Assembly (NCBI GenBank): GCA_017938205.1
Contig: JAGBCA010000058.1
Location: 53,564 to 117,563 of the forward strand
Origin: Clostridia bacterium
GTDB taxonomy: Bacteria; Bacillota; Clostridia; Oscillospirales; CAG-272
Length of the DNA: 64,000 nucleotides
Direction of reading: 5' to 3'
In this document: one piece after another, positions 1 through 64,000 of the stretch
Numbering within the stretch: the stretch's first letter is position 1
How the letters are laid out: each line of letters begins with the position of its first letter
Notes under the pieces: generated by a model
What the model was told of the DNA's origin: nothing
The model's input: only the letters and a program-made list of their open reading frames with translations
Database searches by the model: none
Position numbers and translations under genes: made by a program

Positions 1-2
1 CA

Positions 3-362
3 CGGGTGCTTGCGCAGGAGCAGGCATTTTCCATCGAAGGGAGCGAGCCCTGCCCCGTGGAAAGGATCGGTGAAACCTCCGCACAGCCGATCCGACAGAT
101 TCTGCCCGACGGTCGTATACTCCTCCTTCCCTCCGAGATCCGCTTTCGTGCAAAGGTCACCGTAGTGCTTTCGGGGCGCAGGACGGAGGACGGATTTCTC
201 GCCTTCGGCAACCGCCGCCTGCTTCCGGGCACGCACGTACAGCTTCTCGGAAAGCGAACGTCAAGCGAGGGACTTCTGCTCTCCATCTACCCGGCCGAAG
301 AAACGAAGCCCGCATCGGCCACTATATGCGGCGAAAGAAGAAATGCCGAAAATCCAATTTGA
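3..362 (+). CDS. hypothetical protein, C-terminal part (5' end lies upstream of the window)
   Basis: The frame is open from the window edge to TGA at 360-362. Codon usage resembles neighbouring genes. No motif recognised. Confidence 0.4.
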   Translation, partial: RVLAQEQAFSIEGSEPCPVERIGETSAQPIRQILPDGRILLLPSEIRFRAKVTVVLSGRRTEDGFLAFGNRRLLPGTHVQLLGKRTSSEGLLLSIYPAEETKPASATICGERRNAENPI

Positions 363-448
363 AAACCGTCTTTTATTGTCACTCTCACCAAAACAAACCA
401 AAAAAGCAGGCTTTATTAAAGTATTTTTCACAATCTTTAAAAAGAGTA

Positions 449-477
449 TTGATTTTTTGACTAAAATTTGATATACT
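449..477 (+). promoter_or_regulatory. sigma-70-type promoter of ptsH
   Basis: TTGATT (449-454), 17-nt spacer, TATACT (472-477). An AAGGAG RBS lies upstream of ATG 509. Confidence 0.55.
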
Positions 478-508
478 GTTTTTACTGAAAAATCAAGGAG
501 TCAATATC

Positions 509-772
509 ATGATATCTGCCAATCTCCAGATCAAGAACAGCGTTGGTCTCCATGCCAGACCCGCTACCTTTTTTATCCAGAAGGCCAATTCCTTCAAGAG
601 CTCTATCTGGGTGGAGAAGGAGAACTGCAGAGTGAACGCGAAGAGCCTGCTCGGCGTGCTTTCCCTGGGTATCACCAAGGGATCGACCATCACGCTGATC
701 GCCGACGGAGCTGACGAGGCTGCTGCGATCGATGGGCTGACCGCATTGGTTGAGAGCGGCTTTGACGACTAA
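509..772 (+). CDS. ptsH: phosphocarrier protein HPr
   Basis: 87 aa. Carries GLHARPA (His15 phosphorylation site) and NAKSLLGV (Ser46 regulatory site). Confidence 0.95.
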   Translation: MISANLQIKNSVGLHARPATFFIQKANSFKSSIWVEKENCRVNAKSLLGVLSLGITKGSTITLIADGADEAAAIDGLTALVESGFDD

Positions 773-822
773 GCACTCCGCACATGGGCGTTTCTCGCCC
801 CAATACCTTCATATTTCGAATT

Positions 823-925
823 GAGAGCCGACTCAGGCGTGCGATCTCGGATGGCAAGGATCACAAGGATCTGTGCCGCGAGTCTTTGTTTTCGCACGGA
901 ATGCTGAGTCGGCCCTCTTTTTTTA
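823..925 (+). terminator. long interrupted hairpin with U-tract downstream of ptsH
   Basis: gagagccgactcag (823-836) pairs with ctgagtcggccctc (904-917). An inner gtgcga/tcgcac pairing follows, then a T7 run (918-924). Confidence 0.6.
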
Positions 926-941
926 AGAAAGGAGGCGCGCT

Positions 942-2783
942 ATGCCGAAAATCGACAGACTTCGCGAAAAGGCACTCTCACTCCCGCAAACACCCGGCGT
1001 TTACATCATGAAGAATAAAGACGGCACGGTCATCTACGTTGGCAAAGCCAAGCGCCTCAAAAACCGCGTTGTCAGTTATTTTACGGACACCTACCACACG
1101 CCGAAAACCGAGCGCATGATCGCGCAGGTTGAGGATTTTGACACCATTCTCTGCCAGACGGAGATTGAGGCGCTGACGCTGGAAAACGTGCTGATCAAAA
1201 AGCACACACCGAAATACAATATCCGCTTAAAGGACGATAAGTCCTATCCTTACATCAAGGTGACGAAGGAGGATTATCCCCATCTTTTCGTCACGCGGAT
1301 GCGCGAGCGCGATAAGGCGCATTACTTCGGTCCTTATTCGGGCATCAGCGGTGCGTACGCCGCGCTGGAGACGGTGATGAGGATCTTTTCCCTCGCCTCC
1401 TGCAAGCGGCAGTTTCCGAGAGATATCGGAAAGGAGCGCCCCTGCATCTACAAGGAAATGGGGCGATGCGTTGCGCCCTGCACGGGGCAGGTGAGCGCCG
1501 AGGAATACGGGGCGCTCGTGCGCTCTGCGATGGAGGTTCTGGACGGCCGCGTGAGGGACACGCGTACGAGGCTGGAGGCAGAAATGCTCACCGCTGCGGA
1601 GGAGCTTCATTTTGAGGCGGCCGCCAAGCTCCGAGACAGCATCAAGGCCATCGATGCACTTTGCGAAAAGCAGAAGGTGGTTTCGGATGCATCGGTGCAC
1701 CGCGACGTTTTCTCGCTTTACACGGATGAGACCGAATGCGTGATGGCACTCCTCTCCGTGCGCGAGGGCTCTCTCGTGAACAAAAACGTCTTTCATCTTT
1801 CGGCAGAGGCGATCGCCGAGGAGGAGAGCATCATTTCTCTCGTTGCGGCATATTACGATACGGCAACGGCCATTCCAAAGCAGGTGCTCTTGGATTTTGA
1901 TATCGATAATGAAAACTTAACTTTACTTTCCGACTACTTGACCCTCTGCGCGGGGCACAAAATAGAGGTGCGCATTCCCGAGCGCGGAGACGGCCGCTCG
2001 CTTTGCAGGATGGCGGCGGAAAACGCCAAGGAGGCGGCAAGACAGCACCGCCTTGACAGTGAGCGAGAGGACAAAAATCTCTCGCGCTTTGCAAGCGTTC
2101 TCGGAATGCCGGAGCCGCCGCGCCGCATCGAGGCCTACGATATTTCCAACGTCGGAAACGAGAGCATCACGGCCTCCATGGTGGTTTGGGAAGCGGGAAA
2201 AATGAAAAAAAGCGATTATCGCTCCTTCCACATCCGCACTACACAAGGGGCGGATGACTACGGCTCCATGCGCGAATGCCTCACACGCCGCCTCTCGCAT
2301 ATCGGAGACGGCACCCCCTCCCTCTCCGAAGCACCCGATCTCATCCTGCTGGACGGCGGTGAGGCGCACGTGCACGTGGGAAAAGAGGTGCTTCGCTCAC
2401 TCGGGCTTGAAATTCCCGTGTTCGGCATGGTGAAAGACGATTTCCATAAAACGCGTGCGTTGACGGACGGAGAGCGCGAGCTTTCCATTGCCTTGGAGCA
2501 CGGCGTTTACAGCTTTATTTATAAGATCCAGGAGGAGGCGCATCGCTTCGCCGTTAAGGGAACGATGGCAAGCAAGACCAAAACGCTCACGCACTCCACG
2601 CTGGAAAAGATCGAGGGCATCGGCCCCGCAAAGGCAAAGCGCCTGCTTGCGGCCATGCCGCTTTCCGAGATCCGCGTGGCAAGCGAGGAAAAGCTCGCAT
2701 CCGTCAAGGGGATCACCAAGGAAAATGCGCGCGCGATCGCGGCGTACTATAAGACCAAGAAAACAGGAGACAAAACGAAATGA
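942..2783 (+). CDS. uvrC: excinuclease ABC subunit C
   Basis: 613 aa. N-terminal GIY-YIG region (GVYIMKNKDGTVIYVGKAKRLKNRVVSYF) and a C-terminal HhH region. AGGAGG RBS at 930-935. Confidence 0.95.
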   Translation: MPKIDRLREKALSLPQTPGVYIMKNKDGTVIYVGKAKRLKNRVVSYFTDTYHTPKTERMIAQVEDFDTILCQTEIEALTLENVLIKKHTPKYNIRLKDDKSYPYIKVTKEDYPHLFVTRMRERDKAHYFGPYSGISGAYAALETVMRIFSLASCKRQFPRDIGKERPCIYKEMGRCVAPCTGQVSAEEYGALVRSAMEVLDGRVRDTRTRLEAEMLTAAEELHFEAAAKLRDSIKAIDALCEKQKVVSDASVHRDVFSLYTDETECVMALLSVREGSLVNKNVFHLSAEAIAEEESIISLVAAYYDTATAIPKQVLLDFDIDNENLTLLSDYLTLCAGHKIEVRIPERGDGRSLCRMAAENAKEAARQHRLDSEREDKNLSRFASVLGMPEPPRRIEAYDISNVGNESITASMVVWEAGKMKKSDYRSFHIRTTQGADDYGSMRECLTRRLSHIGDGTPSLSEAPDLILLDGGEAHVHVGKEVLRSLGLEIPVFGMVKDDFHKTRALTDGERELSIALEHGVYSFIYKIQEEAHRFAVKGTMASKTKTLTHSTLEKIEGIGPAKAKRLLAAMPLSEIRVASEEKLASVKGITKENARAIAAYYKTKKTGDKTK

Positions 2784-3343
2784 TGCGTATCATCACCGGC
2801 TCTGCCAAGGGAAAGAAGCTCGCAACGCTGGAGGGAGAGGCCACGCGCCCAACCTCCGAGCGCATCAAGGAGGCGATCTTCTCCTCCCTGCAATTCGATA
2901 TAGAAAACCGCGCCGTGCTGGATCTTTTCGCAGGCTCAGGACAGATGGGACTTGAGGCACTCTCACGCGGTGCGGCAAGCGCTATGTTCATCGACAGCGC
3001 GACCGAGGCGATCGCGGTCTGCAAGGAAAACGCCAGGCGCACCGACCTTTTTGACAAGTGCCGCTTCCTCGTTTCGGATTACCGTAATTTCATCCGCAAG
3101 GCGGCGGGCGAGAGAAGGTTCGATCTCGTTTTTATCGATCCGCCCTATGCGATGGCCTGCTGCACCGAGGCGCTGCGCCGTTTGACCGAGGCAGACCTTC
3201 TTTTGAAGGGCGCGCTCGTGGTGCTGGAAAGCGGTGAGGAAACGATCGATGCCGAGGCGCTCAAGGGCTTTGAGGTACAGAAAAAAACGGCCTACGGCAA
3301 AAAGACCGCCGTTCATATCCTTCTCTACCGCGGGGAGGAATGA
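2780..3343 (+). CDS. rsmD: 16S rRNA (guanine966-N2)-methyltransferase RsmD
   Basis: 187 aa. DLFAGSG SAM-binding motif and IDPPY catalytic motif. ATGA overlap with the uvrC stop. Confidence 0.85.
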   Translation: MMRIITGSAKGKKLATLEGEATRPTSERIKEAIFSSLQFDIENRAVLDLFAGSGQMGLEALSRGAASAMFIDSATEAIAVCKENARRTDLFDKCRFLVSDYRNFIRKAAGERRFDLVFIDPPYAMACCTEALRRLTEADLLLKGALVVLESGEETIDAEALKGFEVQKKTAYGKKTAVHILLYRGEE

Positions 3344-3345
3344 GA

Positions 3346-3831
3346 ATGGAGAAAAAGAAGATCGCGGTGCTTCTCCCCGGCAGCTACGATCCGCCGACGA
3401 GAGGGCATCTTTCCCTGATCGAGCGTGCGGCAGAGGAATATGAAAGGGTATTTGCCGTTGCCTTCGTCAATCCGAAAAAGAATTACACCTTTACCCCCGA
3501 GGAGCGGGTGGAAATGCTCCGTCTTATGACCGAGCATCTGCCCTCTGTTACGGTGGGGTATGCCGAGGGGCTTGTGATCGACTATGCAAGGGCGCACGGG
3601 ATCTCCCTTCTGATCAAGGGCTACCGCAACGAAAACGATCTCGTTTATGAAAAAGAGCAAGCGGATTGGAATCTCGCCAACGGCGGTATTGAGACCCGTC
3701 TTCTCCCCGCTTTGGAGGGAGAGACGCTTATCAGCTCCACCGCGGCAAGAGAGGCCTTGAAAACGTGCGGCGCCGAGCCTTTGCTGTGCGAAAAGGTTCT
3801 GGATTTCATTAAAAAGCGCGAAAAAACTTGA
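3346..3831 (+). CDS. coaD: phosphopantetheine adenylyltransferase
   Basis: GSYDPPTRGH nucleotidyltransferase motif. ATG 3346 is preferred over 3340 because of spacing from the GGGAGG RBS (3333-3338). Confidence 0.9.
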   Translation: MEKKKIAVLLPGSYDPPTRGHLSLIERAAEEYERVFAVAFVNPKKNYTFTPEERVEMLRLMTEHLPSVTVGYAEGLVIDYARAHGISLLIKGYRNENDLVYEKEQADWNLANGGIETRLLPALEGETLISSTAAREALKTCGAEPLLCEKVLDFIKKREKT

Positions 3832-3856
3832 CAAATTCTCTTTTGTGTTATATAAT
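3828..3856 (+). promoter_or_regulatory. consensus sigma-70-type promoter of pheST
   Basis: TTGACA (3828-3833, overlapping the coaD stop), 17-nt spacer, TATAAT (3851-3856). Confidence 0.6.
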
Positions 3857-3900
3857 TATCATTTGTTAATATCTATTTATTTTAAGGACGGATTCCCAAA

Positions 3901-4923
3901 ATGAAGGAAAGAATCGAACAACTGAAAAACGAGTTCGCCACAGCCTTGGCAGCTGCAACCACCGAGGAGGCTTTGGAGGCTTTGCGTGTTGCGTACCTTG
4001 GAAAAAAGGGCGCGATCGCAGATCTGATGAAGAGCCTGCGTGACGTTGAGGACAAGAAGAGTGCCGGACAGTGGATCAACGATTTCAAAACGACCGTTGA
4101 AGCAGGGATCAATGCCGCAGCAGCCGATCTGAAGGAGGCTGCCATCAAGGCGCAGATCCGCAGCGCAAAGAAGCTCAATCCCACGCTGATCGCGGAGCGC
4201 GAGCTCGGCTCCTATCACCCCATCACCCTCTGCACCAAGGATCTCGAAGAGATCTTTATGGGCATGGGCTTTACCATTGAGGATTATTCCGAGATCGTTG
4301 GCGACTACGAGTGCTTTGAGGCTCTTAATATTCCCAAGCACCACCCCGCAAGAGATATGCAGGATACCTACTATCTCGACAACGGTCAGCTTCTTAAGAC
4401 CCATACATCCGCGGCACAGAATGCCATCATGAAGAAATACGGCGCTCCCCTGCGCGCGATCTTCCCCGGCCGTTGCTTCCGCAACGAGTCCACCGACGCC
4501 TGCCATGAGAACACCTTCTTCCAGATGGAGGGCATGATGATCGACGAGAACATCTCGATCTCCAACCTCATTTACTTTATGAAGACCATGCTCTCGCAGG
4601 TATTCAAGAGAGACGTGCAGGTGCGTCTGCGCCCCGGCTTCTTCCCCTTCGTGGAGCCCGGCTTTGAGCTTGACATCAACTGCCAGATCTGCGGCGGCGC
4701 GGGCTGCCCCTCCTGCAAGAACTCCGGCTGGCTGGAGCTTTGCCCCTGCGGCATGATCCACCCGAACGTTCTGCGTGACGGCGGTATCGACACCGAGAAG
4801 TATACCGGCTTTGCCTTCGGCCTTGGCCTTACGCGCCTTGCCATGATGCGCTACGGTGTGAAGGATATCCGTGATTTCAACAGCGGAAATCTTAAGGCTT
4901 TGTCGCAGTTTAAGTCTTTGTAA
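3901..4923 (+). CDS. pheS: phenylalanine--tRNA ligase alpha subunit
   Basis: 340 aa. Class II aaRS core (FRNE, GFAFGLGLTRLAM). Immediately followed by pheT. Confidence 0.95.
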   Translation: MKERIEQLKNEFATALAAATTEEALEALRVAYLGKKGAIADLMKSLRDVEDKKSAGQWINDFKTTVEAGINAAAADLKEAAIKAQIRSAKKLNPTLIAERELGSYHPITLCTKDLEEIFMGMGFTIEDYSEIVGDYECFEALNIPKHHPARDMQDTYYLDNGQLLKTHTSAAQNAIMKKYGAPLRAIFPGRCFRNESTDACHENTFFQMEGMMIDENISISNLIYFMKTMLSQVFKRDVQVRLRPGFFPFVEPGFELDINCQICGGAGCPSCKNSGWLELCPCGMIHPNVLRDGGIDTEKYTGFAFGLGLTRLAMMRYGVKDIRDFNSGNLKALSQFKSL

Positions 4924-4936
4924 GGAGGTAAAGCAA

Positions 4937-7312
4937 ATGTTTCTTTCTATGAACTGGATCGGAGATTTCGTTGATTTCTCCGGACTTGATAAAAAAGCGC
5001 TGATCAAAAACTTCACCCTTTCCACCGCCGAGGTGGAAGACATCATCGTTAAGGGTGAGGATACCTACGGCGTGATCGTTGCTAAGATCGAGAGCATCGA
5101 AAACCATCCGAACTCCAAGAAGCTCCATCTTCTCAAGGTGAACACGGGCAAGGACGTGATCGACGTGGTTTGCGGCGCGCCCAACGTGCGCGTTGGCATG
5201 AAGGTTGCGCTTGCCACCGTCGGCGGCTCCGTTTGCGGCCATCCGATCTCGGAGGCAACCATCGCGGGCTACCCCTCCTTCGGTATGTGCTGCTCGGAGG
5301 CAGAGCTTGGTATCAGCGATGATAACAGCGGCATCTGGGATATTACCGACGATATCGCGCTCGGCACGGATATCAAGTCCGTTTACCCCATCGATGATAT
5401 TATTTTCGAGGTAGACAATAAGTCCCTCACCAACCGCCCTGACCTCTGGAGCCACTACGGCATGGCAAGAGAATTTGCCACGCTGACCGGCAGAGAGCTG
5501 AAGAAGCCCGTGCTGCAGAGCACCGAGGGCTACAAGGATCTTCCTCCCGTGGACGTGAAGGTGAAGGACGGCGATCTTTGCCTGCGCTACACCGCCATTA
5601 AGGTAGAAAACGTGCAGAGAAAGATCAGCCCCGTGGATATGCGCATCCGCCTCTTCTACTGCGGCAGCCGCGCGATCAACTTCCTTGCCGATCTTACCAA
5701 CTACGTGATGCTTGAGCTTGGCCAGCCGATGCACGCCTTCGACTGCGCAAAGGTGAATAAGATCGAGGTTCAGACCTTCCCCGCGCCCTTTACCTTCCGT
5801 ACGCTGGACGGCACGGATCGCAATATGGACGACAAGATGCTCATGATCACGAGCGGGGACGAGCCTGTTGCCGTTGCCGGCATCATGGGCGGTGACGCCT
5901 CCAAGATCGAGGACGATACCAGCTCTCTGCTTCTGGAGAGCGCAACCTTCGACGGCGTAAGCATCCGTAAGACCAGCACGCGTCTTGGCCTGCGTACCGA
6001 TGCCTCGATGCGCTATGAGAAGATGCTTGATCCCGAGCTTTGCCCCCTGGCAACCGAGAGGCTTCTTGCGCTTCTTCTTTCCCTTGACGAGGGTGCGAGA
6101 GTGATCTCCTCCTTCACGGACTGCTACATGAAGCACTACCCCGAGATCACGCTTTCCTTCGACAAGAAGTATGTGGACAGATATACCGGCATTGATATTT
6201 CGATCGATGAGATCAAGACGACTCTGACCGCGCTTGGCTTCGGACTCACCGAGAAGGACGGCAATTTCACCGTTACCGTTCCCTCCTGGCGTGCCACCAA
6301 GGACGTAACGCTCAAGGCAGACATCATCGAGGAGATCACCCGTATTTACGGCTACGACAACTTTGAGGTGAAGCCCTCCACGAGCCCCCTGGCGCCGAAG
6401 CTTCCCGAAAAAGCAAAGAGCGAGGAGAACCGCATCAAGGATCTGCTCGTTAAGGGCTACCGTATGCACGAGGTCCACTCCTACATCTGGTCCGATCTTG
6501 CAAAGAATAAGGCCCTTGGCATTGAAACGCCCGTAAACGTTCGCATCATCAATGCGCAGACCCCCGACCATCAGTATCTGCGCGTTTCCATGATCCCCAC
6601 ACTTCTTTCCTTTGCGAAGGAAAACCGCGGCTACGGTGACAGCTTCTCCATCTTCGAGATCGGTCACACCGCCGAGGGACTTCGCGCAGACGGCTTGGTA
6701 AACGAGCAGAAGAAGCTCGGCGTTGTTCTCTTCAGCAAAAAGGACGGCGAGGAAGCCATCTTCCTGCGCGCACGCGATGCGATCGTAGAGCTTTGCGAGG
6801 ACATCCTGCATAAGAGCCCCGTATTCACCGCTAAGGAGCCTGTATACGGCTTCGAGCATCCGAGCAACTGCTTTGCCATCACCGTGGCAGGCGCAGAGAT
6901 CGGTTATCTCTCGGTTCCCTATCCCACCGTGAAGGAGGCCATCGACAAGAAGGCGGCCGTTGCTTTCTTCGAGATCAACACAAACCTCTTCTCTGCCGTA
7001 GCGGCAGACATTACGAAGTACGCCGAGCCCTCCCGCTTCCCCGCGATCGAAATGGATATGACCTTCGTTTGCGAGATCGGATGCGTGAACTTCGATACCC
7101 TGAAGACGGTCGCTAAGACTGCAGGCGGCGAGCTGCTCGCCTCCGTGAAGGTGCAGGACGTTTACGAGGGTGAGGAAGGAAAGAGCGCAACGCTGACTCT
7201 TCGCTTTGCCTTCTCCTCTCCCGAAAGAACGCTCACCAAGCAGGAGCTTGCTCCCGCAATGGAGGCGATCACGAAGGCATTTGAGCCCTTCGGTCTCAGC
7301 GCACAGATGTGA
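4937..7312 (+). CDS. pheT: phenylalanine--tRNA ligase beta subunit
   Basis: 791 aa from ATG 4937, preceded by GGAGG (4924-4928). The N-terminus MFLSMNWIGDF is typical of PheT. The ORF-track start at 4871 overlaps pheS and lacks an RBS. Confidence 0.95.
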   Translation: MFLSMNWIGDFVDFSGLDKKALIKNFTLSTAEVEDIIVKGEDTYGVIVAKIESIENHPNSKKLHLLKVNTGKDVIDVVCGAPNVRVGMKVALATVGGSVCGHPISEATIAGYPSFGMCCSEAELGISDDNSGIWDITDDIALGTDIKSVYPIDDIIFEVDNKSLTNRPDLWSHYGMAREFATLTGRELKKPVLQSTEGYKDLPPVDVKVKDGDLCLRYTAIKVENVQRKISPVDMRIRLFYCGSRAINFLADLTNYVMLELGQPMHAFDCAKVNKIEVQTFPAPFTFRTLDGTDRNMDDKMLMITSGDEPVAVAGIMGGDASKIEDDTSSLLLESATFDGVSIRKTSTRLGLRTDASMRYEKMLDPELCPLATERLLALLLSLDEGARVISSFTDCYMKHYPEITLSFDKKYVDRYTGIDISIDEIKTTLTALGFGLTEKDGNFTVTVPSWRATKDVTLKADIIEEITRIYGYDNFEVKPSTSPLAPKLPEKAKSEENRIKDLLVKGYRMHEVHSYIWSDLAKNKALGIETPVNVRIINAQTPDHQYLRVSMIPTLLSFAKENRGYGDSFSIFEIGHTAEGLRADGLVNEQKKLGVVLFSKKDGEEAIFLRARDAIVELCEDILHKSPVFTAKEPVYGFEHPSNCFAITVAGAEIGYLSVPYPTVKEAIDKKAAVAFFEINTNLFSAVAADITKYAEPSRFPAIEMDMTFVCEIGCVNFDTLKTVAKTAGGELLASVKVQDVYEGEEGKSATLTLRFAFSSPERTLTKQELAPAMEAITKAFEPFGLSAQM

Positions 7313-7332
7313 TCTTGCGCCGATGCGCAACA

Positions 7333-7368
7333 AAAAGGTGTATGATGCTTGTCGTACACCTTTTTCTT
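7333..7368 (+). terminator. rho-independent terminator after pheT
   Basis: aaggtgta (7335-7342) pairs with tacacctt (7355-7362), followed by a T-run. Confidence 0.75.
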
Positions 7369-7412
7369 CATTAACATCATAATATCATCGCTTTTCTTTC
7401 GAACAAGAAACA

Positions 7413-7421
7413 TGGTATAAT
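7413..7421 (+). promoter_or_regulatory. extended -10 element upstream of pyk
   Basis: TGGTATAAT (TGnTATAAT) lies 31 nt before ATG 7452. The -35 element is weak. Confidence 0.45.
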
Positions 7422-7451
7422 TCTAAAATCAGCACATATTGGAGATGTTTT

Positions 7452-8864
7452 ATGCGTAAAACAAAAATCGTATGCACACTCGGTCCCGCGACCGAAACGA
7501 AAGATATTCTGATCAGACTTTGCAAGGCCGGCATGAACGTAGCAAGACTGAATTTTTCTCACGGTACACATTCAGACCACCAGAAAAAGATCGACCTTGT
7601 CAAAGAGGTACGCGAGGAGCTTGCACTTCCCATTGCCATTCTTCTGGATACCAAGGGCCCCGAATATCGCATCAAGACCTTTGAAGGTGGGAAGATCCTT
7701 CTTTCGGACGGCGATCCCTTTATTTTTACCACGGAGGATATCGTTGGAGATCAGAAGAGGGTATCCGTTAGCTACACAAGACTCACGCAGGAGCTTGCGC
7801 CGGGAGATACGATCCTCTTAAACAACGGGCTTCTAAGCTTTTTGGTGGAACAAATTCAAGGCAGCGAGATCCACTGCCGCGTGGTTACGGGCGGCGAGCT
7901 TTCGGATCGCAAAAGCATGAGCTTCCCCGGGAAGGTCATGCAGCAGCCGTATCTTTCCGAGCAGGATAAAAAGGACATCAAATTCGGTGCGGAAAACGGC
8001 GTTGACTATATTGCATGCTCCTTCGTTTCCTGCAAGCAGGACCTCATCGACGTGCGAAACTATATGGCCGAGATCGGTGCCGAGGGAATCGAGCTGATCG
8101 CAAAAATTGAAAATCAATCCGGCGTAGACCACATTGAAGAGATCTGCCAATGCTGTGACGGCATTATGATCGCCAGGGGGGATATGGGCGTGGAGATCCC
8201 CTTTGAGCACCTCCCTGCCATTCAGAAAAAGCTGATCACCAAATGCCGTATGCTCGGCAAGCGCGTAATCACGGCAACCGAGATGCTGGAATCCATGATC
8301 AACAATTCCCGTCCCACGAGAGCCGAAATTTCAGACATTGCAAATGCCGTTTATGACGGAACGAGCGCCATCATGCTCTCAGGCGAAACGGCAGCAGGCA
8401 AATATCCCGTGCAGGCCGTACAGACAATGGCAAAGATCGCTGAAACAACGGAAGGAAACATCAATTATAAAAAGCGCTTCCACGAGGCAGATTTCCATAT
8501 CCGCAACATGACGGACGCGATCTCGCATTCCACCTGCGGTATGGCGATCGATATTGAGGCCAAGGCGATCGTTGCCTGCTCGCTTTCCGGCATGACGGCG
8601 CGCATGGTCTCGCGCTTCCGCTCTCCCGTTCCGATCATCGGACTGACGACCAACGAAACGACCTGGCGCAAGCTTTCGCTTTCCTGGGGTGTGATTCCCG
8701 CGATGTGCGAAACCTTCACCTCCACGGATGTGCTTTTTTACACCGCAAAAAAGATCGCATCCAAGGAATTGAAGCTTTCGGGAGGCGACCGCATCGTGAT
8801 CACCGGCGGCGACACCACGGGGCATTCCGGCAATACGAATCTAATCAAGATCGAGGAAATTTAA
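7452..8864 (+). CDS. pyk: pyruvate kinase
   Basis: 470 aa. MRKTKIVCTLGPA start, plus NFSHG and MIARGDMGVEIP motifs. Confidence 0.95.
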   Translation: MRKTKIVCTLGPATETKDILIRLCKAGMNVARLNFSHGTHSDHQKKIDLVKEVREELALPIAILLDTKGPEYRIKTFEGGKILLSDGDPFIFTTEDIVGDQKRVSVSYTRLTQELAPGDTILLNNGLLSFLVEQIQGSEIHCRVVTGGELSDRKSMSFPGKVMQQPYLSEQDKKDIKFGAENGVDYIACSFVSCKQDLIDVRNYMAEIGAEGIELIAKIENQSGVDHIEEICQCCDGIMIARGDMGVEIPFEHLPAIQKKLITKCRMLGKRVITATEMLESMINNSRPTRAEISDIANAVYDGTSAIMLSGETAAGKYPVQAVQTMAKIAETTEGNINYKKRFHEADFHIRNMTDAISHSTCGMAIDIEAKAIVACSLSGMTARMVSRFRSPVPIIGLTTNETTWRKLSLSWGVIPAMCETFTSTDVLFYTAKKIASKELKLSGGDRIVITGGDTTGHSGNTNLIKIEEI

Positions 8865-8877
8865 CTTCTTTTCCAAG

Positions 8878-8912
8878 CAAAAAAAGAGTGAGAAATTCTC
8901 ACTCTTTTTTGC
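8878..8912. terminator. bidirectional terminator between convergent pyk and the MATE gene
   Basis: agagtgaga (8885-8893) pairs with tctcactct (8897-8905). An A-run and a T-run flank the stem. Confidence 0.75.
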
Positions 8913-8935
8913 TTTTTGTAAACTATTGTTTTCTT

Positions 8936-10297
8936 TTATGCGTTCGACATCGGATCCAGCACCTTTTTTTGAATGCGAATGCGGCCAAAGAATGCCACGA
9001 TCATAACCAAAAATTCCGCAATCGGAATTGCCCACCAAACCGCGTGCAGGCCGATCGCAAAGCCAAAAAGGATGGCAAGCGGAACGAGGAAGCCGAGCTG
9101 ACGTGCAATGCTCATCACCATGGAAAGCACACTTCTGCCCATCGCCTGGAAGAAGGAGCTGTTGACAAGGCTGTACGCCGTGAAAATATAGCCGACGGCA
9201 ATGATGCGTAGCGCAGGCACTCCAAGATCGAGCATGGCCTTCGTGGGGCTGAAAAAGCCGATCAGAAGCTCGGGAAGAACGAGCATCAAAACACTGCAAA
9301 GGCAAAGATAGCCGAAGGAATAAAAGAGCGTATAGCGATAGGCAGAGAGCATGCGGCTCTTCTTTTCCGCGCCGAGATTGTAGCTCACGATAGGCATCAT
9401 GCCGTGCGTCATACCAACGACGGGGAGAATGACGAAGCTCTGGAGCTTGAAATATACGCCGAACACGGCAGTGGCAACTCCCGTTTTTTCAAGAGCATTC
9501 AGCAAAAGATTCATCGAATAGGTCATGACCGAGCCGATCGCCATCATAATTACAGCGGGAAATCCGATCACAAGGATGCGCTTGATCTTCTCCCACTCAG
9601 GACGAAAGCCGCGGAAGCTCACGGTGATCTCGCGATTCTTATAATGATTCAGAATGATGCCAAGCACCATGCCGCCGATCTGACCGATCACAGTAGCAAC
9701 TGCCGCACCTGCAACGCCCATATCAAATACAAAAATAAAAATGGGGTCAAGGATGATGTTCAATAAAGCACCGACGCCCTGCGTATACATCGAGAGCGAG
9801 GTTTTTCCCGTGCTCTGCATCAGCTTTTCATAAATGACCTGGCCGAATGCGCCGAAGGAGAAGATACAGCAGATGCGAAGGTACTTCGTTCCCTCCGTGA
9901 TGATGGCCTCCACCTCGGTTTGCGAGCGGAAGAACGCCTCCACGCCGAAGAAGCCGACGAGCAGCATCAGGATATAGCTGCAAGCGGACAAGAACACGCC
10001 GATCGCGGCATACCGATTGGCTTGCTCACGCTTCCCCTCACCGAGGCTGCGCGAGATCAATGCATTCACACCGACGCCAAGACCGGAGGCAATGGCAATA
10101 ATAATATTCTGGATGGGAAAGGCGAGGGAAACGGCGTTCAATTCATTTTGGCCGAGCATCGCAACGAAGATCGAGTCTACCACGTTATAAAGCGCCTGCA
10201 CGAGCATCGAAGCCACCATCGGCAGCGCCATCCCGAGAAGCAGGCGGTTCATGGGCAAAACGCCCATTTTGTTCTCTTTTAAAACTTTTTCCGACAT
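8936..10297 (-). CDS. MATE family efflux transporter
   Basis: 453 aa from ATG 10297. Polytopic membrane protein with a MATE-type N-terminus (LLLGMALPMVASMLVQALYNVVDSIFV). Confidence 0.85.
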   Translation of the reverse strand: MSEKVLKENKMGVLPMNRLLLGMALPMVASMLVQALYNVVDSIFVAMLGQNELNAVSLAFPIQNIIIAIASGLGVGVNALISRSLGEGKREQANRYAAIGVFLSACSYILMLLVGFFGVEAFFRSQTEVEAIITEGTKYLRICCIFSFGAFGQVIYEKLMQSTGKTSLSMYTQGVGALLNIILDPIFIFVFDMGVAGAAVATVIGQIGGMVLGIILNHYKNREITVSFRGFRPEWEKIKRILVIGFPAVIMMAIGSVMTYSMNLLLNALEKTGVATAVFGVYFKLQSFVILPVVGMTHGMMPIVSYNLGAEKKSRMLSAYRYTLFYSFGYLCLCSVLMLVLPELLIGFFSPTKAMLDLGVPALRIIAVGYIFTAYSLVNSSFFQAMGRSVLSMVMSIARQLGFLVPLAILFGFAIGLHAVWWAIPIAEFLVMIVAFFGRIRIQKKVLDPMSNA

Positions 10298-10439
10298 AAG
10301 ACTTCCTTTTTCCTTTTTAAAAACCGCTAACCATTGTATCATTATTTTAAATAAATGTCAACCGTCCGAAAGTAAACTTTTTTGGAAAAAGAGATATTGC
10401 ACATCAGAAAAAAAGATAGGTGAAAGAAGGCAAAACGGC

Positions 10440-10468
10440 TTGCATTTATCCACCCATTGTTGTATAAT
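10440..10468 (+). promoter_or_regulatory. sigma-70-type promoter of the MBL-fold hydrolase gene
   Basis: TTGCAT (10440-10445), 17-nt spacer, TATAAT (10463-10468). Confidence 0.55.
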
Positions 10469-10500
10469 AAAGAAAATACGATTTTGGGGAGAATACAAAA

Positions 10501-11331
10501 ATGAAAATTCAAATCATGGGCACGGCGGCATACGAAAGAGTGCCTGCCATGTTCTGCACCTGCGCCGCATGCGAATATGCAAGAAAGCATAAGGGCAAGG
10601 CCATCCGCACTCAGGCGCAGACCCTGATCAACGACGATCTGATGGTGGATTTCGGCCAGGATAATTATATTCATTACTTAAACGGTGATCATGATTACAC
10701 CAAGCTTCGTACCCTGCTCGTCACGCACGCGCATTCGGATCACTTTATGACCAACGAGCTTCTGATGACCTCGGGCGCTTACGGCCATAACGAGATGGAA
10801 AGCATCACCGTTGTCGGCGCAAAGGGCGTGCAGGACAAATACGCGCTTCTGGAGGGCGATCGCAAAGTGGATTTCGCTCCCATCTCCTTTTATGAAACGA
10901 AAAACCTCGGCCGCTATACCGTAACGGCGCTTCCTGCCTGCCACGGAACGGAGGAGCCCACGCTCTATATCATCTCGGACGGCGAAAAAACCGTGCTTTA
11001 CAACCATGACACAAGCGCCTCCCCCGACGAGGTTTACGACTTTATTAAAAAAGGCGGCTACAAATTTGATCTCGTGATCGCAGATTGCACCTACGGACTT
11101 CTCGGATATTCCAGCCACGGACATATGTCGCTTGAGGATAACGAAGCGCACAAGGCACGCCTTGAAAAAATAGGCGCGCTGAAGGAGGGTGCGATCTACG
11201 TGATCACACACTACTCCCACAATGCTCTGATGCATAAGGACGGCTCTCCCGCCACGCCCGAGCAGCTCGAAGAGATCGCTGCCGCACGCGGTATGATCTC
11301 GGCCTATGACGGCATCGCCTTCGAGATCTGA
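10501..11331 (+). CDS. MBL-fold metallo-hydrolase (PhnP-like)
   Basis: 276 aa with the HAHSDH metal-binding motif. Confidence 0.75.
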   Translation: MKIQIMGTAAYERVPAMFCTCAACEYARKHKGKAIRTQAQTLINDDLMVDFGQDNYIHYLNGDHDYTKLRTLLVTHAHSDHFMTNELLMTSGAYGHNEMESITVVGAKGVQDKYALLEGDRKVDFAPISFYETKNLGRYTVTALPACHGTEEPTLYIISDGEKTVLYNHDTSASPDEVYDFIKKGGYKFDLVIADCTYGLLGYSSHGHMSLEDNEAHKARLEKIGALKEGAIYVITHYSHNALMHKDGSPATPEQLEEIAAARGMISAYDGIAFEI

Positions 11332-11370
11332 AAAAGGTACGATCATGGAATAAACCAAAGATGGATAAAG

Positions 11371-11407
11371 AAAAAACGCGGATATTTTTGTAATATCCGC
11401 GTTTTTT
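11371..11407. terminator. bidirectional terminator between convergent genes
   Basis: acgcggatat (11376-11385) pairs with atatccgcgt (11392-11401). An A6 run and a T6 run flank the stem. Confidence 0.8.
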
Positions 11408-11414
11408 GTTTCGT

Positions 11415-12734
11415 TTATATCTCTTCAACAAGATAAGTGCCGAAGAGAGGCAGCTTCAGCGTAAGCTCGCTCGTGGTGGCGATAAGCTCGCCGTTATGCT
11501 TTTTGTCAAGAGCATAGATGTTATAGGTGCCGGGACGGCCAAAATCGAGCGTAACGGTCTTGGCTCTCTTTCCCTCCTCCTCGAAGGAATAATAGGTCAC
11601 AATGCATACCGCCTTGCCGTTTTCCTTCACGCCGCAAAGAGAATAGATGTTCTCGGGATCCTTTTCCGCACGGCTCTCGTAGGCGCAATCATAAAGGCTT
11701 CCGTAAAACTTAAAGGGATAATAACCCTTCTGCACATCCTGGAAAATGTCAAAAAGGCCGTTGAAGGTTGTGCCGAAGCGCGCATCGTAGTACATCAGCA
11801 TATCGAGGATATCCGATTTCTGGCAGGCGATCATGGTTGCCATCGTGAAGGCCGCGCCCTTGATGCCCGCGATCATTTTCTTGGAGCGTTTGAACTCCTC
11901 ACCAACCCAACCTTCCACATAGTTCCACTCGTTAAGAATGCTTTCGGCCTCGGTGTAGCCCGCCTCGTCCATGATCTGACGGGCGACCTTTGCTCTCTCC
12001 AGTGCCTTTTCGGGGGTCACGCAGTAAATATGCCAAGAGAAGAAATCGATCGGAGTGCCGGCCTTCGCCTGATACTGAAGAAACTCTCTCGACCATTCCA
12101 TATTGCCCGCAACGGCCGGGCCGCCGATCTTGAGGTGCGGGAAGCACTTCTTCAGATGCTTTGCCGTAATCTCGTACAGCTCGAAAAATTCCTGTTTCGT
12201 GCCCGCCCAGGTTCGCTTGTATTCCTGACCGTCATCAAGATCCGGCTCGTTCCAGATCTCCCAATAAGGCATATCCAGCGTGTAGCCGTTTGCCCAACCC
12301 TCGGTGAAGTGGCGGATAATATGCTCACAGATCTGTGCCCACTTTTTAAAATCCTTCGGCGGGAAGATATTGAATTTTTTGATATAATGCTCGATCTTCT
12401 GACCAAGGCGGTAATAGGTCTTGGTCCCCGCCTCTAAGGTAGCAAGGGTATATTCATCCGTGCAGGCAAAATCGTAGGAGGCGGGATCGTTCACATCCGC
12501 ATCAAAATTCGGGAAGATCGCGGAAATATCCACGCTATGCTCGCCGCCGTAGGATGCGCAGAACGCGGCATCGTGGTTTCTCGCGTAGGGAATACGCGCG
12601 GCCTTATAGGGGGCAAAGGTGCCGCCCGTGTTCTGATCGTTGGCGTGACGCTTATGCACGGGACCGTTGTTCACACAGCTCATCGGGCGGATGGGCGCCG
12701 CCTGTTTGGAAAGATCAAACTTCAAGATTGCCAT
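11415..12734 (-). CDS. glycoside hydrolase, clan GH-A (GH39/GH5-like)
   Basis: 439 aa. WEIWNEPD acid/base motif. No signal peptide. AGGAGA RBS. Confidence 0.65.
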   Translation of the reverse strand: MAILKFDLSKQAAPIRPMSCVNNGPVHKRHANDQNTGGTFAPYKAARIPYARNHDAAFCASYGGEHSVDISAIFPNFDADVNDPASYDFACTDEYTLATLEAGTKTYYRLGQKIEHYIKKFNIFPPKDFKKWAQICEHIIRHFTEGWANGYTLDMPYWEIWNEPDLDDGQEYKRTWAGTKQEFFELYEITAKHLKKCFPHLKIGGPAVAGNMEWSREFLQYQAKAGTPIDFFSWHIYCVTPEKALERAKVARQIMDEAGYTEAESILNEWNYVEGWVGEEFKRSKKMIAGIKGAAFTMATMIACQKSDILDMLMYYDARFGTTFNGLFDIFQDVQKGYYPFKFYGSLYDCAYESRAEKDPENIYSLCGVKENGKAVCIVTYYSFEEEGKRAKTVTLDFGRPGTYNIYALDKKHNGELIATTSELTLKLPLFGTYLVEEI

Positions 12735-12840
12735 TAGATTCTCCTATCCTTTTGCCTTTCGGCTATATTTCTTTTTTAATTTTATCATAAGATATTCGTA
12801 AAGTCAATAGTCCGCTATCGTTTTATTAATATAAAATGCG

Positions 12841-12875
12841 AGAAAAACGCGAGGCCGCTTTTCGCAGCCTCGCGC
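12841..12875 (-). terminator. rho-independent terminator after the CvpA-like gene
   Basis: cgcgaggc (12848-12855) pairs with gcctcgcg (12867-12874). A T-run follows on the minus strand. Confidence 0.65.
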
Positions 12876-12897
12876 AAAATAAAAATATTTTTTTATT

Positions 12898-13563
12898 TCA
12901 GTTGGATTTATTTGCCTTTGCAAGCTCGTCTTGCACGTAGTTTCCGCCGTACTGCATCGGATATTCATACAAGGGGCTCTCCACGGTCGGCTCAATATAA
13001 TCCTCGTAAAAGGCAACCACAGAGGCCTTGGCATCCGGAGCCGCGGCGGCATCTGCATACAGTCCCATGCAGACGAAGAGGGGAAACAGCACGATAACGG
13101 CCGTCAAAGCACCGTGCAAAACGCCAACCACCATACCGAACAAGCGTGTCAGCACGTTATTCCGTTTATACGAGAAGCCGAGAATGCCGCAAAGCAGCTT
13201 GTGCACGATCACGAGCACGGCGCTGAAAGCAAGAAACAGAGCAACAAAAACGAACGGCAGAAGCACCTCAGAAAGCGATGCATTCATGATCGGGTCCAGC
13301 TGCTCGAGGCGGAAGGGGAGAACGGATGCAACCGTTTGATCGGCAAAGAAGGTACGCCCAACGATCGGCGTAGCAAAAAAGGCAAGAACGGCAGCGCCCG
13401 CCACAGTGATCAAGCGCATGAGCGAACGGCTGGTGCCGCGCCCGAAATCGATCAACGCCTGCAAAAAAGCAAAAAGAGCAACCACGAGCACGGCGCCGAT
13501 CGCAATATAAGCACCGACGGAGCCCGTTGCAAAAAGGTCCGTATAATATTTTACAATGGTCAT
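12898..13563 (-). CDS. CvpA-like integral membrane protein
   Basis: 221 aa with about 4 TM helices. The pattern resembles the CvpA family (DFGRGTSRSLMRLITVAGAAVLAFFA). GGAGG RBS. Confidence 0.5.
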   Translation of the reverse strand: MTIVKYYTDLFATGSVGAYIAIGAVLVVALFAFLQALIDFGRGTSRSLMRLITVAGAAVLAFFATPIVGRTFFADQTVASVLPFRLEQLDPIMNASLSEVLLPFVFVALFLAFSAVLVIVHKLLCGILGFSYKRNNVLTRLFGMVVGVLHGALTAVIVLFPLFVCMGLYADAAAAPDAKASVVAFYEDYIEPTVESPLYEYPMQYGGNYVQDELAKANKSN

Positions 13564-13628
13564 AGGATTCCTCCGCGAATCTTTTGGGAGTTTTCTTTAA
13601 AAGATTTTATTTCTTCTTTAATCATACA

Positions 13629-14213
13629 TTATTTTTTGCCGTTTGTCAAGCCGATGCCGTATTTTTCTCCGCGCAGAGCAACCGCCTTCAGAATGGCGAT
13701 CTGCGTTTTGGAATCCGAGATCCGCCCCTCCATCACCTCGCGGTACAGCTCGGCAAGCGGCACGCGCTCCACGTCCAGAAACTCATCCGCATCGAGGTCA
13801 CGCTCCTGTATGGAAATATCCTCGGCAAGATACATAAAAATGCGCTCGGAAAGCACCGCAGGCGAGGGGATCAGCACACCGAGATCGGTATATTTTTCAG
13901 CCACGGCACCCGTCTCCTCGCGCAGCTCGCGCTTGGCGGCAGAAAGCGGATCGGCATCCTCTCCCATTTCAAGCTTTCCCGCCGGGATCTCAAGCATCAC
14001 GCGGCCGTGCGCGTGGCGGTATTGGCGCTCCATCAGCACCTCACCCGTGGAAAGAAGAGGTATCACCGCAACCGCACCGCCGTGCAAGCAGACCTCACGC
14101 GTGCTTTCACTGCCGTTCGGAAGGATGACCGTATCCCGCACCACGTGCAAAACCCGCCCTTGAAAGATCTCTTCTCTTTCCTTTGGGATCTCGATCAGAT
14201 GCGTGTGCGCCAT
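13629..14213 (-). CDS. NUDIX hydrolase (ADP-ribose pyrophosphatase-like)
   Basis: 194 aa with Nudix box GKLEMGEDADPLSAAKRELREETG. Confidence 0.85.
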   Translation of the reverse strand: MAHTHLIEIPKEREEIFQGRVLHVVRDTVILPNGSESTREVCLHGGAVAVIPLLSTGEVLMERQYRHAHGRVMLEIPAGKLEMGEDADPLSAAKRELREETGAVAEKYTDLGVLIPSPAVLSERIFMYLAEDISIQERDLDADEFLDVERVPLAELYREVMEGRISDSKTQIAILKAVALRGEKYGIGLTNGKK

Positions 14214-14286
14214 ATTTCCTCCAAAAAATGCAAAAATTCAAAAGGGGAATGCCGTTTTTATAAAAAAGCGCACTCCCAACATATAT

Positions 14287-14316
14287 ATTTTATCATAAAG
14301 GCGCGGCGGTTGTCAA
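14287..14316 (-). promoter_or_regulatory. sigma-70-type promoter of the NUDIX/CvpA-like genes
   Basis: On the minus strand: TTGACA (14311-14316), 18-nt spacer, TAAAAT (14287-14292). Confidence 0.5.
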
Positions 14317-14425
14317 CGATTTTTTTCAGATCTACCTTATTTTACTTCCGTTTTTACAATTTATACATATTCATCAATTTTTTTGAAGTTTTTTTATAAA
14401 AACTGTTTATTTTTCCCAAAATATG

Positions 14426-14434
14426 TGATATAAT
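14426..14434 (+). promoter_or_regulatory. extended -10 element upstream of hpf
   Basis: TGATATAAT at 14426-14434, about 100 nt before ATG 14535. Confidence 0.45.
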
Positions 14435-14534
14435 ATAAGCACAGAGGAAAACTGCTCCCGTTCCCCCCATGAGCAGGCCCACTCTGAAACTTAGCGAAAG
14501 GGCTGCCGCGAGGCATGCGGCAAAGGTGCTGACT

Positions 14535-15059
14535 ATGAAAATTACGGTTTACGGAAAACAAATGACGGTGCGTGAAAGTCTCAAGAGCGTGATCGAGAAG
14601 AAGCTGATGAAATTCGATAAGTTCTTCGGCGAAGAAACCGAGGCGATCATCACCTGCAAGGCACGCAAGGGGGTCAAGATACTTGAGATCACCATTTCCT
14701 ACGGAGGGGCGACCTTCCGCAGCGAGGAGGAGAGCGATACCTTCATCACGGCGCTGGATCGCGCGATAGAAAGCCTTGAGCGGCAGATCCGCAAGAATAA
14801 GACGCGGCTTGAAAAAATGATGAAGCAGGGTGCCTTCGTGATCGAGGCGGAGGATGACGATGAATTTGAAGAGGAGGAGGACTTCTCCATCCGCATGAAG
14901 ACCTATCCGCCAAAGCCGATGTCGCCCAAGGAGGCCATTCTGCAAATGAACCTTCTCGGCCACGCCTTCTTCGTTTTCTGCGACGATGAAACGAACGAAA
15001 CCTGCGTGGTGTATAAGCGCAAGGACGGCGGCTACGGCCTGATCGTTCCCGAAAATTGA
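14535..15059 (+). CDS. hpf: ribosome hibernation promoting factor (long form)
   Basis: 174 aa from ATG 14535. The N-terminus MKITVYGKQMTV has a RaiA/HPF fold pattern. An acidic linker and a C-terminal dimerisation domain follow. Confidence 0.9.
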   Translation: MKITVYGKQMTVRESLKSVIEKKLMKFDKFFGEETEAIITCKARKGVKILEITISYGGATFRSEEESDTFITALDRAIESLERQIRKNKTRLEKMMKQGAFVIEAEDDDEFEEEEDFSIRMKTYPPKPMSPKEAILQMNLLGHAFFVFCDDETNETCVVYKRKDGGYGLIVPEN

Positions 15060-15085
15060 GTTTGATCTAAAAAATACGCTTTGCG

Positions 15086-15124
15086 AAAAAGCGGCAGCCG
15101 ATACACGGCTGCCGCTTGTTTTAT
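15086..15124. terminator. bidirectional terminator between hpf and the aconitase gene
   Basis: agcggcagccg (15090-15100) pairs with cggctgccgct (15106-15116). A-rich and T-rich flanks. Confidence 0.8.
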
Positions 15125-15150
15125 GCTGTTTTTGTAAATATTTCTTTATA

Positions 15151-17070
15151 TTATCCCTTGGTATATGCCAAAAGACCGCCGGCCTTGAGGATCGCCTTCT
15201 GTCTTTCCGTGAAGGAGCAAGTGAGAGCGATCTTGTGCCCCTTATCGTCCATCAGAAGCATTTCGCCGCTGTCCATTCCCTCGAAAACGTCATCGATCGA
15301 GAGACGCGCATCCTGTGAAAGAAGCTCGTAATCCTCGGGGTTCTTGAAGGTGAGAGGCAGGATGCCTGCGTTGATGAGGTTGGCCGCGTGGATACGGGCA
15401 AAGCTCTTCGCCACCACGGCGCGCACGCCGAGATACAACGGCACAAGTGCCGCGTGCTCACGGGAGGAGCCCTGGCCGTAGTTCACACCGCCGACAACGA
15501 TACCGTCTCCCGCCGCGAGGGCGCGCTCTGCAAAGCTCTCGTCGCAAACGGCGAAGCAGAACTTGGAGAGATACGGAATGTTAGAGCGGTAGGGCAAGAT
15601 CTTTGCGCCTGCGGGCATGATATGGTCGGTGGTAATATCGTCCCCCACCTTGAGAACGAGGGTCGCATCCAGACGGTCAGTCTGCGGCTTTGCCTTCGGA
15701 AACTCCTTAATATTCGGGCCGCGCAGAACGGAAAGCGACTTTGCCTCCTCTACGGGCGCGGGTGCGATCACGGCACTATCGTCGATCTTGAAGGATGCGG
15801 GCATTTCGATTGCGGGCATTTCGCCAAGCAGGCGCGGATCGGTGATCTCACCGGTCAGTGCGGCGGCTACCGCACACTCGGGAGAAACAAGGTAGACCTT
15901 TGCATCCTTGGTGCCGCTTCTGCCCTCAAAGTTACGGTTAAAGGTACGAAGGCTCACACCTGCGGAATTGGGCGAAAAGCCCATACCGATGCAGGGACCG
16001 CAGGCACATTCAAGCACACGCGCACCTGCCGCAAGCATATCCGCAAGCGCACCGCACTCGGCCAGCATCGAAAGCACCTGCTTCGATCCAGGGGAGATGG
16101 AGAGGCTCACGCTGTCCTTGATAGTCTTGCCCTTGAGAAGCGCGGCCACCTTCAGCATATCCTGCAAGGAAGAGTTTGTGCAGGAGCCGATGCAGACCTG
16201 ATCCACCTTTGTGCCCTTCAGAGAAGAAACCTTCACCACGTTATCGGGCATATGGGGCTTTGCGATCAGAGGCTCAAGCGAAGAAAGATCAATATCGATC
16301 ACGCGATCGTATACCGCATCGGGATCGGAGGCAAGCGGCACGTAGTCCGCTTCTCTGCCCTCAGCGGCAAGGAAGGCACGCGTGGTTTCATCCGAGGGGA
16401 AGATCGAGGTGGTGGCTCCAAGCTCTGTTCCCATGTTGGTGATCGTAGCACGTTCGGGCACGGAAAGCGTTTTCACGCCCTCACCGCCCCACTCGATGAT
16501 CGAGCCGACACCGCCCTTTACGGAGAGGATGCGAAGGATCTCGAGGCTGACATCCTTTGCGGTGACGAAGGGATTCAAACGGCCCGTGAGGTTCACGCGG
16601 ATCATCTTCGGCATCGTGATGTAGTACGCACCGCCGCCCATAGCAACCGCAACGTCAAGACCGCCCGCACCGAAAGCAAGCATACCGATGCCGCCGCCCG
16701 TGGGAGTGTGGCTATCCGAGCCGATCAGAGTCTTGCCGGGAATACCGAAGCGCTCCAGATGCACCTGATGGCAGATGCCGTTGCCGGGACGGGAAAAATA
16801 GATGCCGTGCTTTTTGGCAACCGATTGTATGTATCTGTGGTCGTCGGCATTTTCAAAGCCGGACTGCAGAGTGTTGTGATCGATATAGGCAACGCTGCGC
16901 TCGGTGCGCACGCGGTCAATGCCCATGGTCTCAAATTCAAGATACGCCATCGTGCCGGTGGCATCCTGCGTTAAGGTCTGGTCAATGCGAAGAGCGATCT
17001 CCTCGCCAACCTTCATCTCACCCGAGATAAGATGTGCCTTGATGATTTTTTGTGCAATGGTCAGTCCCAT
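15151..17070 (-). CDS. aconitate hydratase
   Basis: 639 aa. IGSDSHT, CIGSCTNSS and CGPCIGMG Fe-S ligand motifs. Confidence 0.9.
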   Translation of the reverse strand: MGLTIAQKIIKAHLISGEMKVGEEIALRIDQTLTQDATGTMAYLEFETMGIDRVRTERSVAYIDHNTLQSGFENADDHRYIQSVAKKHGIYFSRPGNGICHQVHLERFGIPGKTLIGSDSHTPTGGGIGMLAFGAGGLDVAVAMGGGAYYITMPKMIRVNLTGRLNPFVTAKDVSLEILRILSVKGGVGSIIEWGGEGVKTLSVPERATITNMGTELGATTSIFPSDETTRAFLAAEGREADYVPLASDPDAVYDRVIDIDLSSLEPLIAKPHMPDNVVKVSSLKGTKVDQVCIGSCTNSSLQDMLKVAALLKGKTIKDSVSLSISPGSKQVLSMLAECGALADMLAAGARVLECACGPCIGMGFSPNSAGVSLRTFNRNFEGRSGTKDAKVYLVSPECAVAAALTGEITDPRLLGEMPAIEMPASFKIDDSAVIAPAPVEEAKSLSVLRGPNIKEFPKAKPQTDRLDATLVLKVGDDITTDHIMPAGAKILPYRSNIPYLSKFCFAVCDESFAERALAAGDGIVVGGVNYGQGSSREHAALVPLYLGVRAVVAKSFARIHAANLINAGILPLTFKNPEDYELLSQDARLSIDDVFEGMDSGEMLLMDDKGHKIALTCSFTERQKAILKAGGLLAYTKG

Positions 17071-17080
17071 GTTTTTATCC

Positions 17081-17713
17081 TCACTTTACGATGTGGTTTT
17101 TTGCATTCTGCACGTGCGCGCGCATAGCAGCCGAAGCGGCGGCAGGATCTCTCTTTTCGATCGCGGAAAGAATTTCGGAATGCTCCGAAAGCGATTTATC
17201 GGCGCGGCTCTCGTTTTCCACCGAAGCCTTTCTGTATTTCTGTACCTTCTTGTGCAGAGGGAGCAGCGTATCAAAAAATACGGTGCTGTGGCTTGCACGG
17301 TAAAGAAGCTCGTGGAAGCAGGAATCCATGTATTTGATACGGTCGGAATCGTGGCGGCCAACGTAATACCGCTGCAGCTCCAGCATCTCGCGCAGCTCCG
17401 AAAGCTCCTCCTCGGTGGCGGCGGTGGCGGCGCGGGCGGCAACCATCGGCTCGACCTCGAGGCGCATGGCGTAAATATCCGCAAGATCCTCGCTCGTTAC
17501 ACCGAGAACGAGAATGCCGCGGGTGGAGACCTCAATGATATGCTCCTGCTCAAGGCGGCGCAGCGCCTCGCGGATCGGGGTGCGGCTCACGCCGAGATCC
17601 TCCACGAGCGCAAGCTCGGTTAAATACTGCCCTCTCGGATACTTTCCAAGAAGAATATCGCTCTCCAGTCTTTCAAACACCTGGTCGGCCAAGGATACGG
17701 TTTTATGGTTCAT
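17081..17713 (-). CDS. GntR family transcriptional regulator (FCD-type C-terminal domain)
   Basis: 210 aa. N-terminal winged HTH (LTELALVEDLGVSRTPIREALRRLEQE). Sits between the citrate synthase and aconitase genes. Confidence 0.85.
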   Translation of the reverse strand: MNHKTVSLADQVFERLESDILLGKYPRGQYLTELALVEDLGVSRTPIREALRRLEQEHIIEVSTRGILVLGVTSEDLADIYAMRLEVEPMVAARAATAATEEELSELREMLELQRYYVGRHDSDRIKYMDSCFHELLYRASHSTVFFDTLLPLHKKVQKYRKASVENESRADKSLSEHSEILSAIEKRDPAAASAAMRAHVQNAKNHIVK

Positions 17714-17732
17714 TTTGTAAACACTCCTTTAC

Positions 17733-19109
17733 TTAAAGTCGGCGAAGCTTGCCGCCGGAGAGCATTTCGATCTTCTCCTCCAGCTCACCCGTGGAGAGGC
17801 TGGTTTGTCTGCCGTCCGCATATTCCTTATCGATCCACTCCTTCAGAGCGATCACAACGTCGCTCTTCTTCGTGAGCGCCTCGGAGGCGGAAAGCTGATA
17901 GTTGTCGTTGATCCAGTAGGCAATGCCCGCAAGGCCGGAGGCCTTACCGATCATAACCGAGGGCTTTCTCGCAAGGAGCTTTTCGGTATCGAAGATATTG
18001 TAGATCTCCTGATCCTTCATGAGGCCGTCTGCGTGGATACCCGCACGGGTCACGTTAAAGTTTTTGCCGACGAAGGGCGTCATCACGGGGATCTCGTAGC
18101 CGATCTCATTTTTGAAGTAATCCGCGATCTCGGTGATGGCGGTGGTATCCATACCGTCAAGCGAGCCGCGCAGGGAGGCGTACTCGAATACCATAGCCTC
18201 CAGGGGCGTGTTGCCCGTTCTCTCACCGATGCCGAGCATCGAGCAGTTTACGGCGGAGGCGCCGTAGAGCCATGCGGTGGAGGCGTTTGCAACCGCCTTA
18301 TAAAAATCGTTATGACCGTGCCACTCCAGCATTTCGCTCGGCACGTCCGAATAATGCTGCAAGCCGTAAATAATGCCGGCCACGCTACGCGGCAGGGCAA
18401 CCTCGGTATAGGGAACGCCGTAGCCCATCGTGTCACACACGCGGATCTTAACGGGGATATTCGCATCCTGCGACATCTTCATCAGCTCGTTGACGAAGGG
18501 CACCACGAAGCCGTAGAAATCCGCTCTCGTAATATCCTCCAGATGGCATCTGGGCATAACGCCGGCCTCAAAGGCCTCTGCCACCGTTTGCAGATAATAG
18601 TTCATGCACTCGCCGCGCGTCATCTTCATTTTCTTGAAGATATGATAGTCACTGCAGGAAACGAGAATACCCGTCTCACGGATGCCAAGATCGCGCACGA
18701 GCTTGAAATCCTCCTTGCTGGCACGGATCCAGGTCGTGATCTCGGGGAAACGGAGCCCCAGCTCCTGGCAGCGGCGGATGGCCTCTCTGTCCTTCTCGCT
18801 GTATACGAAAAACTCCGTCTGACGGATGATACCGAACGGACCGCCGAGCTTGGAAAGCAGTTTATACAGATCCACGATCTGATCGACCGTATACGGCTCC
18901 ACAGACTGCTGACCGTCACGGAAGGAGGTATCGGTGATCCAAATATCCTCGGGCATTCCCATGGGAACACGGCGATGGTTGAACGCAACCTTCGGCACAC
19001 CGCTGTACGGATAGATCTCACGGTAAAGGTTCGGCTCTGCAACATCCTGGAGCGAATATTTATAATTTTTCTGCTCCAGCAAATTGGTTTTTGATGAGAT
19101 TTCAAGCAT
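17733..19109 (-). CDS. Re-citrate synthase-like enzyme (2-isopropylmalate/homocitrate synthase family)
   Basis: 458 aa from ATG 19109. TDTSFRDGQQS and HGHNDF motifs of the DRE-TIM family. In an operon with aconitase. The family was assigned as Re-citrate synthase in Clostridium kluyveri. Confidence 0.7.
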   Translation of the reverse strand: MLEISSKTNLLEQKNYKYSLQDVAEPNLYREIYPYSGVPKVAFNHRRVPMGMPEDIWITDTSFRDGQQSVEPYTVDQIVDLYKLLSKLGGPFGIIRQTEFFVYSEKDREAIRRCQELGLRFPEITTWIRASKEDFKLVRDLGIRETGILVSCSDYHIFKKMKMTRGECMNYYLQTVAEAFEAGVMPRCHLEDITRADFYGFVVPFVNELMKMSQDANIPVKIRVCDTMGYGVPYTEVALPRSVAGIIYGLQHYSDVPSEMLEWHGHNDFYKAVANASTAWLYGASAVNCSMLGIGERTGNTPLEAMVFEYASLRGSLDGMDTTAITEIADYFKNEIGYEIPVMTPFVGKNFNVTRAGIHADGLMKDQEIYNIFDTEKLLARKPSVMIGKASGLAGIAYWINDNYQLSASEALTKKSDVVIALKEWIDKEYADGRQTSLSTGELEEKIEMLSGGKLRRL

Positions 19110-19130
19110 AGCAAAATCCCCTTTCTGATG

Positions 19131-19169
19131 ATTGTATACAATTATACACAAATACTTGCATTCTGTCAA
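19131..19169 (-). promoter_or_regulatory. consensus promoter plus palindromic candidate GntR operator of the citrate synthase-GntR-aconitase operon
   Basis: On the minus strand: TTGACA (19164-19169), 17-nt spacer, TATAAT (19141-19146). The perfect 12-bp palindrome ATTGTATACAAT (19131-19142) overlaps the -10 element. Confidence 0.6.
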
Positions 19170-19317
19170 GTGCTTTTGAAAATATTTTTTAAAAGGAAGT
19201 TTTTGTCTCGGCGAACGCGCCCTTTTCCGTTCTTTTTCATATTATATAAATAGGAGCATTTTTGCTCCCAAATACAGCGTTTTTCGGGGTGCACAAGAAC
19301 GCCCCACGGAGCATATT

Positions 19318-20061
19318 ATGAAGGTTTTTACCTATACGGAGGATGCGCGGCTCTCCGCCGCGCGGGCGGTGCTGGAGACGCATCCGTCCATAGATACGCG
19401 CATCCACCTTCTCCCCATCCCAACGAAGAAATTTTTACCCGGAGAGCCGCTCTGCGATGCTTTTCTTACAAGGGTAATGGCGAAGGATCTCGTTTGCGGC
19501 TACGGGATCCCCGCCGCCCTTGCAGATGCGGTCGTGCGGCGCGGCGGCCGCATTTTTGAGGAAGAAGCGGATGCGGAATTTATCGAGGAAAATGCCCGGC
19601 TCACAGCCGAGGCCACGGTTGGATATCTTCTCGCAGAGCCGAAAGCCCCCTGCGACCGCACCGTTGGCATCATCGGCTACGGGCGCATCGGGCAGGCGCT
19701 CTGCCGTATGCTGCTCTTCTTCGGCGCAGGGGTGCGCATTTTCACCGAGCGCGAAAGCGTGCGCACAGCACTCGGCGAGGCGGGCATCGAGAGCCGTCCC
19801 ATACGGTACGAGGCAGGCACATCCATTGACACTAACGGTCTTGACCTCCTGATCCAAACCGCCCCCGCAAAAATTTTCATCTTGGACAACGCACCTCCCT
19901 GCCCCCTCTGGAATTTAGCCGCCGCGCCATATATCGGCGAGGGTGTGGCGGTGCGCCAGCTTTCCGCCCTGCCTGCCAGGATCTGCTACGAAAGCGGCGG
20001 CAAAGCCCTCGCACGCGCCGTTCTGCGCGCACTGCAAGACAATGAAAGGAAGACATTATGA
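19318..20061 (+). CDS. dpaA: dipicolinate synthase subunit A
   Basis: 247 aa. NAD-binding GIIGYGRIG motif. ATGA-coupled to dpaB. Confidence 0.75.
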   Translation: MKVFTYTEDARLSAARAVLETHPSIDTRIHLLPIPTKKFLPGEPLCDAFLTRVMAKDLVCGYGIPAALADAVVRRGGRIFEEEADAEFIEENARLTAEATVGYLLAEPKAPCDRTVGIIGYGRIGQALCRMLLFFGAGVRIFTERESVRTALGEAGIESRPIRYEAGTSIDTNGLDLLIQTAPAKIFILDNAPPCPLWNLAAAPYIGEGVAVRQLSALPARICYESGGKALARAVLRALQDNERKTL

Positions 20062-20618
20062 TAGGATATGCATTTTGCGGCTCTTTTTGCACGTTGCAAA
20101 AATCCATGGAGCAGCTCGCCGCCCTCGTGGCGCAGGGCATGGACGTGCAAGCGATCATGAGTGAGCACGTATACACAATGGACACGCGCTTCGGAAAAGC
20201 AGCAGACTTTCGCGCCGAGGCCGAGCGCATCACGGGCCGCCCCGTTCTCGCCTCGATCGTAGAGGCCGAGCCTCTCGGCCCGAAAACGCCCTTGGAGGCA
20301 TTGATCATCGCCCCCTGCACGGGCAACACGCTTGCGAAGATCGCAAGCGGCATCACGGACACCGCCGTGACCATGGCGGCCAAGGCGCACCTGCGGTGCG
20401 ACCGCCCCACCGTGATCGCCCTCGCCTCCAACGACTCTCTCTCCCAGAACCTGCGAAACATCGCTACTCTGCTTCTGCGTAAGCGGGTCTACCTCGTGCC
20501 CCTGAAGCAGGACGATCCGAGGAGCAAGCCCCATTCCCTCGTCGCGGACTTCTCCCGCATCCCCGAGGCCCTCACCGCCGCCTTGGAGGAGCGCCAGCTG
20601 CGCCCGCTTTTTGAATAA
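20058..20618 (+). CDS. dpaB: dipicolinate synthase subunit B (flavoprotein)
   Basis: 186 aa. MIGYAFCGSFCT start and APCTGNTLAKIA motif, typical of SpoVFB. Confidence 0.85.
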   Translation: MIGYAFCGSFCTLQKSMEQLAALVAQGMDVQAIMSEHVYTMDTRFGKAADFRAEAERITGRPVLASIVEAEPLGPKTPLEALIIAPCTGNTLAKIASGITDTAVTMAAKAHLRCDRPTVIALASNDSLSQNLRNIATLLLRKRVYLVPLKQDDPRSKPHSLVADFSRIPEALTAALEERQLRPLFE

Positions 20619-20623
20619 GACGA

Positions 20624-20668
20624 AAAAAGGCTGAATGCCCGCAAAATGCGTGGCATTCAGCTTTTTTC
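20624..20668 (+). terminator. rho-independent terminator after dpaB
   Basis: gctgaatgcc (20630-20639) pairs with ggcattcagc (20652-20661), followed by T6. Confidence 0.85.
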
Positions 20669-20677
20669 GGATTCAGC

Positions 20678-21036
20678 ACCGTCTGCGGGGCGACGAATTT
20701 TTGAGCGTATTTGTTTGAGCGCGAGCGAAAGCGTACGAGGGTACGTTGAGCGAACGATCGGACAAGATTACGGGAATTTCTATGCCCCACATCTTTTAGT
20801 ACCGTCTTCGGGGCGACGAATTTTTGAGCGTATTTGTTTGAGCGTGAGAGAAGCCGTACAAGCGTACGGAGAGGGCGCAAACGGACAAGATTGCGAAAAT
20901 TTCTATGCCCCACATCTTTTAGTACCGTCTTCGGGGCGACGAAATTTCCGATAAGGTTGTTCGCTCGCGCGCGAAGCAATACGAGGGTATTGCGAGCAAA
21001 CGAACGGACAAGATTACGGAAATTTCTATGCCCCCC
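20678..21036. repeat. three tandem copies of a ~123-bp structured mosaic repeat
   Basis: Copy A is 20678-20800 and copy B is 20801-20923, each 123 bp. Copy C (20924 to about 21036) is truncated. The arms are conserved and the central hairpin is variable with paired substitutions. Confidence 0.9.
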
Positions 21037-21870
21037 TCATCCCTTGACTGCGCCGGAGACGATCCCCTCTATTACATAGCGCTGTGCAAAAAGATAGAAA
21101 AGAAGGATCGGCAGGATGGCAAGGATCAGCATGGCCATTAGGCCTCCAAGATCTACGGCACCGAAGGCACCTTGCATCGCAAGCTCAATGGCTACGGGGA
21201 TGGTTTTCAGGCGATTGCCGAGAACGAGGTACGGAAGAAGATAGTCGTTCCAGACCCACATACCGTTGAGGATCGCAACGGTGATCGCCGTTGGCGAAAG
21301 GAGAGGGAAAACCACGCGGAAAAAGGTTTGTATCACACCGGCGCCGTCGATCTGCGCGGCCTCTTCAAGCTCGATCGGCAGCGTTTTGATGAAGGCGGTG
21401 TAGAGAAAGATCGAAAGTCCTGCTCCGAAGCCGAGATAAACGGGGATCATGCCGAGCACGCTCGAGAGGCGCACGCGGTCGATGATATAGGTGGCGGTAT
21501 ACATGATCATAGGAAAGGGCACGACCATGCTGAAAACAAACGCACCGTACAAAATACGGCTGAAGCGCCCCTCTACCCGCACGAGAAACCAGGCACACAT
21601 GGCGGCGCAAAGGACAATGACCAGAACGGAAAGCACCGTGATCACCGCAGAACGGCCGACAGCGGCAAAAAAGCCAACCGAGGAAAGCCCGCGCCGAAAG
21701 TTTTCAAATCCGACGAAGTATTCGCCGAGCGGCAGAGCGAACGGATCTGCAGATATATAAAATTTTGATTTAAATGCGTTGATCAAAACCAAGAACACGG
21801 GAAAGAGAAAAAGCAGAGAAAGGAGGATCAAAACCGCATATATGACTACATTTATTTGCTTTTTCGTCAT
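21037..21870 (-). CDS. carbohydrate ABC transporter permease
   Basis: 277 aa with 6 TM helices. EAA-like loop (ELEEAAQIDGAGVIQTFFRVVFP). Confidence 0.9.
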   Translation of the reverse strand: MTKKQINVVIYAVLILLSLLFLFPVFLVLINAFKSKFYISADPFALPLGEYFVGFENFRRGLSSVGFFAAVGRSAVITVLSVLVIVLCAAMCAWFLVRVEGRFSRILYGAFVFSMVVPFPMIMYTATYIIDRVRLSSVLGMIPVYLGFGAGLSIFLYTAFIKTLPIELEEAAQIDGAGVIQTFFRVVFPLLSPTAITVAILNGMWVWNDYLLPYLVLGNRLKTIPVAIELAMQGAFGAVDLGGLMAMLILAILPILLFYLFAQRYVIEGIVSGAVKG

Positions 21871-22715
21871 ATTTTCTCCTTTCTTTCACGCGAGAAATAA
21901 AGCTGTAGACCGCTGAGCGCGGCAACAACGATAAAAAACAGAACGCCCTTTGCCTGCGCAACGCCCTGCCAGCCCACGCGGCCGTAGAAGGTGCGGAAGA
22001 TGTGCAGCGCGAGCATCTCCGTTTCGCGTGCAGGTGCGCCCTGTGTGAGAGCGAGGTTCTGGTCAAACATTTTGAAGGTATTTGTCAGCGTTAAGAATAC
22101 GCACACGGCGATCGAGGGCGCGATCTGCGGAAGCTTCACGAAGCGCAGGAGCTGAAAGGGGGTTGCACCGTCCACCAGGGCGGCCTGCTCCGTCTCCTTT
22201 GGGATCGACGTGAGCGCGGCGATATAAATGACCATCATATAGCCCGAAAGCTGCCACACCGAGAGAAGCAAGAGGCCGAGAAAGCCAAGCGAGGCAAAAT
22301 AGGTGATGTCCAGTCCAAAATAAGAAAGGATACCGCCGAGCAAAAGATTCCAGATATAACCGAGCACGATGCCGCCGATCAGGTTCGGCAGGAAGAAAAC
22401 GCCGCGGAACAAAGCCGTAGCGCGGATCTTTTTCGTCAGAAGAAGAGCAAGGCCGAGGGCCACGAGATTCACCGCCACGACCACGCAAAGCGCAAGAAGA
22501 GAGGTAAATCCGAGGGAACGGAGAAAGCCGTCCCCTCTCGCGAAAGCGCGCAGATAATTTTTGAGGCCGACGAAGGTGGCACTCTCGACGGTGGAAAATT
22601 CCGTGAAGGAAAGGAAAATTCCCATCACGAACGGAACGACGAACACAAGGACGAAGGAAAGAAGCGTTGGAAGAACGAAGATCGGGAAAAACCGTTTCAG
22701 AGTGCCACATCTCAT
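21867..22715 (-). CDS. carbohydrate ABC transporter permease
   Basis: 282 aa, MalF/UgpA-like (KETEQAALVDGATPFQLLRFVKLP). 4-nt overlap with the downstream permease. Confidence 0.9.
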   Translation of the reverse strand: MRCGTLKRFFPIFVLPTLLSFVLVFVVPFVMGIFLSFTEFSTVESATFVGLKNYLRAFARGDGFLRSLGFTSLLALCVVVAVNLVALGLALLLTKKIRATALFRGVFFLPNLIGGIVLGYIWNLLLGGILSYFGLDITYFASLGFLGLLLLSVWQLSGYMMVIYIAALTSIPKETEQAALVDGATPFQLLRFVKLPQIAPSIAVCVFLTLTNTFKMFDQNLALTQGAPARETEMLALHIFRTFYGRVGWQGVAQAKGVLFFIVVAALSGLQLYFSRERKEKI

Positions 22716-22727
22716 ATCACACCTCCG

Positions 22728-24059
22728 TTACGTGTGCTCGCTCTCGCTTTTCCAGCTCTGCTTTACGCCCGCAATGACCTCCGAGAAGGTCTTTTTGCCC
22801 TGCGCGTAAGCAAGAAGCGATGCACCGAAATCCTCCTTGAAGCGAAGCGAGGGGATCGCGCCGAACTGCCAAGGGACGTTTTTCACCCCATCCGACTGCA
22901 TATAAGCAAGGACCTCCTTGGCGAGAGGATCGGCGGGTACGTCACCGCTTGCAAAGGTATCAAAGGGCGCGATGAAGCCAAGCTCCTCCGAAACGAACCT
23001 TTTGCCCTGCTCCGAGGAATAGAGCCAATAGAGGAACTGCTCGGCCGCCGCCTTTTCCTCGGCAGAGGCCTTTTCGTTGATGCAATAATAGTTCTCCGTT
23101 CCGATGCATATGCCCTGTGAGCCCTCGTCCTTGCCTCCCATATAAAGAGGAAGGAAGCAAACCTCATCTGCGCTCACCTTATTGCCCGCCTCGCCTGCGA
23201 TCTGCGCATAGGCCCAGCTTCCGTTTTGCACCATGGCGCATTTTTCAAGCGCAAACTCGGCCATCGAATCCGCAACCGTTTTCGTTCCGAGCGCAGAGCG
23301 CGGCACGGTGGAGTTTTCAAGATAAAGGTCAAAGAGCTTTTTGAAATTATCGCTGTATTTAAACTGAAAATCCGAGAAATCCCCCGTCATATCCACGCCG
23401 CGATCCGCAAGCTCATAGGCTAAGGGGAGATTGAAGAGGTGCGTTTGCCAGCGCCAATCCTCGCCGCTCTTCAAGGACGTGGCGGCAAAAACGCCGTCAA
23501 TGCCGAGGGCGGCCTTATTCTTCTGCATATCCCGCGCAACGGCGGCGAGCGCATCAAAGCTCGTGATCTCGTCTAAGGAGGTATAGGAGGTCTGCTTTCC
23601 GGGAAGAGTAAAATACTTATCCATGATGCTCTTGTTGCAGATAATACCGTAGCCCTCCACAACGTAGGGGATCCCGTAGATCTTTCCGTCCTTCTTCAGC
23701 GCAAGGCTCGGATCGGAGAGATGCTCGTAAAGCCCCGAGCCCGAAAGATCCGAGAGATAATCCTTGTAGGCCGCATAGCTTTTCGGCCCGTTGATCTGGA
23801 AGATCGTGGGGGCTTCTCTGGTGGAAAGCTTGGAGAGAAGGGTCTGCTCATAGGTGTTGGCCGCGGCGGTCTCCACCACCACGCGCACACCCGTTTCTTT
23901 TTCATACGCCTTGGCGATAGCGTTGTATTTTTCCGCCACCTCCGGCTTAAAATTTAAATAGCGCACCGTTACGCCCTTCGTTCTTCCGCAGGAGGTAAGT
24001 GAGCAGAGCGAAAGAAGGAAAAATGCAAGCAGGAGCGAAAGAGAAATGATACGTTTCAT
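22728..24059 (-). CDS. ABC transporter extracellular sugar-binding lipoprotein
   Basis: 443 aa from ATG 24059 (GAGGA RBS). Lipobox LTSC. Family-1 solute-binding protein pattern. Confidence 0.85.
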   Translation of the reverse strand: MKRIISLSLLLAFFLLSLCSLTSCGRTKGVTVRYLNFKPEVAEKYNAIAKAYEKETGVRVVVETAAANTYEQTLLSKLSTREAPTIFQINGPKSYAAYKDYLSDLSGSGLYEHLSDPSLALKKDGKIYGIPYVVEGYGIICNKSIMDKYFTLPGKQTSYTSLDEITSFDALAAVARDMQKNKAALGIDGVFAATSLKSGEDWRWQTHLFNLPLAYELADRGVDMTGDFSDFQFKYSDNFKKLFDLYLENSTVPRSALGTKTVADSMAEFALEKCAMVQNGSWAYAQIAGEAGNKVSADEVCFLPLYMGGKDEGSQGICIGTENYYCINEKASAEEKAAAEQFLYWLYSSEQGKRFVSEELGFIAPFDTFASGDVPADPLAKEVLAYMQSDGVKNVPWQFGAIPSLRFKEDFGASLLAYAQGKKTFSEVIAGVKQSWKSESEHT

Positions 24060-24285
24060 ATTTATCCTCATATTTGCTTATTATACGTCCATCAAGCCGC
24101 ATTTTCACAAGCGATCGTTCTCCGTTTTGATCCGCGCGACTCGATTTATCGTTCTTTTCGGCGGCATTTTTTGATATGCCGCTCCTGCTTTTATTTTTTT
24201 CACCCTTGCAGGTTTTATTCTTTCCCCTTTTTACCATTTCTCTTTTCCGTCACACAATATTTAAAATATTTTCTTTATAATATTC

Positions 24286-24314
24286 TTTACAAATGAAGGA
24301 AATTGTGGTAGAAT
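24286..24314 (+). promoter_or_regulatory. promoter of the pseudouridine synthase gene
   Basis: TTTACA (24286-24291), 17-nt spacer, TAGAAT (24309-24314), with a TG extension. Confidence 0.45.
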
Positions 24315-24394
24315 ACTATTGTGGAGATTTGTCGGCGTGCGCGGAATGCGTCTTGCCCGCGATGCTCCTCGGATCGCTTGGAAGGGAGAAGAAT

Positions 24395-25105
24395 ATGCGC
24401 ATCGATAAATTTCTTTCCGAATGCGGTCTTGCCTCCCGCAAGGAGGCCGCAAAGGCGGCAAGATGCGGCGGCGTGACCGTGAACGGCGCCACCGTAAAGG
24501 ATACCGCCTTGCATATCGATCCCGAAAAGGACTGTGTGACCTTTCTCGGCAAGCGCGTGGAATACCGCCGCTTCGTTTATATTCTGCTCAATAAGCCCGA
24601 GGGCTACGTCAGTGCAACGGAGGACAAAGCGCATCCCTTCGTGACCGAGCTTTTACCCGAGGAATACCGCCGCATGGGGCTCTTCCCCGTCGGACGGCTG
24701 GATAAGGACACCACGGGGCTGATGCTGCTGACGAACGATGGACAAAACGCGCACCGTCTGCTTTCACCGAAGCACCACGTGGAGAAGGAATACCGCTTCA
24801 CCTGCAAGGTGCCGCTCATAAAGGATGCGGAAAGGATCTTTTCGGAGGGCATCACACTTTCGGACGGATATGAATGCAAGAGCGCCGTTCTCGTGGCAGA
24901 CGGGGACCGCATGGGCGGAAGGATCACGCTGACCGAGGGAAAATACCATCAGATCAAGCGTATGCTCGGCGCGATCGACAATCGCATTCTTTCCTTGGAG
25001 CGCATCCGCTTTGCATCCCTCACGCTATCGCCGGAGCTTCCCCGCGGTGCGTGGCGTATGCTGACCGAGGAGCAGATCCATGCTCTGCTCGGCGAAAAAG
25101 CATAA
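24395..25105 (+). CDS. pseudouridine synthase, RsuA/RluB family
   Basis: 236 aa from ATG 24395 (GGGAGA RBS). S4 domain start MRIDKFL. Catalytic GRLDKDTTGL motif. Confidence 0.85.
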   Translation: MRIDKFLSECGLASRKEAAKAARCGGVTVNGATVKDTALHIDPEKDCVTFLGKRVEYRRFVYILLNKPEGYVSATEDKAHPFVTELLPEEYRRMGLFPVGRLDKDTTGLMLLTNDGQNAHRLLSPKHHVEKEYRFTCKVPLIKDAERIFSEGITLSDGYECKSAVLVADGDRMGGRITLTEGKYHQIKRMLGAIDNRILSLERIRFASLTLSPELPRGAWRMLTEEQIHALLGEKA

Positions 25106-25146
25106 ATTAAAATTTGATTTTTCTATATACTATATAAGGAGACACT

Positions 25147-27324
25147 ATGGACATTATCGCAACCTTAGCAAAAGAACTCGGACTCGAGCCGGAGAAGGTG
25201 GAAAAGACCGTTGCCCTCATTGACGAGGGAAACACCATCCCCTTTATCTCGCGTTACCGCAAGGAGGTTACGGGCAGCATGGACGATACCACCCTGCGCG
25301 CCCTGGATGATCGCCTGCAGTATCTGCGCAAGATGGATGAGCGCCGCACAGAGATCGCCGCACTGATCGCCGCGCAGGAAAAGCTCACCCCCGAGATCGA
25401 GGCCGCTCTCAATATGGCAAAGACTCTTGTGGAGCTGGAGGACATCTACCGTCCCTTCAAGCCGAAGAGAACCACCCGTGCTTCCATTGCAAGAGCGAAG
25501 GGTCTTGAGCCTTTGGCACAGTATATTCTCGAGCAAAAGGACGCATACGATCCCGCGATCGACGTTTATGCCGAGAGCTTTATCTCGACCGAGGAGGGCA
25601 AGGAGGTTCCCGATGCGCAGGCCGCTCTGCAGGGTGCATCCGATATTATCGCGGAGGACGTTTCCAACGATGCCGAGATCCGCAAAAATCTGCGTGCCTT
25701 CACGATGGCGCACGGTGCTCTGACCACGAAGGCTGCGAAGGACGAGCCCTCCGTTTATGAAAATTATTATGACTTCTCCGAGCCGATCAAAAAGCTGCGC
25801 GGCCACCGCGTTCTCGCGATCAACCGCGGCGAGAAGGAGGATTTCTTAAAGGTAAGCGTGACCGTGGAGCAGGCAGATGCTCTGGCGCAGCTGGAGGCCA
25901 AGGTGATCACCAACAAGAAGTCTCCCGCGCTTCCCTACCTCATGGCCACTCTGACCGATGCTTATGAGCGTCTCTTGTTCCCCGCGATCGAGCGCGAGGT
26001 GCGCACAACGCTCTTTGACGATGCCTCCGAGGGTGCCTTGAAGGTATTCAGCGAGAACCTGCGTAACCTTCTTCTGGTTGCGCCCCTGAAGGGAAAGACC
26101 GTTCTCGGCTACGACCCCGGCTTCCGTACCGGCTGCAAGCTTGCCGTTGTTGACAAGACCGGCAAGGTGCTCGACACCGGCGTGATCTATCCCACCGAGC
26201 CCCGCAACGACATTGAGGGCTCCAAGAGAAAGGTGCTTGCACTGATTAAAAAATACGGCGTTGACGTGATCTCGATCGGTAACGGAACCGCCTCCCGCGA
26301 ATCCGAGAGATTCATTGCAGACACCCTGCGCGATCCCGCTTGCCCCGCAGGCGTGAAATATACCATCGTTTCCGAGGCAGGCGCCTCGGTCTACTCCGCA
26401 TCCAAGCTTGGCGCGGAGGAATTCCCCGATTTCGACGTAACGCAGAGAAGTGCTGTCTCCATCGCAAGACGACTGCAGGATCCCCTTGCCGAGCTCGTAA
26501 AGATCGAGCCGAAGGCCATCGGCGTTGGACAGTATCAGCACGACATGAAGCAGGCGCGCCTGACCGAGGCACTCGGCGGCGTGGTTGAGGACTGCGTAAA
26601 CGGCGTTGGCGTGGACATCAATACCGCATCCTATTCCCTTCTCTCCTACGTTTCGGGTATCAACGCAACGGCGGCGAAGAACATCGTTGCCTACCGTGAG
26701 GAGAACGGCGAGTTCAAGACCCGCCGCCAGATCCTGAAGGTGCCGAAGATCGGAGAAAAGGCCTTCGTGCAGTGCGCAGGCTTCCTTCGTATCCACGATG
26801 CCAAGGACGTTCTGGATTCCACGGGCGTTCACCCCGAGTCCTACGCGATCGCAGAGGATCTTCTGAAGCGCTTCGGCTATTCCACCGATGACGTTCGTTC
26901 GGGCGATCTCGGACTTCTGCGCTTCAAGGCAGAGCAGTACGGCAAGGCAAAGCTTGCAAAGGAGCTTGGCTGCGGTGAGCCTACGCTTGAGGATATTATC
27001 AAGGAGCTTGAAAAGCCCGGCAGAGACATCCGTGACGATGCACCCGCGCCCGTGCTTTCCTCCGAGGTTCTCGAGATCACCGACCTGAAGCCCGATATGC
27101 TTCTCAAGGGCACGGTGCGCAACGTGGTGGACTTCGGCTGCTTCGTTGACATCGGCGTGCACCACGACGGTCTTCTGCACATCTCCGAGATGAGCGACCG
27201 CTATATCAAGCACCCCGCAGACCTTTTCGCGGTTGGTGACGTGATCGAGGTCCGCATCAAGGACGTGGACGTGAAGAAGCAGAGGATCTCCCTCTCCCGC
27301 AAGGGACTGAAGGATAAAGGCTGA
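25147..27324 (+). CDS. tex: Tex-like transcription accessory protein with S1 RNA-binding domain
   Basis: 725 aa. Tex N-terminal region (IPFISRYRKE), YqgF-like and HhH regions, and a C-terminal S1 domain. Confidence 0.9.
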   Translation: MDIIATLAKELGLEPEKVEKTVALIDEGNTIPFISRYRKEVTGSMDDTTLRALDDRLQYLRKMDERRTEIAALIAAQEKLTPEIEAALNMAKTLVELEDIYRPFKPKRTTRASIARAKGLEPLAQYILEQKDAYDPAIDVYAESFISTEEGKEVPDAQAALQGASDIIAEDVSNDAEIRKNLRAFTMAHGALTTKAAKDEPSVYENYYDFSEPIKKLRGHRVLAINRGEKEDFLKVSVTVEQADALAQLEAKVITNKKSPALPYLMATLTDAYERLLFPAIEREVRTTLFDDASEGALKVFSENLRNLLLVAPLKGKTVLGYDPGFRTGCKLAVVDKTGKVLDTGVIYPTEPRNDIEGSKRKVLALIKKYGVDVISIGNGTASRESERFIADTLRDPACPAGVKYTIVSEAGASVYSASKLGAEEFPDFDVTQRSAVSIARRLQDPLAELVKIEPKAIGVGQYQHDMKQARLTEALGGVVEDCVNGVGVDINTASYSLLSYVSGINATAAKNIVAYREENGEFKTRRQILKVPKIGEKAFVQCAGFLRIHDAKDVLDSTGVHPESYAIAEDLLKRFGYSTDDVRSGDLGLLRFKAEQYGKAKLAKELGCGEPTLEDIIKELEKPGRDIRDDAPAPVLSSEVLEITDLKPDMLLKGTVRNVVDFGCFVDIGVHHDGLLHISEMSDRYIKHPADLFAVGDVIEVRIKDVDVKKQRISLSRKGLKDKG

Positions 27325-28208
27325 TGTTCGGCTTTGTTAAGCCCGATCAGGGAATGCTTCTCGGCAGAGACTACGCCTTTTACAAGGCCACGTACTGTGG
27401 TATCTGCCGCCAGATGAAGGCGCATACCGGCGCGCTTTCCCCCATATTCTTAACGTATGACAGCGTTTTTCTCGCGCTCGTGCGCATGGTGTTCGAGGAC
27501 AAAAAGAACATCGGTGCGCGCCGCGGGCGCTGTCTTGCCCATCCCTTGAAAAAGCGCGCCATGCTCCTTCCCAACAAAGCGACGGAATATACGGCGAAGG
27601 TGTTTGCCCTTCTTTCCTATTATAAAATGAAGGACGATCTTGCGGACGAGGGTGCGCTGACGCGCATCGGCCTCGCGCCTGCAAGGCCGCTTCTTGCACA
27701 CGCGAGAAAAAAAGCCGCGGAATACGCAGAGCTTGAAAGCGTGATAGCAGATCGGCTCGAGGAGATCACGCGCCTCGAAAAGGAGAAATGCGCAAGCGTT
27801 GATACCTGCGCGCATCCCTTCGGAGAGCTGCTCGGCGCGCTCTTCTGTCACGGACTTTCGGGGGAGGATGCAATCGTGACGCGCGAGCTCGGCTATCGGC
27901 TCGGAAAATTCATCTACGCGGCCGATGCGGCGAAGGATTACGAGGAGGACAGAAAGAAGGGGCGCTTCAACCCCTACGTGCTCTCCTACGAGGGAAAAGA
28001 GCTGACAAAGGAAAACAAGGAAACCATCCGCACCGCGCTGATCCTTGAATGCACACGCATGGAGGCGGCGGTAAATCTCCTTGATTTTCGGGGCAGCTAT
28101 ACACTGGAGGCTCTGATCCGCAATATTATTTATAACGGACTTTTAAATCAAATCGATTTTTTGAGCGATGCCCCTGCCGCATCCGATCCCTTCGATGCGC
28201 AGATATAA
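27324..28208 (+). CDS. DUF5685 family protein
   Basis: 294 aa. The MFGFVKP...YKATYCGICRQM N-terminus is characteristic of the family as I recall it. TGATG overlap with tex. Confidence 0.65.
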   Translation: MFGFVKPDQGMLLGRDYAFYKATYCGICRQMKAHTGALSPIFLTYDSVFLALVRMVFEDKKNIGARRGRCLAHPLKKRAMLLPNKATEYTAKVFALLSYYKMKDDLADEGALTRIGLAPARPLLAHARKKAAEYAELESVIADRLEEITRLEKEKCASVDTCAHPFGELLGALFCHGLSGEDAIVTRELGYRLGKFIYAADAAKDYEEDRKKGRFNPYVLSYEGKELTKENKETIRTALILECTRMEAAVNLLDFRGSYTLEALIRNIIYNGLLNQIDFLSDAPAASDPFDAQI

Positions 28209-28293
28209 GGCACGGCACTAAAAATAAGAAAAAACAAAACGCCGAGGCATACGGGGTTTTTCCGTGCCAAGGTGAGAAAACGGAGGCTTTTTT

Positions 28294-28920
28294 ATGAAGG
28301 ATCCTTATTCTATCTTAGGCGTCAATCACGACGCGAGCGATGACGAGGTAAAGGAAGCGTATCGCAACCTCGTCAGAAAATACCATCCCGACAACTATGC
28401 CGACGATAACCCCCTGAAGGATCTTGCGAACGAGAAGATGCAGGAGGTCAACGAGGCATACGATGCCATCGTGAAGATGCGCGAGGACGAAAAGAACGGC
28501 GCGACCAACAACGGTGCGGGCTATCAGAGCTCCTCGTATCAATCCGATCCCCGCTACGGCGAGATCCGCCGCCTGCTCAATGCACGCCGCTTTGCCGAGG
28601 CCGAAAGAAAGCTCTCGGAGTTTTCGGAATACGATTGCGGCGCAGAATGGCATTATCTCAAGAGCGTGGTCCTCATGCAAAGAGGCCTCGTGAACGATGC
28701 GATGCGCGAGCTGGAAACCGCCTGCATGATGGATCCCTCCAACCTTGAATATCAGAAGGCAAAGCAGATGTTCAACGGCCAGGCCAGGGGCTACGGAAGC
28801 ACCTACTACGGCAATATGAACAGCCGCCGCTCCAGCGACGCCTGCGATTGCTGCGCCAACCTCATCTGCCTGGACTGCTGTTGCGAGTGCATGGGCGGCG
28901 ACCTTATTCCCTGCTTATGA
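28294..28920 (+). CDS. J-domain protein with TPR-like middle region and cysteine-rich C-terminal tail
   Basis: 208 aa. DPYSILGV...HPD J-domain. The last 25 aa (CDCCANLICLDCCCECMGGDLIPCL) contain 9 Cys. Confidence 0.85.
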   Translation: MKDPYSILGVNHDASDDEVKEAYRNLVRKYHPDNYADDNPLKDLANEKMQEVNEAYDAIVKMREDEKNGATNNGAGYQSSSYQSDPRYGEIRRLLNARRFAEAERKLSEFSEYDCGAEWHYLKSVVLMQRGLVNDAMRELETACMMDPSNLEYQKAKQMFNGQARGYGSTYYGNMNSRRSSDACDCCANLICLDCCCECMGGDLIPCL

Positions 28921-29480
28921 GATCCACAAAAAAAGTCACGCTCAGTGCCATGATGTGCGCGCTTTCGGTCGTCGTTCTGACGCTCGGCGCGGTTTTCGAG
29001 GCATTTGATCTGACGGCGGCGGCGCTCGCCTCCATCTGCATTACCTTTATCAATATTGAGATCGGCGCGCCCTATACCTTTATTGCATGGATCTGCACCA
29101 CGCTTCTCTCCTTTCTTTTCTTTCCGCAGAGCATGCTTTGGATCGAGTATCTGCTTCTCTTCGGGCTTTATCCCGTCCTGAAGGGATATATCGAAAAGCT
29201 GCCGCGGCTTGCGTGGTGGCCGATCAAGCTCCCGCTTTATAATCTCTGCCTTTTTCTCATGGCGGAGGGCATGGGCTTTATTCTCGGCGTGGATTTCTTT
29301 GGTATTGAAGGAGATTGGAGAAACATTTTCAGCATGGGAGCACAGATATGGTGGGAAAGCCCGCTGATCCTACTCATCATTGCCAATATAGCCTTTGTGG
29401 CGTACGATCTTTTCTTAACCATGGCAACGCGCGTATATATGCTGAAATACAGACCGCGCCTGCAAAAATACTTGAAATAA
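28917..29480 (+). CDS. integral membrane protein (ECF S-component-like N-terminus)
   Basis: 187 aa from ATG 28917. ATGA overlap with the J-protein stop. 5-6 hydrophobic helices. Confidence 0.6.
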   Translation: MRSTKKVTLSAMMCALSVVVLTLGAVFEAFDLTAAALASICITFINIEIGAPYTFIAWICTTLLSFLFFPQSMLWIEYLLLFGLYPVLKGYIEKLPRLAWWPIKLPLYNLCLFLMAEGMGFILGVDFFGIEGDWRNIFSMGAQIWWESPLILLIIANIAFVAYDLFLTMATRVYMLKYRPRLQKYLK

Positions 29481-29492
29481 ACGGATGATATT

Positions 29493-30821
29493 ATGACGAA
29501 AGTTGGATTCGTGTCTCTCGGATGCTCAAAAAATCTGACGGACACCGAGGTGATGCTCCGCAAGCTCCACGATGCGGGCTACGAGATCACCCCCGATGAG
29601 AGCGAGGCGGAGATCATCGTTGTCAACACCTGCGGCTTTATCGAAAGCGCAAAGCAGGAATCGATCGACAATATTTTGGATGTTGCCTGGCTCAAAAAGA
29701 ACGGAAAATGTAAACATATCATTGCAACAGGCTGCCTCGTTGAGCGTTATCGCGAGGAAGTGATGCAGGAAATGCCCGAGGTGGATGCGCTGATCGGCGT
29801 TGGCAGCCTTGTAGACATCGTGGATGCCTGCAGGGCGGTGGAGCGGGGAGAAAAATATACCTCCTTTAGGGATAAGAACACCTCTTCTCTGAACGAAGAG
29901 CGCCTGCTCACCACACCAGAGCACACGGCATACTTAAAGATCGCCGAGGGCTGCGATAACCTCTGCACCTACTGTGCGATCCCCTCCATTCGCGGAAAAT
30001 TCCGCAGCCGCAGGATCGAGGACATCGTGAAGGAAGCCAAGGAGCTTGAAGCGATCGGCGTCAAGGAAGTGAACCTCATTGCGCAGGATACCACGCGCTA
30101 CGGCCTGGATATCTACGGCGAATACAGCCTTGCGCGCCTCGTTCGCGCGCTGACGGAGGAAACGAATATTCCCTGGATCCGCCTGCTCTATTGCTATCCC
30201 GATAAGATCACGGACGAGCTGATAAGCGAGCTGCGTGACAATCCGCGCCTCGTGAAATACATGGATATTCCCATTCAGCATATTTCGGACAAGATCCTTC
30301 GCGCCATGAACCGCCACGGCGGCACGGCGCTGATCAAGGAAACCGTGAAAAAGCTGCGCCGCGAGGTTCCGGGCATCATCCTGCGCACAACGGCCATGGT
30401 CGGCTTCCCCGGCGAGGATGAAGGGGACTTTGAGGAGCTTTGCCTCTTCGTGAAGGAGGCGCGCTTTGACCGCTTCGGTGCATTTACCTTCTCTCCCGAG
30501 GAGGGAACGCCCGCCGCGCTGATGGAGGATCAGATCGATGAGCAGATCAAGCAGGATCGTTACGATATCCTGATGCAGACCCAGCTTACCATCACCGAGG
30601 AGCAAAATGAAGAAAAGATCGGGCAGGTGCTTGAGGTCCTCTGCGAGGGCTTTGACACCGTGGCAGAGATCCACTTTGGCCGCAGTGCCGCCGATGCCCC
30701 CGACGTGGACGGAAAGGTGTATTTCACCGCAAAAAAACGAGTGCCGCAGGGCCGCTTTATCAAGGTTGCGATCACCGAGGCGCTGGACTATGATCTCGTT
30801 GGCAAGGCCATCGAGGAATAA
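29493..30821 (+). CDS. rimO: ribosomal protein S12 methylthiotransferase
   Basis: 442 aa. MTTase N-terminal domain, radical-SAM CDNLCTYC motif, and a TRAM domain. Confidence 0.9.
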   Translation: MTKVGFVSLGCSKNLTDTEVMLRKLHDAGYEITPDESEAEIIVVNTCGFIESAKQESIDNILDVAWLKKNGKCKHIIATGCLVERYREEVMQEMPEVDALIGVGSLVDIVDACRAVERGEKYTSFRDKNTSSLNEERLLTTPEHTAYLKIAEGCDNLCTYCAIPSIRGKFRSRRIEDIVKEAKELEAIGVKEVNLIAQDTTRYGLDIYGEYSLARLVRALTEETNIPWIRLLYCYPDKITDELISELRDNPRLVKYMDIPIQHISDKILRAMNRHGGTALIKETVKKLRREVPGIILRTTAMVGFPGEDEGDFEELCLFVKEARFDRFGAFTFSPEEGTPAALMEDQIDEQIKQDRYDILMQTQLTITEEQNEEKIGQVLEVLCEGFDTVAEIHFGRSAADAPDVDGKVYFTAKKRVPQGRFIKVAITEALDYDLVGKAIEE

Positions 30822-30832
30822 AGGAGAAAACG

Positions 30833-31435
30833 ATGAAAAAGTCTTCTATGAATCTTCCGAATACGCTTTCGCTTTTGCGCTGTGCGTTGGTTCCCGTTTT
30901 TGTTCTCACCCTGTTTTTGATGCACGATATTCCCGTTTGGGGTCGCGTGATCCCCGCGATCGTATACCTCGTCACGGGACTCACGGATATGCTGGACGGC
31001 AAGATCGCAAGAAAATATAACCTCGTAACGGATTTCGGCAAATTTATCGATCCCTTGGCCGACAAATTTATGGTGCTCGGCTCGCTGATCTCCATTCTCG
31101 CCTTGATCCTCATCGAGGGCGAGATCACGATGGGGCTGATCTTTACCGCCGTTGTACTCATCCTGCTTTTGCGCGAGCTTGGCGTAACGAGCCTGCGCCT
31201 CGTGGTTGCGGGAAAGAGCGGCATCGTGGTGGCAGCAAGTATGTTCGGCAAGCTGAAAACCGTCTCACAGATGGTTGGTACGCTGATCATTCTCCTTGAG
31301 CCCGTTGTGTTCCCCTTCTGTGCGGAGAACCATATCGCCGCTTACATAGCAATGGGCGTGATGGTGATCACCACGGTAGCTTCGGGACTTGATTATATGA
31401 AGGCATATATGCCCTATATTGATACCAATAGTTGA
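30833..31435 (+). CDS. pgsA: CDP-diacylglycerol--glycerol-3-phosphate 3-phosphatidyltransferase
   Basis: 200 aa with the CDP-alcohol phosphatidyltransferase motif DMLDGKIARKYNLVTDFGKFIDPLADK. Confidence 0.9.
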   Translation: MKKSSMNLPNTLSLLRCALVPVFVLTLFLMHDIPVWGRVIPAIVYLVTGLTDMLDGKIARKYNLVTDFGKFIDPLADKFMVLGSLISILALILIEGEITMGLIFTAVVLILLLRELGVTSLRLVVAGKSGIVVAASMFGKLKTVSQMVGTLIILLEPVVFPFCAENHIAAYIAMGVMVITTVASGLDYMKAYMPYIDTNS

Positions 31436-31442
31436 TGAAAAA

Positions 31443-31517
31443 CGGTGTATTTCGGTATAACCGTGAATGGAATATTTTAAAGGAGGAATCTATCGGTTCC
31501 TCCTTTTTGCTTTGCGC
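31443..31517 (+). repeat. 75-bp direct repeat, copy 1 (contains the pgsA terminator hairpin)
   Basis: Near-identical to 31718-31793. The hairpin ggaggaatc / ggttcctcc is followed by T5 (31482-31508). Confidence 0.85.
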
Positions 31518-31717
31518 TTTTATGTTTTTAAGGTTGGAAAACTCCGTTTTCCTCCATTCTTTTTAGATTCCATTCACTTTTTCCGTTTTCCCCCTCTCGG
31601 TGTATCTATATACACCTTCGGGTGGAAGAACGAAAAATTCTATCCAAAATCCCCTCGTTTTTGTTGCACTGCCTCGCTTTGGCCTCGACAACAGACCTTG
31701 CCGAATTTTTCCAACCG

Positions 31718-31793
31718 CGGTGTATTTCGGTATAACCGTGAATGGAATATTTAAAGGAGGAATCCATCGATTCCTCCTTTTTGGCTTTTACGC
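31718..31793 (+). repeat. 75-bp direct repeat, copy 2 (second terminator hairpin)
   Basis: Same sequence as copy 1 apart from a few mismatches and one indel. The hairpin ggaggaatc / gattcctcc is followed by T5. Confidence 0.85.
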
Positions 31794-31818
31794 TGTTTAA
31801 TCATCATTCAACACGCTT

Positions 31819-32154
31819 TTATCTTCTAATTAAATCTTTTACTAATATAGAAATTGTTTCCAACTGCTGATCATTCAGCTTTTTCATATCCTTAATGATA
31901 GAATCTAATTTTGACGGATTGGAGGATTCCATATCGAAAAACTCGCTCGGTGTTACACCCAAATATTCACAGATAAAGAAGATGCCATCCAGAGAAGGCT
32001 TGGCTTTTCCTGTTTCAATATTATTTATATATCCCGGATTTTGTCCGATGGATAAACTCATATCACGCGCAGAAACACCTTTTTTCTCTCTTAACCGTGC
32101 CAATCTTATTGCAAAATCCTTCTCGTCCATATTCTCAAATCCTTGACCTTTCAT
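31819..32154 (-). CDS. XRE family HTH transcriptional regulator
   Basis: 111 aa with an HTH_3-like segment (KKGVSARDMSLSIGQNPGYINNIETGK). ATGA overlap with the upstream XRE gene. AT-richer than its surroundings. Confidence 0.8.
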   Translation of the reverse strand: MKGQGFENMDEKDFAIRLARLREKKGVSARDMSLSIGQNPGYINNIETGKAKPSLDGIFFICEYLGVTPSEFFDMESSNPSKLDSIIKDMKKLNDQQLETISILVKDLIRR

Positions 32155-32363
32155 TTAAGAGGCTCTTCCGGAATATATTCCATTATATCTTCAACATTGC
32201 AATCCAATGCTTCGCAAAGCTTATTCAGTGTTTTGCTTTCGATATTTTCATTTGCCTTCAATCTGCGAATGGTTTTGCTGTCAATACCACAGCTCTCGCG
32301 CAGCCGATACGTGCTAAATCCTTTTTTCTCCATTGTTTTCCAAAGTCTATCAAAAATTATCAT
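32151..32363 (-). CDS. XRE/Cro-like HTH transcriptional regulator
   Basis: 70 aa (KKGFSTYRLRESCGIDSKTIRRLKANE). GGAGG RBS. Confidence 0.8.
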   Translation of the reverse strand: MIIFDRLWKTMEKKGFSTYRLRESCGIDSKTIRRLKANENIESKTLNKLCEALDCNVEDIMEYIPEEPLK

Positions 32364-32380
32364 TTTTTACAACCTCCATA

Positions 32381-32439
32381 TTGACATTTATTATTATGGG
32401 GGTTATAATCTTATTTATTAAGGGGATATAATCCCCATA
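32381..32439 (+). promoter_or_regulatory. consensus promoter with inverted-repeat operators upstream of the SLOG gene
   Basis: TTGACA (32381-32386), 17-nt spacer, TATAAT (32404-32409). Half-sites tatgggggttataatc (32395-32410) and gatataatccccata (32425-32439) are inverted copies of each other. Confidence 0.6.
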
Positions 32440-32454
32440 TGGAAGAAGAATAAT

Positions 32455-32910
32455 ATGAAAATTTACAGAGTAGCCTTATTCGGACACAGAGATTTAGATG
32501 CGCACGAATTGGTAGAACGACGGTTATATCCAATTGTAAAAGAGCTGATCCAAACCAAGCCCTACGTAGAATTTTTCATCGGACGCGACGGTGAATTTGA
32601 TACATTTGTTGCTTCCGTTATCAAACGAGCACAAAGGGCTTTCGGAAAAGAAAACAACGAATTGATCCTCGTTCTTCCCTATCCAAAAAAAGATCAAGAG
32701 TTTTATGAGCAATATTACGATGCTGTGATGATCCCCGACTGCTTAGCAAATACACATCCCAAACAAGCCATCAGCAAACGCAATCGCTGGATGATTGAGC
32801 AATGTAATCTCTTGATTTGCTTTACAGAACACGAGAGCGGCGGTGCATATACTGCACTTTCATACGCTCGAAAGCTCAAAAAACGCATCGTGAATTTAGC
32901 ACAAAAATAA
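32455..32910 (+). CDS. SLOG-domain protein, DUF1273/YpsA-like
   Basis: 151 aa. The pattern aligns by eye with B. subtilis YpsA (ALFGHR..., GRDGEFDTFVA, KRNRWMIEQCNLLICF...GG). Confidence 0.6.
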   Translation: MKIYRVALFGHRDLDAHELVERRLYPIVKELIQTKPYVEFFIGRDGEFDTFVASVIKRAQRAFGKENNELILVLPYPKKDQEFYEQYYDAVMIPDCLANTHPKQAISKRNRWMIEQCNLLICFTEHESGGAYTALSYARKLKKRIVNLAQK

Positions 32911-33040
32911 AGTATATAAATTCATTTACCTAAAGAATCCCCCCTTCTTTCCATGATTTTCAAATTGCGGTCATACGCATAAAAGCACCGCCGATCCGAA
33001 AAAATAAAAGTGAGATCCTTTTTGGAAAGGAGGATAAAAA

Positions 33041-33235
33041 ATGAAGGAAAGAAAACGCGAGGACGAACCGATCGAGGAGTTTCCCTCCGTAAACCTGCCG
33101 CACGTTGACGTGCCGGTCGGCGATCCTCCCGTACCCAATCGCGCACACACGGAAATGAGACTTGCCACCGAGCTCGACACCCTGAGCGAGATCGAAAAAG
33201 CGCAGTTATATTTTAAGAAAACATCCTTGGAATAG
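33041..33235 (+). CDS. small acidic hypothetical protein
   Basis: 64 aa. Strong RBS (AAAGGAGG), and a strong terminator follows. No motif recognised. Confidence 0.5.
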   Translation: MKERKREDEPIEEFPSVNLPHVDVPVGDPPVPNRAHTEMRLATELDTLSEIEKAQLYFKKTSLE

Positions 33236-33271
33236 GGGCTGTCACCTTAATAATTCAATAACCCGGCATAT

Positions 33272-33312
33272 TAAAAAGTGGAGATGCGTTTTTTCATCTC
33301 CACTTGTCTTTT
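33272..33312. terminator. bidirectional terminator
   Basis: agtggagatg (33277-33286) pairs with catctccact (33295-33304). An A-run and a T-run flank the stem. Confidence 0.8.
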
Positions 33313-33347
33313 ATACTTTGTAGCCTCACATGAAGCGGTCTCTTTCT

Positions 33348-35111
33348 TTAAACCGTGCTTTTCTGCTTTCCGTGGATCATTTTGAGCAGGACGGATTTAT
33401 AAGCGGCGCGCATATCATGGTAGCCCTGCGATGCGGCAACACGATAGGTCTCGTATGCAAGATCCCGATCCATCTTCACGCCGATGCCAAACTCATAAAA
33501 GCAGCCGAGCGTGTAGGTCGCTTTGGCATAGCCAAGCTCGGAGGCGCGCTCCATGATGCTCCTCGCCGCCTCGCATTTTCCTCTATGGAGCAAGCGCATA
33601 CCCATCGAATAAAGCGAGCGCAAAAGCTTTTGACCGCGGCGATCCAGCATAGCGAAGAGATCCACTCTTGCCTCCTCGATACCCGCCGATGCCGCACGGC
33701 GCAAATATGCGTGCGCGGCCTTGAAATTACGGTTCACACCGATGCCGTGCAAATAACAGCGGCCAACGCGGTATTCCGCCATGGCATCCTTTTCCTTGGC
33801 GGCACGCTCGTACCAAAGGAAGGCGCGGCGGCGATCCCGGCTTACGCCCAAGCCCTCCTCATAGCAAAAGCCGAGCGCAACGGAGGCAGGCGTATAGCCC
33901 ATAGAGGCCGAAAGCGCAAAGGCGCGGTATGCATCCTCGGCATCCGTGGCAAGCGCGCTCTTTCCGCGCATATACAGCGTTTCCCTCTTTTCTTCGATGG
34001 CGTGCGCCTTCTCTGCGCCCTCTCGCGAGCCAAGCGCAAGCGCTTCCTTATAAAGCTGATATGCATACGGAACGTTTGGTGCCTTATCTGCCGAGGCATA
34101 CAGATCCCCGAGGCGAACACAGGCCTCGGCCGAGCCAAGTGCCTTGGCGGCATTGTAGCAGGCGGCGGCCTCCACGCGGGAGGGCGACAGACCATCCCCC
34201 GTGCGATACAGATCACCGAGCAAGAGATAGGCGGCCGCATTGCCTCTTTTGCCGTAATACGCGAGCGCCTCCTTGCCCTTCGCGGGATCGGGCGTGCCGA
34301 GATAGCCGCGGATATAGATCTCGCCCAGGCGGCATTGCGCCTGTGCATCACCGCGCGTAGCGAGCATCTGACAAAGGCTCAGATATATTTTCTTATACCC
34401 CATTTTTTCCGCGCGGCCAAGCAGCTGCGAGATCAAGGAGGAGAGATGCGGCACCGTGGGTGCAGGTGGCTCCTTGGCAGAGGTTTTACGCAAGCGAAAG
34501 GCCATCGGCCATGCGTGCGGCGGCAACACCCCTGCACGCGAAAGATACCATTTCGCAAGGGATTCATCCTTTGCAACACCCCGTCCGCTTTCATAGCGGC
34601 GAGCAAGCGCAAGCGCGGCACTGCGGCTGTCGCAAGCGGCGGCAAGCGCAAGATACGCGATACCCGCTTCATTGTTTCCCGTCTCAAAAAAGATGGGTGC
34701 GGCGGCCTCATACGCCTCGGCATAGCCGAGCAGAGCGGAATAAAGAAGGAAAAAACGCCCCTCGTCCTTTCCCTGCTTCTCAAGTGCCTTGCCATAAAGA
34801 TACGCGCCCTTGGCATCCCCCTCATGTGCGGCAAACGAAAGATATTCCATAGCGGCGGTGGGATTTTCGGCGGCACCGTCACCCTCGTACAGCATATAGC
34901 CGTAAGCGGCGGCCGCGGCAGGCTGCCCTGCATCGGCTAAAATGTGCGTGAGCTCCATGGCAGTTTCATGCGCGCCCTGCACGATCGCGGTGCGGCGATC
35001 CTCCTCCATGCGCGAAATGTCCTCCACGGAAAGCGAAAACTCGGCCTTGCACCTCGGGCATTTGCGCCCCTCGTACACGCCCTCGTATCCACAGCTTTTA
35101 CATAAAATCAT
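33348..35111 (-). CDS. Sel1/TPR-repeat protein with N-terminal zinc ribbon
   Basis: 587 aa from ATG 35111. CKSCGYEGVYEGRKCPRCK zinc ribbon, then more than 10 Sel1-like repeats (A..WY.KAA..G...A...LG.CY). Confidence 0.8.
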   Translation of the reverse strand: MILCKSCGYEGVYEGRKCPRCKAEFSLSVEDISRMEEDRRTAIVQGAHETAMELTHILADAGQPAAAAAYGYMLYEGDGAAENPTAAMEYLSFAAHEGDAKGAYLYGKALEKQGKDEGRFFLLYSALLGYAEAYEAAAPIFFETGNNEAGIAYLALAAACDSRSAALALARRYESGRGVAKDESLAKWYLSRAGVLPPHAWPMAFRLRKTSAKEPPAPTVPHLSSLISQLLGRAEKMGYKKIYLSLCQMLATRGDAQAQCRLGEIYIRGYLGTPDPAKGKEALAYYGKRGNAAAYLLLGDLYRTGDGLSPSRVEAAACYNAAKALGSAEACVRLGDLYASADKAPNVPYAYQLYKEALALGSREGAEKAHAIEEKRETLYMRGKSALATDAEDAYRAFALSASMGYTPASVALGFCYEEGLGVSRDRRRAFLWYERAAKEKDAMAEYRVGRCYLHGIGVNRNFKAAHAYLRRAASAGIEEARVDLFAMLDRRGQKLLRSLYSMGMRLLHRGKCEAARSIMERASELGYAKATYTLGCFYEFGIGVKMDRDLAYETYRVAASQGYHDMRAAYKSVLLKMIHGKQKSTV

Positions 35112-35191
35112 AGGCTTCTCCAAAGACTTACATATTTTTTTGAAAATCGGAAAAACTAAGAGCGGAATAAAACGCCCGAAAGGAATCCGAT

Positions 35192-35389
35192 ATGTTGTTT
35201 GCAAAAAGAGAAAGAAAAAGACGGCATCCCTTATTTGCCCTGACCGTGACGGCCTTAGCCGCCGTCGGACTGTGCGGACTATTCTCCGCTTCTAAGAATA
35301 TGATAACGGAAAAATGCGAAAAAATCAAGTATTTTTTCTGTAAAAAAAAGAAAAATAATGCCTGCACCTGCGCAGAAGATCAAAACTGA
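35192..35389 (+). CDS. possible small membrane protein
   Basis: 65 aa. Basic N-terminus followed by one hydrophobic helix. Weak RBS. Its own terminator lies at 35396-35418. Confidence 0.35.
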   Translation: MLFAKRERKRRHPLFALTVTALAAVGLCGLFSASKNMITEKCEKIKYFFCKKKKNNACTCAEDQN

Positions 35390-35433
35390 GAAAAAGGCGC
35401 AAAGGATTTGCGTTTTTCCCGACAAAGCAGATA

Positions 35434-35482
35434 AGAAAAACCACTTGCCTCCAAAGAAATGGAACAAGTGGTTTCTTTTTTT
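35434..35482. terminator. bidirectional terminator after the trigger-factor-like gene
   Basis: aaaccacttg (35438-35447) pairs with caagtggttt (35465-35474). An A-run and a T-run flank the stem. Confidence 0.7.
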
Positions 35483-35487
35483 AGCGC

Positions 35488-37176
35488 TTACGTATGCCCG
35501 CGCCCTACGTATTTGATCTTTGCCAATGCAAGCAGCTTCGGGAAGGAATGATTATAATATCCGCTCTCCAGAAGGTATTCCTCGCCCAGCGTTTCTCTCA
35601 ACGCCTCGCGGGTGGTATTCAGCTCTGAAATGTATTCGTCATAGGCGGCCTTTTTCTCCTCCGGATCGGTCTTTCCCTCATAATAGCTTTCATCCAAGAG
35701 GCAATTTTCCTTTGCAAGATCCTCAAGGATCTTCTCGGACGCCTCCCGAAGCTCCGTTTCGGAGGGCTCTACGCCGAGAAGCTGAATCGCATAGAAGAAG
35801 ATCATCTTCTCGCCTGCCGTTTGCTCTGCATTCTCCTTTACGCGATCCTTATAGCTTTCACCGTCTGCCAGCTGAAAATAATCCTTAGTAAAGGTAGCGA
35901 AGGGATAGATCTTTTCCGTGTATCCCGTATTTGCAAGGTAATCCCGATAGGTCTGTTCAAGGCTATCCATATATTCGTCGTAGATCTCAAGCATGGCGGC
36001 GCGCGGCACGCGCTTCACCTCTGCCACCGAGACGATCTTTTCCCAGAAGCTTTCCTCCGAGGCCTCCCAAAGGCGCGCCTGATAATCCTCCTCCAGGATC
36101 TCTCTCACATACGACTTATACTTTTCCACAAGGCTGCTTCCCTCATAGTCCGCAAGCTTTTCGGGAAGAACGCCGACCGTATCGGTCAAAAACGCATCGG
36201 TAAGCGCGGGAAGCTCGTGGGAGGTGGTATCCTTGATATAAACCTCGAAATACGCAGTCTTTCCGTTGAGATTCTCTTCCCCGTAATTCATCGGGAAATA
36301 GCATTCCACGGTATGCGCCCTGCCGCCCTCGGTTTTATAGATCGGGCAGATATTGGTGTAAACAAAGCTGCCCTGTGCGCCCTCCATCGTCATCGTGTCG
36401 GAGCAAAGTCTGCTGTTCAGCTCTGCGCCGAGAAGAAGCTCGTAAAAGCCCTCGCCGTATTCCTCATCCAGCGCAGGGGTGAGCACAAGGCGCTGACCGT
36501 ACAGATTCATTCCCTTCCCGTTCGGATGGAAGCCCGCGATATTCACGTACACCGTGTCGCCCTCGGAAAGCGTTCCCTCGGTGATCACGGTGGGGATCTC
36601 GGTATCCGAGGGACGGAGGCCGACCATGCCGGACTCAAAGCCCGGGATGAAGCCTGCCGAGCCGATCACCAGCTCATAGGGATCATCCTGCGCGGCACTC
36701 GAAAGATTGGAGCCGCCGGAAAAATATTCTTTTCCGCCGTCCGTGCCGAGAAGATACCCCGAATAATAAAAGCTGACAACGCTGCCGTTTTGGATCACAG
36801 CATCGGGATCGGATTCTCCGGGCGCGAGCGTTTTATACTCCACGAGAAGTGCGGTGATCTCTCTCTCCACATCCTCCTCCGTTGGCTTATCCACGCGCAC
36901 GGTCATGGAAATATTTCTTACATCCTCGGCAGAAAGGGTAACGTATTTGGAAAGATCCGCTTCTATATAATTAAAATCGCGCCCGTAGCCTAAAAGCGCA
37001 CGGATGCCGAAGAAGCCGCCGACCAACGCGCCGAGCGACACTGCGCCGAGCAGAACAAAAAGAACGATGCGGCGGCCGCGAGAAAGCTTTTGCTTTCCGC
37101 TTTTCTTCACCGCCCCTGCGGGAACGGCCGCGCTCCCTTGTGCAGAGCGGGCTTTTGATTTATTTTTCTTCTTCAT
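35488..37176 (-). CDS. membrane-anchored trigger-factor-like FKBP-type PPIase
   Basis: 562 aa from ATG 37176. Basic N-terminus and one TM helix. IGSAGFIPGFESGMVG matches the trigger-factor PPIase signature. TF-like C-terminal region. Confidence 0.7.
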   Translation of the reverse strand: MKKKNKSKARSAQGSAAVPAGAVKKSGKQKLSRGRRIVLFVLLGAVSLGALVGGFFGIRALLGYGRDFNYIEADLSKYVTLSAEDVRNISMTVRVDKPTEEDVEREITALLVEYKTLAPGESDPDAVIQNGSVVSFYYSGYLLGTDGGKEYFSGGSNLSSAAQDDPYELVIGSAGFIPGFESGMVGLRPSDTEIPTVITEGTLSEGDTVYVNIAGFHPNGKGMNLYGQRLVLTPALDEEYGEGFYELLLGAELNSRLCSDTMTMEGAQGSFVYTNICPIYKTEGGRAHTVECYFPMNYGEENLNGKTAYFEVYIKDTTSHELPALTDAFLTDTVGVLPEKLADYEGSSLVEKYKSYVREILEEDYQARLWEASEESFWEKIVSVAEVKRVPRAAMLEIYDEYMDSLEQTYRDYLANTGYTEKIYPFATFTKDYFQLADGESYKDRVKENAEQTAGEKMIFFYAIQLLGVEPSETELREASEKILEDLAKENCLLDESYYEGKTDPEEKKAAYDEYISELNTTREALRETLGEEYLLESGYYNHSFPKLLALAKIKYVGRGHT

Positions 37177-37187
37177 ATTCTCCCCTC

Positions 37188-37625
37188 TCAAAGAAACGAA
37201 TCGGCATAAGCGGTTGCCAAGCGGTCACACCGCTCGTTGTATGCATGGCCGTCATGCCCCTTGACCCAAAAGAAATGCACGGTGTGCTTTTCGCAGAGCG
37301 CGATCAGCCGCTCCCAAAGATCGGGGTTTTTCACCTCGTCCCGCTTGCCGCGGCGGAAATTCTCTCTCTGCCACCCCTTCACCCAACCGAGCAAAAAGGC
37401 ATCCACGAGATATTTGGAATCCGAATACAGATCCACCTCGCAACTCTCCTTCAAGGCCGAAAGCCCCTCAATGGCCGCCAAAAGCTCCATGCGATTGTTC
37501 GTTGTCATCGGGTCGCCGCCGGAGAGCTCACGCTCGTATTTTCCGTAAACCAAAACGGCGCCCCAGCCGCCGCGGCCGGGATTGCCGCGGCAGGCCCCGT
37601 CTGTATAAAGCTGTACTTTTTTCAA
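37188..37625 (-). CDS. rnhA: ribonuclease HI
   Basis: 145 aa with a TTG start. [21 protein letters not shown] and [14 protein letters not shown] motifs. Confidence 0.9.
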
Positions 37626-37679
37626 AATGCTGTCTTCCTTTTTTTAAAGGGTGATAGAAGTGCGCACGCGCCTCCTATG

Positions 37680-37717
37680 TGAAGAGAAAAGGACTACCCT
37701 GTGAGAGAAGTCCTTTT
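37680..37717 (-). terminator. rho-independent terminator after the 617-aa lipoprotein gene
   Basis: aaaaggact (37687-37695) pairs with agtcctttt (37709-37717). A T-rich tail follows on the minus strand. Confidence 0.6.
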
Positions 37718-37761
37718 CTGATACTCGTATTGTTCTGCGCAGAGTGCGCAGGGTGCAGAGA

Positions 37762-39615
37762 TCAATCTGCGTATTTAACGGTGATATTGGTGTACTTCAC
37801 GTGACCGTCAACCTCTTCGGTTGCAAGGAAATAATCCATGATACGGTCGAAGGTGAGGGAGCAACGGATCGCGGTCTCACCGTAGTAATCAAGAACGTCG
37901 TTCACCGTGGGATTGTAGTTACCCTGGAGATAGAAGGTGTAGTAAAGCGAGGGATAGATCTCGTCGATATAGATCGAGATGTCTGCCTTGGTAACCTTCT
38001 TCACCTGATCCTCATACTGCTGAGCAACGGCGTATACGCGGATGATCTCAACGACCTCTGCCTTTGCCTCTGCCTCAACGGAAGCATCCACGTCCTCGTC
38101 CTTATAAGCAACGGCGGCAAGATACTCGCTGAAGGTCTTGTAGGTCTCGGCGTATGCCACATTGGTGGTGGAATCCTGACCGGTGTAGTAATCGTTCTTA
38201 TGAACTGCGAGAATACGTTCCCTTGCCTCCTTTACGGCACGCTTGGGAAGATTTGCCTCATCAACCTTCACGTTCTTCTCAACCCACTCCCAGATTGCCT
38301 TACCAAGCTGGGTTCTTACGGTTGCATCGTGCGAGGTCTCAAGCGTTTCGTATACGGACGCCTTGTATTCGTCCACGATCAGCTTCTTAACGTCTGCCTC
38401 GGTGCCGGTAGCGTAAAGCTTACCGGGAAGAGCCTTAACGGCATCCTCGAGCTTTGTCTTAGCCTGGTCTCTGGTGTTCTTCTGTTCCTCGGTTGCGGAG
38501 GAGCCTGCGCTCGTTACCTTGGAGTTTGCCTGATCGTACTTGCTCTTGAGATCAACCACGTCCTTAATGAGCTCCTCCATCTTCTCGTTCTCCGTGAAAA
38601 TATCCAGAGAGGAGGTGGAAATGCTCTCGCCGAAGATGGTCTTAATAACCGAATCGGCGTTAAATTCCTCAACCTCGTATGCGTATGCGGGATAAACGTA
38701 ATAGGTAACAACGGTATCCTTCGTGAATTTAACCTCGCCTGCGGTGTCTGCAACGCTGGCAATGGTCTTATCGGCCGTCAGGGTATCCTTCACCTCAACG
38801 CACTTGCCGCTCTTGATTCTAAAATGAACGGTCATGCTGGCAACGGAGCACTCACCCTTTACGGCATCGGTGAACTTCAAAGGATTCTCGGTGGTTCCCT
38901 CAATCTTACCGATGCTCTTGCCTGCAAGAAGCTGCTCGATCTTCGTTGCCACTGCGCCCTCTGCGGGTGCCTCGGCTACCGTGATCAGCATATAATCGGT
39001 GCTTGCAGACTTGTTGGTGCCGTCCTCGCTATAGGTATACTTATAGGAAACGAACACCTGATCGCCTGCGGCAAGCGTGCCGGTGGACTCGGAATCGTAC
39101 GCATAGTCGGTTGCCTTCAAGCCCTTGATGGCGTCAAAGATCTTCTGCGTCAGCTCGCTGTCCAGCGCAAGCTTCCCGTCCTCGCTCGCCTTACCGTTCG
39201 TATAGGTGGGGTTGGAGAGGAAATTCGTAAGCTTCGTATCGTCCATATTCTTCGTATCGAAGAGGTAGGTCACGCCATCCTTCTCGGCGGCGCAATAGAA
39301 CGCATAGTAGATCTTCTGGCGAAGACCGTATACGGCATCGCCCTTCAGCTTTGCGGCGGTGGTGGTATCGATCTTACCTGCCAGGGTGCTATCGATCTTC
39401 TCAAGCACCTGATCGTCTCTCACGGTGCTGTCTTTCAGGTAGGGACCGAAATCGTCGCCCTCTACTGTGATGCTCTTCAAGAGAGCCGTAAGGCCCGCAT
39501 AATCCGCCTTTGCATACTTGGACATATCCTTGTTGTCATAGCGGTAGGCACAGCCCGTCAGCACCGTTACGAGCGTAACGAGCACGAGCGCCAGAGCAAG
39601 AATTTTCTTTTTCAT
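37762..39615 (-). CDS. lipoprotein, degenerate trigger-factor-like paralogue
   Basis: 617 aa. Signal peptide with lipobox LTGC. The C-terminal region is alignable by eye with the 562-aa TF-like protein. The IPGFE motif is missing. Confidence 0.6.
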   Translation of the reverse strand: MKKKILALALVLVTLVTVLTGCAYRYDNKDMSKYAKADYAGLTALLKSITVEGDDFGPYLKDSTVRDDQVLEKIDSTLAGKIDTTTAAKLKGDAVYGLRQKIYYAFYCAAEKDGVTYLFDTKNMDDTKLTNFLSNPTYTNGKASEDGKLALDSELTQKIFDAIKGLKATDYAYDSESTGTLAAGDQVFVSYKYTYSEDGTNKSASTDYMLITVAEAPAEGAVATKIEQLLAGKSIGKIEGTTENPLKFTDAVKGECSVASMTVHFRIKSGKCVEVKDTLTADKTIASVADTAGEVKFTKDTVVTYYVYPAYAYEVEEFNADSVIKTIFGESISTSSLDIFTENEKMEELIKDVVDLKSKYDQANSKVTSAGSSATEEQKNTRDQAKTKLEDAVKALPGKLYATGTEADVKKLIVDEYKASVYETLETSHDATVRTQLGKAIWEWVEKNVKVDEANLPKRAVKEARERILAVHKNDYYTGQDSTTNVAYAETYKTFSEYLAAVAYKDEDVDASVEAEAKAEVVEIIRVYAVAQQYEDQVKKVTKADISIYIDEIYPSLYYTFYLQGNYNPTVNDVLDYYGETAIRCSLTFDRIMDYFLATEEVDGHVKYTNITVKYAD

Positions 39616-39685
39616 CTGTCAAAATCCTCTTTGTTTTAGTATAAACTGCGAGAGCCGTGCGGCTCTTCCTTCGCGTATCGTGAAT

Positions 39686-39694
39686 ATTATAGCA
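39686..39694 (-). promoter_or_regulatory. extended -10 element upstream of the lipoprotein gene
   Basis: TGCTATAAT on the minus strand, about 70 nt upstream of ATG 39615. Confidence 0.45.
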
Positions 39695-39754
39695 CAATCC
39701 GCTTAAAAAAGCAACTGCTTTTGCTTACTTTTTTTAAATTAAATATTATTTATT

Positions 39755-42715
39755 TCAGTTTCCGTTCGCGGGATCGAAAAACGCCTCGTCTCCCGTTACC
39801 TTACGGGCATTCAGGATCGCATCAAAGGCACCCATGATCTTCTTGAAGGTTGGGGTGGCGATCGCAAAATCCGATACGGCCTCGCTTGCGTTGCCAAGAC
39901 CGTCCACGGTTTGGATCTTAACGAGCACGCGGCGGTCAGACGCACGGTAAAACTCATAGGTCGCGCTTGCAACGTGCGCATCGTACTCGCTCTCGTTCAT
40001 CACGAAGCGGATGCGCGCCAGCATGGGCGCGTTTGCCAGAATATCGGCCTGCTCCTCTGCCGTAAAGGTTTCGAGATACAGGGTGGAGGATACGATAAGC
40101 ATCGCCTGCTTGAAGAAATGCGTGCCTGCGTATTCATTATCCACAACGCTGACGTTACCGCGCAAAAGATCCTCGGGACCGCAGTGGTTATAGAAGGAGA
40201 CCAAGCTCTGCAGAAGCTCGCCGTCCGGCACTCTGCCGTTCTCTATCATGAACTGAACGAGGCGGTTCTCGTATGCATCCGCACCCGGACGAACGATCAT
40301 GCGGATCAGCTTCTCGTATTTGCCGGTCAGGTCGTTGAGCACCTCCTCGGGATCCAGGATAAAGTCAAATCTACCCTGCATTTTTTCAAAGTTGAACTCA
40401 ACCTGAACCTCGGAAAGCTCCTCGATGTCCGTAATAAAGAGCTGATTTCTTGCCCAGAAATCCACGAAGCCGAATTCCACGAAATCAAGCTTTTCATCCT
40501 CCACGCGAACGATCACGTCGTAAAGATCGGAGGCAATATAACGAACGTAGCGTCCGTCCTCCAGCCGCTTATCGCTGATATACACGGTGAAGCCCAGAGA
40601 AGTCTGCCAGTTGAATTCGGTCGGCGCATTCTCATCCTCGGACGTCTCACCGCTGCTACTACGGACACGGGGAAGCTCGTAATAGATCGTATGGGCGTAA
40701 AGGCCGTACCGGCGCATATTTTCGGGCGTAAGACCGATGGCGACCGTTTCATCCCCCGCATATCCGTTGGATGCCGTGCTGCTGGTGCCCGCGCCGCCAA
40801 GGTGCAGAAGCACGTTTTCACAAGCGGGATTGTTCAGTCCGTATCCGCCGTGCTTGCCCTCGGTGAGATTGACGTAAATGCTCTCGCCGTAGAAGGGATC
40901 GCGCTCGGCATACTTCTGGAATGCAAAATGCACGATCTCCTCACGCACGATCATATAGGGGATCGCGGTGATCGTATAGGAGATATAGTCCTGCATGATG
41001 TCGAGATAATCCACGTACGAGCCGATCTTCTGATTGTAGCCGTTTCCGACCTTGCCGAGAGCGAGGAAGAGCGCCTTGTTTGCCTCATCCATATTCGCGA
41101 TCTTATCCGCCGCGCTCAGATAGGTCTCTTGCTTCACGCCGTTGATCTCAAGATAGTAACGGTAGGAAACAACGGAGTCCTCCGTGATGGTGGTCATGCT
41201 TCTTCCGTCCGCATCGTAGATCGCAATGATATCCGCAACGTAGACGTCGATCTTTTTCTTATGAATGTCCGAGATCGTTGCAATATCGTGGGTTATATTC
41301 AAAGAAATGTTTACATTTTCGTTAATCGTTGCCGCGCGGAGCGTGCTTTCATACGCCGCAATACGATCGTCCGTAAGAGAGAGAGCCGCATGAAGAGAGC
41401 TTGTATTTACTGCTTTTTCCGAGCCGTCAATATAGAGATCGTACTCCACGATCAGCGCCGTTGCATCCGCAGGCACGGAGCCCGAGCGCTCCTCCCCGTC
41501 TGCCGTCAGAGCCGCGGTGATCTTCTTGATCTTATACGTGTAAGTCATCGAGGTCTTGCCCTCGGGGAAGGAGAGAGAAAGCCCCTCGTTCAGCAACGTG
41601 ACGTACAAATGATCGGTAAGCGAAGGCATCTGCTCCTCACCCGCACCGTCTACAACGATGCCGGTCAGCTTCTGCTTAAGCAGCAGGCGAACCAAGCGCT
41701 CGTACGCCGCCTTTTTCGAAAGCTCGCCGAGATGGAAGGAGGTGCTCTCCGTGCTTTCGAGCAGGCCGCCCGTGATGTGATCCTTGGGCAGGGAGATCTC
41801 CGCCTTAACGATAACCTCTGCATCCGCATCGATGGCCGTATCCTTCTCGGATACAAGCTCGTTGCGCCACTGGTGATAATCCTTGATCATATAAGGCTCA
41901 TACACGCCATCCATCTCAAGACCCGCAGAGATCACGGCAGGATTGATATAGTATGTGTACGGCTGCGTTGCATAGCCGATGTTGCTGTTGTTGGTGGCAT
42001 AGATATAATTCTGCGCCTCGGGATGATTGGGATCGTCGATCATCACGTAATATCCGTTTTCGGAGGGATTTCTGCCGCCGACACGGATCGCGCGATAATC
42101 CACTTCCTCGCCCGTGGTGCTATCGTTTTTTCCGTAATTTACGATCACACTAAGATCCTTGTTATCGTCAGGATCATCGTAGTCGCCGTAATCCATGAAG
42201 CCGAATTCCTCAAGATATGCGCGCACCTCGTTTTCCGAGAGCCCCTTCAGGCTGATACGCTCGGTGAAGTACATCGTTGTGATGGCGGAGCGCAGATAGA
42301 AGAAGCGCGCCACCTGCCCCTGGCCGAAGGAATCCATGGCATAGAGCGAGGAATAGGTGAAGGAGGGATCTGCCGAAACGATGTCCGGCATATAGAAGAG
42401 AGGCTCCTCGCTGCCCTTGGGCAGATACCAGATCGAGAAGGTGCCGTCCTCGGTTTTTACAAGACCAAAGGTCTCGTTCTCGCTCCCCTTGGGGTTGTTT
42501 ACCGTGATATACTGCACGGCCTTGGTGTCAACGTCGGGGAATACGCGCTGACTCGTGCCCTCCCAGGCAAGCTGATCGTAGGTCGGTGCTTCGGGCGTTT
42601 CCGTGCCCTCCGGCAAAAGAGATACGAGAATGAAATATCCCGCGATCAGCACCGCCATCACGGCGGTGAGAATGATAAGGAGCTTTGCTTTGCTTTTCTT
42701 TTTAACGTGAATCAT
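39755..42715 (-). CDS. large DUF4340-like membrane-anchored protein
   Basis: 986 aa with one N-terminal TM helix. Last gene of the ABC-2/GldG-type operon, the position usually held by DUF4340 proteins. Confidence 0.6.
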   Translation of the reverse strand: MIHVKKKSKAKLLIILTAVMAVLIAGYFILVSLLPEGTETPEAPTYDQLAWEGTSQRVFPDVDTKAVQYITVNNPKGSENETFGLVKTEDGTFSIWYLPKGSEEPLFYMPDIVSADPSFTYSSLYAMDSFGQGQVARFFYLRSAITTMYFTERISLKGLSENEVRAYLEEFGFMDYGDYDDPDDNKDLSVIVNYGKNDSTTGEEVDYRAIRVGGRNPSENGYYVMIDDPNHPEAQNYIYATNNSNIGYATQPYTYYINPAVISAGLEMDGVYEPYMIKDYHQWRNELVSEKDTAIDADAEVIVKAEISLPKDHITGGLLESTESTSFHLGELSKKAAYERLVRLLLKQKLTGIVVDGAGEEQMPSLTDHLYVTLLNEGLSLSFPEGKTSMTYTYKIKKITAALTADGEERSGSVPADATALIVEYDLYIDGSEKAVNTSSLHAALSLTDDRIAAYESTLRAATINENVNISLNITHDIATISDIHKKKIDVYVADIIAIYDADGRSMTTITEDSVVSYRYYLEINGVKQETYLSAADKIANMDEANKALFLALGKVGNGYNQKIGSYVDYLDIMQDYISYTITAIPYMIVREEIVHFAFQKYAERDPFYGESIYVNLTEGKHGGYGLNNPACENVLLHLGGAGTSSTASNGYAGDETVAIGLTPENMRRYGLYAHTIYYELPRVRSSSGETSEDENAPTEFNWQTSLGFTVYISDKRLEDGRYVRYIASDLYDVIVRVEDEKLDFVEFGFVDFWARNQLFITDIEELSEVQVEFNFEKMQGRFDFILDPEEVLNDLTGKYEKLIRMIVRPGADAYENRLVQFMIENGRVPDGELLQSLVSFYNHCGPEDLLRGNVSVVDNEYAGTHFFKQAMLIVSSTLYLETFTAEEQADILANAPMLARIRFVMNESEYDAHVASATYEFYRASDRRVLVKIQTVDGLGNASEAVSDFAIATPTFKKIMGAFDAILNARKVTGDEAFFDPANGN

Positions 42716-42730
42716 CGTCGGCTCCTTTCT

Positions 42731-44404
42731 TTAGCGGAATCTGCGGCGCAGATGGATCACAAGTCCCGTGATGGCTACGCCGAGGGGGATCAGGACAGCA
42801 ATAAGAATGATCGCGGTCTGCGCACCTGCAGTCAGCGGCTGATTGGTTTTGATCACGCTTCCGTCGTTTGCATAGATCTCGGTCGTAGCCGTAGCGACCG
42901 CCGCGCTGTGAAGGCGCTTACCGCCGTAGGAGGCGGAGTTCAGAGACGAGCCGCCAAGATCAATCGAGGCGTATACGTCCTCGCGGGAGATATTCTCCAC
43001 CAGCGCACTCGTGATATCGTAGTTTGCAAAGGATGCGTTTCCGAGCGTTTGCTCCGAGAAGAAGCTTGCGCTGTTCACGCAGAAGACATAGGAATAGCTA
43101 TGCGCAAGCGTGGTGCTGTCCACACCGTAGCGAAGCGCTACGCCGCAAATATCGCGCACCGCAGCCTCGGATGCCGCATTTCCCTCTCCGTCCAAAAGCT
43201 TTCCCTTATCGGTGGTGGAGAAGAAGGTGGAGTAATAGCGGGAGAACTTGATGCTGCCCGCCTCGGGCGCACCGGTTCCGAGATCGTATGCGCTGCGGAT
43301 CTCGCCCGCATCGCTGATCACCATACGCGGTGAGGAGGCAAGGGACGCGTACGCACCGTAGATCGCGTATGCGTAGGTATTCTCCTCCGTGATATACTGA
43401 CCGATAAGATCGGTTTTTTTGTTCGGATCGACGGCGCTTGAAAGATGCGCATCCTCGTCCGCAAGAACCTTATCTCCAAGCTCAAAGCCCCACTCATAAA
43501 GGAAATCCTCAAGGTTTTTAAGCTTGTTTTCGGCAACCAGACGGTAATCCGTTGCCACCATCAGAGAGCCCTGATCTCTCGTGAGATAGCGGTCTAACTT
43601 TTCGGTCTCGCTTTGGTAGGTATACGAGCCTGCCTGCGAGGGATCGTATGCATAATCCGCTCTCGGGTTATTGATCACGAGCAGAGCGCAATCCTCCGGC
43701 ACATCCTCCACGGCGGAGAGGTCCAGCGTTTTCACAACGAGACCGCGCTCCGTGAGAAGCCGATAGAGCGACTCTGTATCGGCATTGCCGGGGTGATCCT
43801 TATTTTCCGTATCGAAATAAAGCTCACCGTGATTGGTAATAAAGTACGCCACGGGGTGATTCTTCGAGGTGAGCGAATGGAAGAGCGTTGCCATCTTATA
43901 TTCTCCGTTGTAGGAGAAAAGATTTTCCTCGCCGTCCGTGGTCCAGAAGGCATCCACCGATGCAATGCGGAAGGAATTGCCGTACGAGATAATGATGTCG
44001 GTGGCGTAGATCTCGGAGAGGGAGGTCGTTTTATACGCATTCACCGCCGTGGGGTTGGTTTTCAGATTGACGCACTTGACGGCAAGGTTGGGATAGAGCT
44101 TCTGCAGAGCGAGGCACATAAAGTACACCGTTCTTGCCTTGGCATTCGCGCGAAGCTGATCCGGCTCGGCGCAGAAGGTCACCGTGATCTCTTTCTCCAG
44201 ATCATCGATATACTCGCACTCCTCCACCATCTTGTCCGTCAGGGTATATAAGCCCTCGCTGGTAAGATCGATATACAGCTGCTTTCTTTCCGAAAAGCCC
44301 GTGAACCAGACCTGGAACAAAAGCAACGCCGCGAGAGCAATGGGGATAAGCAGAGAAAGCAAGCGTCGCTTGCCGAGCTTACCCGCAAACAATTCTTTTT
44401 TCAT
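42731..44404 (-). CDS. GldG-like ABC transporter auxiliary protein (paralogue 2)
   Basis: 557 aa with N- and C-terminal TM anchors. ABC_transp_aux-like pattern (YIDLTSEGLYTLTD). Confidence 0.7.
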   Translation of the reverse strand: MKKELFAGKLGKRRLLSLLIPIALAALLLFQVWFTGFSERKQLYIDLTSEGLYTLTDKMVEECEYIDDLEKEITVTFCAEPDQLRANAKARTVYFMCLALQKLYPNLAVKCVNLKTNPTAVNAYKTTSLSEIYATDIIISYGNSFRIASVDAFWTTDGEENLFSYNGEYKMATLFHSLTSKNHPVAYFITNHGELYFDTENKDHPGNADTESLYRLLTERGLVVKTLDLSAVEDVPEDCALLVINNPRADYAYDPSQAGSYTYQSETEKLDRYLTRDQGSLMVATDYRLVAENKLKNLEDFLYEWGFELGDKVLADEDAHLSSAVDPNKKTDLIGQYITEENTYAYAIYGAYASLASSPRMVISDAGEIRSAYDLGTGAPEAGSIKFSRYYSTFFSTTDKGKLLDGEGNAASEAAVRDICGVALRYGVDSTTLAHSYSYVFCVNSASFFSEQTLGNASFANYDITSALVENISREDVYASIDLGGSSLNSASYGGKRLHSAAVATATTEIYANDGSVIKTNQPLTAGAQTAIILIAVLIPLGVAITGLVIHLRRRFR

Positions 44405-44422
44405 CTTGGGAAGAATCCTTTC

Positions 44423-45940
44423 TTAGCGATTCCTGCGGCGGCGAAGGAATACGAAGCCGCAGACTGCGAGGGCCGTGGGGATCAGGAAGATAACGGCCGT
44501 ATAAATGTGTGCCGCACGCGCAGTGAGGTTTTCCAGCATATCCGTCATAAGATTGACCATATGGCAGCCGTACGGAAGATTTTCACCCTCGTACAGAGCC
44601 TCGATCAAGCCGTACATAAACGCGCGGTTGGAATAGGTGTTGGAGGTCATGACGTCCGTTGCGGTCAGATATACGCTCGGAATGAGCACGATATCGCCGC
44701 CGCCCTGCACCTCGCTCATCGCGGCAAGAACGTAATCACCTTCACGGTCCACGGTTTTGCCGTCCGCAAGAAGCGTGGAGGAAGATGAGGAAAGAAGCAG
44801 AGGCTTTGCTCTGCCCGAAAGCTTCAGCGCAGCCGTATCCGTCAGCGCTACGCCGCCGTGATCGGGAAGGCGCGTCTTAAGAACGTCCGCCACCGCACTG
44901 TCGGCATATTTCGCAACGAGCGTATATGCATCCGTGGGAATAGAGGCGGCACCGTCCTTTACAATGGCGGTAACGCCCTCGTCGCGGATCACGGAAAGTC
45001 CGTGTGATGCAAAAAATTCGTCAAGATTTTTCAGAGGATTTTTCAGATAGGAATGCGTAGTGGCGAGAATATGGCCGCCGTCCTCCACGTAGGCGGAAAG
45101 GCGCTCGATCTCGGTGATAACGTCGCTTCCCGGTGCCGCCTTCTCAAAATCCGTTTGCGGTGAAGAAATGATAAGAAGCGCACAGTCCTCGGGAACGTCG
45201 CGATCCTTGAGATTCAGAAGCTGAATATCATACCCCGCACAAACGAGAAGCGGGATCATCGAGCTATCCGGCGTTTCGCCGTGATACTGCGTAAAGTACG
45301 CCATCTTCCTCGTTTGATCTGCATCGGCAACGAGAATGCTCATAGCGGTGAGCATCTCCTCGCCGCAGTACGCAAGGGCACTGCCGGTGGCAGCATCCAG
45401 CGCAAAGAAGGAGGCAAAGCCACTGCTCGTGTTATCGGTCAGAACGCGGTAATTCATCTTTCCCGCGATCGTTTTATAGGAGAATACCACCGAGCTGTCC
45501 CTCAAAACCTCGCCCTCGGCGAGCGTCTTTTTGTATTCCTCGATCTGCGCGGAGCGATTCTGCCCCTTGGAATCCCTTTTCGTGAGGATATTCATATATT
45601 CGATGGAGATCACTTCCGGATATTTTTCGGCGATCTGCTTGGCGGTATGGAGCACGAAGGCACCCGTATCGTGCACCTCAAGCTCCTCCTCTGCCATGCA
45701 GAAAAGAATTTCCACCTTGCGCTCTTCCCTTTTCATTTTTTCATACAGAGGCGTCACGGCATCCGAAAGCTCCATATCACTCATATCCGTCGAGTAGAAA
45801 TAGAGACCGAAATGGGCCGTCAGGGCATACGCAATGCCGTTGAAGGCAATGAGTATGGCAAGAAGCACCACCGTCATTACCGAGGAAAAGCGCCCGTCGG
45901 CAACGAAGACGTCCTTCGCCTTTTTCAAAAATTTATTCAT
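44423..45940 (-). CDS. GldG-like ABC transporter auxiliary protein (paralogue 1)
   Basis: 505 aa with N- and C-terminal TM anchors. Same architecture as its neighbour. Confidence 0.65.
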   Translation of the reverse strand: MNKFLKKAKDVFVADGRFSSVMTVVLLAILIAFNGIAYALTAHFGLYFYSTDMSDMELSDAVTPLYEKMKREERKVEILFCMAEEELEVHDTGAFVLHTAKQIAEKYPEVISIEYMNILTKRDSKGQNRSAQIEEYKKTLAEGEVLRDSSVVFSYKTIAGKMNYRVLTDNTSSGFASFFALDAATGSALAYCGEEMLTAMSILVADADQTRKMAYFTQYHGETPDSSMIPLLVCAGYDIQLLNLKDRDVPEDCALLIISSPQTDFEKAAPGSDVITEIERLSAYVEDGGHILATTHSYLKNPLKNLDEFFASHGLSVIRDEGVTAIVKDGAASIPTDAYTLVAKYADSAVADVLKTRLPDHGGVALTDTAALKLSGRAKPLLLSSSSSTLLADGKTVDREGDYVLAAMSEVQGGGDIVLIPSVYLTATDVMTSNTYSNRAFMYGLIEALYEGENLPYGCHMVNLMTDMLENLTARAAHIYTAVIFLIPTALAVCGFVFLRRRRNR

Positions 45941-45958
45941 GCGTACGTGCCTCGCTTT

Positions 45959-46669
45959 TTAACCGTGATAGCGGCGGCGCTCATACACGCGCACCGTGAA
46001 ATAAAGGAAGGCCGCACATACCGACAGATAATAAAGCAAAGAGGCAAAATCAAAATATCCGTTGGTATAGCTCTGGAAACGGGAAAAGATCGAAATACAG
46101 TCAAAAATATAACGCAGCCAATAGCCCGAGGGAAGCAGCGAATTTACAAGACCGATGCAAAGGAACACAAGAATGATCGCGATCGTGCCTATAGCGGCGG
46201 CCAGCTGATTCTCCGTCAGCGACGAAACGAAAAGACCGATCGAAATAAACACCATGCCGACGAGAAGCACCGCCAGCAGGTTTCCAAGCAGGATCGCCAG
46301 CTTAACGAAGGCGTACGGCGTTAAGAAAATGAAATACAAGGAATTGACGAGGATCGCGCCGCTAAACACCGTCATCACCGCAAAGAACTTGCCGAGCACC
46401 ATGCTCCAAAGCGGAACGGGCGCGGTGAGAAGCAAGGCCTCCGTGCGGATCTTTCTCTCCTCCGAAAAGGACTTCATCGTCAGGATCGGAAGGATCAGCC
46501 CCGAAAAGATCATCATGTAAAGATAAAAGCTCGTCACGTCTGCGGACATAGCGTACAGCGTGGTGAAGCAGAAAACAGCGCCGCCAACGGCGAGATACAG
46601 AACCAGAAATACGTAACCGATCACGCTCGTGAAGAAAGAGCGCATTTCTCTTTTATAAATTGCAAGCAT
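45959..46669 (-). CDS. ABC-2 type transporter permease (GldF-like)
   Basis: 236 aa with 6 TM helices. MLAIYKREMRSFFTS start is typical of the ABC-2 family. Confidence 0.8.
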   Translation of the reverse strand: MLAIYKREMRSFFTSVIGYVFLVLYLAVGGAVFCFTTLYAMSADVTSFYLYMMIFSGLILPILTMKSFSEERKIRTEALLLTAPVPLWSMVLGKFFAVMTVFSGAILVNSLYFIFLTPYAFVKLAILLGNLLAVLLVGMVFISIGLFVSSLTENQLAAAIGTIAIILVFLCIGLVNSLLPSGYWLRYIFDCISIFSRFQSYTNGYFDFASLLYYLSVCAAFLYFTVRVYERRRYHG

Positions 46670-46686
46670 TTTATTTCTCCTCCCGA

Positions 46687-47646
46687 TTATTTGCGTGCAC
46701 CGTCGGCGCTCGCATCGGACTTTTCAACCAAACGAATGAAGATGGACTCGAGATCCGTGCCCGTGGGTGCGAGCTCCATCAAGGGATAATTCTTTTCCGC
46801 GAGCAAGCGGAACAAGGGCTTGCGGATATCTATGCCGCGCGCGCCCTCAAGAAGGAATGCAGAGGCATCTCCCTCCTTCTCGCCCGTTGCCGTCACGCTC
46901 TTCATGCCCTGCATTCCGCGCAGCGCCGAAAGCACCTCGCGCTCAGGGCCTGCGATCTTGGCACGGTAGATCACCGTATCCTCCAGTGTGCGGGCAAGCT
47001 CGTCCGTTTTCTTATCCGCAATCAGACGGCCGCGATTGATGATCAGAACGCGCTTGCAGACCGACTGCACCTCGGCAAGAATATGCGTGGAAAGGATCAC
47101 CGTATGGCTCTTGGCGAGCGAGCGGATCAGATTTCTCACCTCAAGGATCTGCTTGGGGTCAAGGCCGACCGTCGGCTCATCAAAGATCACGACCTTGGGA
47201 TCGCCGATCAGCGCCTGGGCAATGCCAACGCGCTGCTTATAGCCCTTGGAAAGGTTGCGGATCAGGCGTTTTCTCACCTCACCGAGCTTCACGACGCCCA
47301 TGATCTCCTCAAGATGCGCCTCTCTTTCCAGCGCGCAGCCCTTCAGCTCGTACACGAAGCCGAGATACTCCTCCACCGTCATATCGGGGTAAAGCGGCGG
47401 CTGCTCCGGAAGATAGCCGATCATGCGCTTTGCCGCAATGGGATCCTCCTTGATATTAACACCGCCGATCTCCACCTCACCGGAGGATGCGGCCAGAAAT
47501 CCCGTCAGAATATTCATCGTGGTACTTTTTCCCGCACCGTTCGGACCGAGCAGGCCGACGACCTCGCCCTCCTCGATTTCAAACGAAACGTCATTCAACG
47601 CATAGTTCGCGCCGTAGCGCTTCACCAAATTTTCAACCTTTATCAT
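46687..47646 (-). CDS. ABC transporter ATP-binding protein (GldA-like)
   Basis: 319 aa from ATG 47646. Walker A GPNGAGKST, signature LSKGYKQRV, Walker B VVIFDEP. Confidence 0.9.
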   Translation of the reverse strand: MIKVENLVKRYGANYALNDVSFEIEEGEVVGLLGPNGAGKSTTMNILTGFLAASSGEVEIGGVNIKEDPIAAKRMIGYLPEQPPLYPDMTVEEYLGFVYELKGCALEREAHLEEIMGVVKLGEVRKRLIRNLSKGYKQRVGIAQALIGDPKVVIFDEPTVGLDPKQILEVRNLIRSLAKSHTVILSTHILAEVQSVCKRVLIINRGRLIADKKTDELARTLEDTVIYRAKIAGPEREVLSALRGMQGMKSVTATGEKEGDASAFLLEGARGIDIRKPLFRLLAEKNYPLMELAPTGTDLESIFIRLVEKSDASADGARK

Positions 47647-47707
47647 AATATCCAAGACCTCAACGAGGCCCTCCTTTCCATCTCTCGGTGTGATAGTACA
47701 CTCGGAA

Positions 47708-47716
47708 ATTATAACA
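47708..47716 (-). promoter_or_regulatory. extended -10 element upstream of the ABC-2/GldG operon
   Basis: TGTTATAAT on the minus strand, about 60 nt upstream of ATG 47646. Confidence 0.45.
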
Positions 47717-47767
47717 TATAAATATAAACATATTATTAACAAAACGCGCATCTTTATAAAATAATGT

Positions 47768-47810
47768 AAAAATAAAGGTGTCATAAATGCGATTTTGCAT
47801 TTATGACACC
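47768..47810 (-). terminator. rho-independent terminator overlapping the end of the Toprim gene
   Basis: Perfect 14-bp stem: ggtgtcataaatgc (47777-47790) pairs with gcatttatgacacc (47797-47810). A T-rich tail follows on the minus strand. Confidence 0.8.
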
Positions 47811-48403
47811 GTAATATCGGGAAAAAGCGAACGCACACACGCAAAAAATTCTTCGCGGGACAAAAGAAGGTTCACGGCGGCAAGCAGCGGCGTTGCCCCC
47901 ATGCCCGAGGGCAGAGAAAGCGCGTTTGCCAGCGCATCGCGGCGCAGGGTGGCGTTTTCCGCACCCGTCAGACCGCAAACGAAGAAATCCGTTTTGGTGA
48001 TCGGATCCCCCTTTTTTTCCTGTACGCCGCCCGAAAGCGGCAGAAAAAGCTCGTAGAGCAGATCTGCCTCCATACCCTCCACGCCGAGCGTGCCACTTTT
48101 CGAGGGGGCGGACTTGCGCCGCTCCTTGCCGCGGATCTCGGGAATATACAAGGGATGAATGCTCTCCTTCGGCAAAATGGAGGAGAGAAAGGCGCGGATC
48201 TGCCGACCGCCGCCGTCCGAATCCGTCAGCACGATGGCGCCGTCCTTGCAAAGGCGGCGCAAAAGCGCCTGCTTTTCCTTGGAATTGAAGATCGCAAAGC
48301 CTCCCGTCGTCAGGATCGTGGCGTCCAGGATCTGCGAAAGCGTGTTTTTATCGTATTTCCCCTCCACGATCACGGGCAAGGGGATGCGAAGCTTTTTTCG
48401 CAT
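47801..48403 (-). CDS. Toprim-domain protein (DUF4093 / RNase M5-like)
   Basis: 200 aa. VIVEGKYDK and LTDSDGGG acidic Toprim motifs. Its RBS lies inside the end of nth. Confidence 0.65.
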   Translation of the reverse strand: MRKKLRIPLPVIVEGKYDKNTLSQILDATILTTGGFAIFNSKEKQALLRRLCKDGAIVLTDSDGGGRQIRAFLSSILPKESIHPLYIPEIRGKERRKSAPSKSGTLGVEGMEADLLYELFLPLSGGVQEKKGDPITKTDFFVCGLTGAENATLRRDALANALSLPSGMGATPLLAAVNLLLSREEFFACVRSLFPDITVS

Positions 48404-48413
48404 AGTGTTCTCC

Positions 48414-49094
48414 TTAATCTATCTTCGTACGCGCACCTTCACGCTCGGCGCGCACGCAGAGCGCGCGCAAGGGACATTCGGGGCATTTCGGCGCACGCGC
48501 GGTGCAGACCTCGCGCCCGAACCAAACGATGCGATGGCAAAAATCGCTTCCCTCCTCGGGTGGGAGGATGCGCCGCAAAATATCCTCGATGCGTGCAGGA
48601 TCCTTCTGCGACTCGGGATACATTCCGAGGCGGCCGCAGATGCGGATGCAATGCGTATCGCAAACCACGGCGGGAAGCCCAAAAATATCGCCGAGCAAAA
48701 GATTGGCGATCTTTCGCCCAACGCCGGGAAACCGAAGCAGGGCATCCATATCCGCGGGGAGCTCTCCGCCAAACTCCTCCTTCAGCATGACCGAGGCATC
48801 CTTCAGGCTTTGCGCCTTCATCCGATAGAGTCCGCAGGGGCGAACGATCGCCTCGATCTTTTCCACCTCGGCCGCCGCCATTGCCTCATAATTCGGGTAT
48901 TTTGCAAACAATTCTTTGCAAACCTCGTTTACTCGCTCGTCCGTGCACTGTGCGGAGAGCCGTCCCATCACGAGAAGCTTCCACGGGTCTCCTTCGTATT
49001 TCAGCGCGCATTCCGCGCTCGGATAGCGTTCCTTCAGCAGTGCAATGATTTCGGTCATACGGCGGCGTTTTTCGGAAAGGCTTAACGCTCTCAT
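48414..49094 (-). CDS. nth: endonuclease III
   Basis: 226 aa. HhH-GPD core and a C-x6-C-x2-C-x5-C cluster (CTARAPKCPECPLRALC). ATGA overlap with maf. Confidence 0.9.
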   Translation of the reverse strand: MRALSLSEKRRRMTEIIALLKERYPSAECALKYEGDPWKLLVMGRLSAQCTDERVNEVCKELFAKYPNYEAMAAAEVEKIEAIVRPCGLYRMKAQSLKDASVMLKEEFGGELPADMDALLRFPGVGRKIANLLLGDIFGLPAVVCDTHCIRICGRLGMYPESQKDPARIEDILRRILPPEEGSDFCHRIVWFGREVCTARAPKCPECPLRALCVRAEREGARTKID

Positions 49095-49663
49095 GCCTCT
49101 TCCTCCGCCATGGAAAGCAGCTTTTCAACGAGGCGGCCGCTGAGGCCGACAACGGTGTCAAACGCCCCGTCGATCTTCGAAACGAAGGCGCCCGCCTTCC
49201 CTTGGATACCGTACGCCCCTGCCTTATCCATCGGCTCGCCGCTATCCACGTAGGCCGAGATCTCATCCTCCGTCAGCGTGCGAAAATGCACGGCGGTGGT
49301 ATCGGTTTCGGCAAGGACCTTGCCCTTATAGTGCACGCAAACACCCGTATGCACGTAATGCACCGAGCCGGAGAGCGCGCGCAGCATACGAACGGCATCC
49401 GCTCTGTCTGTCGGCTTGCCGAGCGGCACGCCGCCAAGCTCCACCAAGGTATCCGCCGAGAGAACGGGCAGAGCGTCTCCGCATTCTGCCGCCACGGCTG
49501 CCCCCTTCTTGATCGCCAGCAGGCGTACACCGTCAAAGGGCGAAACGCTCTCGGGCAGGCTCTCGTCCACCTCTGCGGTGCGGATCTGCAGGTCAAAGCC
49601 CATATCCGTCAGTATTTCTTTTCTTCTCGGCGAAGCCGAGGCAAGGATCAGTTTCTTTTTCAT
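49091..49663 (-). CDS. maf: Maf family nucleoside triphosphate pyrophosphatase
   Basis: 190 aa with an LILASASPRRKEIL start. ATGA overlap with the U32 gene. Confidence 0.9.
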   Translation of the reverse strand: MKKKLILASASPRRKEILTDMGFDLQIRTAEVDESLPESVSPFDGVRLLAIKKGAAVAAECGDALPVLSADTLVELGGVPLGKPTDRADAVRMLRALSGSVHYVHTGVCVHYKGKVLAETDTTAVHFRTLTEDEISAYVDSGEPMDKAGAYGIQGKAGAFVSKIDGAFDTVVGLSGRLVEKLLSMAEEEA

Positions 49664-51834
49664 TTGCTTTTCTTTCCGTTTTTCAGTTTCGTTTTCGGAT
49701 GGCCGCCATGCGAAAAGGATGTACCCTTTCGCTCCATGGGTCTTTCCTTTTCGGCTTTTTTCGCCATGGGGCGCGGGCTGTCCTTTTTGGGTGCAGGCGG
49801 CTCTGCCGCACCGTCATAGATACGCGCTTCGCTGACACCGATGCGGCGCACCTGCACGGAGAGCGGCTGTTGCGCATCATACGCGGCAACGATCCTTTTG
49901 ATCTCTGCCGCCGACTCGTCGGAGAAAATAAAATGCCGATGCAGAAGTCCGCGCCGCCCAAGCTCCTCCTGCTTATCTCCCATATAGGTGGGCACGGAAT
50001 TGAAGATCAGATTGCGATGCATATATTCCCGAAGGACGGGAAAGCGCATTCCGCGCCGATCCGTAAAGGCGAAGCTGCCGCAGGCAGAGCAGCCCGCGTT
50101 TTCTCGGACGAAGCACCGCTCCGTCAGCATCAGAGGCGCGCGCCCATAGACCAGCACACCGCCGACCGAGGCGGCGCGCGGCACCGTCAACTCAAGTGAG
50201 CAAAGCGCGTGCGCCGCACCAAGCCTATGCACAACGGCCGCAGCCTCGCAGTTATAAAGATTCATACGAAAATCCCCAACGGGGATCAGCCCTGCCTCAC
50301 GGCAGAGCGCAAAATGCGAAAGGTTTGAGATCAGGGCATAGCGCGCGCCGCGCTTTGCGGCGGCAGAAAGCCGCTCCCTCACATCGCCAAGCTCACGCTC
50401 CATGATCACGGGCGGAAGCGAAACACCGCTCACAGCGGGTGCCTCGGTATAATAAAGCAAGGGCACGAAAATAATGTCAAACGCTTCCCGCTCTGTCTCG
50501 GAGAGCGAGAAAAGCACCTCAGGCATATGGAAAACGGCGGTTTTGATCGGACTTTGCGCTTCGGGCCTTTGCAGAGATATTTCCTCTGTGGGCGGGGATT
50601 CCCTTTCGCTGCTCTCCATCGCAAGAGCGGCCGCGCGGCGCAGCGCGTTCACGGCGGCGGGCGAAAGATTGATGCCCTCGGAAAGCGTGATCGAAAGATC
50701 CTCGACAGAAAGCGAGAGATAGGTGTTTCCCATCTTGCAGAGCCGCTCTCGAAGCTCGTCCTCGGAAAGCGGCGCGCGAAGCGCGGGCGCAGGGATCTCG
50801 CCCTGCACCGTAACCGTTTTATGCGGTGCTTTGAGCGTAAGTCGGCAGGGCTCGCCCGAACGGAATACGGCCTCTGCCGAAACGGAAAGGCGCATCGGCG
50901 TAAAATCGCCCTTTGAGAGAGCGCGGCTCTCCTCCTTCTGCTGCTCGGAGCGCACGCCCGTCATTCCCGACAAGCGCCCTGTAAAATATCCGTCCGTAAA
51001 GCCGCTGCGGGAAAAGAGCGCGGAAAGCTCTCTTTCCTCGGCATCGGTGGCGTTTCTTTTTTCATCTAAAAGGCGGCGATAGATGCGCGTGACACCGTAC
51101 ACGTAATCGGGAGATTTCATACGCCCCTCGATCTTCAGAGAGGAAACGCCCGCATCCAAAAGCTCCGTTATATGGCGGGCAAGCGAAAGATCCTTCAGGG
51201 AAAGGGGATACCCTCCGTTTCCGTAGGGCAAGCGGCAGGGCTGGGCGCATTCGCCGCGATTGCCGCTGCGGCCGCCGACGAGCGAGGAAAAGAGGCATTG
51301 CCCCGAATGGCAAACGCAGAGCGCACCGTGCAAAAACACCTCAAGCTCCAGCGGCGCCTTTTCCACCATCTCCCGCATATCCGAAAGCGAGCATTCTCTC
51401 GCCACCACGGCCCGCGAAAGTCCAAGCTCGGCGGCGAGGCGCACACCCTCGCTGTTATGGAGTCCCATTTGCGTGGAGGCGTGCAGCTCCATGTGCGGCA
51501 AATACCGTCTGAGAAGCGAGATCCCGCCAAGATCGGTGACGATCAGGGCATCCACGCCCATTGCGTAAAGCGAGCGGCAGAAATCCAACCACGCAGGCAG
51601 CTCTCTTTCATATACCAGCGTATTGACCGTGACGTAGAGGCGAACGCCGTGCAGATGGCAATAGGCCACCGCCCGTTTCAGCCCCTCCCCGTCAAAATTC
51701 GCAGCAAAGGCGCGCGCGCCGAAGGCCTTGCCGCCAAGATACACGGCATCCGCTCCTGCACGGACGGCGGCATATAAGGCCTCCTCCGAGCCGGCAGGCG
51801 CCAGAAGCTCCGGAAGATCGCTATTTCTTCTCAT
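49660..51834 (-). CDS. U32 family protein (annotated peptidase; Fe-S enzyme family)
   Basis: 724 aa from ATG 51834. ELLAPAG start. Conserved Cys block HGALCVCHSGQCLFSSLVGGRSGNRGECAQPCRLPY. Confidence 0.85.
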   Translation of the reverse strand: MRRNSDLPELLAPAGSEEALYAAVRAGADAVYLGGKAFGARAFAANFDGEGLKRAVAYCHLHGVRLYVTVNTLVYERELPAWLDFCRSLYAMGVDALIVTDLGGISLLRRYLPHMELHASTQMGLHNSEGVRLAAELGLSRAVVARECSLSDMREMVEKAPLELEVFLHGALCVCHSGQCLFSSLVGGRSGNRGECAQPCRLPYGNGGYPLSLKDLSLARHITELLDAGVSSLKIEGRMKSPDYVYGVTRIYRRLLDEKRNATDAEERELSALFSRSGFTDGYFTGRLSGMTGVRSEQQKEESRALSKGDFTPMRLSVSAEAVFRSGEPCRLTLKAPHKTVTVQGEIPAPALRAPLSEDELRERLCKMGNTYLSLSVEDLSITLSEGINLSPAAVNALRRAAALAMESSERESPPTEEISLQRPEAQSPIKTAVFHMPEVLFSLSETEREAFDIIFVPLLYYTEAPAVSGVSLPPVIMERELGDVRERLSAAAKRGARYALISNLSHFALCREAGLIPVGDFRMNLYNCEAAAVVHRLGAAHALCSLELTVPRAASVGGVLVYGRAPLMLTERCFVRENAGCSACGSFAFTDRRGMRFPVLREYMHRNLIFNSVPTYMGDKQEELGRRGLLHRHFIFSDESAAEIKRIVAAYDAQQPLSVQVRRIGVSEARIYDGAAEPPAPKKDSPRPMAKKAEKERPMERKGTSFSHGGHPKTKLKNGKKSK

Positions 51835-51934
51835 CTCGCGCACTCCTTTCCGAAAAATCCGTTATAAACGACAATATTGCAAACAATTGTTTTCAAACAA
51901 CGATTTAAAAGATAAATGACTCAAAAAGAGGATC

Positions 51935-53878
51935 TTATTTTTCTTCTGCTATAGCGAGCTCGTTTTCCGCTTTTTCGAGATCGCGGCGCACCGCGCGCAA
52001 ATGCTCGGCGTGCATCACACGCTCACGCTGAATATCCCAAAGCATCGACCACTTGGCACACGCGTTCCGATCCTCGGGATAGAAGAAGCAAAGCTCCTTG
52101 CCCTCATAGAACTGGAAGTGCTTGCCCTCGGTATAGATCAAGGCCTGCAGCTCGGCAGGCGTTTTCTCATACCGCACCTGCTTTCCGTCCTCGGTGCCCT
52201 CGTAAACGATGCCGCCTTCCGTGAAGCGGCAGATGCCCTCTCCGCGCTCGGTCATAACGCCAATGCGCTTATCAAAGCGGTGAATGGTCACCTTTTCCTC
52301 AAAGGTGTAGTCCTTCAGGGTTTTCAGATACTCGATCTGCTCCGCGTGAAGATCGGAGATGGTTTTTCCGTCCGAAAGGTAGTTTTTATCAAACACCTGC
52401 GTGTGTCCGCAGGTCTTGCAGATGAGGCTGTTTTTCTCAGTCTCTCCTGCAAACTCCGCGCCACACTTCGGGCAGCGGAACAAAAGGCGCTCGAGCCCCT
52501 TCACGTTGGCACGCCGATTGGGCTTTTTGAGAGAAATGTAGCGGCGGCACTCGTCGTAGGAGAGTGCGGCGGTGATCTTAGCCTCCAGAACCTCGTCGCT
52601 GATCGAGGCAAGCTCCTCGGCGCTGACCACCTTATGCAGGTGAATATCCACGGGGGTCTTTCTGAGGCCTATACCCCACTTGGGCTTGCAGAAATATCCA
52701 CCCACGGTATGATACTCATATACGTCCATTCCCATGTGCCGAACGAGCGCGATCGTATCTCCAACCAAGGGGAAATTCGTTCCCGCGGCGGAAAGCCGCC
52801 CCTCGGGGAACAAGACCACGGAGCAGCCCTCGCGCTTCGCCGCCATCAGCTTTTTCGCGGTTTCAAGATCGGGGGAGAAAAGGCGCTTGGGAATGCATCC
52901 GAGATGCCGCATCAGAAAGCGTACGATGCGCGCCTCAAAATAGAAACGGTTGACAACAAAGGTCAGGCGGCGGGGATACATTGCCTTTGCGGCAAAATAA
53001 AAATCAAAGAAACAGGTATGACTGCCAAGGATCAGCACGGGGCGATCCTTTTCGGGGTGCTCGCAGTTCTTACGGTTGATGCGTGCAAAAAACGAGGCCG
53101 CAAGCGTAACGAAGGGAACGACAAAATGATAAAGAAAGGGGTTCGGGCGCTCCATGGCGTGCTCATCGTAAAACTCGTGCTTGATCCAGCCGCCAAGCGC
53201 CAGCATAATGATCGACAAAAGAAGCGCAAGCGCGGCGGAAAGCCAGATCATGGTCTGCCCTTCCCAAACGCCGAGCGTGGTATATATGAAAACCCCCAGA
53301 AGATCCGAAAACAGAATGGATGGAAGCATACCGACGGTGCAGGTGAGAAGGTACCGTCTATAAGAGATCTGCTTATTCGCACCGTAATACGCAACCGCAC
53401 CAAAGGGCACGAGCGGCATTACGAACCAAAGGCACATGGCCGCCATAGTTGCATTCTTATGGTTCATGCGCCCCTCTGCCTTCTGCACGCGCTCGGTTTT
53501 GCGCTCCAGCATCGTGAAAGGCAATTTAAGACGACGCACGAAAAGGAAGATCAGCGATGCGCCGATGAGCGCACCGAGGAGCATCAGCGGAATCGCAATA
53601 TAGAAGGGGTACGCAATTCCCACCGCCACCTGCAAAAGCTCCGGCGGAACGAAAACGACCAGCGTTTGCAGAAGCTGCAAGGAAAAGACGATCACCGCAC
53701 CGCGCAGACCGCGATCGCGAAGGTACGCCTTTGCATCCTCAAAACGCCCCTCCTCGCCCATGCGGAGAATATCCAGGACCTCTCCCGAAACCGAAACGTA
53801 TATCCATATCAGAACCGCCACGACGAGCAATAGAAGAAAAAGCTCCAGGGCCCGGAATATCTTCTTTTTCGTATTCAT
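51935..53878 (-). CDS. fusion protein: VTT (TVP38/TMEM64, DedA-superfamily) domain + 1-acyl-glycerol-3-phosphate acyltransferase-like domain + zinc ribbon
   Basis: 647 aa from ATG 53878 (GGAGG RBS). Polytopic N-terminal half. HTCFFD (Hx4D) and FPEG LPLAT motifs. CPKCGAEF...CKTCGH zinc ribbon. Confidence 0.7.
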   Translation of the reverse strand: MNTKKKIFRALELFLLLLVVAVLIWIYVSVSGEVLDILRMGEEGRFEDAKAYLRDRGLRGAVIVFSLQLLQTLVVFVPPELLQVAVGIAYPFYIAIPLMLLGALIGASLIFLFVRRLKLPFTMLERKTERVQKAEGRMNHKNATMAAMCLWFVMPLVPFGAVAYYGANKQISYRRYLLTCTVGMLPSILFSDLLGVFIYTTLGVWEGQTMIWLSAALALLLSIIMLALGGWIKHEFYDEHAMERPNPFLYHFVVPFVTLAASFFARINRKNCEHPEKDRPVLILGSHTCFFDFYFAAKAMYPRRLTFVVNRFYFEARIVRFLMRHLGCIPKRLFSPDLETAKKLMAAKREGCSVVLFPEGRLSAAGTNFPLVGDTIALVRHMGMDVYEYHTVGGYFCKPKWGIGLRKTPVDIHLHKVVSAEELASISDEVLEAKITAALSYDECRRYISLKKPNRRANVKGLERLLFRCPKCGAEFAGETEKNSLICKTCGHTQVFDKNYLSDGKTISDLHAEQIEYLKTLKDYTFEEKVTIHRFDKRIGVMTERGEGICRFTEGGIVYEGTEDGKQVRYEKTPAELQALIYTEGKHFQFYEGKELCFFYPEDRNACAKWSMLWDIQRERVMHAEHLRAVRRDLEKAENELAIAEEK

Positions 53879-53943
53879 AAAAATGCCTCCATGCAAAGGA
53901 TCAAGGTGCTATGTAAATACTGTAAATACATAACAATAAAATG

Positions 53944-53972
53944 ATTATAACACAGATCGGGGATTTTTGCAA
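53944..53972 (-). promoter_or_regulatory. sigma-70-type promoter of the VTT-acyltransferase gene
   Basis: On the minus strand: TTGCAA (53967-53972), 17-nt spacer, TATAAT (53944-53949). Confidence 0.55.
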
Positions 53973-54044
53973 GAGAGAAGCGGGCTTTGCCCCACTTTTT
54001 CGTCAAAAGACGAGAAAAAGAGCTATCAATTATACGCAAAAGCA

Positions 54045-54087
54045 ATAAAAAACGGGGCGGAGACGTTAAAAACAGCATCTCCGCCCT
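54045..54087 (-). terminator. rho-independent terminator after thiT
   Basis: ggcggaga pairs with tctccgcc (54055-54086). A T6 run follows on the minus strand. Confidence 0.7.
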
Positions 54088-54149
54088 ATGTTTATAATCG
54101 ACCGTTTTTTACCTCAAACTTTTCTGCTTTGAAAGATACATTCTCTCAA

Positions 54150-54956
54150 TCAGCGGTGCTCAAGTCTTCGCGCAACGATCAGAGATACGCCGAAAAGCAA
54201 AGCACCCGCCGCGCTGATCCCCAGCACCCAAGCCCACGGCACGGAGGCAAGCCCCGAAAGCGCGATCGCACCCGTGACCTGCAAGGCAGAAAAGATCACG
54301 ATCACGTCATACACGGCGGCCGCAAGCAAAAACACGCCGCCAACGAGCACCGCGGCAAACGCCCCCGCGGAGGAGGCTTTTGCTTTCGCAATACGTCGCG
54401 GCGTAGCCGCGCTGAAATCCATGGCCTCGGAAAGATAGAACAGCACGAGAAGCAAGATCAGCGTTTCGGGTATCATATAGGTCGCGTTATACGAAAGCGA
54501 GCCGATCAGCACCGCCTCCGTGGGGATCGAAAGCCCCGCCCAAACGGTAGCCCCCGAGAGCACGTGGCAAAGATAGCGCAAAACCGAAGCAAGCGCCGCA
54601 CCCGAAATGAGCGCGAGGCTCTGGCGCATACCGCTTTTTCTGAAGCAGCCGCCGAGCCCAAGCACCGCAAAGGCGATCACGTAGTCCAAAAGGATCACCG
54701 CGAGCACCGAGGCAAAGCCCGTCACGAACGAAAGATTTTTCAATCCCAGAAGCTGCTGGATCACGCCGTATACCGTGCCGGCCGCAAGGCCGTATTTCAC
54801 GCCGTGGCGGTACGAGATCAGAACGATCGGCAGCATCGAGGCAAAGGTCACAGATCCCCCCGCAGGCAGCTCCGCCAGCTTTAAAAGACTCAAGACCGTA
54901 GCAAGCGCGATCATCACCGCGCTCTCCACGAGAGCCAAAACCTTTTTGTTTTCCAT
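54150..54956 (-). CDS. thiT: energy-coupled thiamine transporter S component (ThiT-like) with C-terminal hydrophobic extension
   Basis: 268 aa. ThiT-like N-terminal ~180 aa. Sits directly behind a TPP riboswitch. Confidence 0.75.
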   Translation of the reverse strand: MENKKVLALVESAVMIALATVLSLLKLAELPAGGSVTFASMLPIVLISYRHGVKYGLAAGTVYGVIQQLLGLKNLSFVTGFASVLAVILLDYVIAFAVLGLGGCFRKSGMRQSLALISGAALASVLRYLCHVLSGATVWAGLSIPTEAVLIGSLSYNATYMIPETLILLLVLFYLSEAMDFSAATPRRIAKAKASSAGAFAAVLVGGVFLLAAAVYDVIVIFSALQVTGAIALSGLASVPWAWVLGISAAGALLFGVSLIVARRLEHR

Positions 54957-54971
54957 CCTCGGAAAACCTCC

Positions 54972-55118
54972 TATAAAAAATTCGCCGCACAGAAAATATC
55001 CGTGTGGCGATTTCTTATAGCATCTTCCTACGACGGCATTATCCGTATCAGGTTATAAGGGTTTGGACCGTTCCATCTCAGCCTTTCGGCACCCCTGATA
55101 TTATTCTGTTTTCAGCGT
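54972..55118 (-). promoter_or_regulatory. TPP (THI-box) riboswitch with terminator expression platform
   Basis: The minus strand reads ...caggggtgccgaaaggctgagatggaac...acctgatacggataatgccgtcg.... A hairpin follows (54982-55010), then a T6 run. Confidence 0.9.
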
Positions 55119-55125
55119 TAGGGCA

Positions 55126-55154
55126 AGTATAGCACGGTTTTCGCCGTTTGTCAA
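55126..55154 (-). promoter_or_regulatory. sigma-70-type promoter of the TPP riboswitch-thiT unit
   Basis: On the minus strand: TTGACA (55149-55154), 17-nt spacer, TATACT (55126-55131). Confidence 0.6.
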
Positions 55155-55240
55155 GAAAAACCGAAAAAATTTTCTCTGCCGCCACTCTTGCCTATGGCAA
55201 CTTTTTTTGAGAAAGCAGTTTTTGCTTCTCCATCCGGCGT

Positions 55241-55468
55241 CTATTTCTTTTCAAATCGATTTAGCTTTTCCGGATCATCAATAAGTCCTGCTAAGTAATC
55301 CAAGCTCACATTGTAGTAGCGGGCAAGCGCAATAACAAAATCAAAGGGCGGCTCACGCTTTCCTATTTCGTAATTTCGATATGTATTGAGCCACATTCCG
55401 ATAGCTTCGGCTACCTCTTGTTGCGTTTTGTCTGCATCTTCTCTCAAATCACGTATTCTTTGGTACAT
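55241..55468 (-). CDS. XRE family HTH transcriptional regulator
   Basis: 75 aa from ATG 55468 (GGAGG RBS). MYQRIRDLREDADKTQQEVAEAIG is HTH_3-like. AT-richer islet. Confidence 0.8.
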   Translation of the reverse strand: MYQRIRDLREDADKTQQEVAEAIGMWLNTYRNYEIGKREPPFDFVIALARYYNVSLDYLAGLIDDPEKLNRFEKK

Positions 55469-55522
55469 AAAAACCTCCAAAGCATTTATGATACAATTTT
55501 ACCACAACATCAATTGATTGTA

Positions 55523-55576
55523 TTGACAAATACATCATATGATGTTATAATGAATTATAAAAACATCAGATGATGT
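55523..55576 (+). promoter_or_regulatory. consensus promoter with two palindromic operators
   Basis: TTGACA (55523-55528), 17-nt spacer, TATAAT (55546-55551). The perfect palindrome ACATCATATGATGT (55532-55545) fills the spacer. The near-copy ACATCAGATGATGT lies at 55563-55576. Confidence 0.65.
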
Positions 55577-55608
55577 AATTTGTATTGTTTTAGGAGTGTG
55601 AGAGAAAA

Positions 55609-55878
55609 ATGGAGCAAATACTGGAAAAACTATGGAATCAATACTTTTTTGAACAATGCGCGGCAATAGAAACGGAAGAGGAACGAGACCTCATAAAAAA
55701 AGCCGCCATGCTGCACGAAAAAGCAAACAAGCTTATAAATCGGGAGCAAGAGGATGCTGTGGAAAATTACGTGAATGCTTTATGCGAAAACGAATCGTTT
55801 TTTTTGAAAAAGGCGTTTTTCAAAGGCGTTCGCTTTGCATTCTCCCTTCTTTTAGAAACAGAGCTCTTAGAAAAATAA
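55609..55878 (+). CDS. small helical hypothetical protein paired with the XRE regulator
   Basis: 89 aa. Driven by the operator-bearing consensus promoter. No catalytic motif recognised. Confidence 0.55.
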   Translation: MEQILEKLWNQYFFEQCAAIETEEERDLIKKAAMLHEKANKLINREQEDAVENYVNALCENESFFLKKAFFKGVRFAFSLLLETELLEK

Positions 55879-55904
55879 AAGGGCTCCCTTGTGTAAAGGG
55901 AGCT
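55872..55904 (-). terminator. terminator downstream of the thiamine diphosphokinase gene
   Basis: gctccctt pairs with aagggagc (55883-55902). A T-rich tail follows on the minus strand. Confidence 0.6.
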
Positions 55905-55989
55905 GTCGAGCGACTGCGAGACTGAGGGATTGTTTTCTTGTTTTTTCGCTTTCGTGAATGTTATCTTGAACGTAGAAAGCGCAATGCTA

Positions 55990-56610
55990 TTATACGGAAG
56001 AAAGCACGGCAAGGAGAATGCCCTTCTCCACCGTGAGCGTGACGTATTTCCCAAGCGCGGTATTGGAAACGCCGAGGGGAAAATCGTTTTTGAGCGTTCC
56101 CTTCGAGAGCGCATAGGCCGCTCCCTCGATCGTAACGCCCTCCGCAATTTCGGAAAGCGAGAACACGCCGAGCGACTGCCCGGGAAGTGTTTTCAGCGTG
56201 ACGGTGCGATCGGCAAAGGCCAGCATCCGTGCATCCGCGCCCACGAGCGCGGCGGTTCTTCCCTCTGCCGCAATACGGCGCAGAAGCTGGAGATTTGCGA
56301 TCGTATGATCGGCGCGGCCGCCGAGGCCGCCGTAGATCTCAAAATGCGCATATCCGCGCTTCACGCCCTCAAGATAGGCAAGATAGGTATCCGTTTCGTC
56401 CTTTTTGACGGGAAAGCGGCAGAGCGGAATCTCAGAGGGCACCGTACACTCCAGCGAATCAAGATCGCCAACCAGAAGCTGCGGCGTTTGATTCTGTGCA
56501 AGGCAGGCACGGAGCCCACCGTCCACCGCGATCAGAAGATCGTCCTTTCCAATGGGAGGCAGAGGCGCGACCTCGCCTGCACCCACGAGATAGCAGATTT
56601 TTTCATTCAT
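55990..56610 (-). CDS. thiN: thiamine diphosphokinase
   Basis: 206 aa. GDLDS, KDETD and GGRADH motifs of the TPK family. Confidence 0.85.
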   Translation of the reverse strand: MNEKICYLVGAGEVAPLPPIGKDDLLIAVDGGLRACLAQNQTPQLLVGDLDSLECTVPSEIPLCRFPVKKDETDTYLAYLEGVKRGYAHFEIYGGLGGRADHTIANLQLLRRIAAEGRTAALVGADARMLAFADRTVTLKTLPGQSLGVFSLSEIAEGVTIEGAAYALSKGTLKNDFPLGVSNTALGKYVTLTVEKGILLAVLSSV

Positions 56611-56615
56611 ACCGT

Positions 56616-57872
56616 TCAGTCCTTCAGCATTTCTTCGAGAGCGGTCATCACACCAAGCTTGCCGTATTCATAGGTCAGCCCTCCCTGCATGTAAGCGGTG
56701 TAGGGCGGCGTGAGCGGTCCGTCGCAGGAAAGCTCGTTGGTGGCACCCGTCACGAAGGTGCCTGCCGCCATGATCTCCTCGTGCGGGTAGCCGGGCATCT
56801 CGCCGGGCTCGGGCACGCAGTAGGCCTCCACGGGAGAGCCCATCTGAATGCCGCGGCAGAAGCGGATCAGGTTTTCGGCGGTACCGAGATCGATGGTCTG
56901 CACGATGTCGGTGCGGATCTCATCATAGCGCGGAGAAACCGAATCAAAGCCCGCAAGCTCCAAAAGGCGCGCGGCAAAGGCCATGGATCTCAAAGTGGAG
57001 CAAACCGCCGCAGGTGCCATGAAAAAGCCCTTATAAAAAGAGGCAAGCTGATTGAAGTTTGCACCAAGGCTCTTTCCCACGCAGGGCGCGGAGAAGCGCT
57101 CGGCAATATCCTCGATCACGTCGTGGTGGCCAACGCAGTACGCACCGCTGACGGCAAAGCCCGCGCCGAGGTTTTTCATCATCGAGCCAACGAAAACGTC
57201 CGCGCCCACCTCGGTGGGCTCTCTGTCCTCGCAAAACTCGCCGTAGCAGTTATCCACCATCACGACCGTTTCGGGCGATACGCGCTTGATCAGGGCGATC
57301 ACGCGCTCGATCTTATCCATCGTAAGGCTCTTGCGCTGCGAATAGCCGCGGCTGCGCTGAATGGCGGCCACGCGCACGAAGTCCTTTTGCAGGCGTTTTT
57401 CGATCGCCGCGTAGTCAAAATCGTTGTCCACGAGGTCGATCTCTTCATAGAGCACGCCGCAGCGAATGAGCGAATTGCGGCTCTCTCCCGCCGTTCCGAT
57501 CACGGAACGAAGCGTATCGTACGGCTCGCCCGAAATATAAAGCAGGGTCTCGCCGTGCTTGAGAAGTCCGCCGAGGGTGACGGCCAATGCGTGCGTGCCC
57601 GACATCAGCTGCGGGCGCACGAGGGCATCCTCCGCGCCGAAAACACGCGCATACAGTGCCTCAAGCTTATCTCTTCCGTCATCTGTATAGCCGTATCCCG
57701 TCACCTCCAGAAAATCGGTGGTGGAAACGCGAAGATCGCGGAATGCGGCAAGCACCTTAGCCGAGCATTTCATGCAGTTTTCTTCAATTTTTGCAAACAC
57801 TTCTTTACAATCCGCCTCAGCTCTTGCGGCAAGATCGATCACTTTTTGACTGAAACTATGTCCTGTATACAT
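56616..57872 (-). CDS. PLP-dependent methionine gamma-lyase family protein (YnbB / aluminium-resistance-like)
   Basis: 418 aa. Family-typical N-terminal half (GYGYTDDGRDKLEALYARVFGAEDALVRPQLMSGTHA). Confidence 0.75.
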   Translation of the reverse strand: MYTGHSFSQKVIDLAARAEADCKEVFAKIEENCMKCSAKVLAAFRDLRVSTTDFLEVTGYGYTDDGRDKLEALYARVFGAEDALVRPQLMSGTHALAVTLGGLLKHGETLLYISGEPYDTLRSVIGTAGESRNSLIRCGVLYEEIDLVDNDFDYAAIEKRLQKDFVRVAAIQRSRGYSQRKSLTMDKIERVIALIKRVSPETVVMVDNCYGEFCEDREPTEVGADVFVGSMMKNLGAGFAVSGAYCVGHHDVIEDIAERFSAPCVGKSLGANFNQLASFYKGFFMAPAAVCSTLRSMAFAARLLELAGFDSVSPRYDEIRTDIVQTIDLGTAENLIRFCRGIQMGSPVEAYCVPEPGEMPGYPHEEIMAAGTFVTGATNELSCDGPLTPPYTAYMQGGLTYEYGKLGVMTALEEMLKD

Positions 57873-57881
57873 TCTTCTTCC

Positions 57882-58574
57882 TCACATTTTTTCTAAAACG
57901 CCGAGAAGCTCTGAAAGCTCTCGGATCTCTGCGGTGGGCACAAGCTCTGCGCTTGCCTGCTTTCCGTGCGGATTGAACCAAACGCTCCTGATCCCCGAAA
58001 CGATACCACCCTTGATATCCGAGGTCAAGCTGTCGCCAACGATCACGGCCTCCTCGCGCTTAAAATCGGGGATCCTTGCAAAGCAGGCCTCAAAATATGC
58101 AAGCGAGGGCTTGTTGTGCCCTACCTCCTCGGAAACGAAGCGCTCCTTGAAGTATTTTCCGATCCCTGCGGAGGCAACGCGCCCTGCCTGCACGGCAGCA
58201 ATGCCGTTGGTGGCAAGATAGAGCGTATATTTCGGATAGAGTGCCTCAAGCAGCGCCTCTGCGCCGGGAAGAAAATAATGCCCCTCGGCAAGATGCCCCT
58301 CATATACCGCAGGTGCGCGCGTAGCATCCGCCCGACCGGAAATGCCGAGCGCGTCAAAAAACTTTTTAAACCGCATAGCGCGAAGCTCCGTGCGCGTGAT
58401 CTCCGCACGCTCCAATGCTTCCCAGCAGCTTTTGTTGATCTTACTGTAAAGCGCTTTGTTTTCCTCCGTTACCGGAATGGAAAACTCACGCAGCGTTTTC
58501 TCGATTGCCACGTCCTCCGCCTTATGAAAATCCAGGATCGTGTCATCCAGATCCAAAAATACGTGTTTGATCAT
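57882..58574 (-). CDS. HAD-IA family hydrolase (YjjG-like nucleotidase)
   Basis: 230 aa from ATG 58574. Motif I FLDLDDT and motif IV VGDS. The ORF-track N-terminal extension is a translation of the repeat element. Confidence 0.8.
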   Translation of the reverse strand: MIKHVFLDLDDTILDFHKAEDVAIEKTLREFSIPVTEENKALYSKINKSCWEALERAEITRTELRAMRFKKFFDALGISGRADATRAPAVYEGHLAEGHYFLPGAEALLEALYPKYTLYLATNGIAAVQAGRVASAGIGKYFKERFVSEEVGHNKPSLAYFEACFARIPDFKREEAVIVGDSLTSDIKGGIVSGIRSVWFNPHGKQASAELVPTAEIRELSELLGVLEKM

Positions 58575-58656
58575 AGAGTTACCTTTCTTTACAAGAAGCG
58601 GAGGCCGACGCAGATGCTTCTGCAGCAGCCTCCCAGTTTTATATAACTTCACAAGT

Positions 58657-58768
58657 ACCGTCTGCGCGCGCAGAAAATTTCGGATGATAAGGTTTGATTT
58701 TCGCAGAAGGCGTACGAGGGTACGTCGATGCAAAAATCGGGCCTTTGCGCCGAAATTTTCCAGCCGCA
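58657..58768. repeat. dispersed fourth copy of the structured mosaic repeat
   Basis: Same layout as copy C at 20924-21036. Outer stem gaaaatttcgg (58673-58683) pairs with ccgaaattttc (58750-58760). Apical ggcgtac-GAGG-gtacgtc hairpin. Confidence 0.8.
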
Positions 58769-59923
58769 CTATACGTCAGCTTCTCGGTTTTCGAGGGCAG
58801 CCAACGCCACGCGGAAGGCCTTCGCCGCCGTCATACGTGCTTCCTCATCCTCGGATTTGAGGAGCGGAAGGAGCTTGCGGTATACCTCGCCTGCGGCGTT
58901 CATATCTCTTGCAAAATGCTCTGCTCCGTAGAGAGGCATGGTTTTATCCACCAGATCGAAATAATAAAGACCGAAGGCATCACATTCAAGATTTTTCGGA
59001 ACGAGGAAGCGCGGCGCGATCTCACCAACGAGCTGAACGCGCAACGCGGTCTCCATACCGTATTTTTTATCGCTGATCACCTTGGTGATGCGGTTGATGA
59101 TCTCGTTGCCGGTGTCCACGCCTGTAATATCGATCGTTTCGGTAACAAAGCGAAGGCGGCCGAAGGAAAGCTTCTTAACGTCAATGGAAAGCTCACCGTC
59201 GTTATAATCCACCACGATCAGGTTTGCGCCGCCGATGCCCGTATTTTCAAAGCCCGTGCATTCCAGCGAGCCGCAGTAGCTATAGATCACGGAGTCGCCG
59301 ATCTTCATAAAGTCGCTCGCCTCGTGGCGCGAGCCGAGCGCATAGTAATCCGCACCGAACTTCTTCAGCTCATTTTCGGAGAGGGGGCATTGATCGGATT
59401 CAATGCTGCCGCCGAGATCGCCGTAGCCGCAAACGAGGTTAATACGGGAGGAATCGTCCACCTCTTTCTCGTAGAGCGGGCTTTCCGTCATCGTTTCGTT
59501 CATGAAGGCCCAGCCGTACACGGTAACGTTAAACTGCTCAAAATCGAAGCGGGAAAGCGTGTCCTTTGAGAAAACGTACACGTTGGAGGGCAAGCGGCCG
59601 GAGGTGTAGATCGGGTTGTTTTCATAGTAATCGGAGCGACCGGGGGAAATGATAAACACGGTCTCCGAGCAATTGCGGAACTCACGGATCAGAACCTCGG
59701 CGGTGGTATTGGTGGCATAGCGGTTATCAAAAAGATCGCCGCTGATCAGCACCACGTTTACGCCGCGATCGCGAACGTATTGCATCATGCGCATAAAGGA
59801 GGAGCGCAGCTCTCTGCGTCTCTCATCACATTTTTCAGCCGTCAAGCCCACCGTGGGCGTATCCAGATGAATATCCGAGCAATGCAGAAATCTCAAGTGC
59901 GTATTTTTGCTGTTTTCGCTCAT
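58769..59923 (-). CDS. SbcD/YhaO-like metallophosphoesterase (DNA repair exonuclease family)
   Basis: 384 aa from ATG 59923. Calcineurin-like phosphoesterase motifs HCSDIHLD and SGDLFDN. Confidence 0.8.
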   Translation of the reverse strand: MSENSKNTHLRFLHCSDIHLDTPTVGLTAEKCDERRRELRSSFMRMMQYVRDRGVNVVLISGDLFDNRYATNTTAEVLIREFRNCSETVFIISPGRSDYYENNPIYTSGRLPSNVYVFSKDTLSRFDFEQFNVTVYGWAFMNETMTESPLYEKEVDDSSRINLVCGYGDLGGSIESDQCPLSENELKKFGADYYALGSRHEASDFMKIGDSVIYSYCGSLECTGFENTGIGGANLIVVDYNDGELSIDVKKLSFGRLRFVTETIDITGVDTGNEIINRITKVISDKKYGMETALRVQLVGEIAPRFLVPKNLECDAFGLYYFDLVDKTMPLYGAEHFARDMNAAGEVYRKLLPLLKSEDEEARMTAAKAFRVALAALENREADV

Positions 59924-60037
59924 TCGTTCTCCCATCCTTTTCTTCCGTGCAAGCCGGAATTTTCTATCTTTCCATTATAGTATAGCATTTCTCTTTTCCT
60001 TTTGCAATAATTTTAGCAAAAAAACTTGCAAAATGTC

Positions 60038-60066
60038 TTGCAAGAGGCAAAAAAATGTGGTAAAAT
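60038..60066 (+). promoter_or_regulatory. promoter of the methyltransferase-like gene
   Basis: TTGCAA (60038-60043), 17-nt spacer, TAAAAT (60061-60066), with a TG extension. The -35 lies inside the palindrome CTTGCAAG. Confidence 0.5.
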
Positions 60067-60107
60067 AGTCTTACAAAAATCAAGGCAGAAATTTCGGAGG
60101 TAGAAAA

Positions 60108-61619
60108 ATGCTGAATTTGGCTTGCAGAAATACCGCAAAGCTGGTACGCGCCAGAGTGGGGAGCGAAAACGTTCGTCTCGGCCGTCTGTTCACGAAAAAG
60201 GACACCGCAAGACGGATGGCTGCGATGTTTTCTCTTCATGAGGAGAGAAATGCGTGCACGATCTTAGATCCCGGTGCGGGCACGGGCATTCTTTCTGCCG
60301 CGCTGATCGAGCGCATCTGCAAGGAAGCACCCCGTTGCAAGCAGATCTTCCTCACCTGCTATGAAAATGACGAGACCTTCCTCCCCATGCTGAAGGACAA
60401 TCTGGAGCGCATTCGCAAAAAGTGCCGTCACGATTATGACGTGCGCCTTTTTGTGACCGTTTATGAGGAGAATTACCTCACACAGGCGAAGGAGCACTAC
60501 ACCGTGCATTTCTTTGAGCGCGTGGAGGACACCTTTGATTATATCATCTGCAATCCCCCCAAGGAGCTCTGTGCCAAGGGCTCGGAGGAGGCCGAGGCCG
60601 TCGGCGGTATTTCCACCGTGAAGGCACACAGTGCGCTCCTCTTTGCCGAAACGGCGAAGCGCCATCTTGAAGAGGGCGGTCAGCTCGTGATCATGATGCC
60701 CACCACCATCGCCTCCGCCACCGAGCAAAGGCCCTTCCGCCTTTCTCTCTTCAGCGCCATGCCGATCACGGCGGTTCACCTTTTCATCGGAAAGCAGAAA
60801 AACGAGCGCCGCGCCGTTCCTCTGAAAAAGGAGTGCATTCTTGCCATGCGCAAGGGAGAGGCGCCCGAGAGCGTGCAGATCTATACCTCGGCGGATCACG
60901 GCGCACAGACAAGTGCTCTGCCCGTGATGCGCTACGATTTCGTAGTGGACAAGGATGGCCGCGGACTGACGCTGCCGAAGAGCCTTGAGGATGCAAAGAT
61001 CGTTCGCTATATCTCGGACTTTCCCGAAACGCTGGACAGCCTCGGCCTCAAGATGCACACCGGCCTCGTGCTGGATAACCGCTGCGGCGGTATGCTCTTC
61101 AACGATCCCGTGAAGGGCACGATCCCGCTTCTGCGCCCGGCCGCCATCGAGAAGGGCTACGTGCACTTCCCTGCCGCTGTGCCCAAGCAATACATTGCAC
61201 CAATATCAAAAAATCTCTTCCAGCCGAGCAAAAATATGATCCTGATCAAGCGCGTGCCTGCAAAGAGAGATGAGCGCTTCGTCAATGCGGGCATCTTTAT
61301 GTCCTCCCGTCTGCCCGCCTACCGCTTCGTCAGCACCCACAACAAACTCAACTTTATTGACACGAAGGAAAAGGGCGGCGAGATGTGCGCAAGACTGCTC
61401 TACGGTCTCTTTGCACTCCTCAATTCCACGATTTACGATCGCTACATTTCCATCGTCTCAAAATCCAAGCAGATCAACGCGAAGGAATTTAAGGATCTGC
61501 CTCTGCCGCCGCGCAATATTATTGAAAATATGGGCATGCGGCTTTTGGAGATCCGATCCACAGAAGTGCGGGTTTGTGACTCTATTGTAAACCCAACATT
61601 ACATATTAAAGAAAAATAA
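60108..61619 (+). CDS. N6-adenine DNA methyltransferase-like protein (Eco57I/TaqI-like) with atypical NPPK motif IV
   Basis: 503 aa. Motif I ILDPGAGTGIL (60261-60293). Motif IV reads NPPK (60552-60563) instead of NPPY/F/W. TaqI-like C-terminal recognition domain. Confidence 0.75.
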   Translation: MLNLACRNTAKLVRARVGSENVRLGRLFTKKDTARRMAAMFSLHEERNACTILDPGAGTGILSAALIERICKEAPRCKQIFLTCYENDETFLPMLKDNLERIRKKCRHDYDVRLFVTVYEENYLTQAKEHYTVHFFERVEDTFDYIICNPPKELCAKGSEEAEAVGGISTVKAHSALLFAETAKRHLEEGGQLVIMMPTTIASATEQRPFRLSLFSAMPITAVHLFIGKQKNERRAVPLKKECILAMRKGEAPESVQIYTSADHGAQTSALPVMRYDFVVDKDGRGLTLPKSLEDAKIVRYISDFPETLDSLGLKMHTGLVLDNRCGGMLFNDPVKGTIPLLRPAAIEKGYVHFPAAVPKQYIAPISKNLFQPSKNMILIKRVPAKRDERFVNAGIFMSSRLPAYRFVSTHNKLNFIDTKEKGGEMCARLLYGLFALLNSTIYDRYISIVSKSKQINAKEFKDLPLPPRNIIENMGMRLLEIRSTEVRVCDSIVNPTLHIKEK

Positions 61620-61641
61620 TTCAAAAAAAGAGGGACGCGTC

Positions 61642-62526
61642 ATGCCGAACTCCACCGCATATGAAGAAATTTTTTATTCCGCCCATTCCATAACGATCGA
61701 GAATCTATCCCTCACGGTTTCGCTGGACAATGGCAGCATTGAGGACCGTGTGGCCGACACACAGTCTCACAGCCACCCTGTTTTTGAGATCCAAGGAAGT
61801 CTTAGCGGCAGCTTTCTCGTGAAGGAGGCGGACGGTGCTTGTGCCACAGTGGAACGGGACACGCTCGTCCTGATCCCGCCCGAGGTCTATCACGGCATTC
61901 GTGCGAGCACCCCCGCAAAGAGATTCACGCTTCGCTTTTCCATGCTGCGCGCATCGGAGGAGGGCGAGGATCTTTACGGATGCTTTCGCTCTGTGCAAAC
62001 GCTGACCGTGCTGGAAAACGCGCCCGAGCTGATCTCTCTTATGCTTCGCATCCGAGAGGAATGCCTGCATCCCGGCGCCGCCTCTCTTTCGCTTTGCAAG
62101 ACCTATCTATCCGAATTTTTTCTTCTTTTATACCGCCGCCTCTCAGCCTCGAAGCTAACTGCGCACGCCAAAGCGCACACGCTTTCGGAAAGCGATGATG
62201 CCAACGCGCGGTATAATAAAATTGAGATCTTTATCAACAGCCACATCGGCGAGCCGCTTTGCGAGGAGCAGCTGGCAGAGTCTCTCGGGCTTTCCGTGCG
62301 GCAAACGAGCCGCGTGATGACGAGCATCTTCGGCATGAGCTTTAAAAAGAAGCTTCTGCAGATGCGCCTCCACCACGCCAAGAGCCTTCTCGCCACCACG
62401 CAGGATCCCGTGGAGCGCATTGCCGCCGCCGTGGGGTATACCTCTCCCTCCGGCTTTCACATTGCATTTCGCCAAGCCTTTGGCGTCACCCCGACAGAAT
62501 ATCGTGCAAAAAACGAAAACACTTGA
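61642..62526 (+). CDS. AraC family transcriptional regulator
   Basis: 294 aa. N-terminal cupin-like domain and a C-terminal double HTH (GYTSPSGFHIAFRQAFGVTPTEYR). Confidence 0.9.
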   Translation: MPNSTAYEEIFYSAHSITIENLSLTVSLDNGSIEDRVADTQSHSHPVFEIQGSLSGSFLVKEADGACATVERDTLVLIPPEVYHGIRASTPAKRFTLRFSMLRASEEGEDLYGCFRSVQTLTVLENAPELISLMLRIREECLHPGAASLSLCKTYLSEFFLLLYRRLSASKLTAHAKAHTLSESDDANARYNKIEIFINSHIGEPLCEEQLAESLGLSVRQTSRVMTSIFGMSFKKKLLQMRLHHAKSLLATTQDPVERIAAAVGYTSPSGFHIAFRQAFGVTPTEYRAKNENT

Positions 62527-62629
62527 ATTTTAGGACATATTTTTCAAAAAAACGGCCGAATCTTGGATTGTTTTTTTCGTAGATCTCCTTTATAATATTG
62601 AATGATAAAACATTCAAACGAGGCATTCT

Positions 62630-63334
62630 ATGAAAAAAGTTCTGCAATTTTTGATTTCGCGCCGTTTTTTGCTTATTCTGGCGGCCATCGGCATTACCAC
62701 CACCTACTGCATCTTCCCTTCCCCCTTTTATCTCGTTCTGCCGCTTTACGTTTCGCTCTTCGTTGGGCTTCTGACCTCCAAGGCAAGCCGCTATTCCTTT
62801 CTGATCGGAGGCTTAAACTCCATCCTCTATACGATCACCTATCTTTCCTTCGGCACGTATATGCAGGCGTTTTATGCGTTCTTCTTCTCCTGCCTGATGC
62901 AGATCGCGACCTTCTTCACCTGGTCAAAGCGTGCGTACAAGGATTCCACCGTGTTCCGAAAAATGACGAAAAAAATGTATATCGGTATTGGCACAGGCTT
63001 TGTTCTCACCTACATAGGTGCCACCACGGTCTTGACGCTTCTCGGCTCAAAATTCATTTATCTTGACACCTTCACCTCGCTTCTCAGCATTCTCGTAACG
63101 ATGATGCACCTCTTTTCCTTCCGCGAAACACCGTTTTTACATGCCGCAAGCTCCATCATCGGTCTTTCGCTCTCGATCGCTCTGGTGCTGGAGGATCCCT
63201 CACGCTGGCCCTTCCTGATCAGCGGTATTTACGGCGCGATCTGCGTTCTTCGCAGCACGTTTGCCATCCAAAGGCTCTATAAGGAGCAACAGAACGCAAA
63301 GAAAGCCGAAAGTAAAGGAGAAGCCGTATGCTGA
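62630..63334 (+). CDS. PnuC-like transporter
   Basis: 234 aa with about 7 TM helices. The LTSKASRYSFLIGGLNSILY...FFTW pattern matches the PnuC signature as I recall it. Confidence 0.55.
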   Translation: MKKVLQFLISRRFLLILAAIGITTTYCIFPSPFYLVLPLYVSLFVGLLTSKASRYSFLIGGLNSILYTITYLSFGTYMQAFYAFFFSCLMQIATFFTWSKRAYKDSTVFRKMTKKMYIGIGTGFVLTYIGATTVLTLLGSKFIYLDTFTSLLSILVTMMHLFSFRETPFLHAASSIIGLSLSIALVLEDPSRWPFLISGIYGAICVLRSTFAIQRLYKEQQNAKKAESKGEAVC

Positions 63335-64000
63335 ACATCGGAAACCGCAGAGAATGCTTTTTTGACGATTTTCTTCTGAACAAGGAAGAAACCACCGCAC
63401 AGATCCGCCTCCACCATCCGGAAAAGCGCGAATGCGTTGTTTTGCACGATGCGCCCTGGGAGGGTGCGGCCTGCTGCTTCCACCACGTATTCTTTGATCC
63501 GCGCTGGAAGGGCGTAAACGGTCAGTATCCGAACGGAACCTACCGTATGTATCACTACGGATCCCACAGCCGCGAATTTCCCTGCCACTTAAGTGAGGAA
63601 GAGATGGAGGACGGATTCCGCATCTGCTATCTGGAGAGCGGCGACGGCATTCATTTTGAAAAGCCCGACCTCGGCATCTGCACCTACGGCGGAAGCACGC
63701 ATAACAATCTGATTCTCGATAAAACCATTCATCCCGAATCCTGCCAGCTCTACGTTTTCTATGATGAAAATCCCGATTGTCCCGAAAACGAGCGCTATAA
63801 GGGTATCACCGCCTGGGATCCGCCCAAGGTTCCTGGAAAAAGAAACGTATTTCGCCTCTTCACAATGCTATCTGCCGACGGCATTCATTTCCGTTTTGGC
63901 GAAATGATTACGAATCAAGGGTATTTCGACTCGCTCAACATCGTCATGTGGGACAAAGAGGAAAAGCTCTACCGTCTCTATGCGCGCGGTATGCGCATCA
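63328..64000 (+). CDS. hypothetical protein, N-terminal part (runs off the window); possibly glycosidase/beta-propeller-like
   Basis: ATG 63328 has an AAAGGAGA RBS and overlaps the PnuC-like stop by 7 nt. The frame is open to the window end (224 codons). Confidence 0.6.
   Translation, partial: MLNIGNRRECFFDDFLLNKEETTAQIRLHHPEKRECVVLHDAPWEGAACCFHHVFFDPRWKGVNGQYPNGTYRMYHYGSHSREFPCHLSEEEMEDGFRICYLESGDGIHFEKPDLGICTYGGSTHNNLILDKTIHPESCQLYVFYDENPDCPENERYKGITAWDPPKVPGKRNVFRLFTMLSADGIHFRFGEMITNQGYFDSLNIVMWDKEEKLYRLYARGMRI

Follow-up and report, generated by a model that had tools for sequence, protein, structure and literature searches.

Tandem 123-nt hairpin units downstream of dpaB: a putative structured RNA or DNA repeat family of uncultured gut Clostridia

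Genomic Context and Composition of the Repeat Array

Within the window, i.e., the whole 64-kb stretch of DNA analyzed, the dpaB gene (PF02441) is followed by its intrinsic terminator and a repeat array (20675–21036) that extends to the stop codon of an ABC permease gene in convergent orientation. This position is referred to as locus 1 (L1). Close relatives carry dpaB under the source name 'dipicolinate synthase subunit B', and the operon downstream of the array comprises two BPD_transp_1 permeases and an SBP_bac_1 binding protein. The gene identities and the setting between terminator and permease stop codon, as proposed in a first-pass annotation of this DNA, were thus corroborated. The dpaB terminator (20623–20667, + strand), read directly from the nucleotides, consists of an A run, a 10-bp G/C-rich stem (20630–20639 paired with 20652–20661) and a T run (20662–20667). 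As judged from its sequence, it looks bidirectional; it forms the 5' boundary of the array. It is missing from a simple terminator scan because its 12-nt loop exceeds the 3–8 nt limit of that scan. Relatives feature an unrelated terminator sequence at this position, and the dpaB terminators of the species compared at L1 are not alignable. In contigs L029 and L030, a length polymorphism after dpaB represents an unrelated degenerate short repeat. The convergent permease gene (BPD_transp_1; 21037–21870, − strand) was taken from the ORF list, and its Pfam assignment was obtained via the orthologous locus L016. Its stop codon (21037–21039) adjoins the array. Since the terminator scan of positions 20400–21300 yielded no minus-strand terminator-like site between this stop codon and the array, the permease transcript is expected to enter the complement of the units.

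Tandem Repeats Finder (TRF) reported one tandem array, located at 20678–21034 and featuring a period of 123, 2.9 copies, 80% matches, no indels and a score of 418, in line with the earlier description of three contiguous head-to-tail copies of approximately 123 bp. The 123-nt period of that description was retained, whereas the copy boundaries were shifted, since the natural unit start (AGY-ACCGTCT) lies 3 nt before the position originally assigned. Units A to C align without gaps at a mean column identity of 87%, and the 20- and 30-nt conserved arm motifs each occur three times in the window vs. 0.00–0.01 occurrences expected from shuffles. In the coordinates of covariance model R1, the units extend over positions 20675–20795, 20798–20918 and 20921–21041.

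Unit A (20675–20797, + strand; TRF; R1 score of 119.5 bits) starts with the leader AGCACCGTCT, followed by an interrupted hairpin of about 100 nt with the apex cgtac-GAGG-gtacg and by the tail GCCCCAC-ATCTTTT. Folding of its 123 nt as RNA resulted in −39.9 kcal/mol for the + strand vs. −30.3 kcal/mol for the − strand, and the trimmed 102-nt core reached −34.6 vs. −20.7 kcal/mol. Unit B (20798–20920, + strand; TRF; 113.1 bits) possesses the same arms, a different core and the apex ccgtac-AAGC-gtacgg; its fold amounts to −36.6 (+) vs. −25.3 (−) kcal/mol, and in strain contig L017, the first unit matches it at 92% identity. Units A and B differ at 17 positions, 13 of which are located within unit positions 45–85. 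Within that core, about a third of the positions are affected, rather than roughly half as noted before. Unit C (20921–21036, + strand; 128.6 bits) is the best-paired copy, with the apex gcaatac-GAGG-gtattgc, 29 Watson-Crick pairs and one G.U pair among the 30 pairs counted, and a fold of −50.6 kcal/mol (z = −5.4). Its perfect 10-bp outer stem (20941–20950 with 21017–21026) is present as annotated, and so are the apical hairpins of all three copies. The 3' motif GCCCCCC of unit C ends one base short of the permease stop codon, and the unit is 99–100% identical to its terminal counterparts in strains L016 and L017.

Further Members of the Family Within the Window

A solitary paralogue, unit D (58654–58774, + strand; R1 score of 104.6 bits), was found at a second locus (L2) in the 194-nt spacer of a Metallophos gene (58769–59935, − strand) and a HAD hydrolase gene (57882–58574, − strand). 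It is antisense to both neighbors and shares 1 nt with the Metallophos stop codon through its 3' motif, GCCGCAC. An exact look-up of the Metallophos protein returned no record. Unit D folds at −55.5 (+) vs. −46.7 (−) kcal/mol (z = −5.8), and its L2 counterparts in other species (D-type units) share 84–88% identity over the hairpin core and 81–88% over full units. A hairpin of the form GGAGGC...GCCTCC (58600–58633) can be recognized by eye in the stretch separating unit D from the HAD start codon; it has a counterpart in relatives at both filled and empty alleles and was not called by the terminator scan. It is probably a terminator or processing hairpin bounding L2.

Furthermore, a probable third, diverged member of the family (L3) is located at 31566–31651 on the − strand, between a pgsA-like (+) and an XRE-like (−) gene. 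It consists of the hairpin core only, without the ACCGTCT leader, and carries the apex GAAG-gtgtat-ATAG-atacac-CGAG. The match was obtained using R1 with filters off (29.4 bits, E about 1.5e-4) and by nhmmer (E = 0.001), and it is also present in strain contig L032. Its fold reaches −32.0 on the matching strand vs. −22.6 on the other. Unit D and the L3 hairpin had not been listed in the first-pass annotation.

Taxonomic Range, Inheritance and Copy Number

Copies of the unit occur elsewhere in the window and in related species. The range of the family comprises a few uncultured Clostridia/Eubacteriales known solely as metagenome-assembled genomes (MAGs), at least one of which originates from an animal gut (water deer rectum). 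Assemblies containing family loci are GCA_965333135.1, GCA_054288205.1, GCA_054289005.1, GCA_054291585.1, JAGBBQ01, JAZQWS01 and JAZTWU01. A strict motif pattern applied to a genome collection retrieved three true MAG loci and one chance match in a Balneolaceae coding region. A looser pattern applied to metagenomes and viruses retrieved 11 matches, all of them AT-rich chance matches without the hairpin. The family loci comprise L1, where the array lies between the dpaB terminator and the permease stop codon, L2, where a unit lies between the Metallophos stop codon and the HAD gene, and the probable, diverged L3; no other occupied position was detected in about 315 kb of related contigs representing about ten genomes.

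Units cluster by locus and not by genome. Those of L1 and L2 are about 55% identical and yet share length, helices and motifs. Accordingly, unit D shows about 55% identity to units A to C of its own genome vs. 84–88% to the D-type units of other species at L2. Full D-type units are 81–88% identical between species, vs. nucleotide identities of 73–76% for the adjacent HAD gene and 83–84% for the Metallophos gene. L1 units reach 70–80% between species vs. about 79% for their flanks. Sequence comparison indicates that the family is small, old, low-copy and vertically inherited at L1 and L2.

Depending on strain and species, 0 to 7 copies are present. Different contigs encoding an identical DpaB protein carry 1, 2 or 3 units, the sister species about 3.5 to 7, and L2 is either filled or empty among contigs encoding an identical HAD protein. 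Two unit types are combined in the chimeric units L001u4 and L001u5, and in strain comparisons both arms change together, as blocks. Because chimeric units and orphan arm ends occur, growth, shrinkage and reshuffling of the array are proposed to proceed via unequal homologous recombination in unit register among old unit types. In L023, L043/L044 and L045/L047, the element has disappeared or left only vestiges of its arms; it is thus dispensable. These intergenic spots also collect other short hairpin repeats in relatives. Moreover, several metagenome contigs end inside the array, resulting in recurrent assembly breaks.

Coding Potential and Database Searches

ORFs of 102 aa (+) and 135 aa (−) remain open through the array on both strands, as already apparent from the ORF list, and the 123-nt period equals 41 codons. 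These features would fit a protein-coding repeat of 41 residues running through the array on either strand. However, units of 110 and 124 nt occur in sister species, whose arrays contain 2–8 stop codons in every frame; variable sites are distributed 16/20/20 over the codon phases, i.e., without periodicity; the + strand array ORF, the only one searched, has no homologue among 5.8 billion proteins; and the gene calls listed for related contigs include none inside the array. A protein-coding repeat is therefore refuted for practical purposes. Covariation (see below), all-frame stops in relatives and the missing homologue of the + strand ORF instead support the original assignment as structured non-coding DNA or RNA. 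By inspection, type I toxin peptides were also dismissed, since the array ORFs are not hydrophobic and lack a start or stop per unit.

The comparison with Rfam suggested in the first-pass annotation was conducted with Rfam 15 and also covered the whole window; none of the units was matched, with E limits of 10 for L1 and L2 and of 1 for three related loci. Weak Rfam matches were obtained on the dpaB terminator only, the top one being RhlA_thermometer with 22.3 bits vs. a threshold of 85, extending into unit A over its first 46 nt. Group II intron domain V was rejected, as no Intron_gpII match was obtained at E up to 10. Likewise, inspection argued against a K-turn (the GAA/GA internal loop has no 3-nt bulge beside tandem G.A pairs) and against a CsrA-binding hairpin (loops are variable and lack GGA). 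BLAST against plasmid and phage records gave no match to the unit. No known IS or MITE terminus was matched in these records and Rfam 15, which are not IS-dedicated collections. The 64-kb window encodes no transposase, integrase or reverse transcriptase, and no Y1_Tnp gene. In the literature, no description of a Clostridial element of such kind was found.

A promoter scan limited to the sigma-70-like type detected no promoter for the folding strand at L1 or L2, and the units have no terminator of their own. Apart from the leader mini-hairpins CGTCTKCGGGGCG of units A and B, regarded as pattern noise, no 'terminators' were called. For more than 25 kb upstream of unit D, no + strand gene (ORFs of at least 180 aa) plausibly able to read through into it was found.

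Unit Architecture, Covariation and Strand Specificity

Units are 121–124 nt in length; sister species additionally possess a 110-nt variant without the leader. On one strand, corresponding to the + strand of the window at L1 and L2, the unit folds into an interrupted hairpin of about 100 nt comprising 33 bp in six helices. A conserved single-stranded leader, AGUACCGUCU, constitutes the 5' end and is followed by a G/C outer helix, an AAAUUU helix, variable middle helices and the conserved apex. The latter is composed of GAAG, a 7-bp stem ending in UAC, a tetraloop, GUA... and CGAG, and the 3' end GCCSCAC follows. Apex loops vary (GAGG, AAGC, AAGG, AAGA, GAAG, GTGG, ACGA, ATAG). The outer arms (GGGGC..GAAATTT / AAATTTC..GCCCC) are complementary, covary and represent the base of the full-length hairpin.

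That changes follow base pairing rather than codon position, as read initially from three copies, also holds for larger sets of units. RNAalifold predicted 30 pairs for 21 units, 20 of them featuring compensatory changes. When 33 pairs were evaluated across 28 distinct units of several species, pairing was observed in 91.8% of all cells vs. 38–47% with slid partners. Changes on both sides with pairing kept were recorded for 25 of the 33 pairs vs. 6–12 when slid, and none of 500 shuffles reached the observed value on any of five measures; since the units are related by duplication and recombination, these covariation counts, like the strand counts given below, do not represent independent events. 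Much of the apparent covariation is due to old unit types shuffled as blocks and not to in-place compensatory mutations.

The + strand folds better in 31 of 32 distinct units, with a mean difference of 7.7 kcal/mol, and the L3 hairpin shows the same sign. G.U cells (55) exceed A.C cells (24) in number. The complement of the units folds as well, at about −20 to −46 kcal/mol, and is scored by R1 with 8–29 bits only. GC skew of the window's + strand is zero to negative and is thus not the source of the strand asymmetry; mutational strand bias was ruled out on this basis as a cause of the G.U asymmetry. Since G.T pairs in single-stranded DNA give the same asymmetry, the folding-strand data fit RNA and single-stranded DNA alike.

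Interpretation and Alternative Explanations

It is credible that the 123-nt units represent a new structured RNA or DNA element, forming an undescribed repeat family of uncultured gut Clostridia. The preferred reading, assigned a probability of about 0.5, is that of a putative new strand-specific structured RNA (or single-stranded DNA) hairpin module. The unit would act as a single-stranded hairpin, most probably as RNA from the folding strand, and selection would keep its pairing, G.U pairs, unpaired motifs and length over the divergence time of the flanking genes. The hairpin would be expected to bind a protein or to be cut by a double-strand-specific RNase. Since units lie beside terminators, on the strand opposite to the 3' end of the gene they abut, a local action on the junction, with dose set by copy number, is suggested. 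Contrary to the hairpin-module reading, transcripts expected across the units (permease operon, Metallophos-HAD) carry the weaker-folding complement. The failure of the scans to reveal a sigma-70-like promoter for the folding strand, the units' lack of own terminators, the dispensability of the element and, at L2, the absence of a plausible upstream + strand gene likewise speak against it. At L1, the folding strand could be supplied by read-through of the dpaB terminator; nothing obvious supplies it at L2. A more far-reaching and speculative proposal, which we regard as unlikely, is that the hairpins constitute a novel, multicopy class of regulatory RNA in spore-forming gut Clostridia, a VNTR-tuned RNA regulator whose dose would follow strain-to-strain copy number (0–7), or else a terminator-homing single-stranded-DNA element. 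As regulatory RNA, the hairpin would derive from the strand that is antisense to the adjoining gene at its 3' end, and its conserved leader and GAAG/CGAG-flanked apex would be recognized by a dedicated protein or RNase. As an equal alternative, the new single-stranded-DNA element would home to terminators and form arrays via recreation of its own target.

Unlikely, in our view, is a REP/ERIC/MITE-like mobile element that is non-autonomous and by now a relic; its hairpin would be recognized as single-stranded DNA by a transposase encoded elsewhere, e.g., of the Y1/HUH type. Homing just beyond terminator hairpins, with the unit's own hairpin and short T run (ATCTTTT) recreating the target, would lead to head-to-tail arrays; indeed, at every locus the element lies, on the folding strand, just past a hairpin and a T-rich stretch. 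Functionally unlinked neighbor genes at the different loci, presence/absence polymorphism within species (L045/L047 vs. L046) and between species (L023, L043), the strand-specific fold, the narrow taxonomic range and the organization of the whole unit as one imperfect palindrome of ERIC-like size also speak for mobility. However, the 64-kb window lacks any transposase, integrase or reverse transcriptase gene, and filled vs. empty alleles show no clear target-site duplication, while 3'-end footprints in empty alleles point to deletion. The grouping by locus, with L1 and L2 units being about 55% identical, argues against recent transposition or inter-locus exchange, and lineage-specific insertions are missing from the orthologous DNA of about ten genomes (about 315 kb). 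Moreover, units are conserved on par with neighboring coding DNA, and the opposite orientation of L3 means that orientation is not fixed relative to replication.

Function could also reside on the complementary strand, where the units would serve as 3'-UTR or intergenic mRNA elements, i.e., stop-to-terminator hairpins of the permease operon (L1) and the Metallophos gene (L2), acting in cis as an exonuclease barrier or as a termination/processing aid, as proposed for E. coli REPs. This explanation is considered improbable. It would account for the 3' motif of the unit abutting or overlapping the opposite-strand stop codon at both loci in every species examined, and it is consistent with expected transcription of the complementary strand, given that no terminator-like site separates stop codon and units, as well as with the folding energies of the complement. 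Nevertheless, the sign of the asymmetry is wrong, since the mRNA strand has A.C where the other strand has G.U and the latter folds better in 31 of 32 units. Transcription-coupled C-to-T bias acts on the coding strand and would yield the pattern opposite to that observed. The complement obtains just 8–29 bits from R1, and the L3 hairpin is located past the pgsA terminator and not before it. A parallel in favor of mRNA elements is provided by a 2026 preprint (doi 10.64898/2026.03.23.713779), in which REPs are described as local, dual 3'-UTR regulators. More improbable still is a functionless, neutral minisatellite derived from a quasi-palindrome, the arms of which would be re-matched by intrastrand template switching or gene conversion. 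In palindromes, template-switch repair can also keep arms complementary without selection at the RNA level. Highly variable copy number, chimeric units, loss in some strains and the build-up of other short hairpin repeats at the same intergenic spots in relatives agree with neutrality, and so does the block-wise joint change of both arms between strains, which indicates unit replacement and not stepwise compensation. Yet template switching gives perfect arms and would not retain one-strand G.U pairs, and it leaves the conserved unpaired ACCGTCT leader and the GAA/GA internal loop unexplained. Similarly, a shared length and helix plan in paralogues of only 55% identity stands against neutrality, and 81–88% identity beside genes at 73–84% is not expected of neutral intergenic DNA.

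Regardless of its function, the array represents a strain-typing marker, with 1, 2 or 3 units in strains otherwise 98–99% identical, and a repeated cause of assembly breaks. Furthermore, the data caution that block shuffling of old unit types can mimic compensatory covariation. If the hairpin is a functional RNA, it would constitute an undescribed structured RNA family of uncultured Clostridia seen only in metagenome assemblies, and RNA dose would be set by minisatellite-like copy-number polymorphism.

Comparison with Known Repeat and RNA Systems

Tandem multicopy RNAs are represented by the sRNAs LhrC1-4, each with its own promoter and terminator, and by the repeats of type III antitoxins (ToxI/CptI), the units of which comprise a few tens of nucleotides and are located directly upstream of a same-strand toxin gene. 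The ToxI/CptI type is treated in PMC3401426. Head-to-tail structured RNA units, copy-dependent dose and paralogues at unrelated loci are likenesses to the present family. Unlike LhrC, no promoter and terminator per unit were found here. A type III antitoxin array was rejected because unit length (110–124 nt) and neighbor orientation are wrong: the next gene is the convergent permease gene, and at L2 both neighbors are antisense.

Integron attC sites, e.g., the 123–126-nt repeats of Vibrio cholerae, are defined by the R''/R' cores RYYYAAC ... GTTRRRY. They resemble the present units in combining variable sequence with conserved structure, in their strand-specific single-strand hairpin, similar length and uniform orientation. 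In contrast, inspection of the aligned units revealed the ends ACCGTCTKCGGGGC and GCCSCAC and no AAC/GTT cores at the hairpin base; the units are contiguous (spacing 0) without gene cassettes, and the window encodes no IntI integrase. Without core sites, cassettes or integrase, an attC/integron/CALIN assignment was dismissed. MIRU-type intergenic VNTRs of mycobacteria consist of tandem units of tens to about 100 nt, some of which overlap or couple short ORFs. Intergenic tandem units, strain-variable copy number, fixed loci and use as typing markers are common to both; to our knowledge, MIRUs are not long covarying hairpins, whereas the conserved 33-bp hairpin is the defining feature of the present units.

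The kinship to BOX/BIME/REP elements proposed in the first-pass annotation was reduced to a loose analogy, since the units are about 120 nt long, head-to-tail, without a GTAG motif and without a transposase in the window, and, rather than densely dispersed, confined to two or three fixed, vertically inherited loci. In pneumococcal BOX elements, boxA-(boxB)n-boxC, only the 45-nt boxB is repeated, and more than 100 dispersed copies exist. A mosaic modular build, a number-variable module, stable predicted secondary structure and location in Firmicutes intergenic DNA are shared; the present family, in which the complete hairpin unit is repeated, is low-copy, and BOX membership was rejected on these defining features. 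REPs are 20–40 nt in length with a 5' GTAG, and occur in hundreds of copies and in inverted pairs within BIMEs/REPINs. Clustering near terminators and between convergent genes, strand-specific hairpins and the proposed 3'-UTR action are features in common. Differences concern the 100-nt hairpin in a 121–124-nt repeat, the leader AGTACCGTCT, the absence of GTAG and the direct, head-to-tail arrangement on one strand in every array, as opposed to the alternating orientation in REP clusters; REP/BIME membership was excluded by unit size, GTAG absence and direct orientation. In terms of copies, REPs reach tens to hundreds per genome; here, 2–3 loci were counted in the 64-kb window and none elsewhere in about 315 kb of related contigs, and the window encodes no RAYT. 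Like the present units, REP, BIME and REPIN elements are palindromic extragenic repeats. Their association with RAYT transposases is the subject of PMC3333891 and PMC3116915.

Of the features of MITEs, terminal inverted repeats are present in the form of the outer arms. Comparison of filled L046 with empty L045, and of the window with L043, revealed no clean target-site duplication. A footprint of the unit 3' end persists in the empty allele L045, in agreement with a deletion rather than a never-occupied site. MITE membership (ERIC, Correia, RUP type) was rejected because target-site duplication is missing and same-genome copies are less alike than cross-species orthologues. ERIC/IRU sequences of enterobacteria are imperfect palindromes of about 127 bp, which lie scattered, tens to hundreds of times and in both orientations, and do not form head-to-tail arrays. 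Compared by description only, ERIC differs from the present family, which is low-copy, bound to fixed syntenic loci, arranged in direct tandem arrays and Clostridial. The two have in common a length of about 120–127 nt, the organization of the whole unit as one long imperfect hairpin, intergenic location near gene ends, an orientation-dependent fold and the lack of an encoded protein.

Structure of the Repeat Array and Its Unit

Tandem Repeats Finder reported one strong array at positions 20678-21034 (period 123, 2.9 copies, 80% matches, zero indels), the units A, B and C of which (wA-wC; locus 1, L1) were aligned without gaps at a mean column identity of 87%. The three contiguous copies of ~123 nt that the first-pass annotation had described after the dpaB terminator were thereby borne out. 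The conserved arm motifs occurred exactly three times in the window, with approximately none expected by chance. About 8 nt separate the T run of the dpaB terminator from the start of the array, whose last base lies one before the stop codon (21037-21039) of the convergent ABC permease gene. Gene names proposed for this locus, dpaB and a sugar ABC operon, were upheld by PF02441, by close relatives named dipicolinate synthase subunit B and by the two BPD_transp_1 genes and the SBP_bac_1 gene that follow. Two details had to be adjusted: the natural unit opens 3 nt earlier than noted, at AGY-ACCGTCT, and the differences between the cores of A and B, which are concentrated centrally as claimed (13 of 17 differing positions fall in unit 45-85), amount to about one third of the positions, not half.

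The unit is a non-coding, strand-specific, covarying hairpin. Folding turned every unit into an interrupted hairpin of ~100 nt, and the features described in the first-pass annotation, namely the apical hairpins and, in copy C, a 10-bp outer stem, were confirmed. For 21 units, RNAalifold predicted 30 pairs, 20 of which preserved pairing through two-sided changes. A 33-pair structure including the outer G/C helix was then evaluated on 28 distinct units, drawn from several species and the two loci described here; 91.8% of cells were paired, compared to 38-47% with partners slid by 1-3 columns, and two-sided changes affected 25 of 33 pairs versus 6-12 when slid. Kinship of the units by duplication and recombination inflates all these counts as numbers of independent events. 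None of 500 shuffles matched the observed values on any of five pairing measures. Three unpaired features are conserved: a leader (ACCGTCT), an internal loop (GAA/GA) on either side of the 7-bp apical stem (TAC ... GTA), and GCCSCAC at the 3' end. The leader may also form a 5-bp mini-hairpin (CGTCT-KCG-GGGCG, then ACGAATTTTT; 20680-20692 and 20803-20815 on the + strand), which is in competition with the long hairpin's outer helix; a consensus scan called it terminator-like in units A and B.

Further Copies and Inheritance

A repeat search and a window scan with R1, a covariance model built from 21 units and run with filters off, revealed two copies beyond A-C. Unit D (wD; 58654-58774, + strand, 104.6 bits) is solitary, diverged and in register with A-C, and occupies a 194-nt spacer between Metallophos and HAD hydrolase genes, both on the minus strand (locus 2, L2). 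Units of the L1 and L2 types share ~55% identity, yet their helix plan is identical. The weaker third hairpin (31566-31651, minus strand; 29.4 bits, E ~1.5e-4), a probable diverged family member, shows the apex layout of the other units and is neighboured by pgsA-like and XRE-like genes. The reverse strand of true units scored just 8-29 bits. Two 67-nt direct repeats (31443-31509 and 31718-31783, 94-97% identical), each containing a terminator-like hairpin AAAGGAGGAATC..GATTCCTCCTTTTTG, bracket a 208-nt segment with the third hairpin; the layout of 31443-31783 looks like a terminator duplicated around an inserted or duplicated block. Spacer length at this site is the same in strain contig L032.

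In a pattern scan covering one genome for each of 185,579 species, true copies were confined to three Clostridia/Eubacteriales MAGs and, without exception, to the same pair of syntenic sites; metagenome and viral pattern scans returned chance matches only, and ~315 kb of related contigs contained no other occupied position. Plasmid and phage collections held no similar DNA, and Rfam 15, searched at permissive thresholds, matched none of the units. Elsewhere in the window, a TPP riboswitch (RF00059, 77.4 bits; 55008-55106, minus strand) precedes a Thia_YuaJ thiamine transporter gene (54150-54956, minus strand), with a thiamine pyrophosphokinase gene nearby, an ordinary arrangement.

Units cluster by locus and not by genome. 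Unit D is 84-88% identical to D-type units found at L2 in other species, compared to ~55% for wA-wC, and D-type units (81-88%) are conserved on par with adjacent genes (73-84% nucleotide identity). Likewise, identity between species is 70-80% for L1 units, close to the ~79% of their flanks; the dpaB terminators of the species compared gave no alignment. It follows that inheritance of these old loci has been vertical and that constraint acts on the units. Together they represent a small, old, lineage-restricted family of paralogous loci.

Turnover of the Array

Copy number varies in a minisatellite-like manner. At L1, contigs with identical DpaB protein and flanks 98.3-99.7% identical to the window carry three, two and one units (L016, L017 and L019), a sister species (DpaB 88% identical) carries ~3.5 to 7 units of mixed 110- and 124-nt types, and L023, where gene order is the same and DpaB 89% identical, has zero intact units and a ~30-nt remnant resembling fused outer arms. 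At L2, one unit was present in all five strain contigs of the window's own species; among relatives there were two in L003 and L046, one together with a second unit's orphan 3' end in L041 and L042, and none in L043/L044; L046 is filled, and L045 and L047 are empty, with an identical HAD protein in all three. Orphan unit 3' ends or fused outer arms (L042 ~9915-9932, L041 ~9795-9812, L045 ~6622-6640, L023 5641-5672), among them ...aatgcaagccgcac and ...atttcgaagccgcac, mark spots missing whole units and look like deletion footprints rather than never-occupied sites.

The first L1 unit can diverge by 16-20%, both arms together, between strains with 98.5% identical flanks, and wC is 99-100% identical to the third unit of L016 and the second of L017. 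Moreover, units 4 and 5 of L001 are reciprocal chimeras of two unit types with poorer pairing (20/30 Watson-Crick pairs). Such a pattern is characteristic of unequal recombination in unit register, with units replaced from a pool of old types. Because units are reshuffled from that pool, many of the paired substitutions emphasized by the first-pass annotation, in which pairing is indeed kept, reflect old, separately evolved lineages set side by side.

Seven independent metagenome contigs (L004, L018, L020-L022, L027, L028) terminate in the L1 array or at its margin; the repeat thus regularly breaks short-read assemblies, and assembly-derived copy numbers need long-read confirmation. Short-hairpin arrays with a period of 24-27 nt, variable 5-7-bp stems and conserved linkers (e.g., cacgcttcgcgtg atgccatgcga, 5-6 times; ccgcgcggcgcgcgg tataacat, 4 times) lie beside L2 units of two related species (L046 ~5640-5790 and L041 ~9850-9960, minus strand) and are a second, distinct kind of structured tandem repeat at this intergenic spot. 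L029 (10660-10700) and L030 (10660-10850), which share an identical DpaB protein (73% identical to that of the window) and a different gene order, differ directly after dpaB in a 150-nt indel made up of short, degenerate repeats resembling gtgcttTCGGaagg; these were rejected as members of the hairpin family and suggest that DNA after dpaB is repeat-prone in the wider clade.

Folding Strand and Transcription

Consensus pairs contained 55 G.U versus 24 A.C cells, an A.C cell on one strand being a G.U pair on the other; this count is biased by the use of the + strand for structure prediction. In unbiased free folding of both strands, 31 of 32 distinct units were more stable on the + strand (mean 7.7 kcal/mol), and the third hairpin showed the same sign of asymmetry on its own matching strand. 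Base composition of the + strand across the window ranges from neutral to C-rich, so compositional skew is not the cause; if the coding strand of the abutting genes were subject to transcription-coupled C-to-T bias, the sign would be reversed.

In every species examined, and at both loci, the gene on the opposite strand has its stop codon directly next to the unit 3' motif or sharing 1 nt with it. Units are placed between this stop codon and a terminator-like hairpin, so the mRNA expected to traverse them contains the complement, which folds less stably. Relative to the folding strand, they lie just past a hairpin and T-rich stretch, clear at L1 and at L2 of L043 and L046 and weaker in others. 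A promoter scan of L1 and L2 showed no sigma-70-like promoter for this strand, and at L2 the ORFs of at least 180 aa included no plausible + strand gene, over more than 25 kb upstream, capable of read-through into the unit. What chiefly lacks an explanation is that selection is visible on one strand and obvious transcription falls on the other.

Interpretation and Comparison with Known Families

The element is interpreted, with a probability of roughly 0.5, as a single-stranded hairpin, most probably RNA transcribed from the folding strand. It would be bound by a protein or processed, and its action may be local, at gene junctions near terminators, with copy number setting its dose. That it is a REP/ERIC/MITE-like relic recognized as single-stranded DNA appears unlikely: units cluster by locus, target-site duplications and new insertions were not found, and the window encodes housekeeping genes only, with no transposase, integrase or reverse transcriptase. 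Somewhat less probable still is a 3'-UTR element acting on the complementary strand, which the G.U asymmetry contradicts. We consider a neutral quasi-palindromic minisatellite improbable, given the conserved unpaired motifs and conservation at the level of coding sequence. A coding repeat has hardly any likelihood left: sister-species units measure 110 and 124 nt, their arrays contain 2-8 stops per frame in all frames, variable sites are distributed 16/20/20 over codon phases, and the + strand array ORF, the sole ORF queried, had no homologue among 5.8 billion proteins. Covarying pairs, interspecies stops and unit lengths, and missing codon periodicity thus support the structured non-coding reading proposed initially. 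By our estimates we infer this order of the five explanations.

Structural and evolutionary evidence for the present family is unusually clean, although its range is narrow and long tandem hairpins are commonplace as a class. Membership in REP/BIME or MITE families and identity with attC sites or type III antitoxin arrays were rejected, as the units failed defining features of each of these groups. The units are filed as a new sequence family within a known general kind, bacterial structured intergenic repeats or hairpin RNA motifs, resembling ERIC in the size of the full-length hairpin, MIRU in the VNTR behaviour of the array and REP/BIME in terminator-proximal location.

Follow-up and report, generated by a model that had tools for sequence, protein, structure and literature searches.

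Identification of the repeat

What occupies the space between an SbcD-like gene and a HAD-family hydrolase gene in a 64-kb stretch of Clostridia DNA (hereafter the window, meaning all of the DNA that was analysed), and what would keep its structure? The host lineage is known only from gut and rumen metagenomes, and its nearest named homologues, at about 60% amino-acid identity, come from Acutalibacteraceae and Oscillospiraceae. The original prediction placed between the two genes a dispersed copy of a hairpin repeat that also forms a tandem array elsewhere in the window. We call this copy D, and R1 below is a covariance model made from six copies. The locus has the following features.

58654..58771, plus strand (orientation as modelled; flanking genes and mRNA lie on the minus strand): hairpin repeat, copy D; R1 score 109.7 bits, fold z = -6.3
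58654..58665, plus strand: single-stranded 5' tail of D, AGTACCGTCTGC; highest conservation in 35 distinct units, consensus aCCGTCTgCG
58663..58768, plus strand: long imperfect hairpin of D, about 37 pairs, apical loop GAGG at 58716-58719; based on folds, covariation and D-versus-C pairs
58769..59935, minus strand: SbcD-like metallophosphoesterase gene (PF00149, homologues at 93% identity); its TAG at 58769-58771 abuts the hairpin base
58600..58633, minus strand: terminator-like hairpin followed by GCUUCUUGU, between D and the HAD start; the region folds at -27.5 kcal/mol, z = -3.1
57882..58574, minus strand: HAD-family hydrolase gene, start ATG 58574-58572; orthologues of 226-230 aa

The sequence at 58654-58771 contains the parts that had been predicted, namely the leader ACCGTCTGCG, the outer stem GAAAATTTCGG/CCGAAATTTTC, the middle stem GATTTTCGC/GCAAAAATC and the apical stem GGCGTAC/GTACGTC, closed by the GAGG loop. 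Copy D starts at 58654, with AGT ahead of ACCGTCT, and its end touches the TAG stop. Read on the mRNA strand, the tail is a 3' tail, GCAGACGGTACT, and it was unpaired in every fold that we computed. The nearest relative of the SbcD-like protein in the protein collection is 93% identical, and the window protein itself has no exact match there.

The statement that the element fills the gap was inexact. Because the HAD gene starts with the ATG at 58574-58572, positions 58575-58653 hold a separate terminator-like hairpin and a ribosome-binding site; since that start is at 58574 and not at 58769, copy D takes only the SbcD-proximal half of the 195-nt gap. Clear U-tract terminators are found at the corresponding place in two relatives (L119 and L123; loci of relatives carry L numbers). 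The suspicion that the called ORF through this region has a spurious N-terminus was well founded: judged from its orthologues, which are 226-230 aa long and begin MIKHVFLDL, the predicted 295-aa ORF 57882..58769 is the HAD gene with an artefactual N-terminal extension.

The other copies of the repeat are three tandem 123-bp units at 20675-21039, detected with TRF, between a permease gene and a flavoprotein-family gene.

20675..20797, plus strand: array unit A, R1 110.4 bits
20798..20920, plus strand: array unit B, loop AAGC, R1 106.5 bits
20921..21039, plus strand: array unit C, R1 121.1 bits; abuts or overlaps the permease TGA stop at 21037-21039
21037..21870, minus strand: carbohydrate ABC transporter permease gene (PF00528), upstream of the array in the mRNA sense
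20058..20618, plus strand: flavoprotein-family gene (PF02441), convergent with the permease gene; we read it as dipicolinate synthase subunit B (dpaB)
20621..20669, no strand assigned: bidirectional intrinsic terminator (A-tract, hairpin, T-tract) between the dpaB stop and the array; z = -7.4 on the plus and -5.8 on the minus strand

In the alignments copy D is in register with units A, B and C, and its identity to them is only 58-60%. Each of the four copies is one long imperfect hairpin of about 105 nt, preceded on the plus strand by the unpaired tail AGTACCGTCT. R1 found exactly four copies in the 64-kb window, with scores of 106-121 bits, D having an E value of about 6e-23; the pattern of leader, stems and loop gave 4 matches where 0.00 were expected. 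Chance resemblance had been named as a possible objection, and by these scores the similarity of D to the array units is beyond chance, which makes D a dispersed copy of the array unit as predicted.

Opposite strands of the known copies aside, the next-best R1 match in the window reached 24 bits, at 31566-31651. We rejected it as a family member, as it is a different hairpin. It is bracketed by two 67-bp copies (94-97% identical, each with a terminator-like hairpin) which belong to a 275-bp direct duplication at 31443-31783, and it is also present in L136 at 272-357.

Folding of both strands, as had been suggested, gave -55.3 kcal/mol for D on the plus strand (z = -6.3, with 0 of 200 shuffles as good) and -46.4 kcal/mol on the minus strand (z = -4.4). 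Unit C folded at -50.6 kcal/mol (z = -4.65). As DNA, both strands fold about equally well.

Pairing and covariation

The original prediction was that the stems of the copies differ in sequence while their pairing is kept. We compared D with C, which is independent of model fitting: of 39 pairs, 19 are the same in both copies, 5 have lost their pairing, 3 carry a change on one side, and 12 have both bases replaced and still pair. The two-sided changes are located in the outer, middle and apical stems, so that every stem differs as stated. Copy D retains 37 of 38 pairs at 58% identity, in a single-copy locus.

For a wider comparison, 35 distinct units from relatives were aligned to R1. In this set 81% of the cells were paired, against at most 47% when the partners were slid. 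Two-sided changes were seen at 19 of the 39 pairs, against 11.1 +/- 2 in shuffles and at most 8 with slid partners, and the covariation score was 0.232 against 0.120 in the control; the 35-unit alignment was fitted to the model, which favours structure, and the margin is still large. Compared at this level, the units maintain their pairing through compensatory substitutions, in line with the pattern that had been described. The best-formed units are those that adjoin the gene stop, and the inner units of the arrays are degenerate, with 23-27 of 39 Watson-Crick pairs.

Conservation is highest in the unpaired tail ACCGTCTKCG, in ACGAAATTT and in the internal GAGCGAAG. The GAGG loop, which had been noted as common to C and D, is typical of the window's group, but species differ in it, the L138-L147 group having ATGG; within the window, unit B has AAGC. 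Since the loop differs between the groups, its sequence is not the conserved feature. A CsrA-type GGA/GAGG loop was considered and rejected, given the ATGG of the sister species group.

A palindrome could also be restored free of selection, by intrastrand template switching (quasipalindrome correction) together with gene conversion between tandem units, and the element would then be a neutral minisatellite. Its tandem arrays, variable copy number and higher-order period, described below, agree with this, and many of the two-sided D/C changes are transversions to perfect complements (e.g. CG/GC, AT/TA). Against it, pairs 33-97, 37-93, 42-88 and 57-74 form stepwise CG-UG-UA series whose frequent G-U intermediates are found on one strand only, and pair 43-87 is kept as U-G in 26 of the 35 units. 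Moreover, the best-conserved segment is a tail that is unpaired and outside the palindrome, and D has held its pairs at a locus where it is the single copy. We regard this neutral origin as quite improbable.

Occurrence in relatives

Orthologous loci were reached via homologues of the genes that flank the element. At the SbcD-like/HAD site the relatives differ as follows, where percentages are the identity of the SbcD-like protein to that of the window.

L133-L135: one copy identical to D; protein in the same 90%-identity cluster as the L119 protein P0002
L123 (90%): two full copies and one truncated copy in tandem, directly after TAA
L119-L122 (92%): empty
L124 and L125 (89%): empty
L126-L132 (71-80%): no copy in about 100 kb

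Sites with the element and sites without it encode an SbcD-like C-terminus of equal length. The truncated third copy of L123, at 11417-11495, keeps the outer and middle arms, and its apical stem and tail are deleted. In L124 a hairpin of another kind, about 60 nt long (GCGCAAAAATTC...GAAATTTGCGC, CGAGGG at its centre), is located at 8341-8400, directly after the SbcD-like stop, which is the position of D; it is unmatched by R1, the L125 gap is likewise 169 nt, and the hairpin may be an unrelated structure or a decayed relative.

At the permease/dpaB site the element was found in every relative (L008 and L136-L147), in 1, 2, 3 (the window), 4, 6 or about 7 units. Among contigs that share one permease protein (P0181), the gap measures 381-383, 628 or 873 bp, in steps of about 245 bp, and this agrees with the two-unit higher-order period of 245 bp that TRF detected in L138 and with the alternation of unit types in L008. 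These copy numbers come from short-read metagenome assemblies, with an N gap inside the array of L144 and with L145-L147 ending within it, and therefore some of the differences could be assembly artefacts. As the assemblies stand, the array is a tandem array at one locus with a unit count that differs between them, and close relatives differ by gain, loss or copy-number change of the element.

In L144 the array (5929-6182) coincides with a 100-N scaffold gap, and contigs with the permease gene are in many cases no longer than 1-4 kb; the repeat seems to interrupt short-read assembly. L008 has two alternating unit types at 243-1062, one of which is without the ACCGTCT tail and has AAACCTCGGGCAACG, in a higher-order repeat of about 234 bp. 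Another kind of repeat is present in L138, where a cluster at 17100-17290 consists of short GTGATATG repeats and then inverted ATATCAC repeats, spaced by about 20 nt. This cluster is inside an insertion of about 350 bp between the aconitase and hpf genes, which is absent from L139, L144 and the window (the gap there is about 92-148 bp).

The unit boundaries at the permease/dpaB site bear on how the array arose. The GATG of the permease gene end recurs at the unit starts in the window; in the L138 group the first unit starts with TGAGTGGGGC and the internal units with CGAGTGGGGC, and the homology reaches into the stop-codon region. The duplicated unit therefore includes a few bases of the gene end, which points to local tandem duplication and not to serial insertion. 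The permease frame stays open for 154 codons past its stop, through the whole array (20572-21036, minus strand), and this gives rise to a spurious 135-aa ORF; in L136-L144 it is open for 29-76 codons.

No third locus was found in the 64-kb window and about 6 kb of additional territory from the genus (about 70 kb of unique DNA). With two loci only, the description of a dispersed mobile element rests on one inter-locus event.

Database searches and signs of mobility

In Rfam no family came near its gathering threshold for the element, which matched only weak and unrelated microRNA and lncRNA models at 11-22 bits. Elsewhere in the window, a TPP riboswitch (RF00059, 77.4 bits) is located at 55008-55106 on the minus strand, upstream of a YuaJ-type thiamine transporter and near a thiamine pyrophosphokinase gene.

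A loose pattern (17 specified bases, 40-60 nt gap) run on genome contigs returned 118 loci, which R1 showed to be chance matches with the exception of L008. Two stricter patterns had no match in a metagenome contig collection, which is incomplete, as the second of them matches the JGI-derived L141 and L143. This second pattern had no match in viral contigs, blastn had none against plasmids and phages, and a chimeric protein made of all the open frames of the units, used as a query for spurious array ORFs elsewhere, also had none.

The Pfam scan detected no transposase or integrase, including PF01797 (RAYT), among the window ORFs at 942-14163 and 31819-47844, and there was likewise none among the called genes of L119-L147. 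Four long ORFs at 37744-45940 in the window (631, 1140, 212 and 505 aa) matched no Pfam family at E <= 1e-5, and may either encode uncharacterised proteins or be ORFs on the wrong strand. No target-site duplication is definable, because filled and empty sites (window, L123 and L119) do not align in their intergenic DNA. A MITE has terminal inverted repeats and a target-site duplication, with a related autonomous IS. The outer stem of the element can serve as inverted ends, and no IS was found in the DNA examined.

Transcription and strand asymmetry

On the mRNA strand the order is the same at both loci and in all relatives: the stop codon, the hairpin base 0-2 nt further on, the tail ...GCAGACGGTRCT and a separate intrinsic terminator. 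Because the base is 0-2 nt from the stop and the terminator lies downstream, the element must be transcribed on the minus strand with the SbcD-like or permease gene. It resides in 3' UTRs, upstream of the gene's own intrinsic terminator. The element does not itself look like an intrinsic terminator, as no U-tract directly follows the hairpin on the mRNA strand. Stop-codon readthrough or recoding of a SECIS-like kind was also rejected, since the stop is UGA, UAG or UAA depending on the site and the downstream frame is unconserved.

The structural bias goes in the other direction. The plus strand is the better RNA fold in 27 of the 35 units (mean -41.0 vs -36.7 kcal/mol), and its well-supported pairs include 65 G-U cells against 27 A-C cells; pair 43-87 is a U-G pair in 26 units. 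The G-U wobbles and the invariant single-stranded tail are thus on the strand antisense to the host mRNAs. This asymmetry is only suggestive, because the units are related by descent. As such, it counts against simple selection on mRNA structure and is compatible with recognition of one DNA strand, or with an antisense RNA, for which no promoter was seen. The GC skew gave too weak a signal to infer the replication strand.

The main rival to the reading that we favour below is a cis-acting RNA role in the 3' UTR, where the hairpin would stabilise the upstream message against 3' exonucleases, be a processing site, or interfere with termination or ribosome release. Work by Liang, Rudd and Deutscher from 2015 reportedly found that E. 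coli REP sequences near stop codons have the last of these effects. Such a role would fit the uniform orientation relative to the upstream gene, the obligatory transcription between stop and terminator, the covariation and the minus strand of D, which still folds strongly. It does not account for the wobble asymmetry and the better fold of the opposite strand, and the site is empty in equally close relatives whose protein C-terminus is unchanged. The inner array units are degenerate, and the mRNAs already have terminator hairpins of their own. We consider a cis-acting RNA role rather unlikely. Against our own reading, the conserved U-G pair 43-87 and the invariant tail could also suit a specific function as an RNA or in binding a protein.

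The same asymmetry could come from a small or antisense RNA transcribed independently from the plus strand, with the 5' tail as its seed and the long hairpin as its body. The better fold and the wobble pairs of this strand agree with that, as does a conserved single-stranded 5' segment like that of an sRNA seed. No promoter-like site was found ahead of any unit examined; each unit adjoins another unit or the dpaB terminator at a spacing of only 4-9 nt, C and D are not followed by a U-tract terminator, and Rfam had no matching family. An sRNA of this kind is extremely unlikely.

Comparison with known repeat systems

A REPIN consists of two REPs in inverted orientation, one in each arm; a REP is a short imperfect palindrome whose head is a conserved GT[AG]G. 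The cognate RAYT is a Y1 transposase (PF01797). The element resembles REPINs in being an extragenic hairpin (about 70-110 nt in REPINs) with ends more conserved than the middle, compensatory changes and tandem clusters that include flanking DNA, and we found in it the long hairpin, conserved ends, variable spacer and compensatory changes by which REPIN hairpins are recognised. The intermediate proposed for REPINs is a single-stranded hairpin with a 5' tail, a further likeness. In the 35-unit consensus, however, a REP is absent from the arms, which contain neither a short autonomous palindrome nor the GT[AG]G head. No inverted partner of the 5' tail ACCGTCTKCG is present at the 3' end, and only the tails of A and B form a weak 5-bp mini-hairpin. 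REPINs have tens to hundreds of loci, whereas the element has two in the about 70 kb examined; no RAYT was found in the DNA examined, the host belongs to the Clostridia and not to Pseudomonas or Enterobacteria, and the element has an exact position beside stop codons. We find no support for membership in REP/REPIN, even though long hairpins, common compensatory changes, flank-including tandem clusters and a hairpin-plus-5'-tail intermediate are all described for REPINs (PMC3116915).

The bcr1 repeat of the Bacillus cereus group also has compensatory changes and an unconserved distribution (PMC3184786). Like the element, it is an intergenic repeat of Firmicutes (about 150 bp), uneven among close strains and cotranscribed with its neighbours, with a folded structure that is kept. 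By description, and not by sequence, bcr1 differs in its many copies and in the 5-bp direct repeats at its flanks, of which none are definable for the element, and it is not known for tandem arrays. Pneumococcal BOX (boxA-boxB(n)-boxC) shares the intergenic hairpins, an internal tandem module, a strain-variable copy number and the absence of a known mobilising enzyme, but in BOX only the 45-bp boxB repeats inside a modular element, whereas here the whole 123-bp hairpin unit does; BOX has more than 100 copies per genome.

MIRU-VNTRs are intergenic tandem repeats of operons (tens of bases) that touch the upstream stop and vary in copy number between strains, and their unit length is a multiple of three, as are the 123 and 126 of the element. 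MIRUs differ from the element in that their defining trait is a conserved small in-frame ORF, overlapping the flanking stop and start codons and translationally coupled, and not a hairpin; here the frame past the stop is not of that kind (open for 154 codons in the window, 29-76 in L136-L144). In an integron, an attC site is an imperfect palindrome that follows a cassette ORF and has RYYYAAC and GTTRRRY cores at its two ends, and an integrase is encoded in the vicinity. This identity was rejected, as the ends on the gene strand are GTGSGGC... and ...GACGGTRCT and no integrase was present among the scanned ORFs.

A last comparison is with the E. coli BIMEs, which bind gyrase, IHF and Pol I, and with the bias of REPs to convergent intergenic regions (PMC3184786). 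By analogy, the element could be a double-stranded or cruciform DNA site for a chromosome protein where convergent or tandem transcription ends. One of its loci is between convergent genes, and the invariant blocks ACCGTCT, ACGAAATTT and GAGCGAAG could be read in this way. No sign of a binding protein was seen, 39 co-varying pairs would be needless for such a site, and the element is dispensable in close relatives, so that we find this role very improbable.

Proposed mechanism and significance

We therefore file the element as a new family within a known kind, the bacterial intergenic hairpin repeats, because of its compensatory hairpin, its conserved ends and tail, its variable presence, its flank-including tandem clusters and its residence in 3' UTRs. 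This is the best reading of the class, with REPIN, bcr1 or BOX as the nearest in kind. On balance, and with some reserve, we favour a lineage-restricted, low-copy family of hairpin repeats of about 115-123 bp for which persistence at the DNA level with tandem amplification is the best-supported mechanism.

Under this mechanism slippage, or unequal recombination between units, would lengthen and shorten the arrays, and their growth would seem to go in two-unit steps. Rarely, the element might move between loci at the DNA level via a single strand with the hairpin and tail, the geometry proposed for REPIN intermediates. Persistence would depend on this single-stranded form or on a protein that recognises it, and the hairpin would be kept for that reason. 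As part of the mRNA the element would be a passenger; at most, its stable 3' structure could hinder 3' exonucleases or interfere with termination at the neighbouring stop.

A more novel outcome would be a single-strand-specific replicator or recognition site of a kind undescribed in Firmicutes, or a new 3'-UTR element coupled to translation termination, and we consider either to be unlikely. The invariant 5' tail, the conserved U-G pairs and a hairpin that holds at 58% identity point to selection on the strand antisense to all host mRNAs. Were the single-strand replicator or recognition site true, an ssDNA-binding enzyme of a so far unknown identity, HUH-type or other, would have to act on the first bases that follow stops.

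For genome annotation, the repeat explains why a 295-aa ORF was called and why spurious ORFs run across the array, and it likewise explains the assembly breaks and collapse at the permease/dpaB locus in this lineage. The array is a candidate VNTR for strain typing. With this family, an uncultured gut and rumen lineage of Clostridia joins a class of hairpin repeats known mostly from Proteobacteria, bacilli and streptococci. Only two features of the family could lead somewhere new, its exact placement after the stop and the uneven distribution of wobble pairs between the strands.
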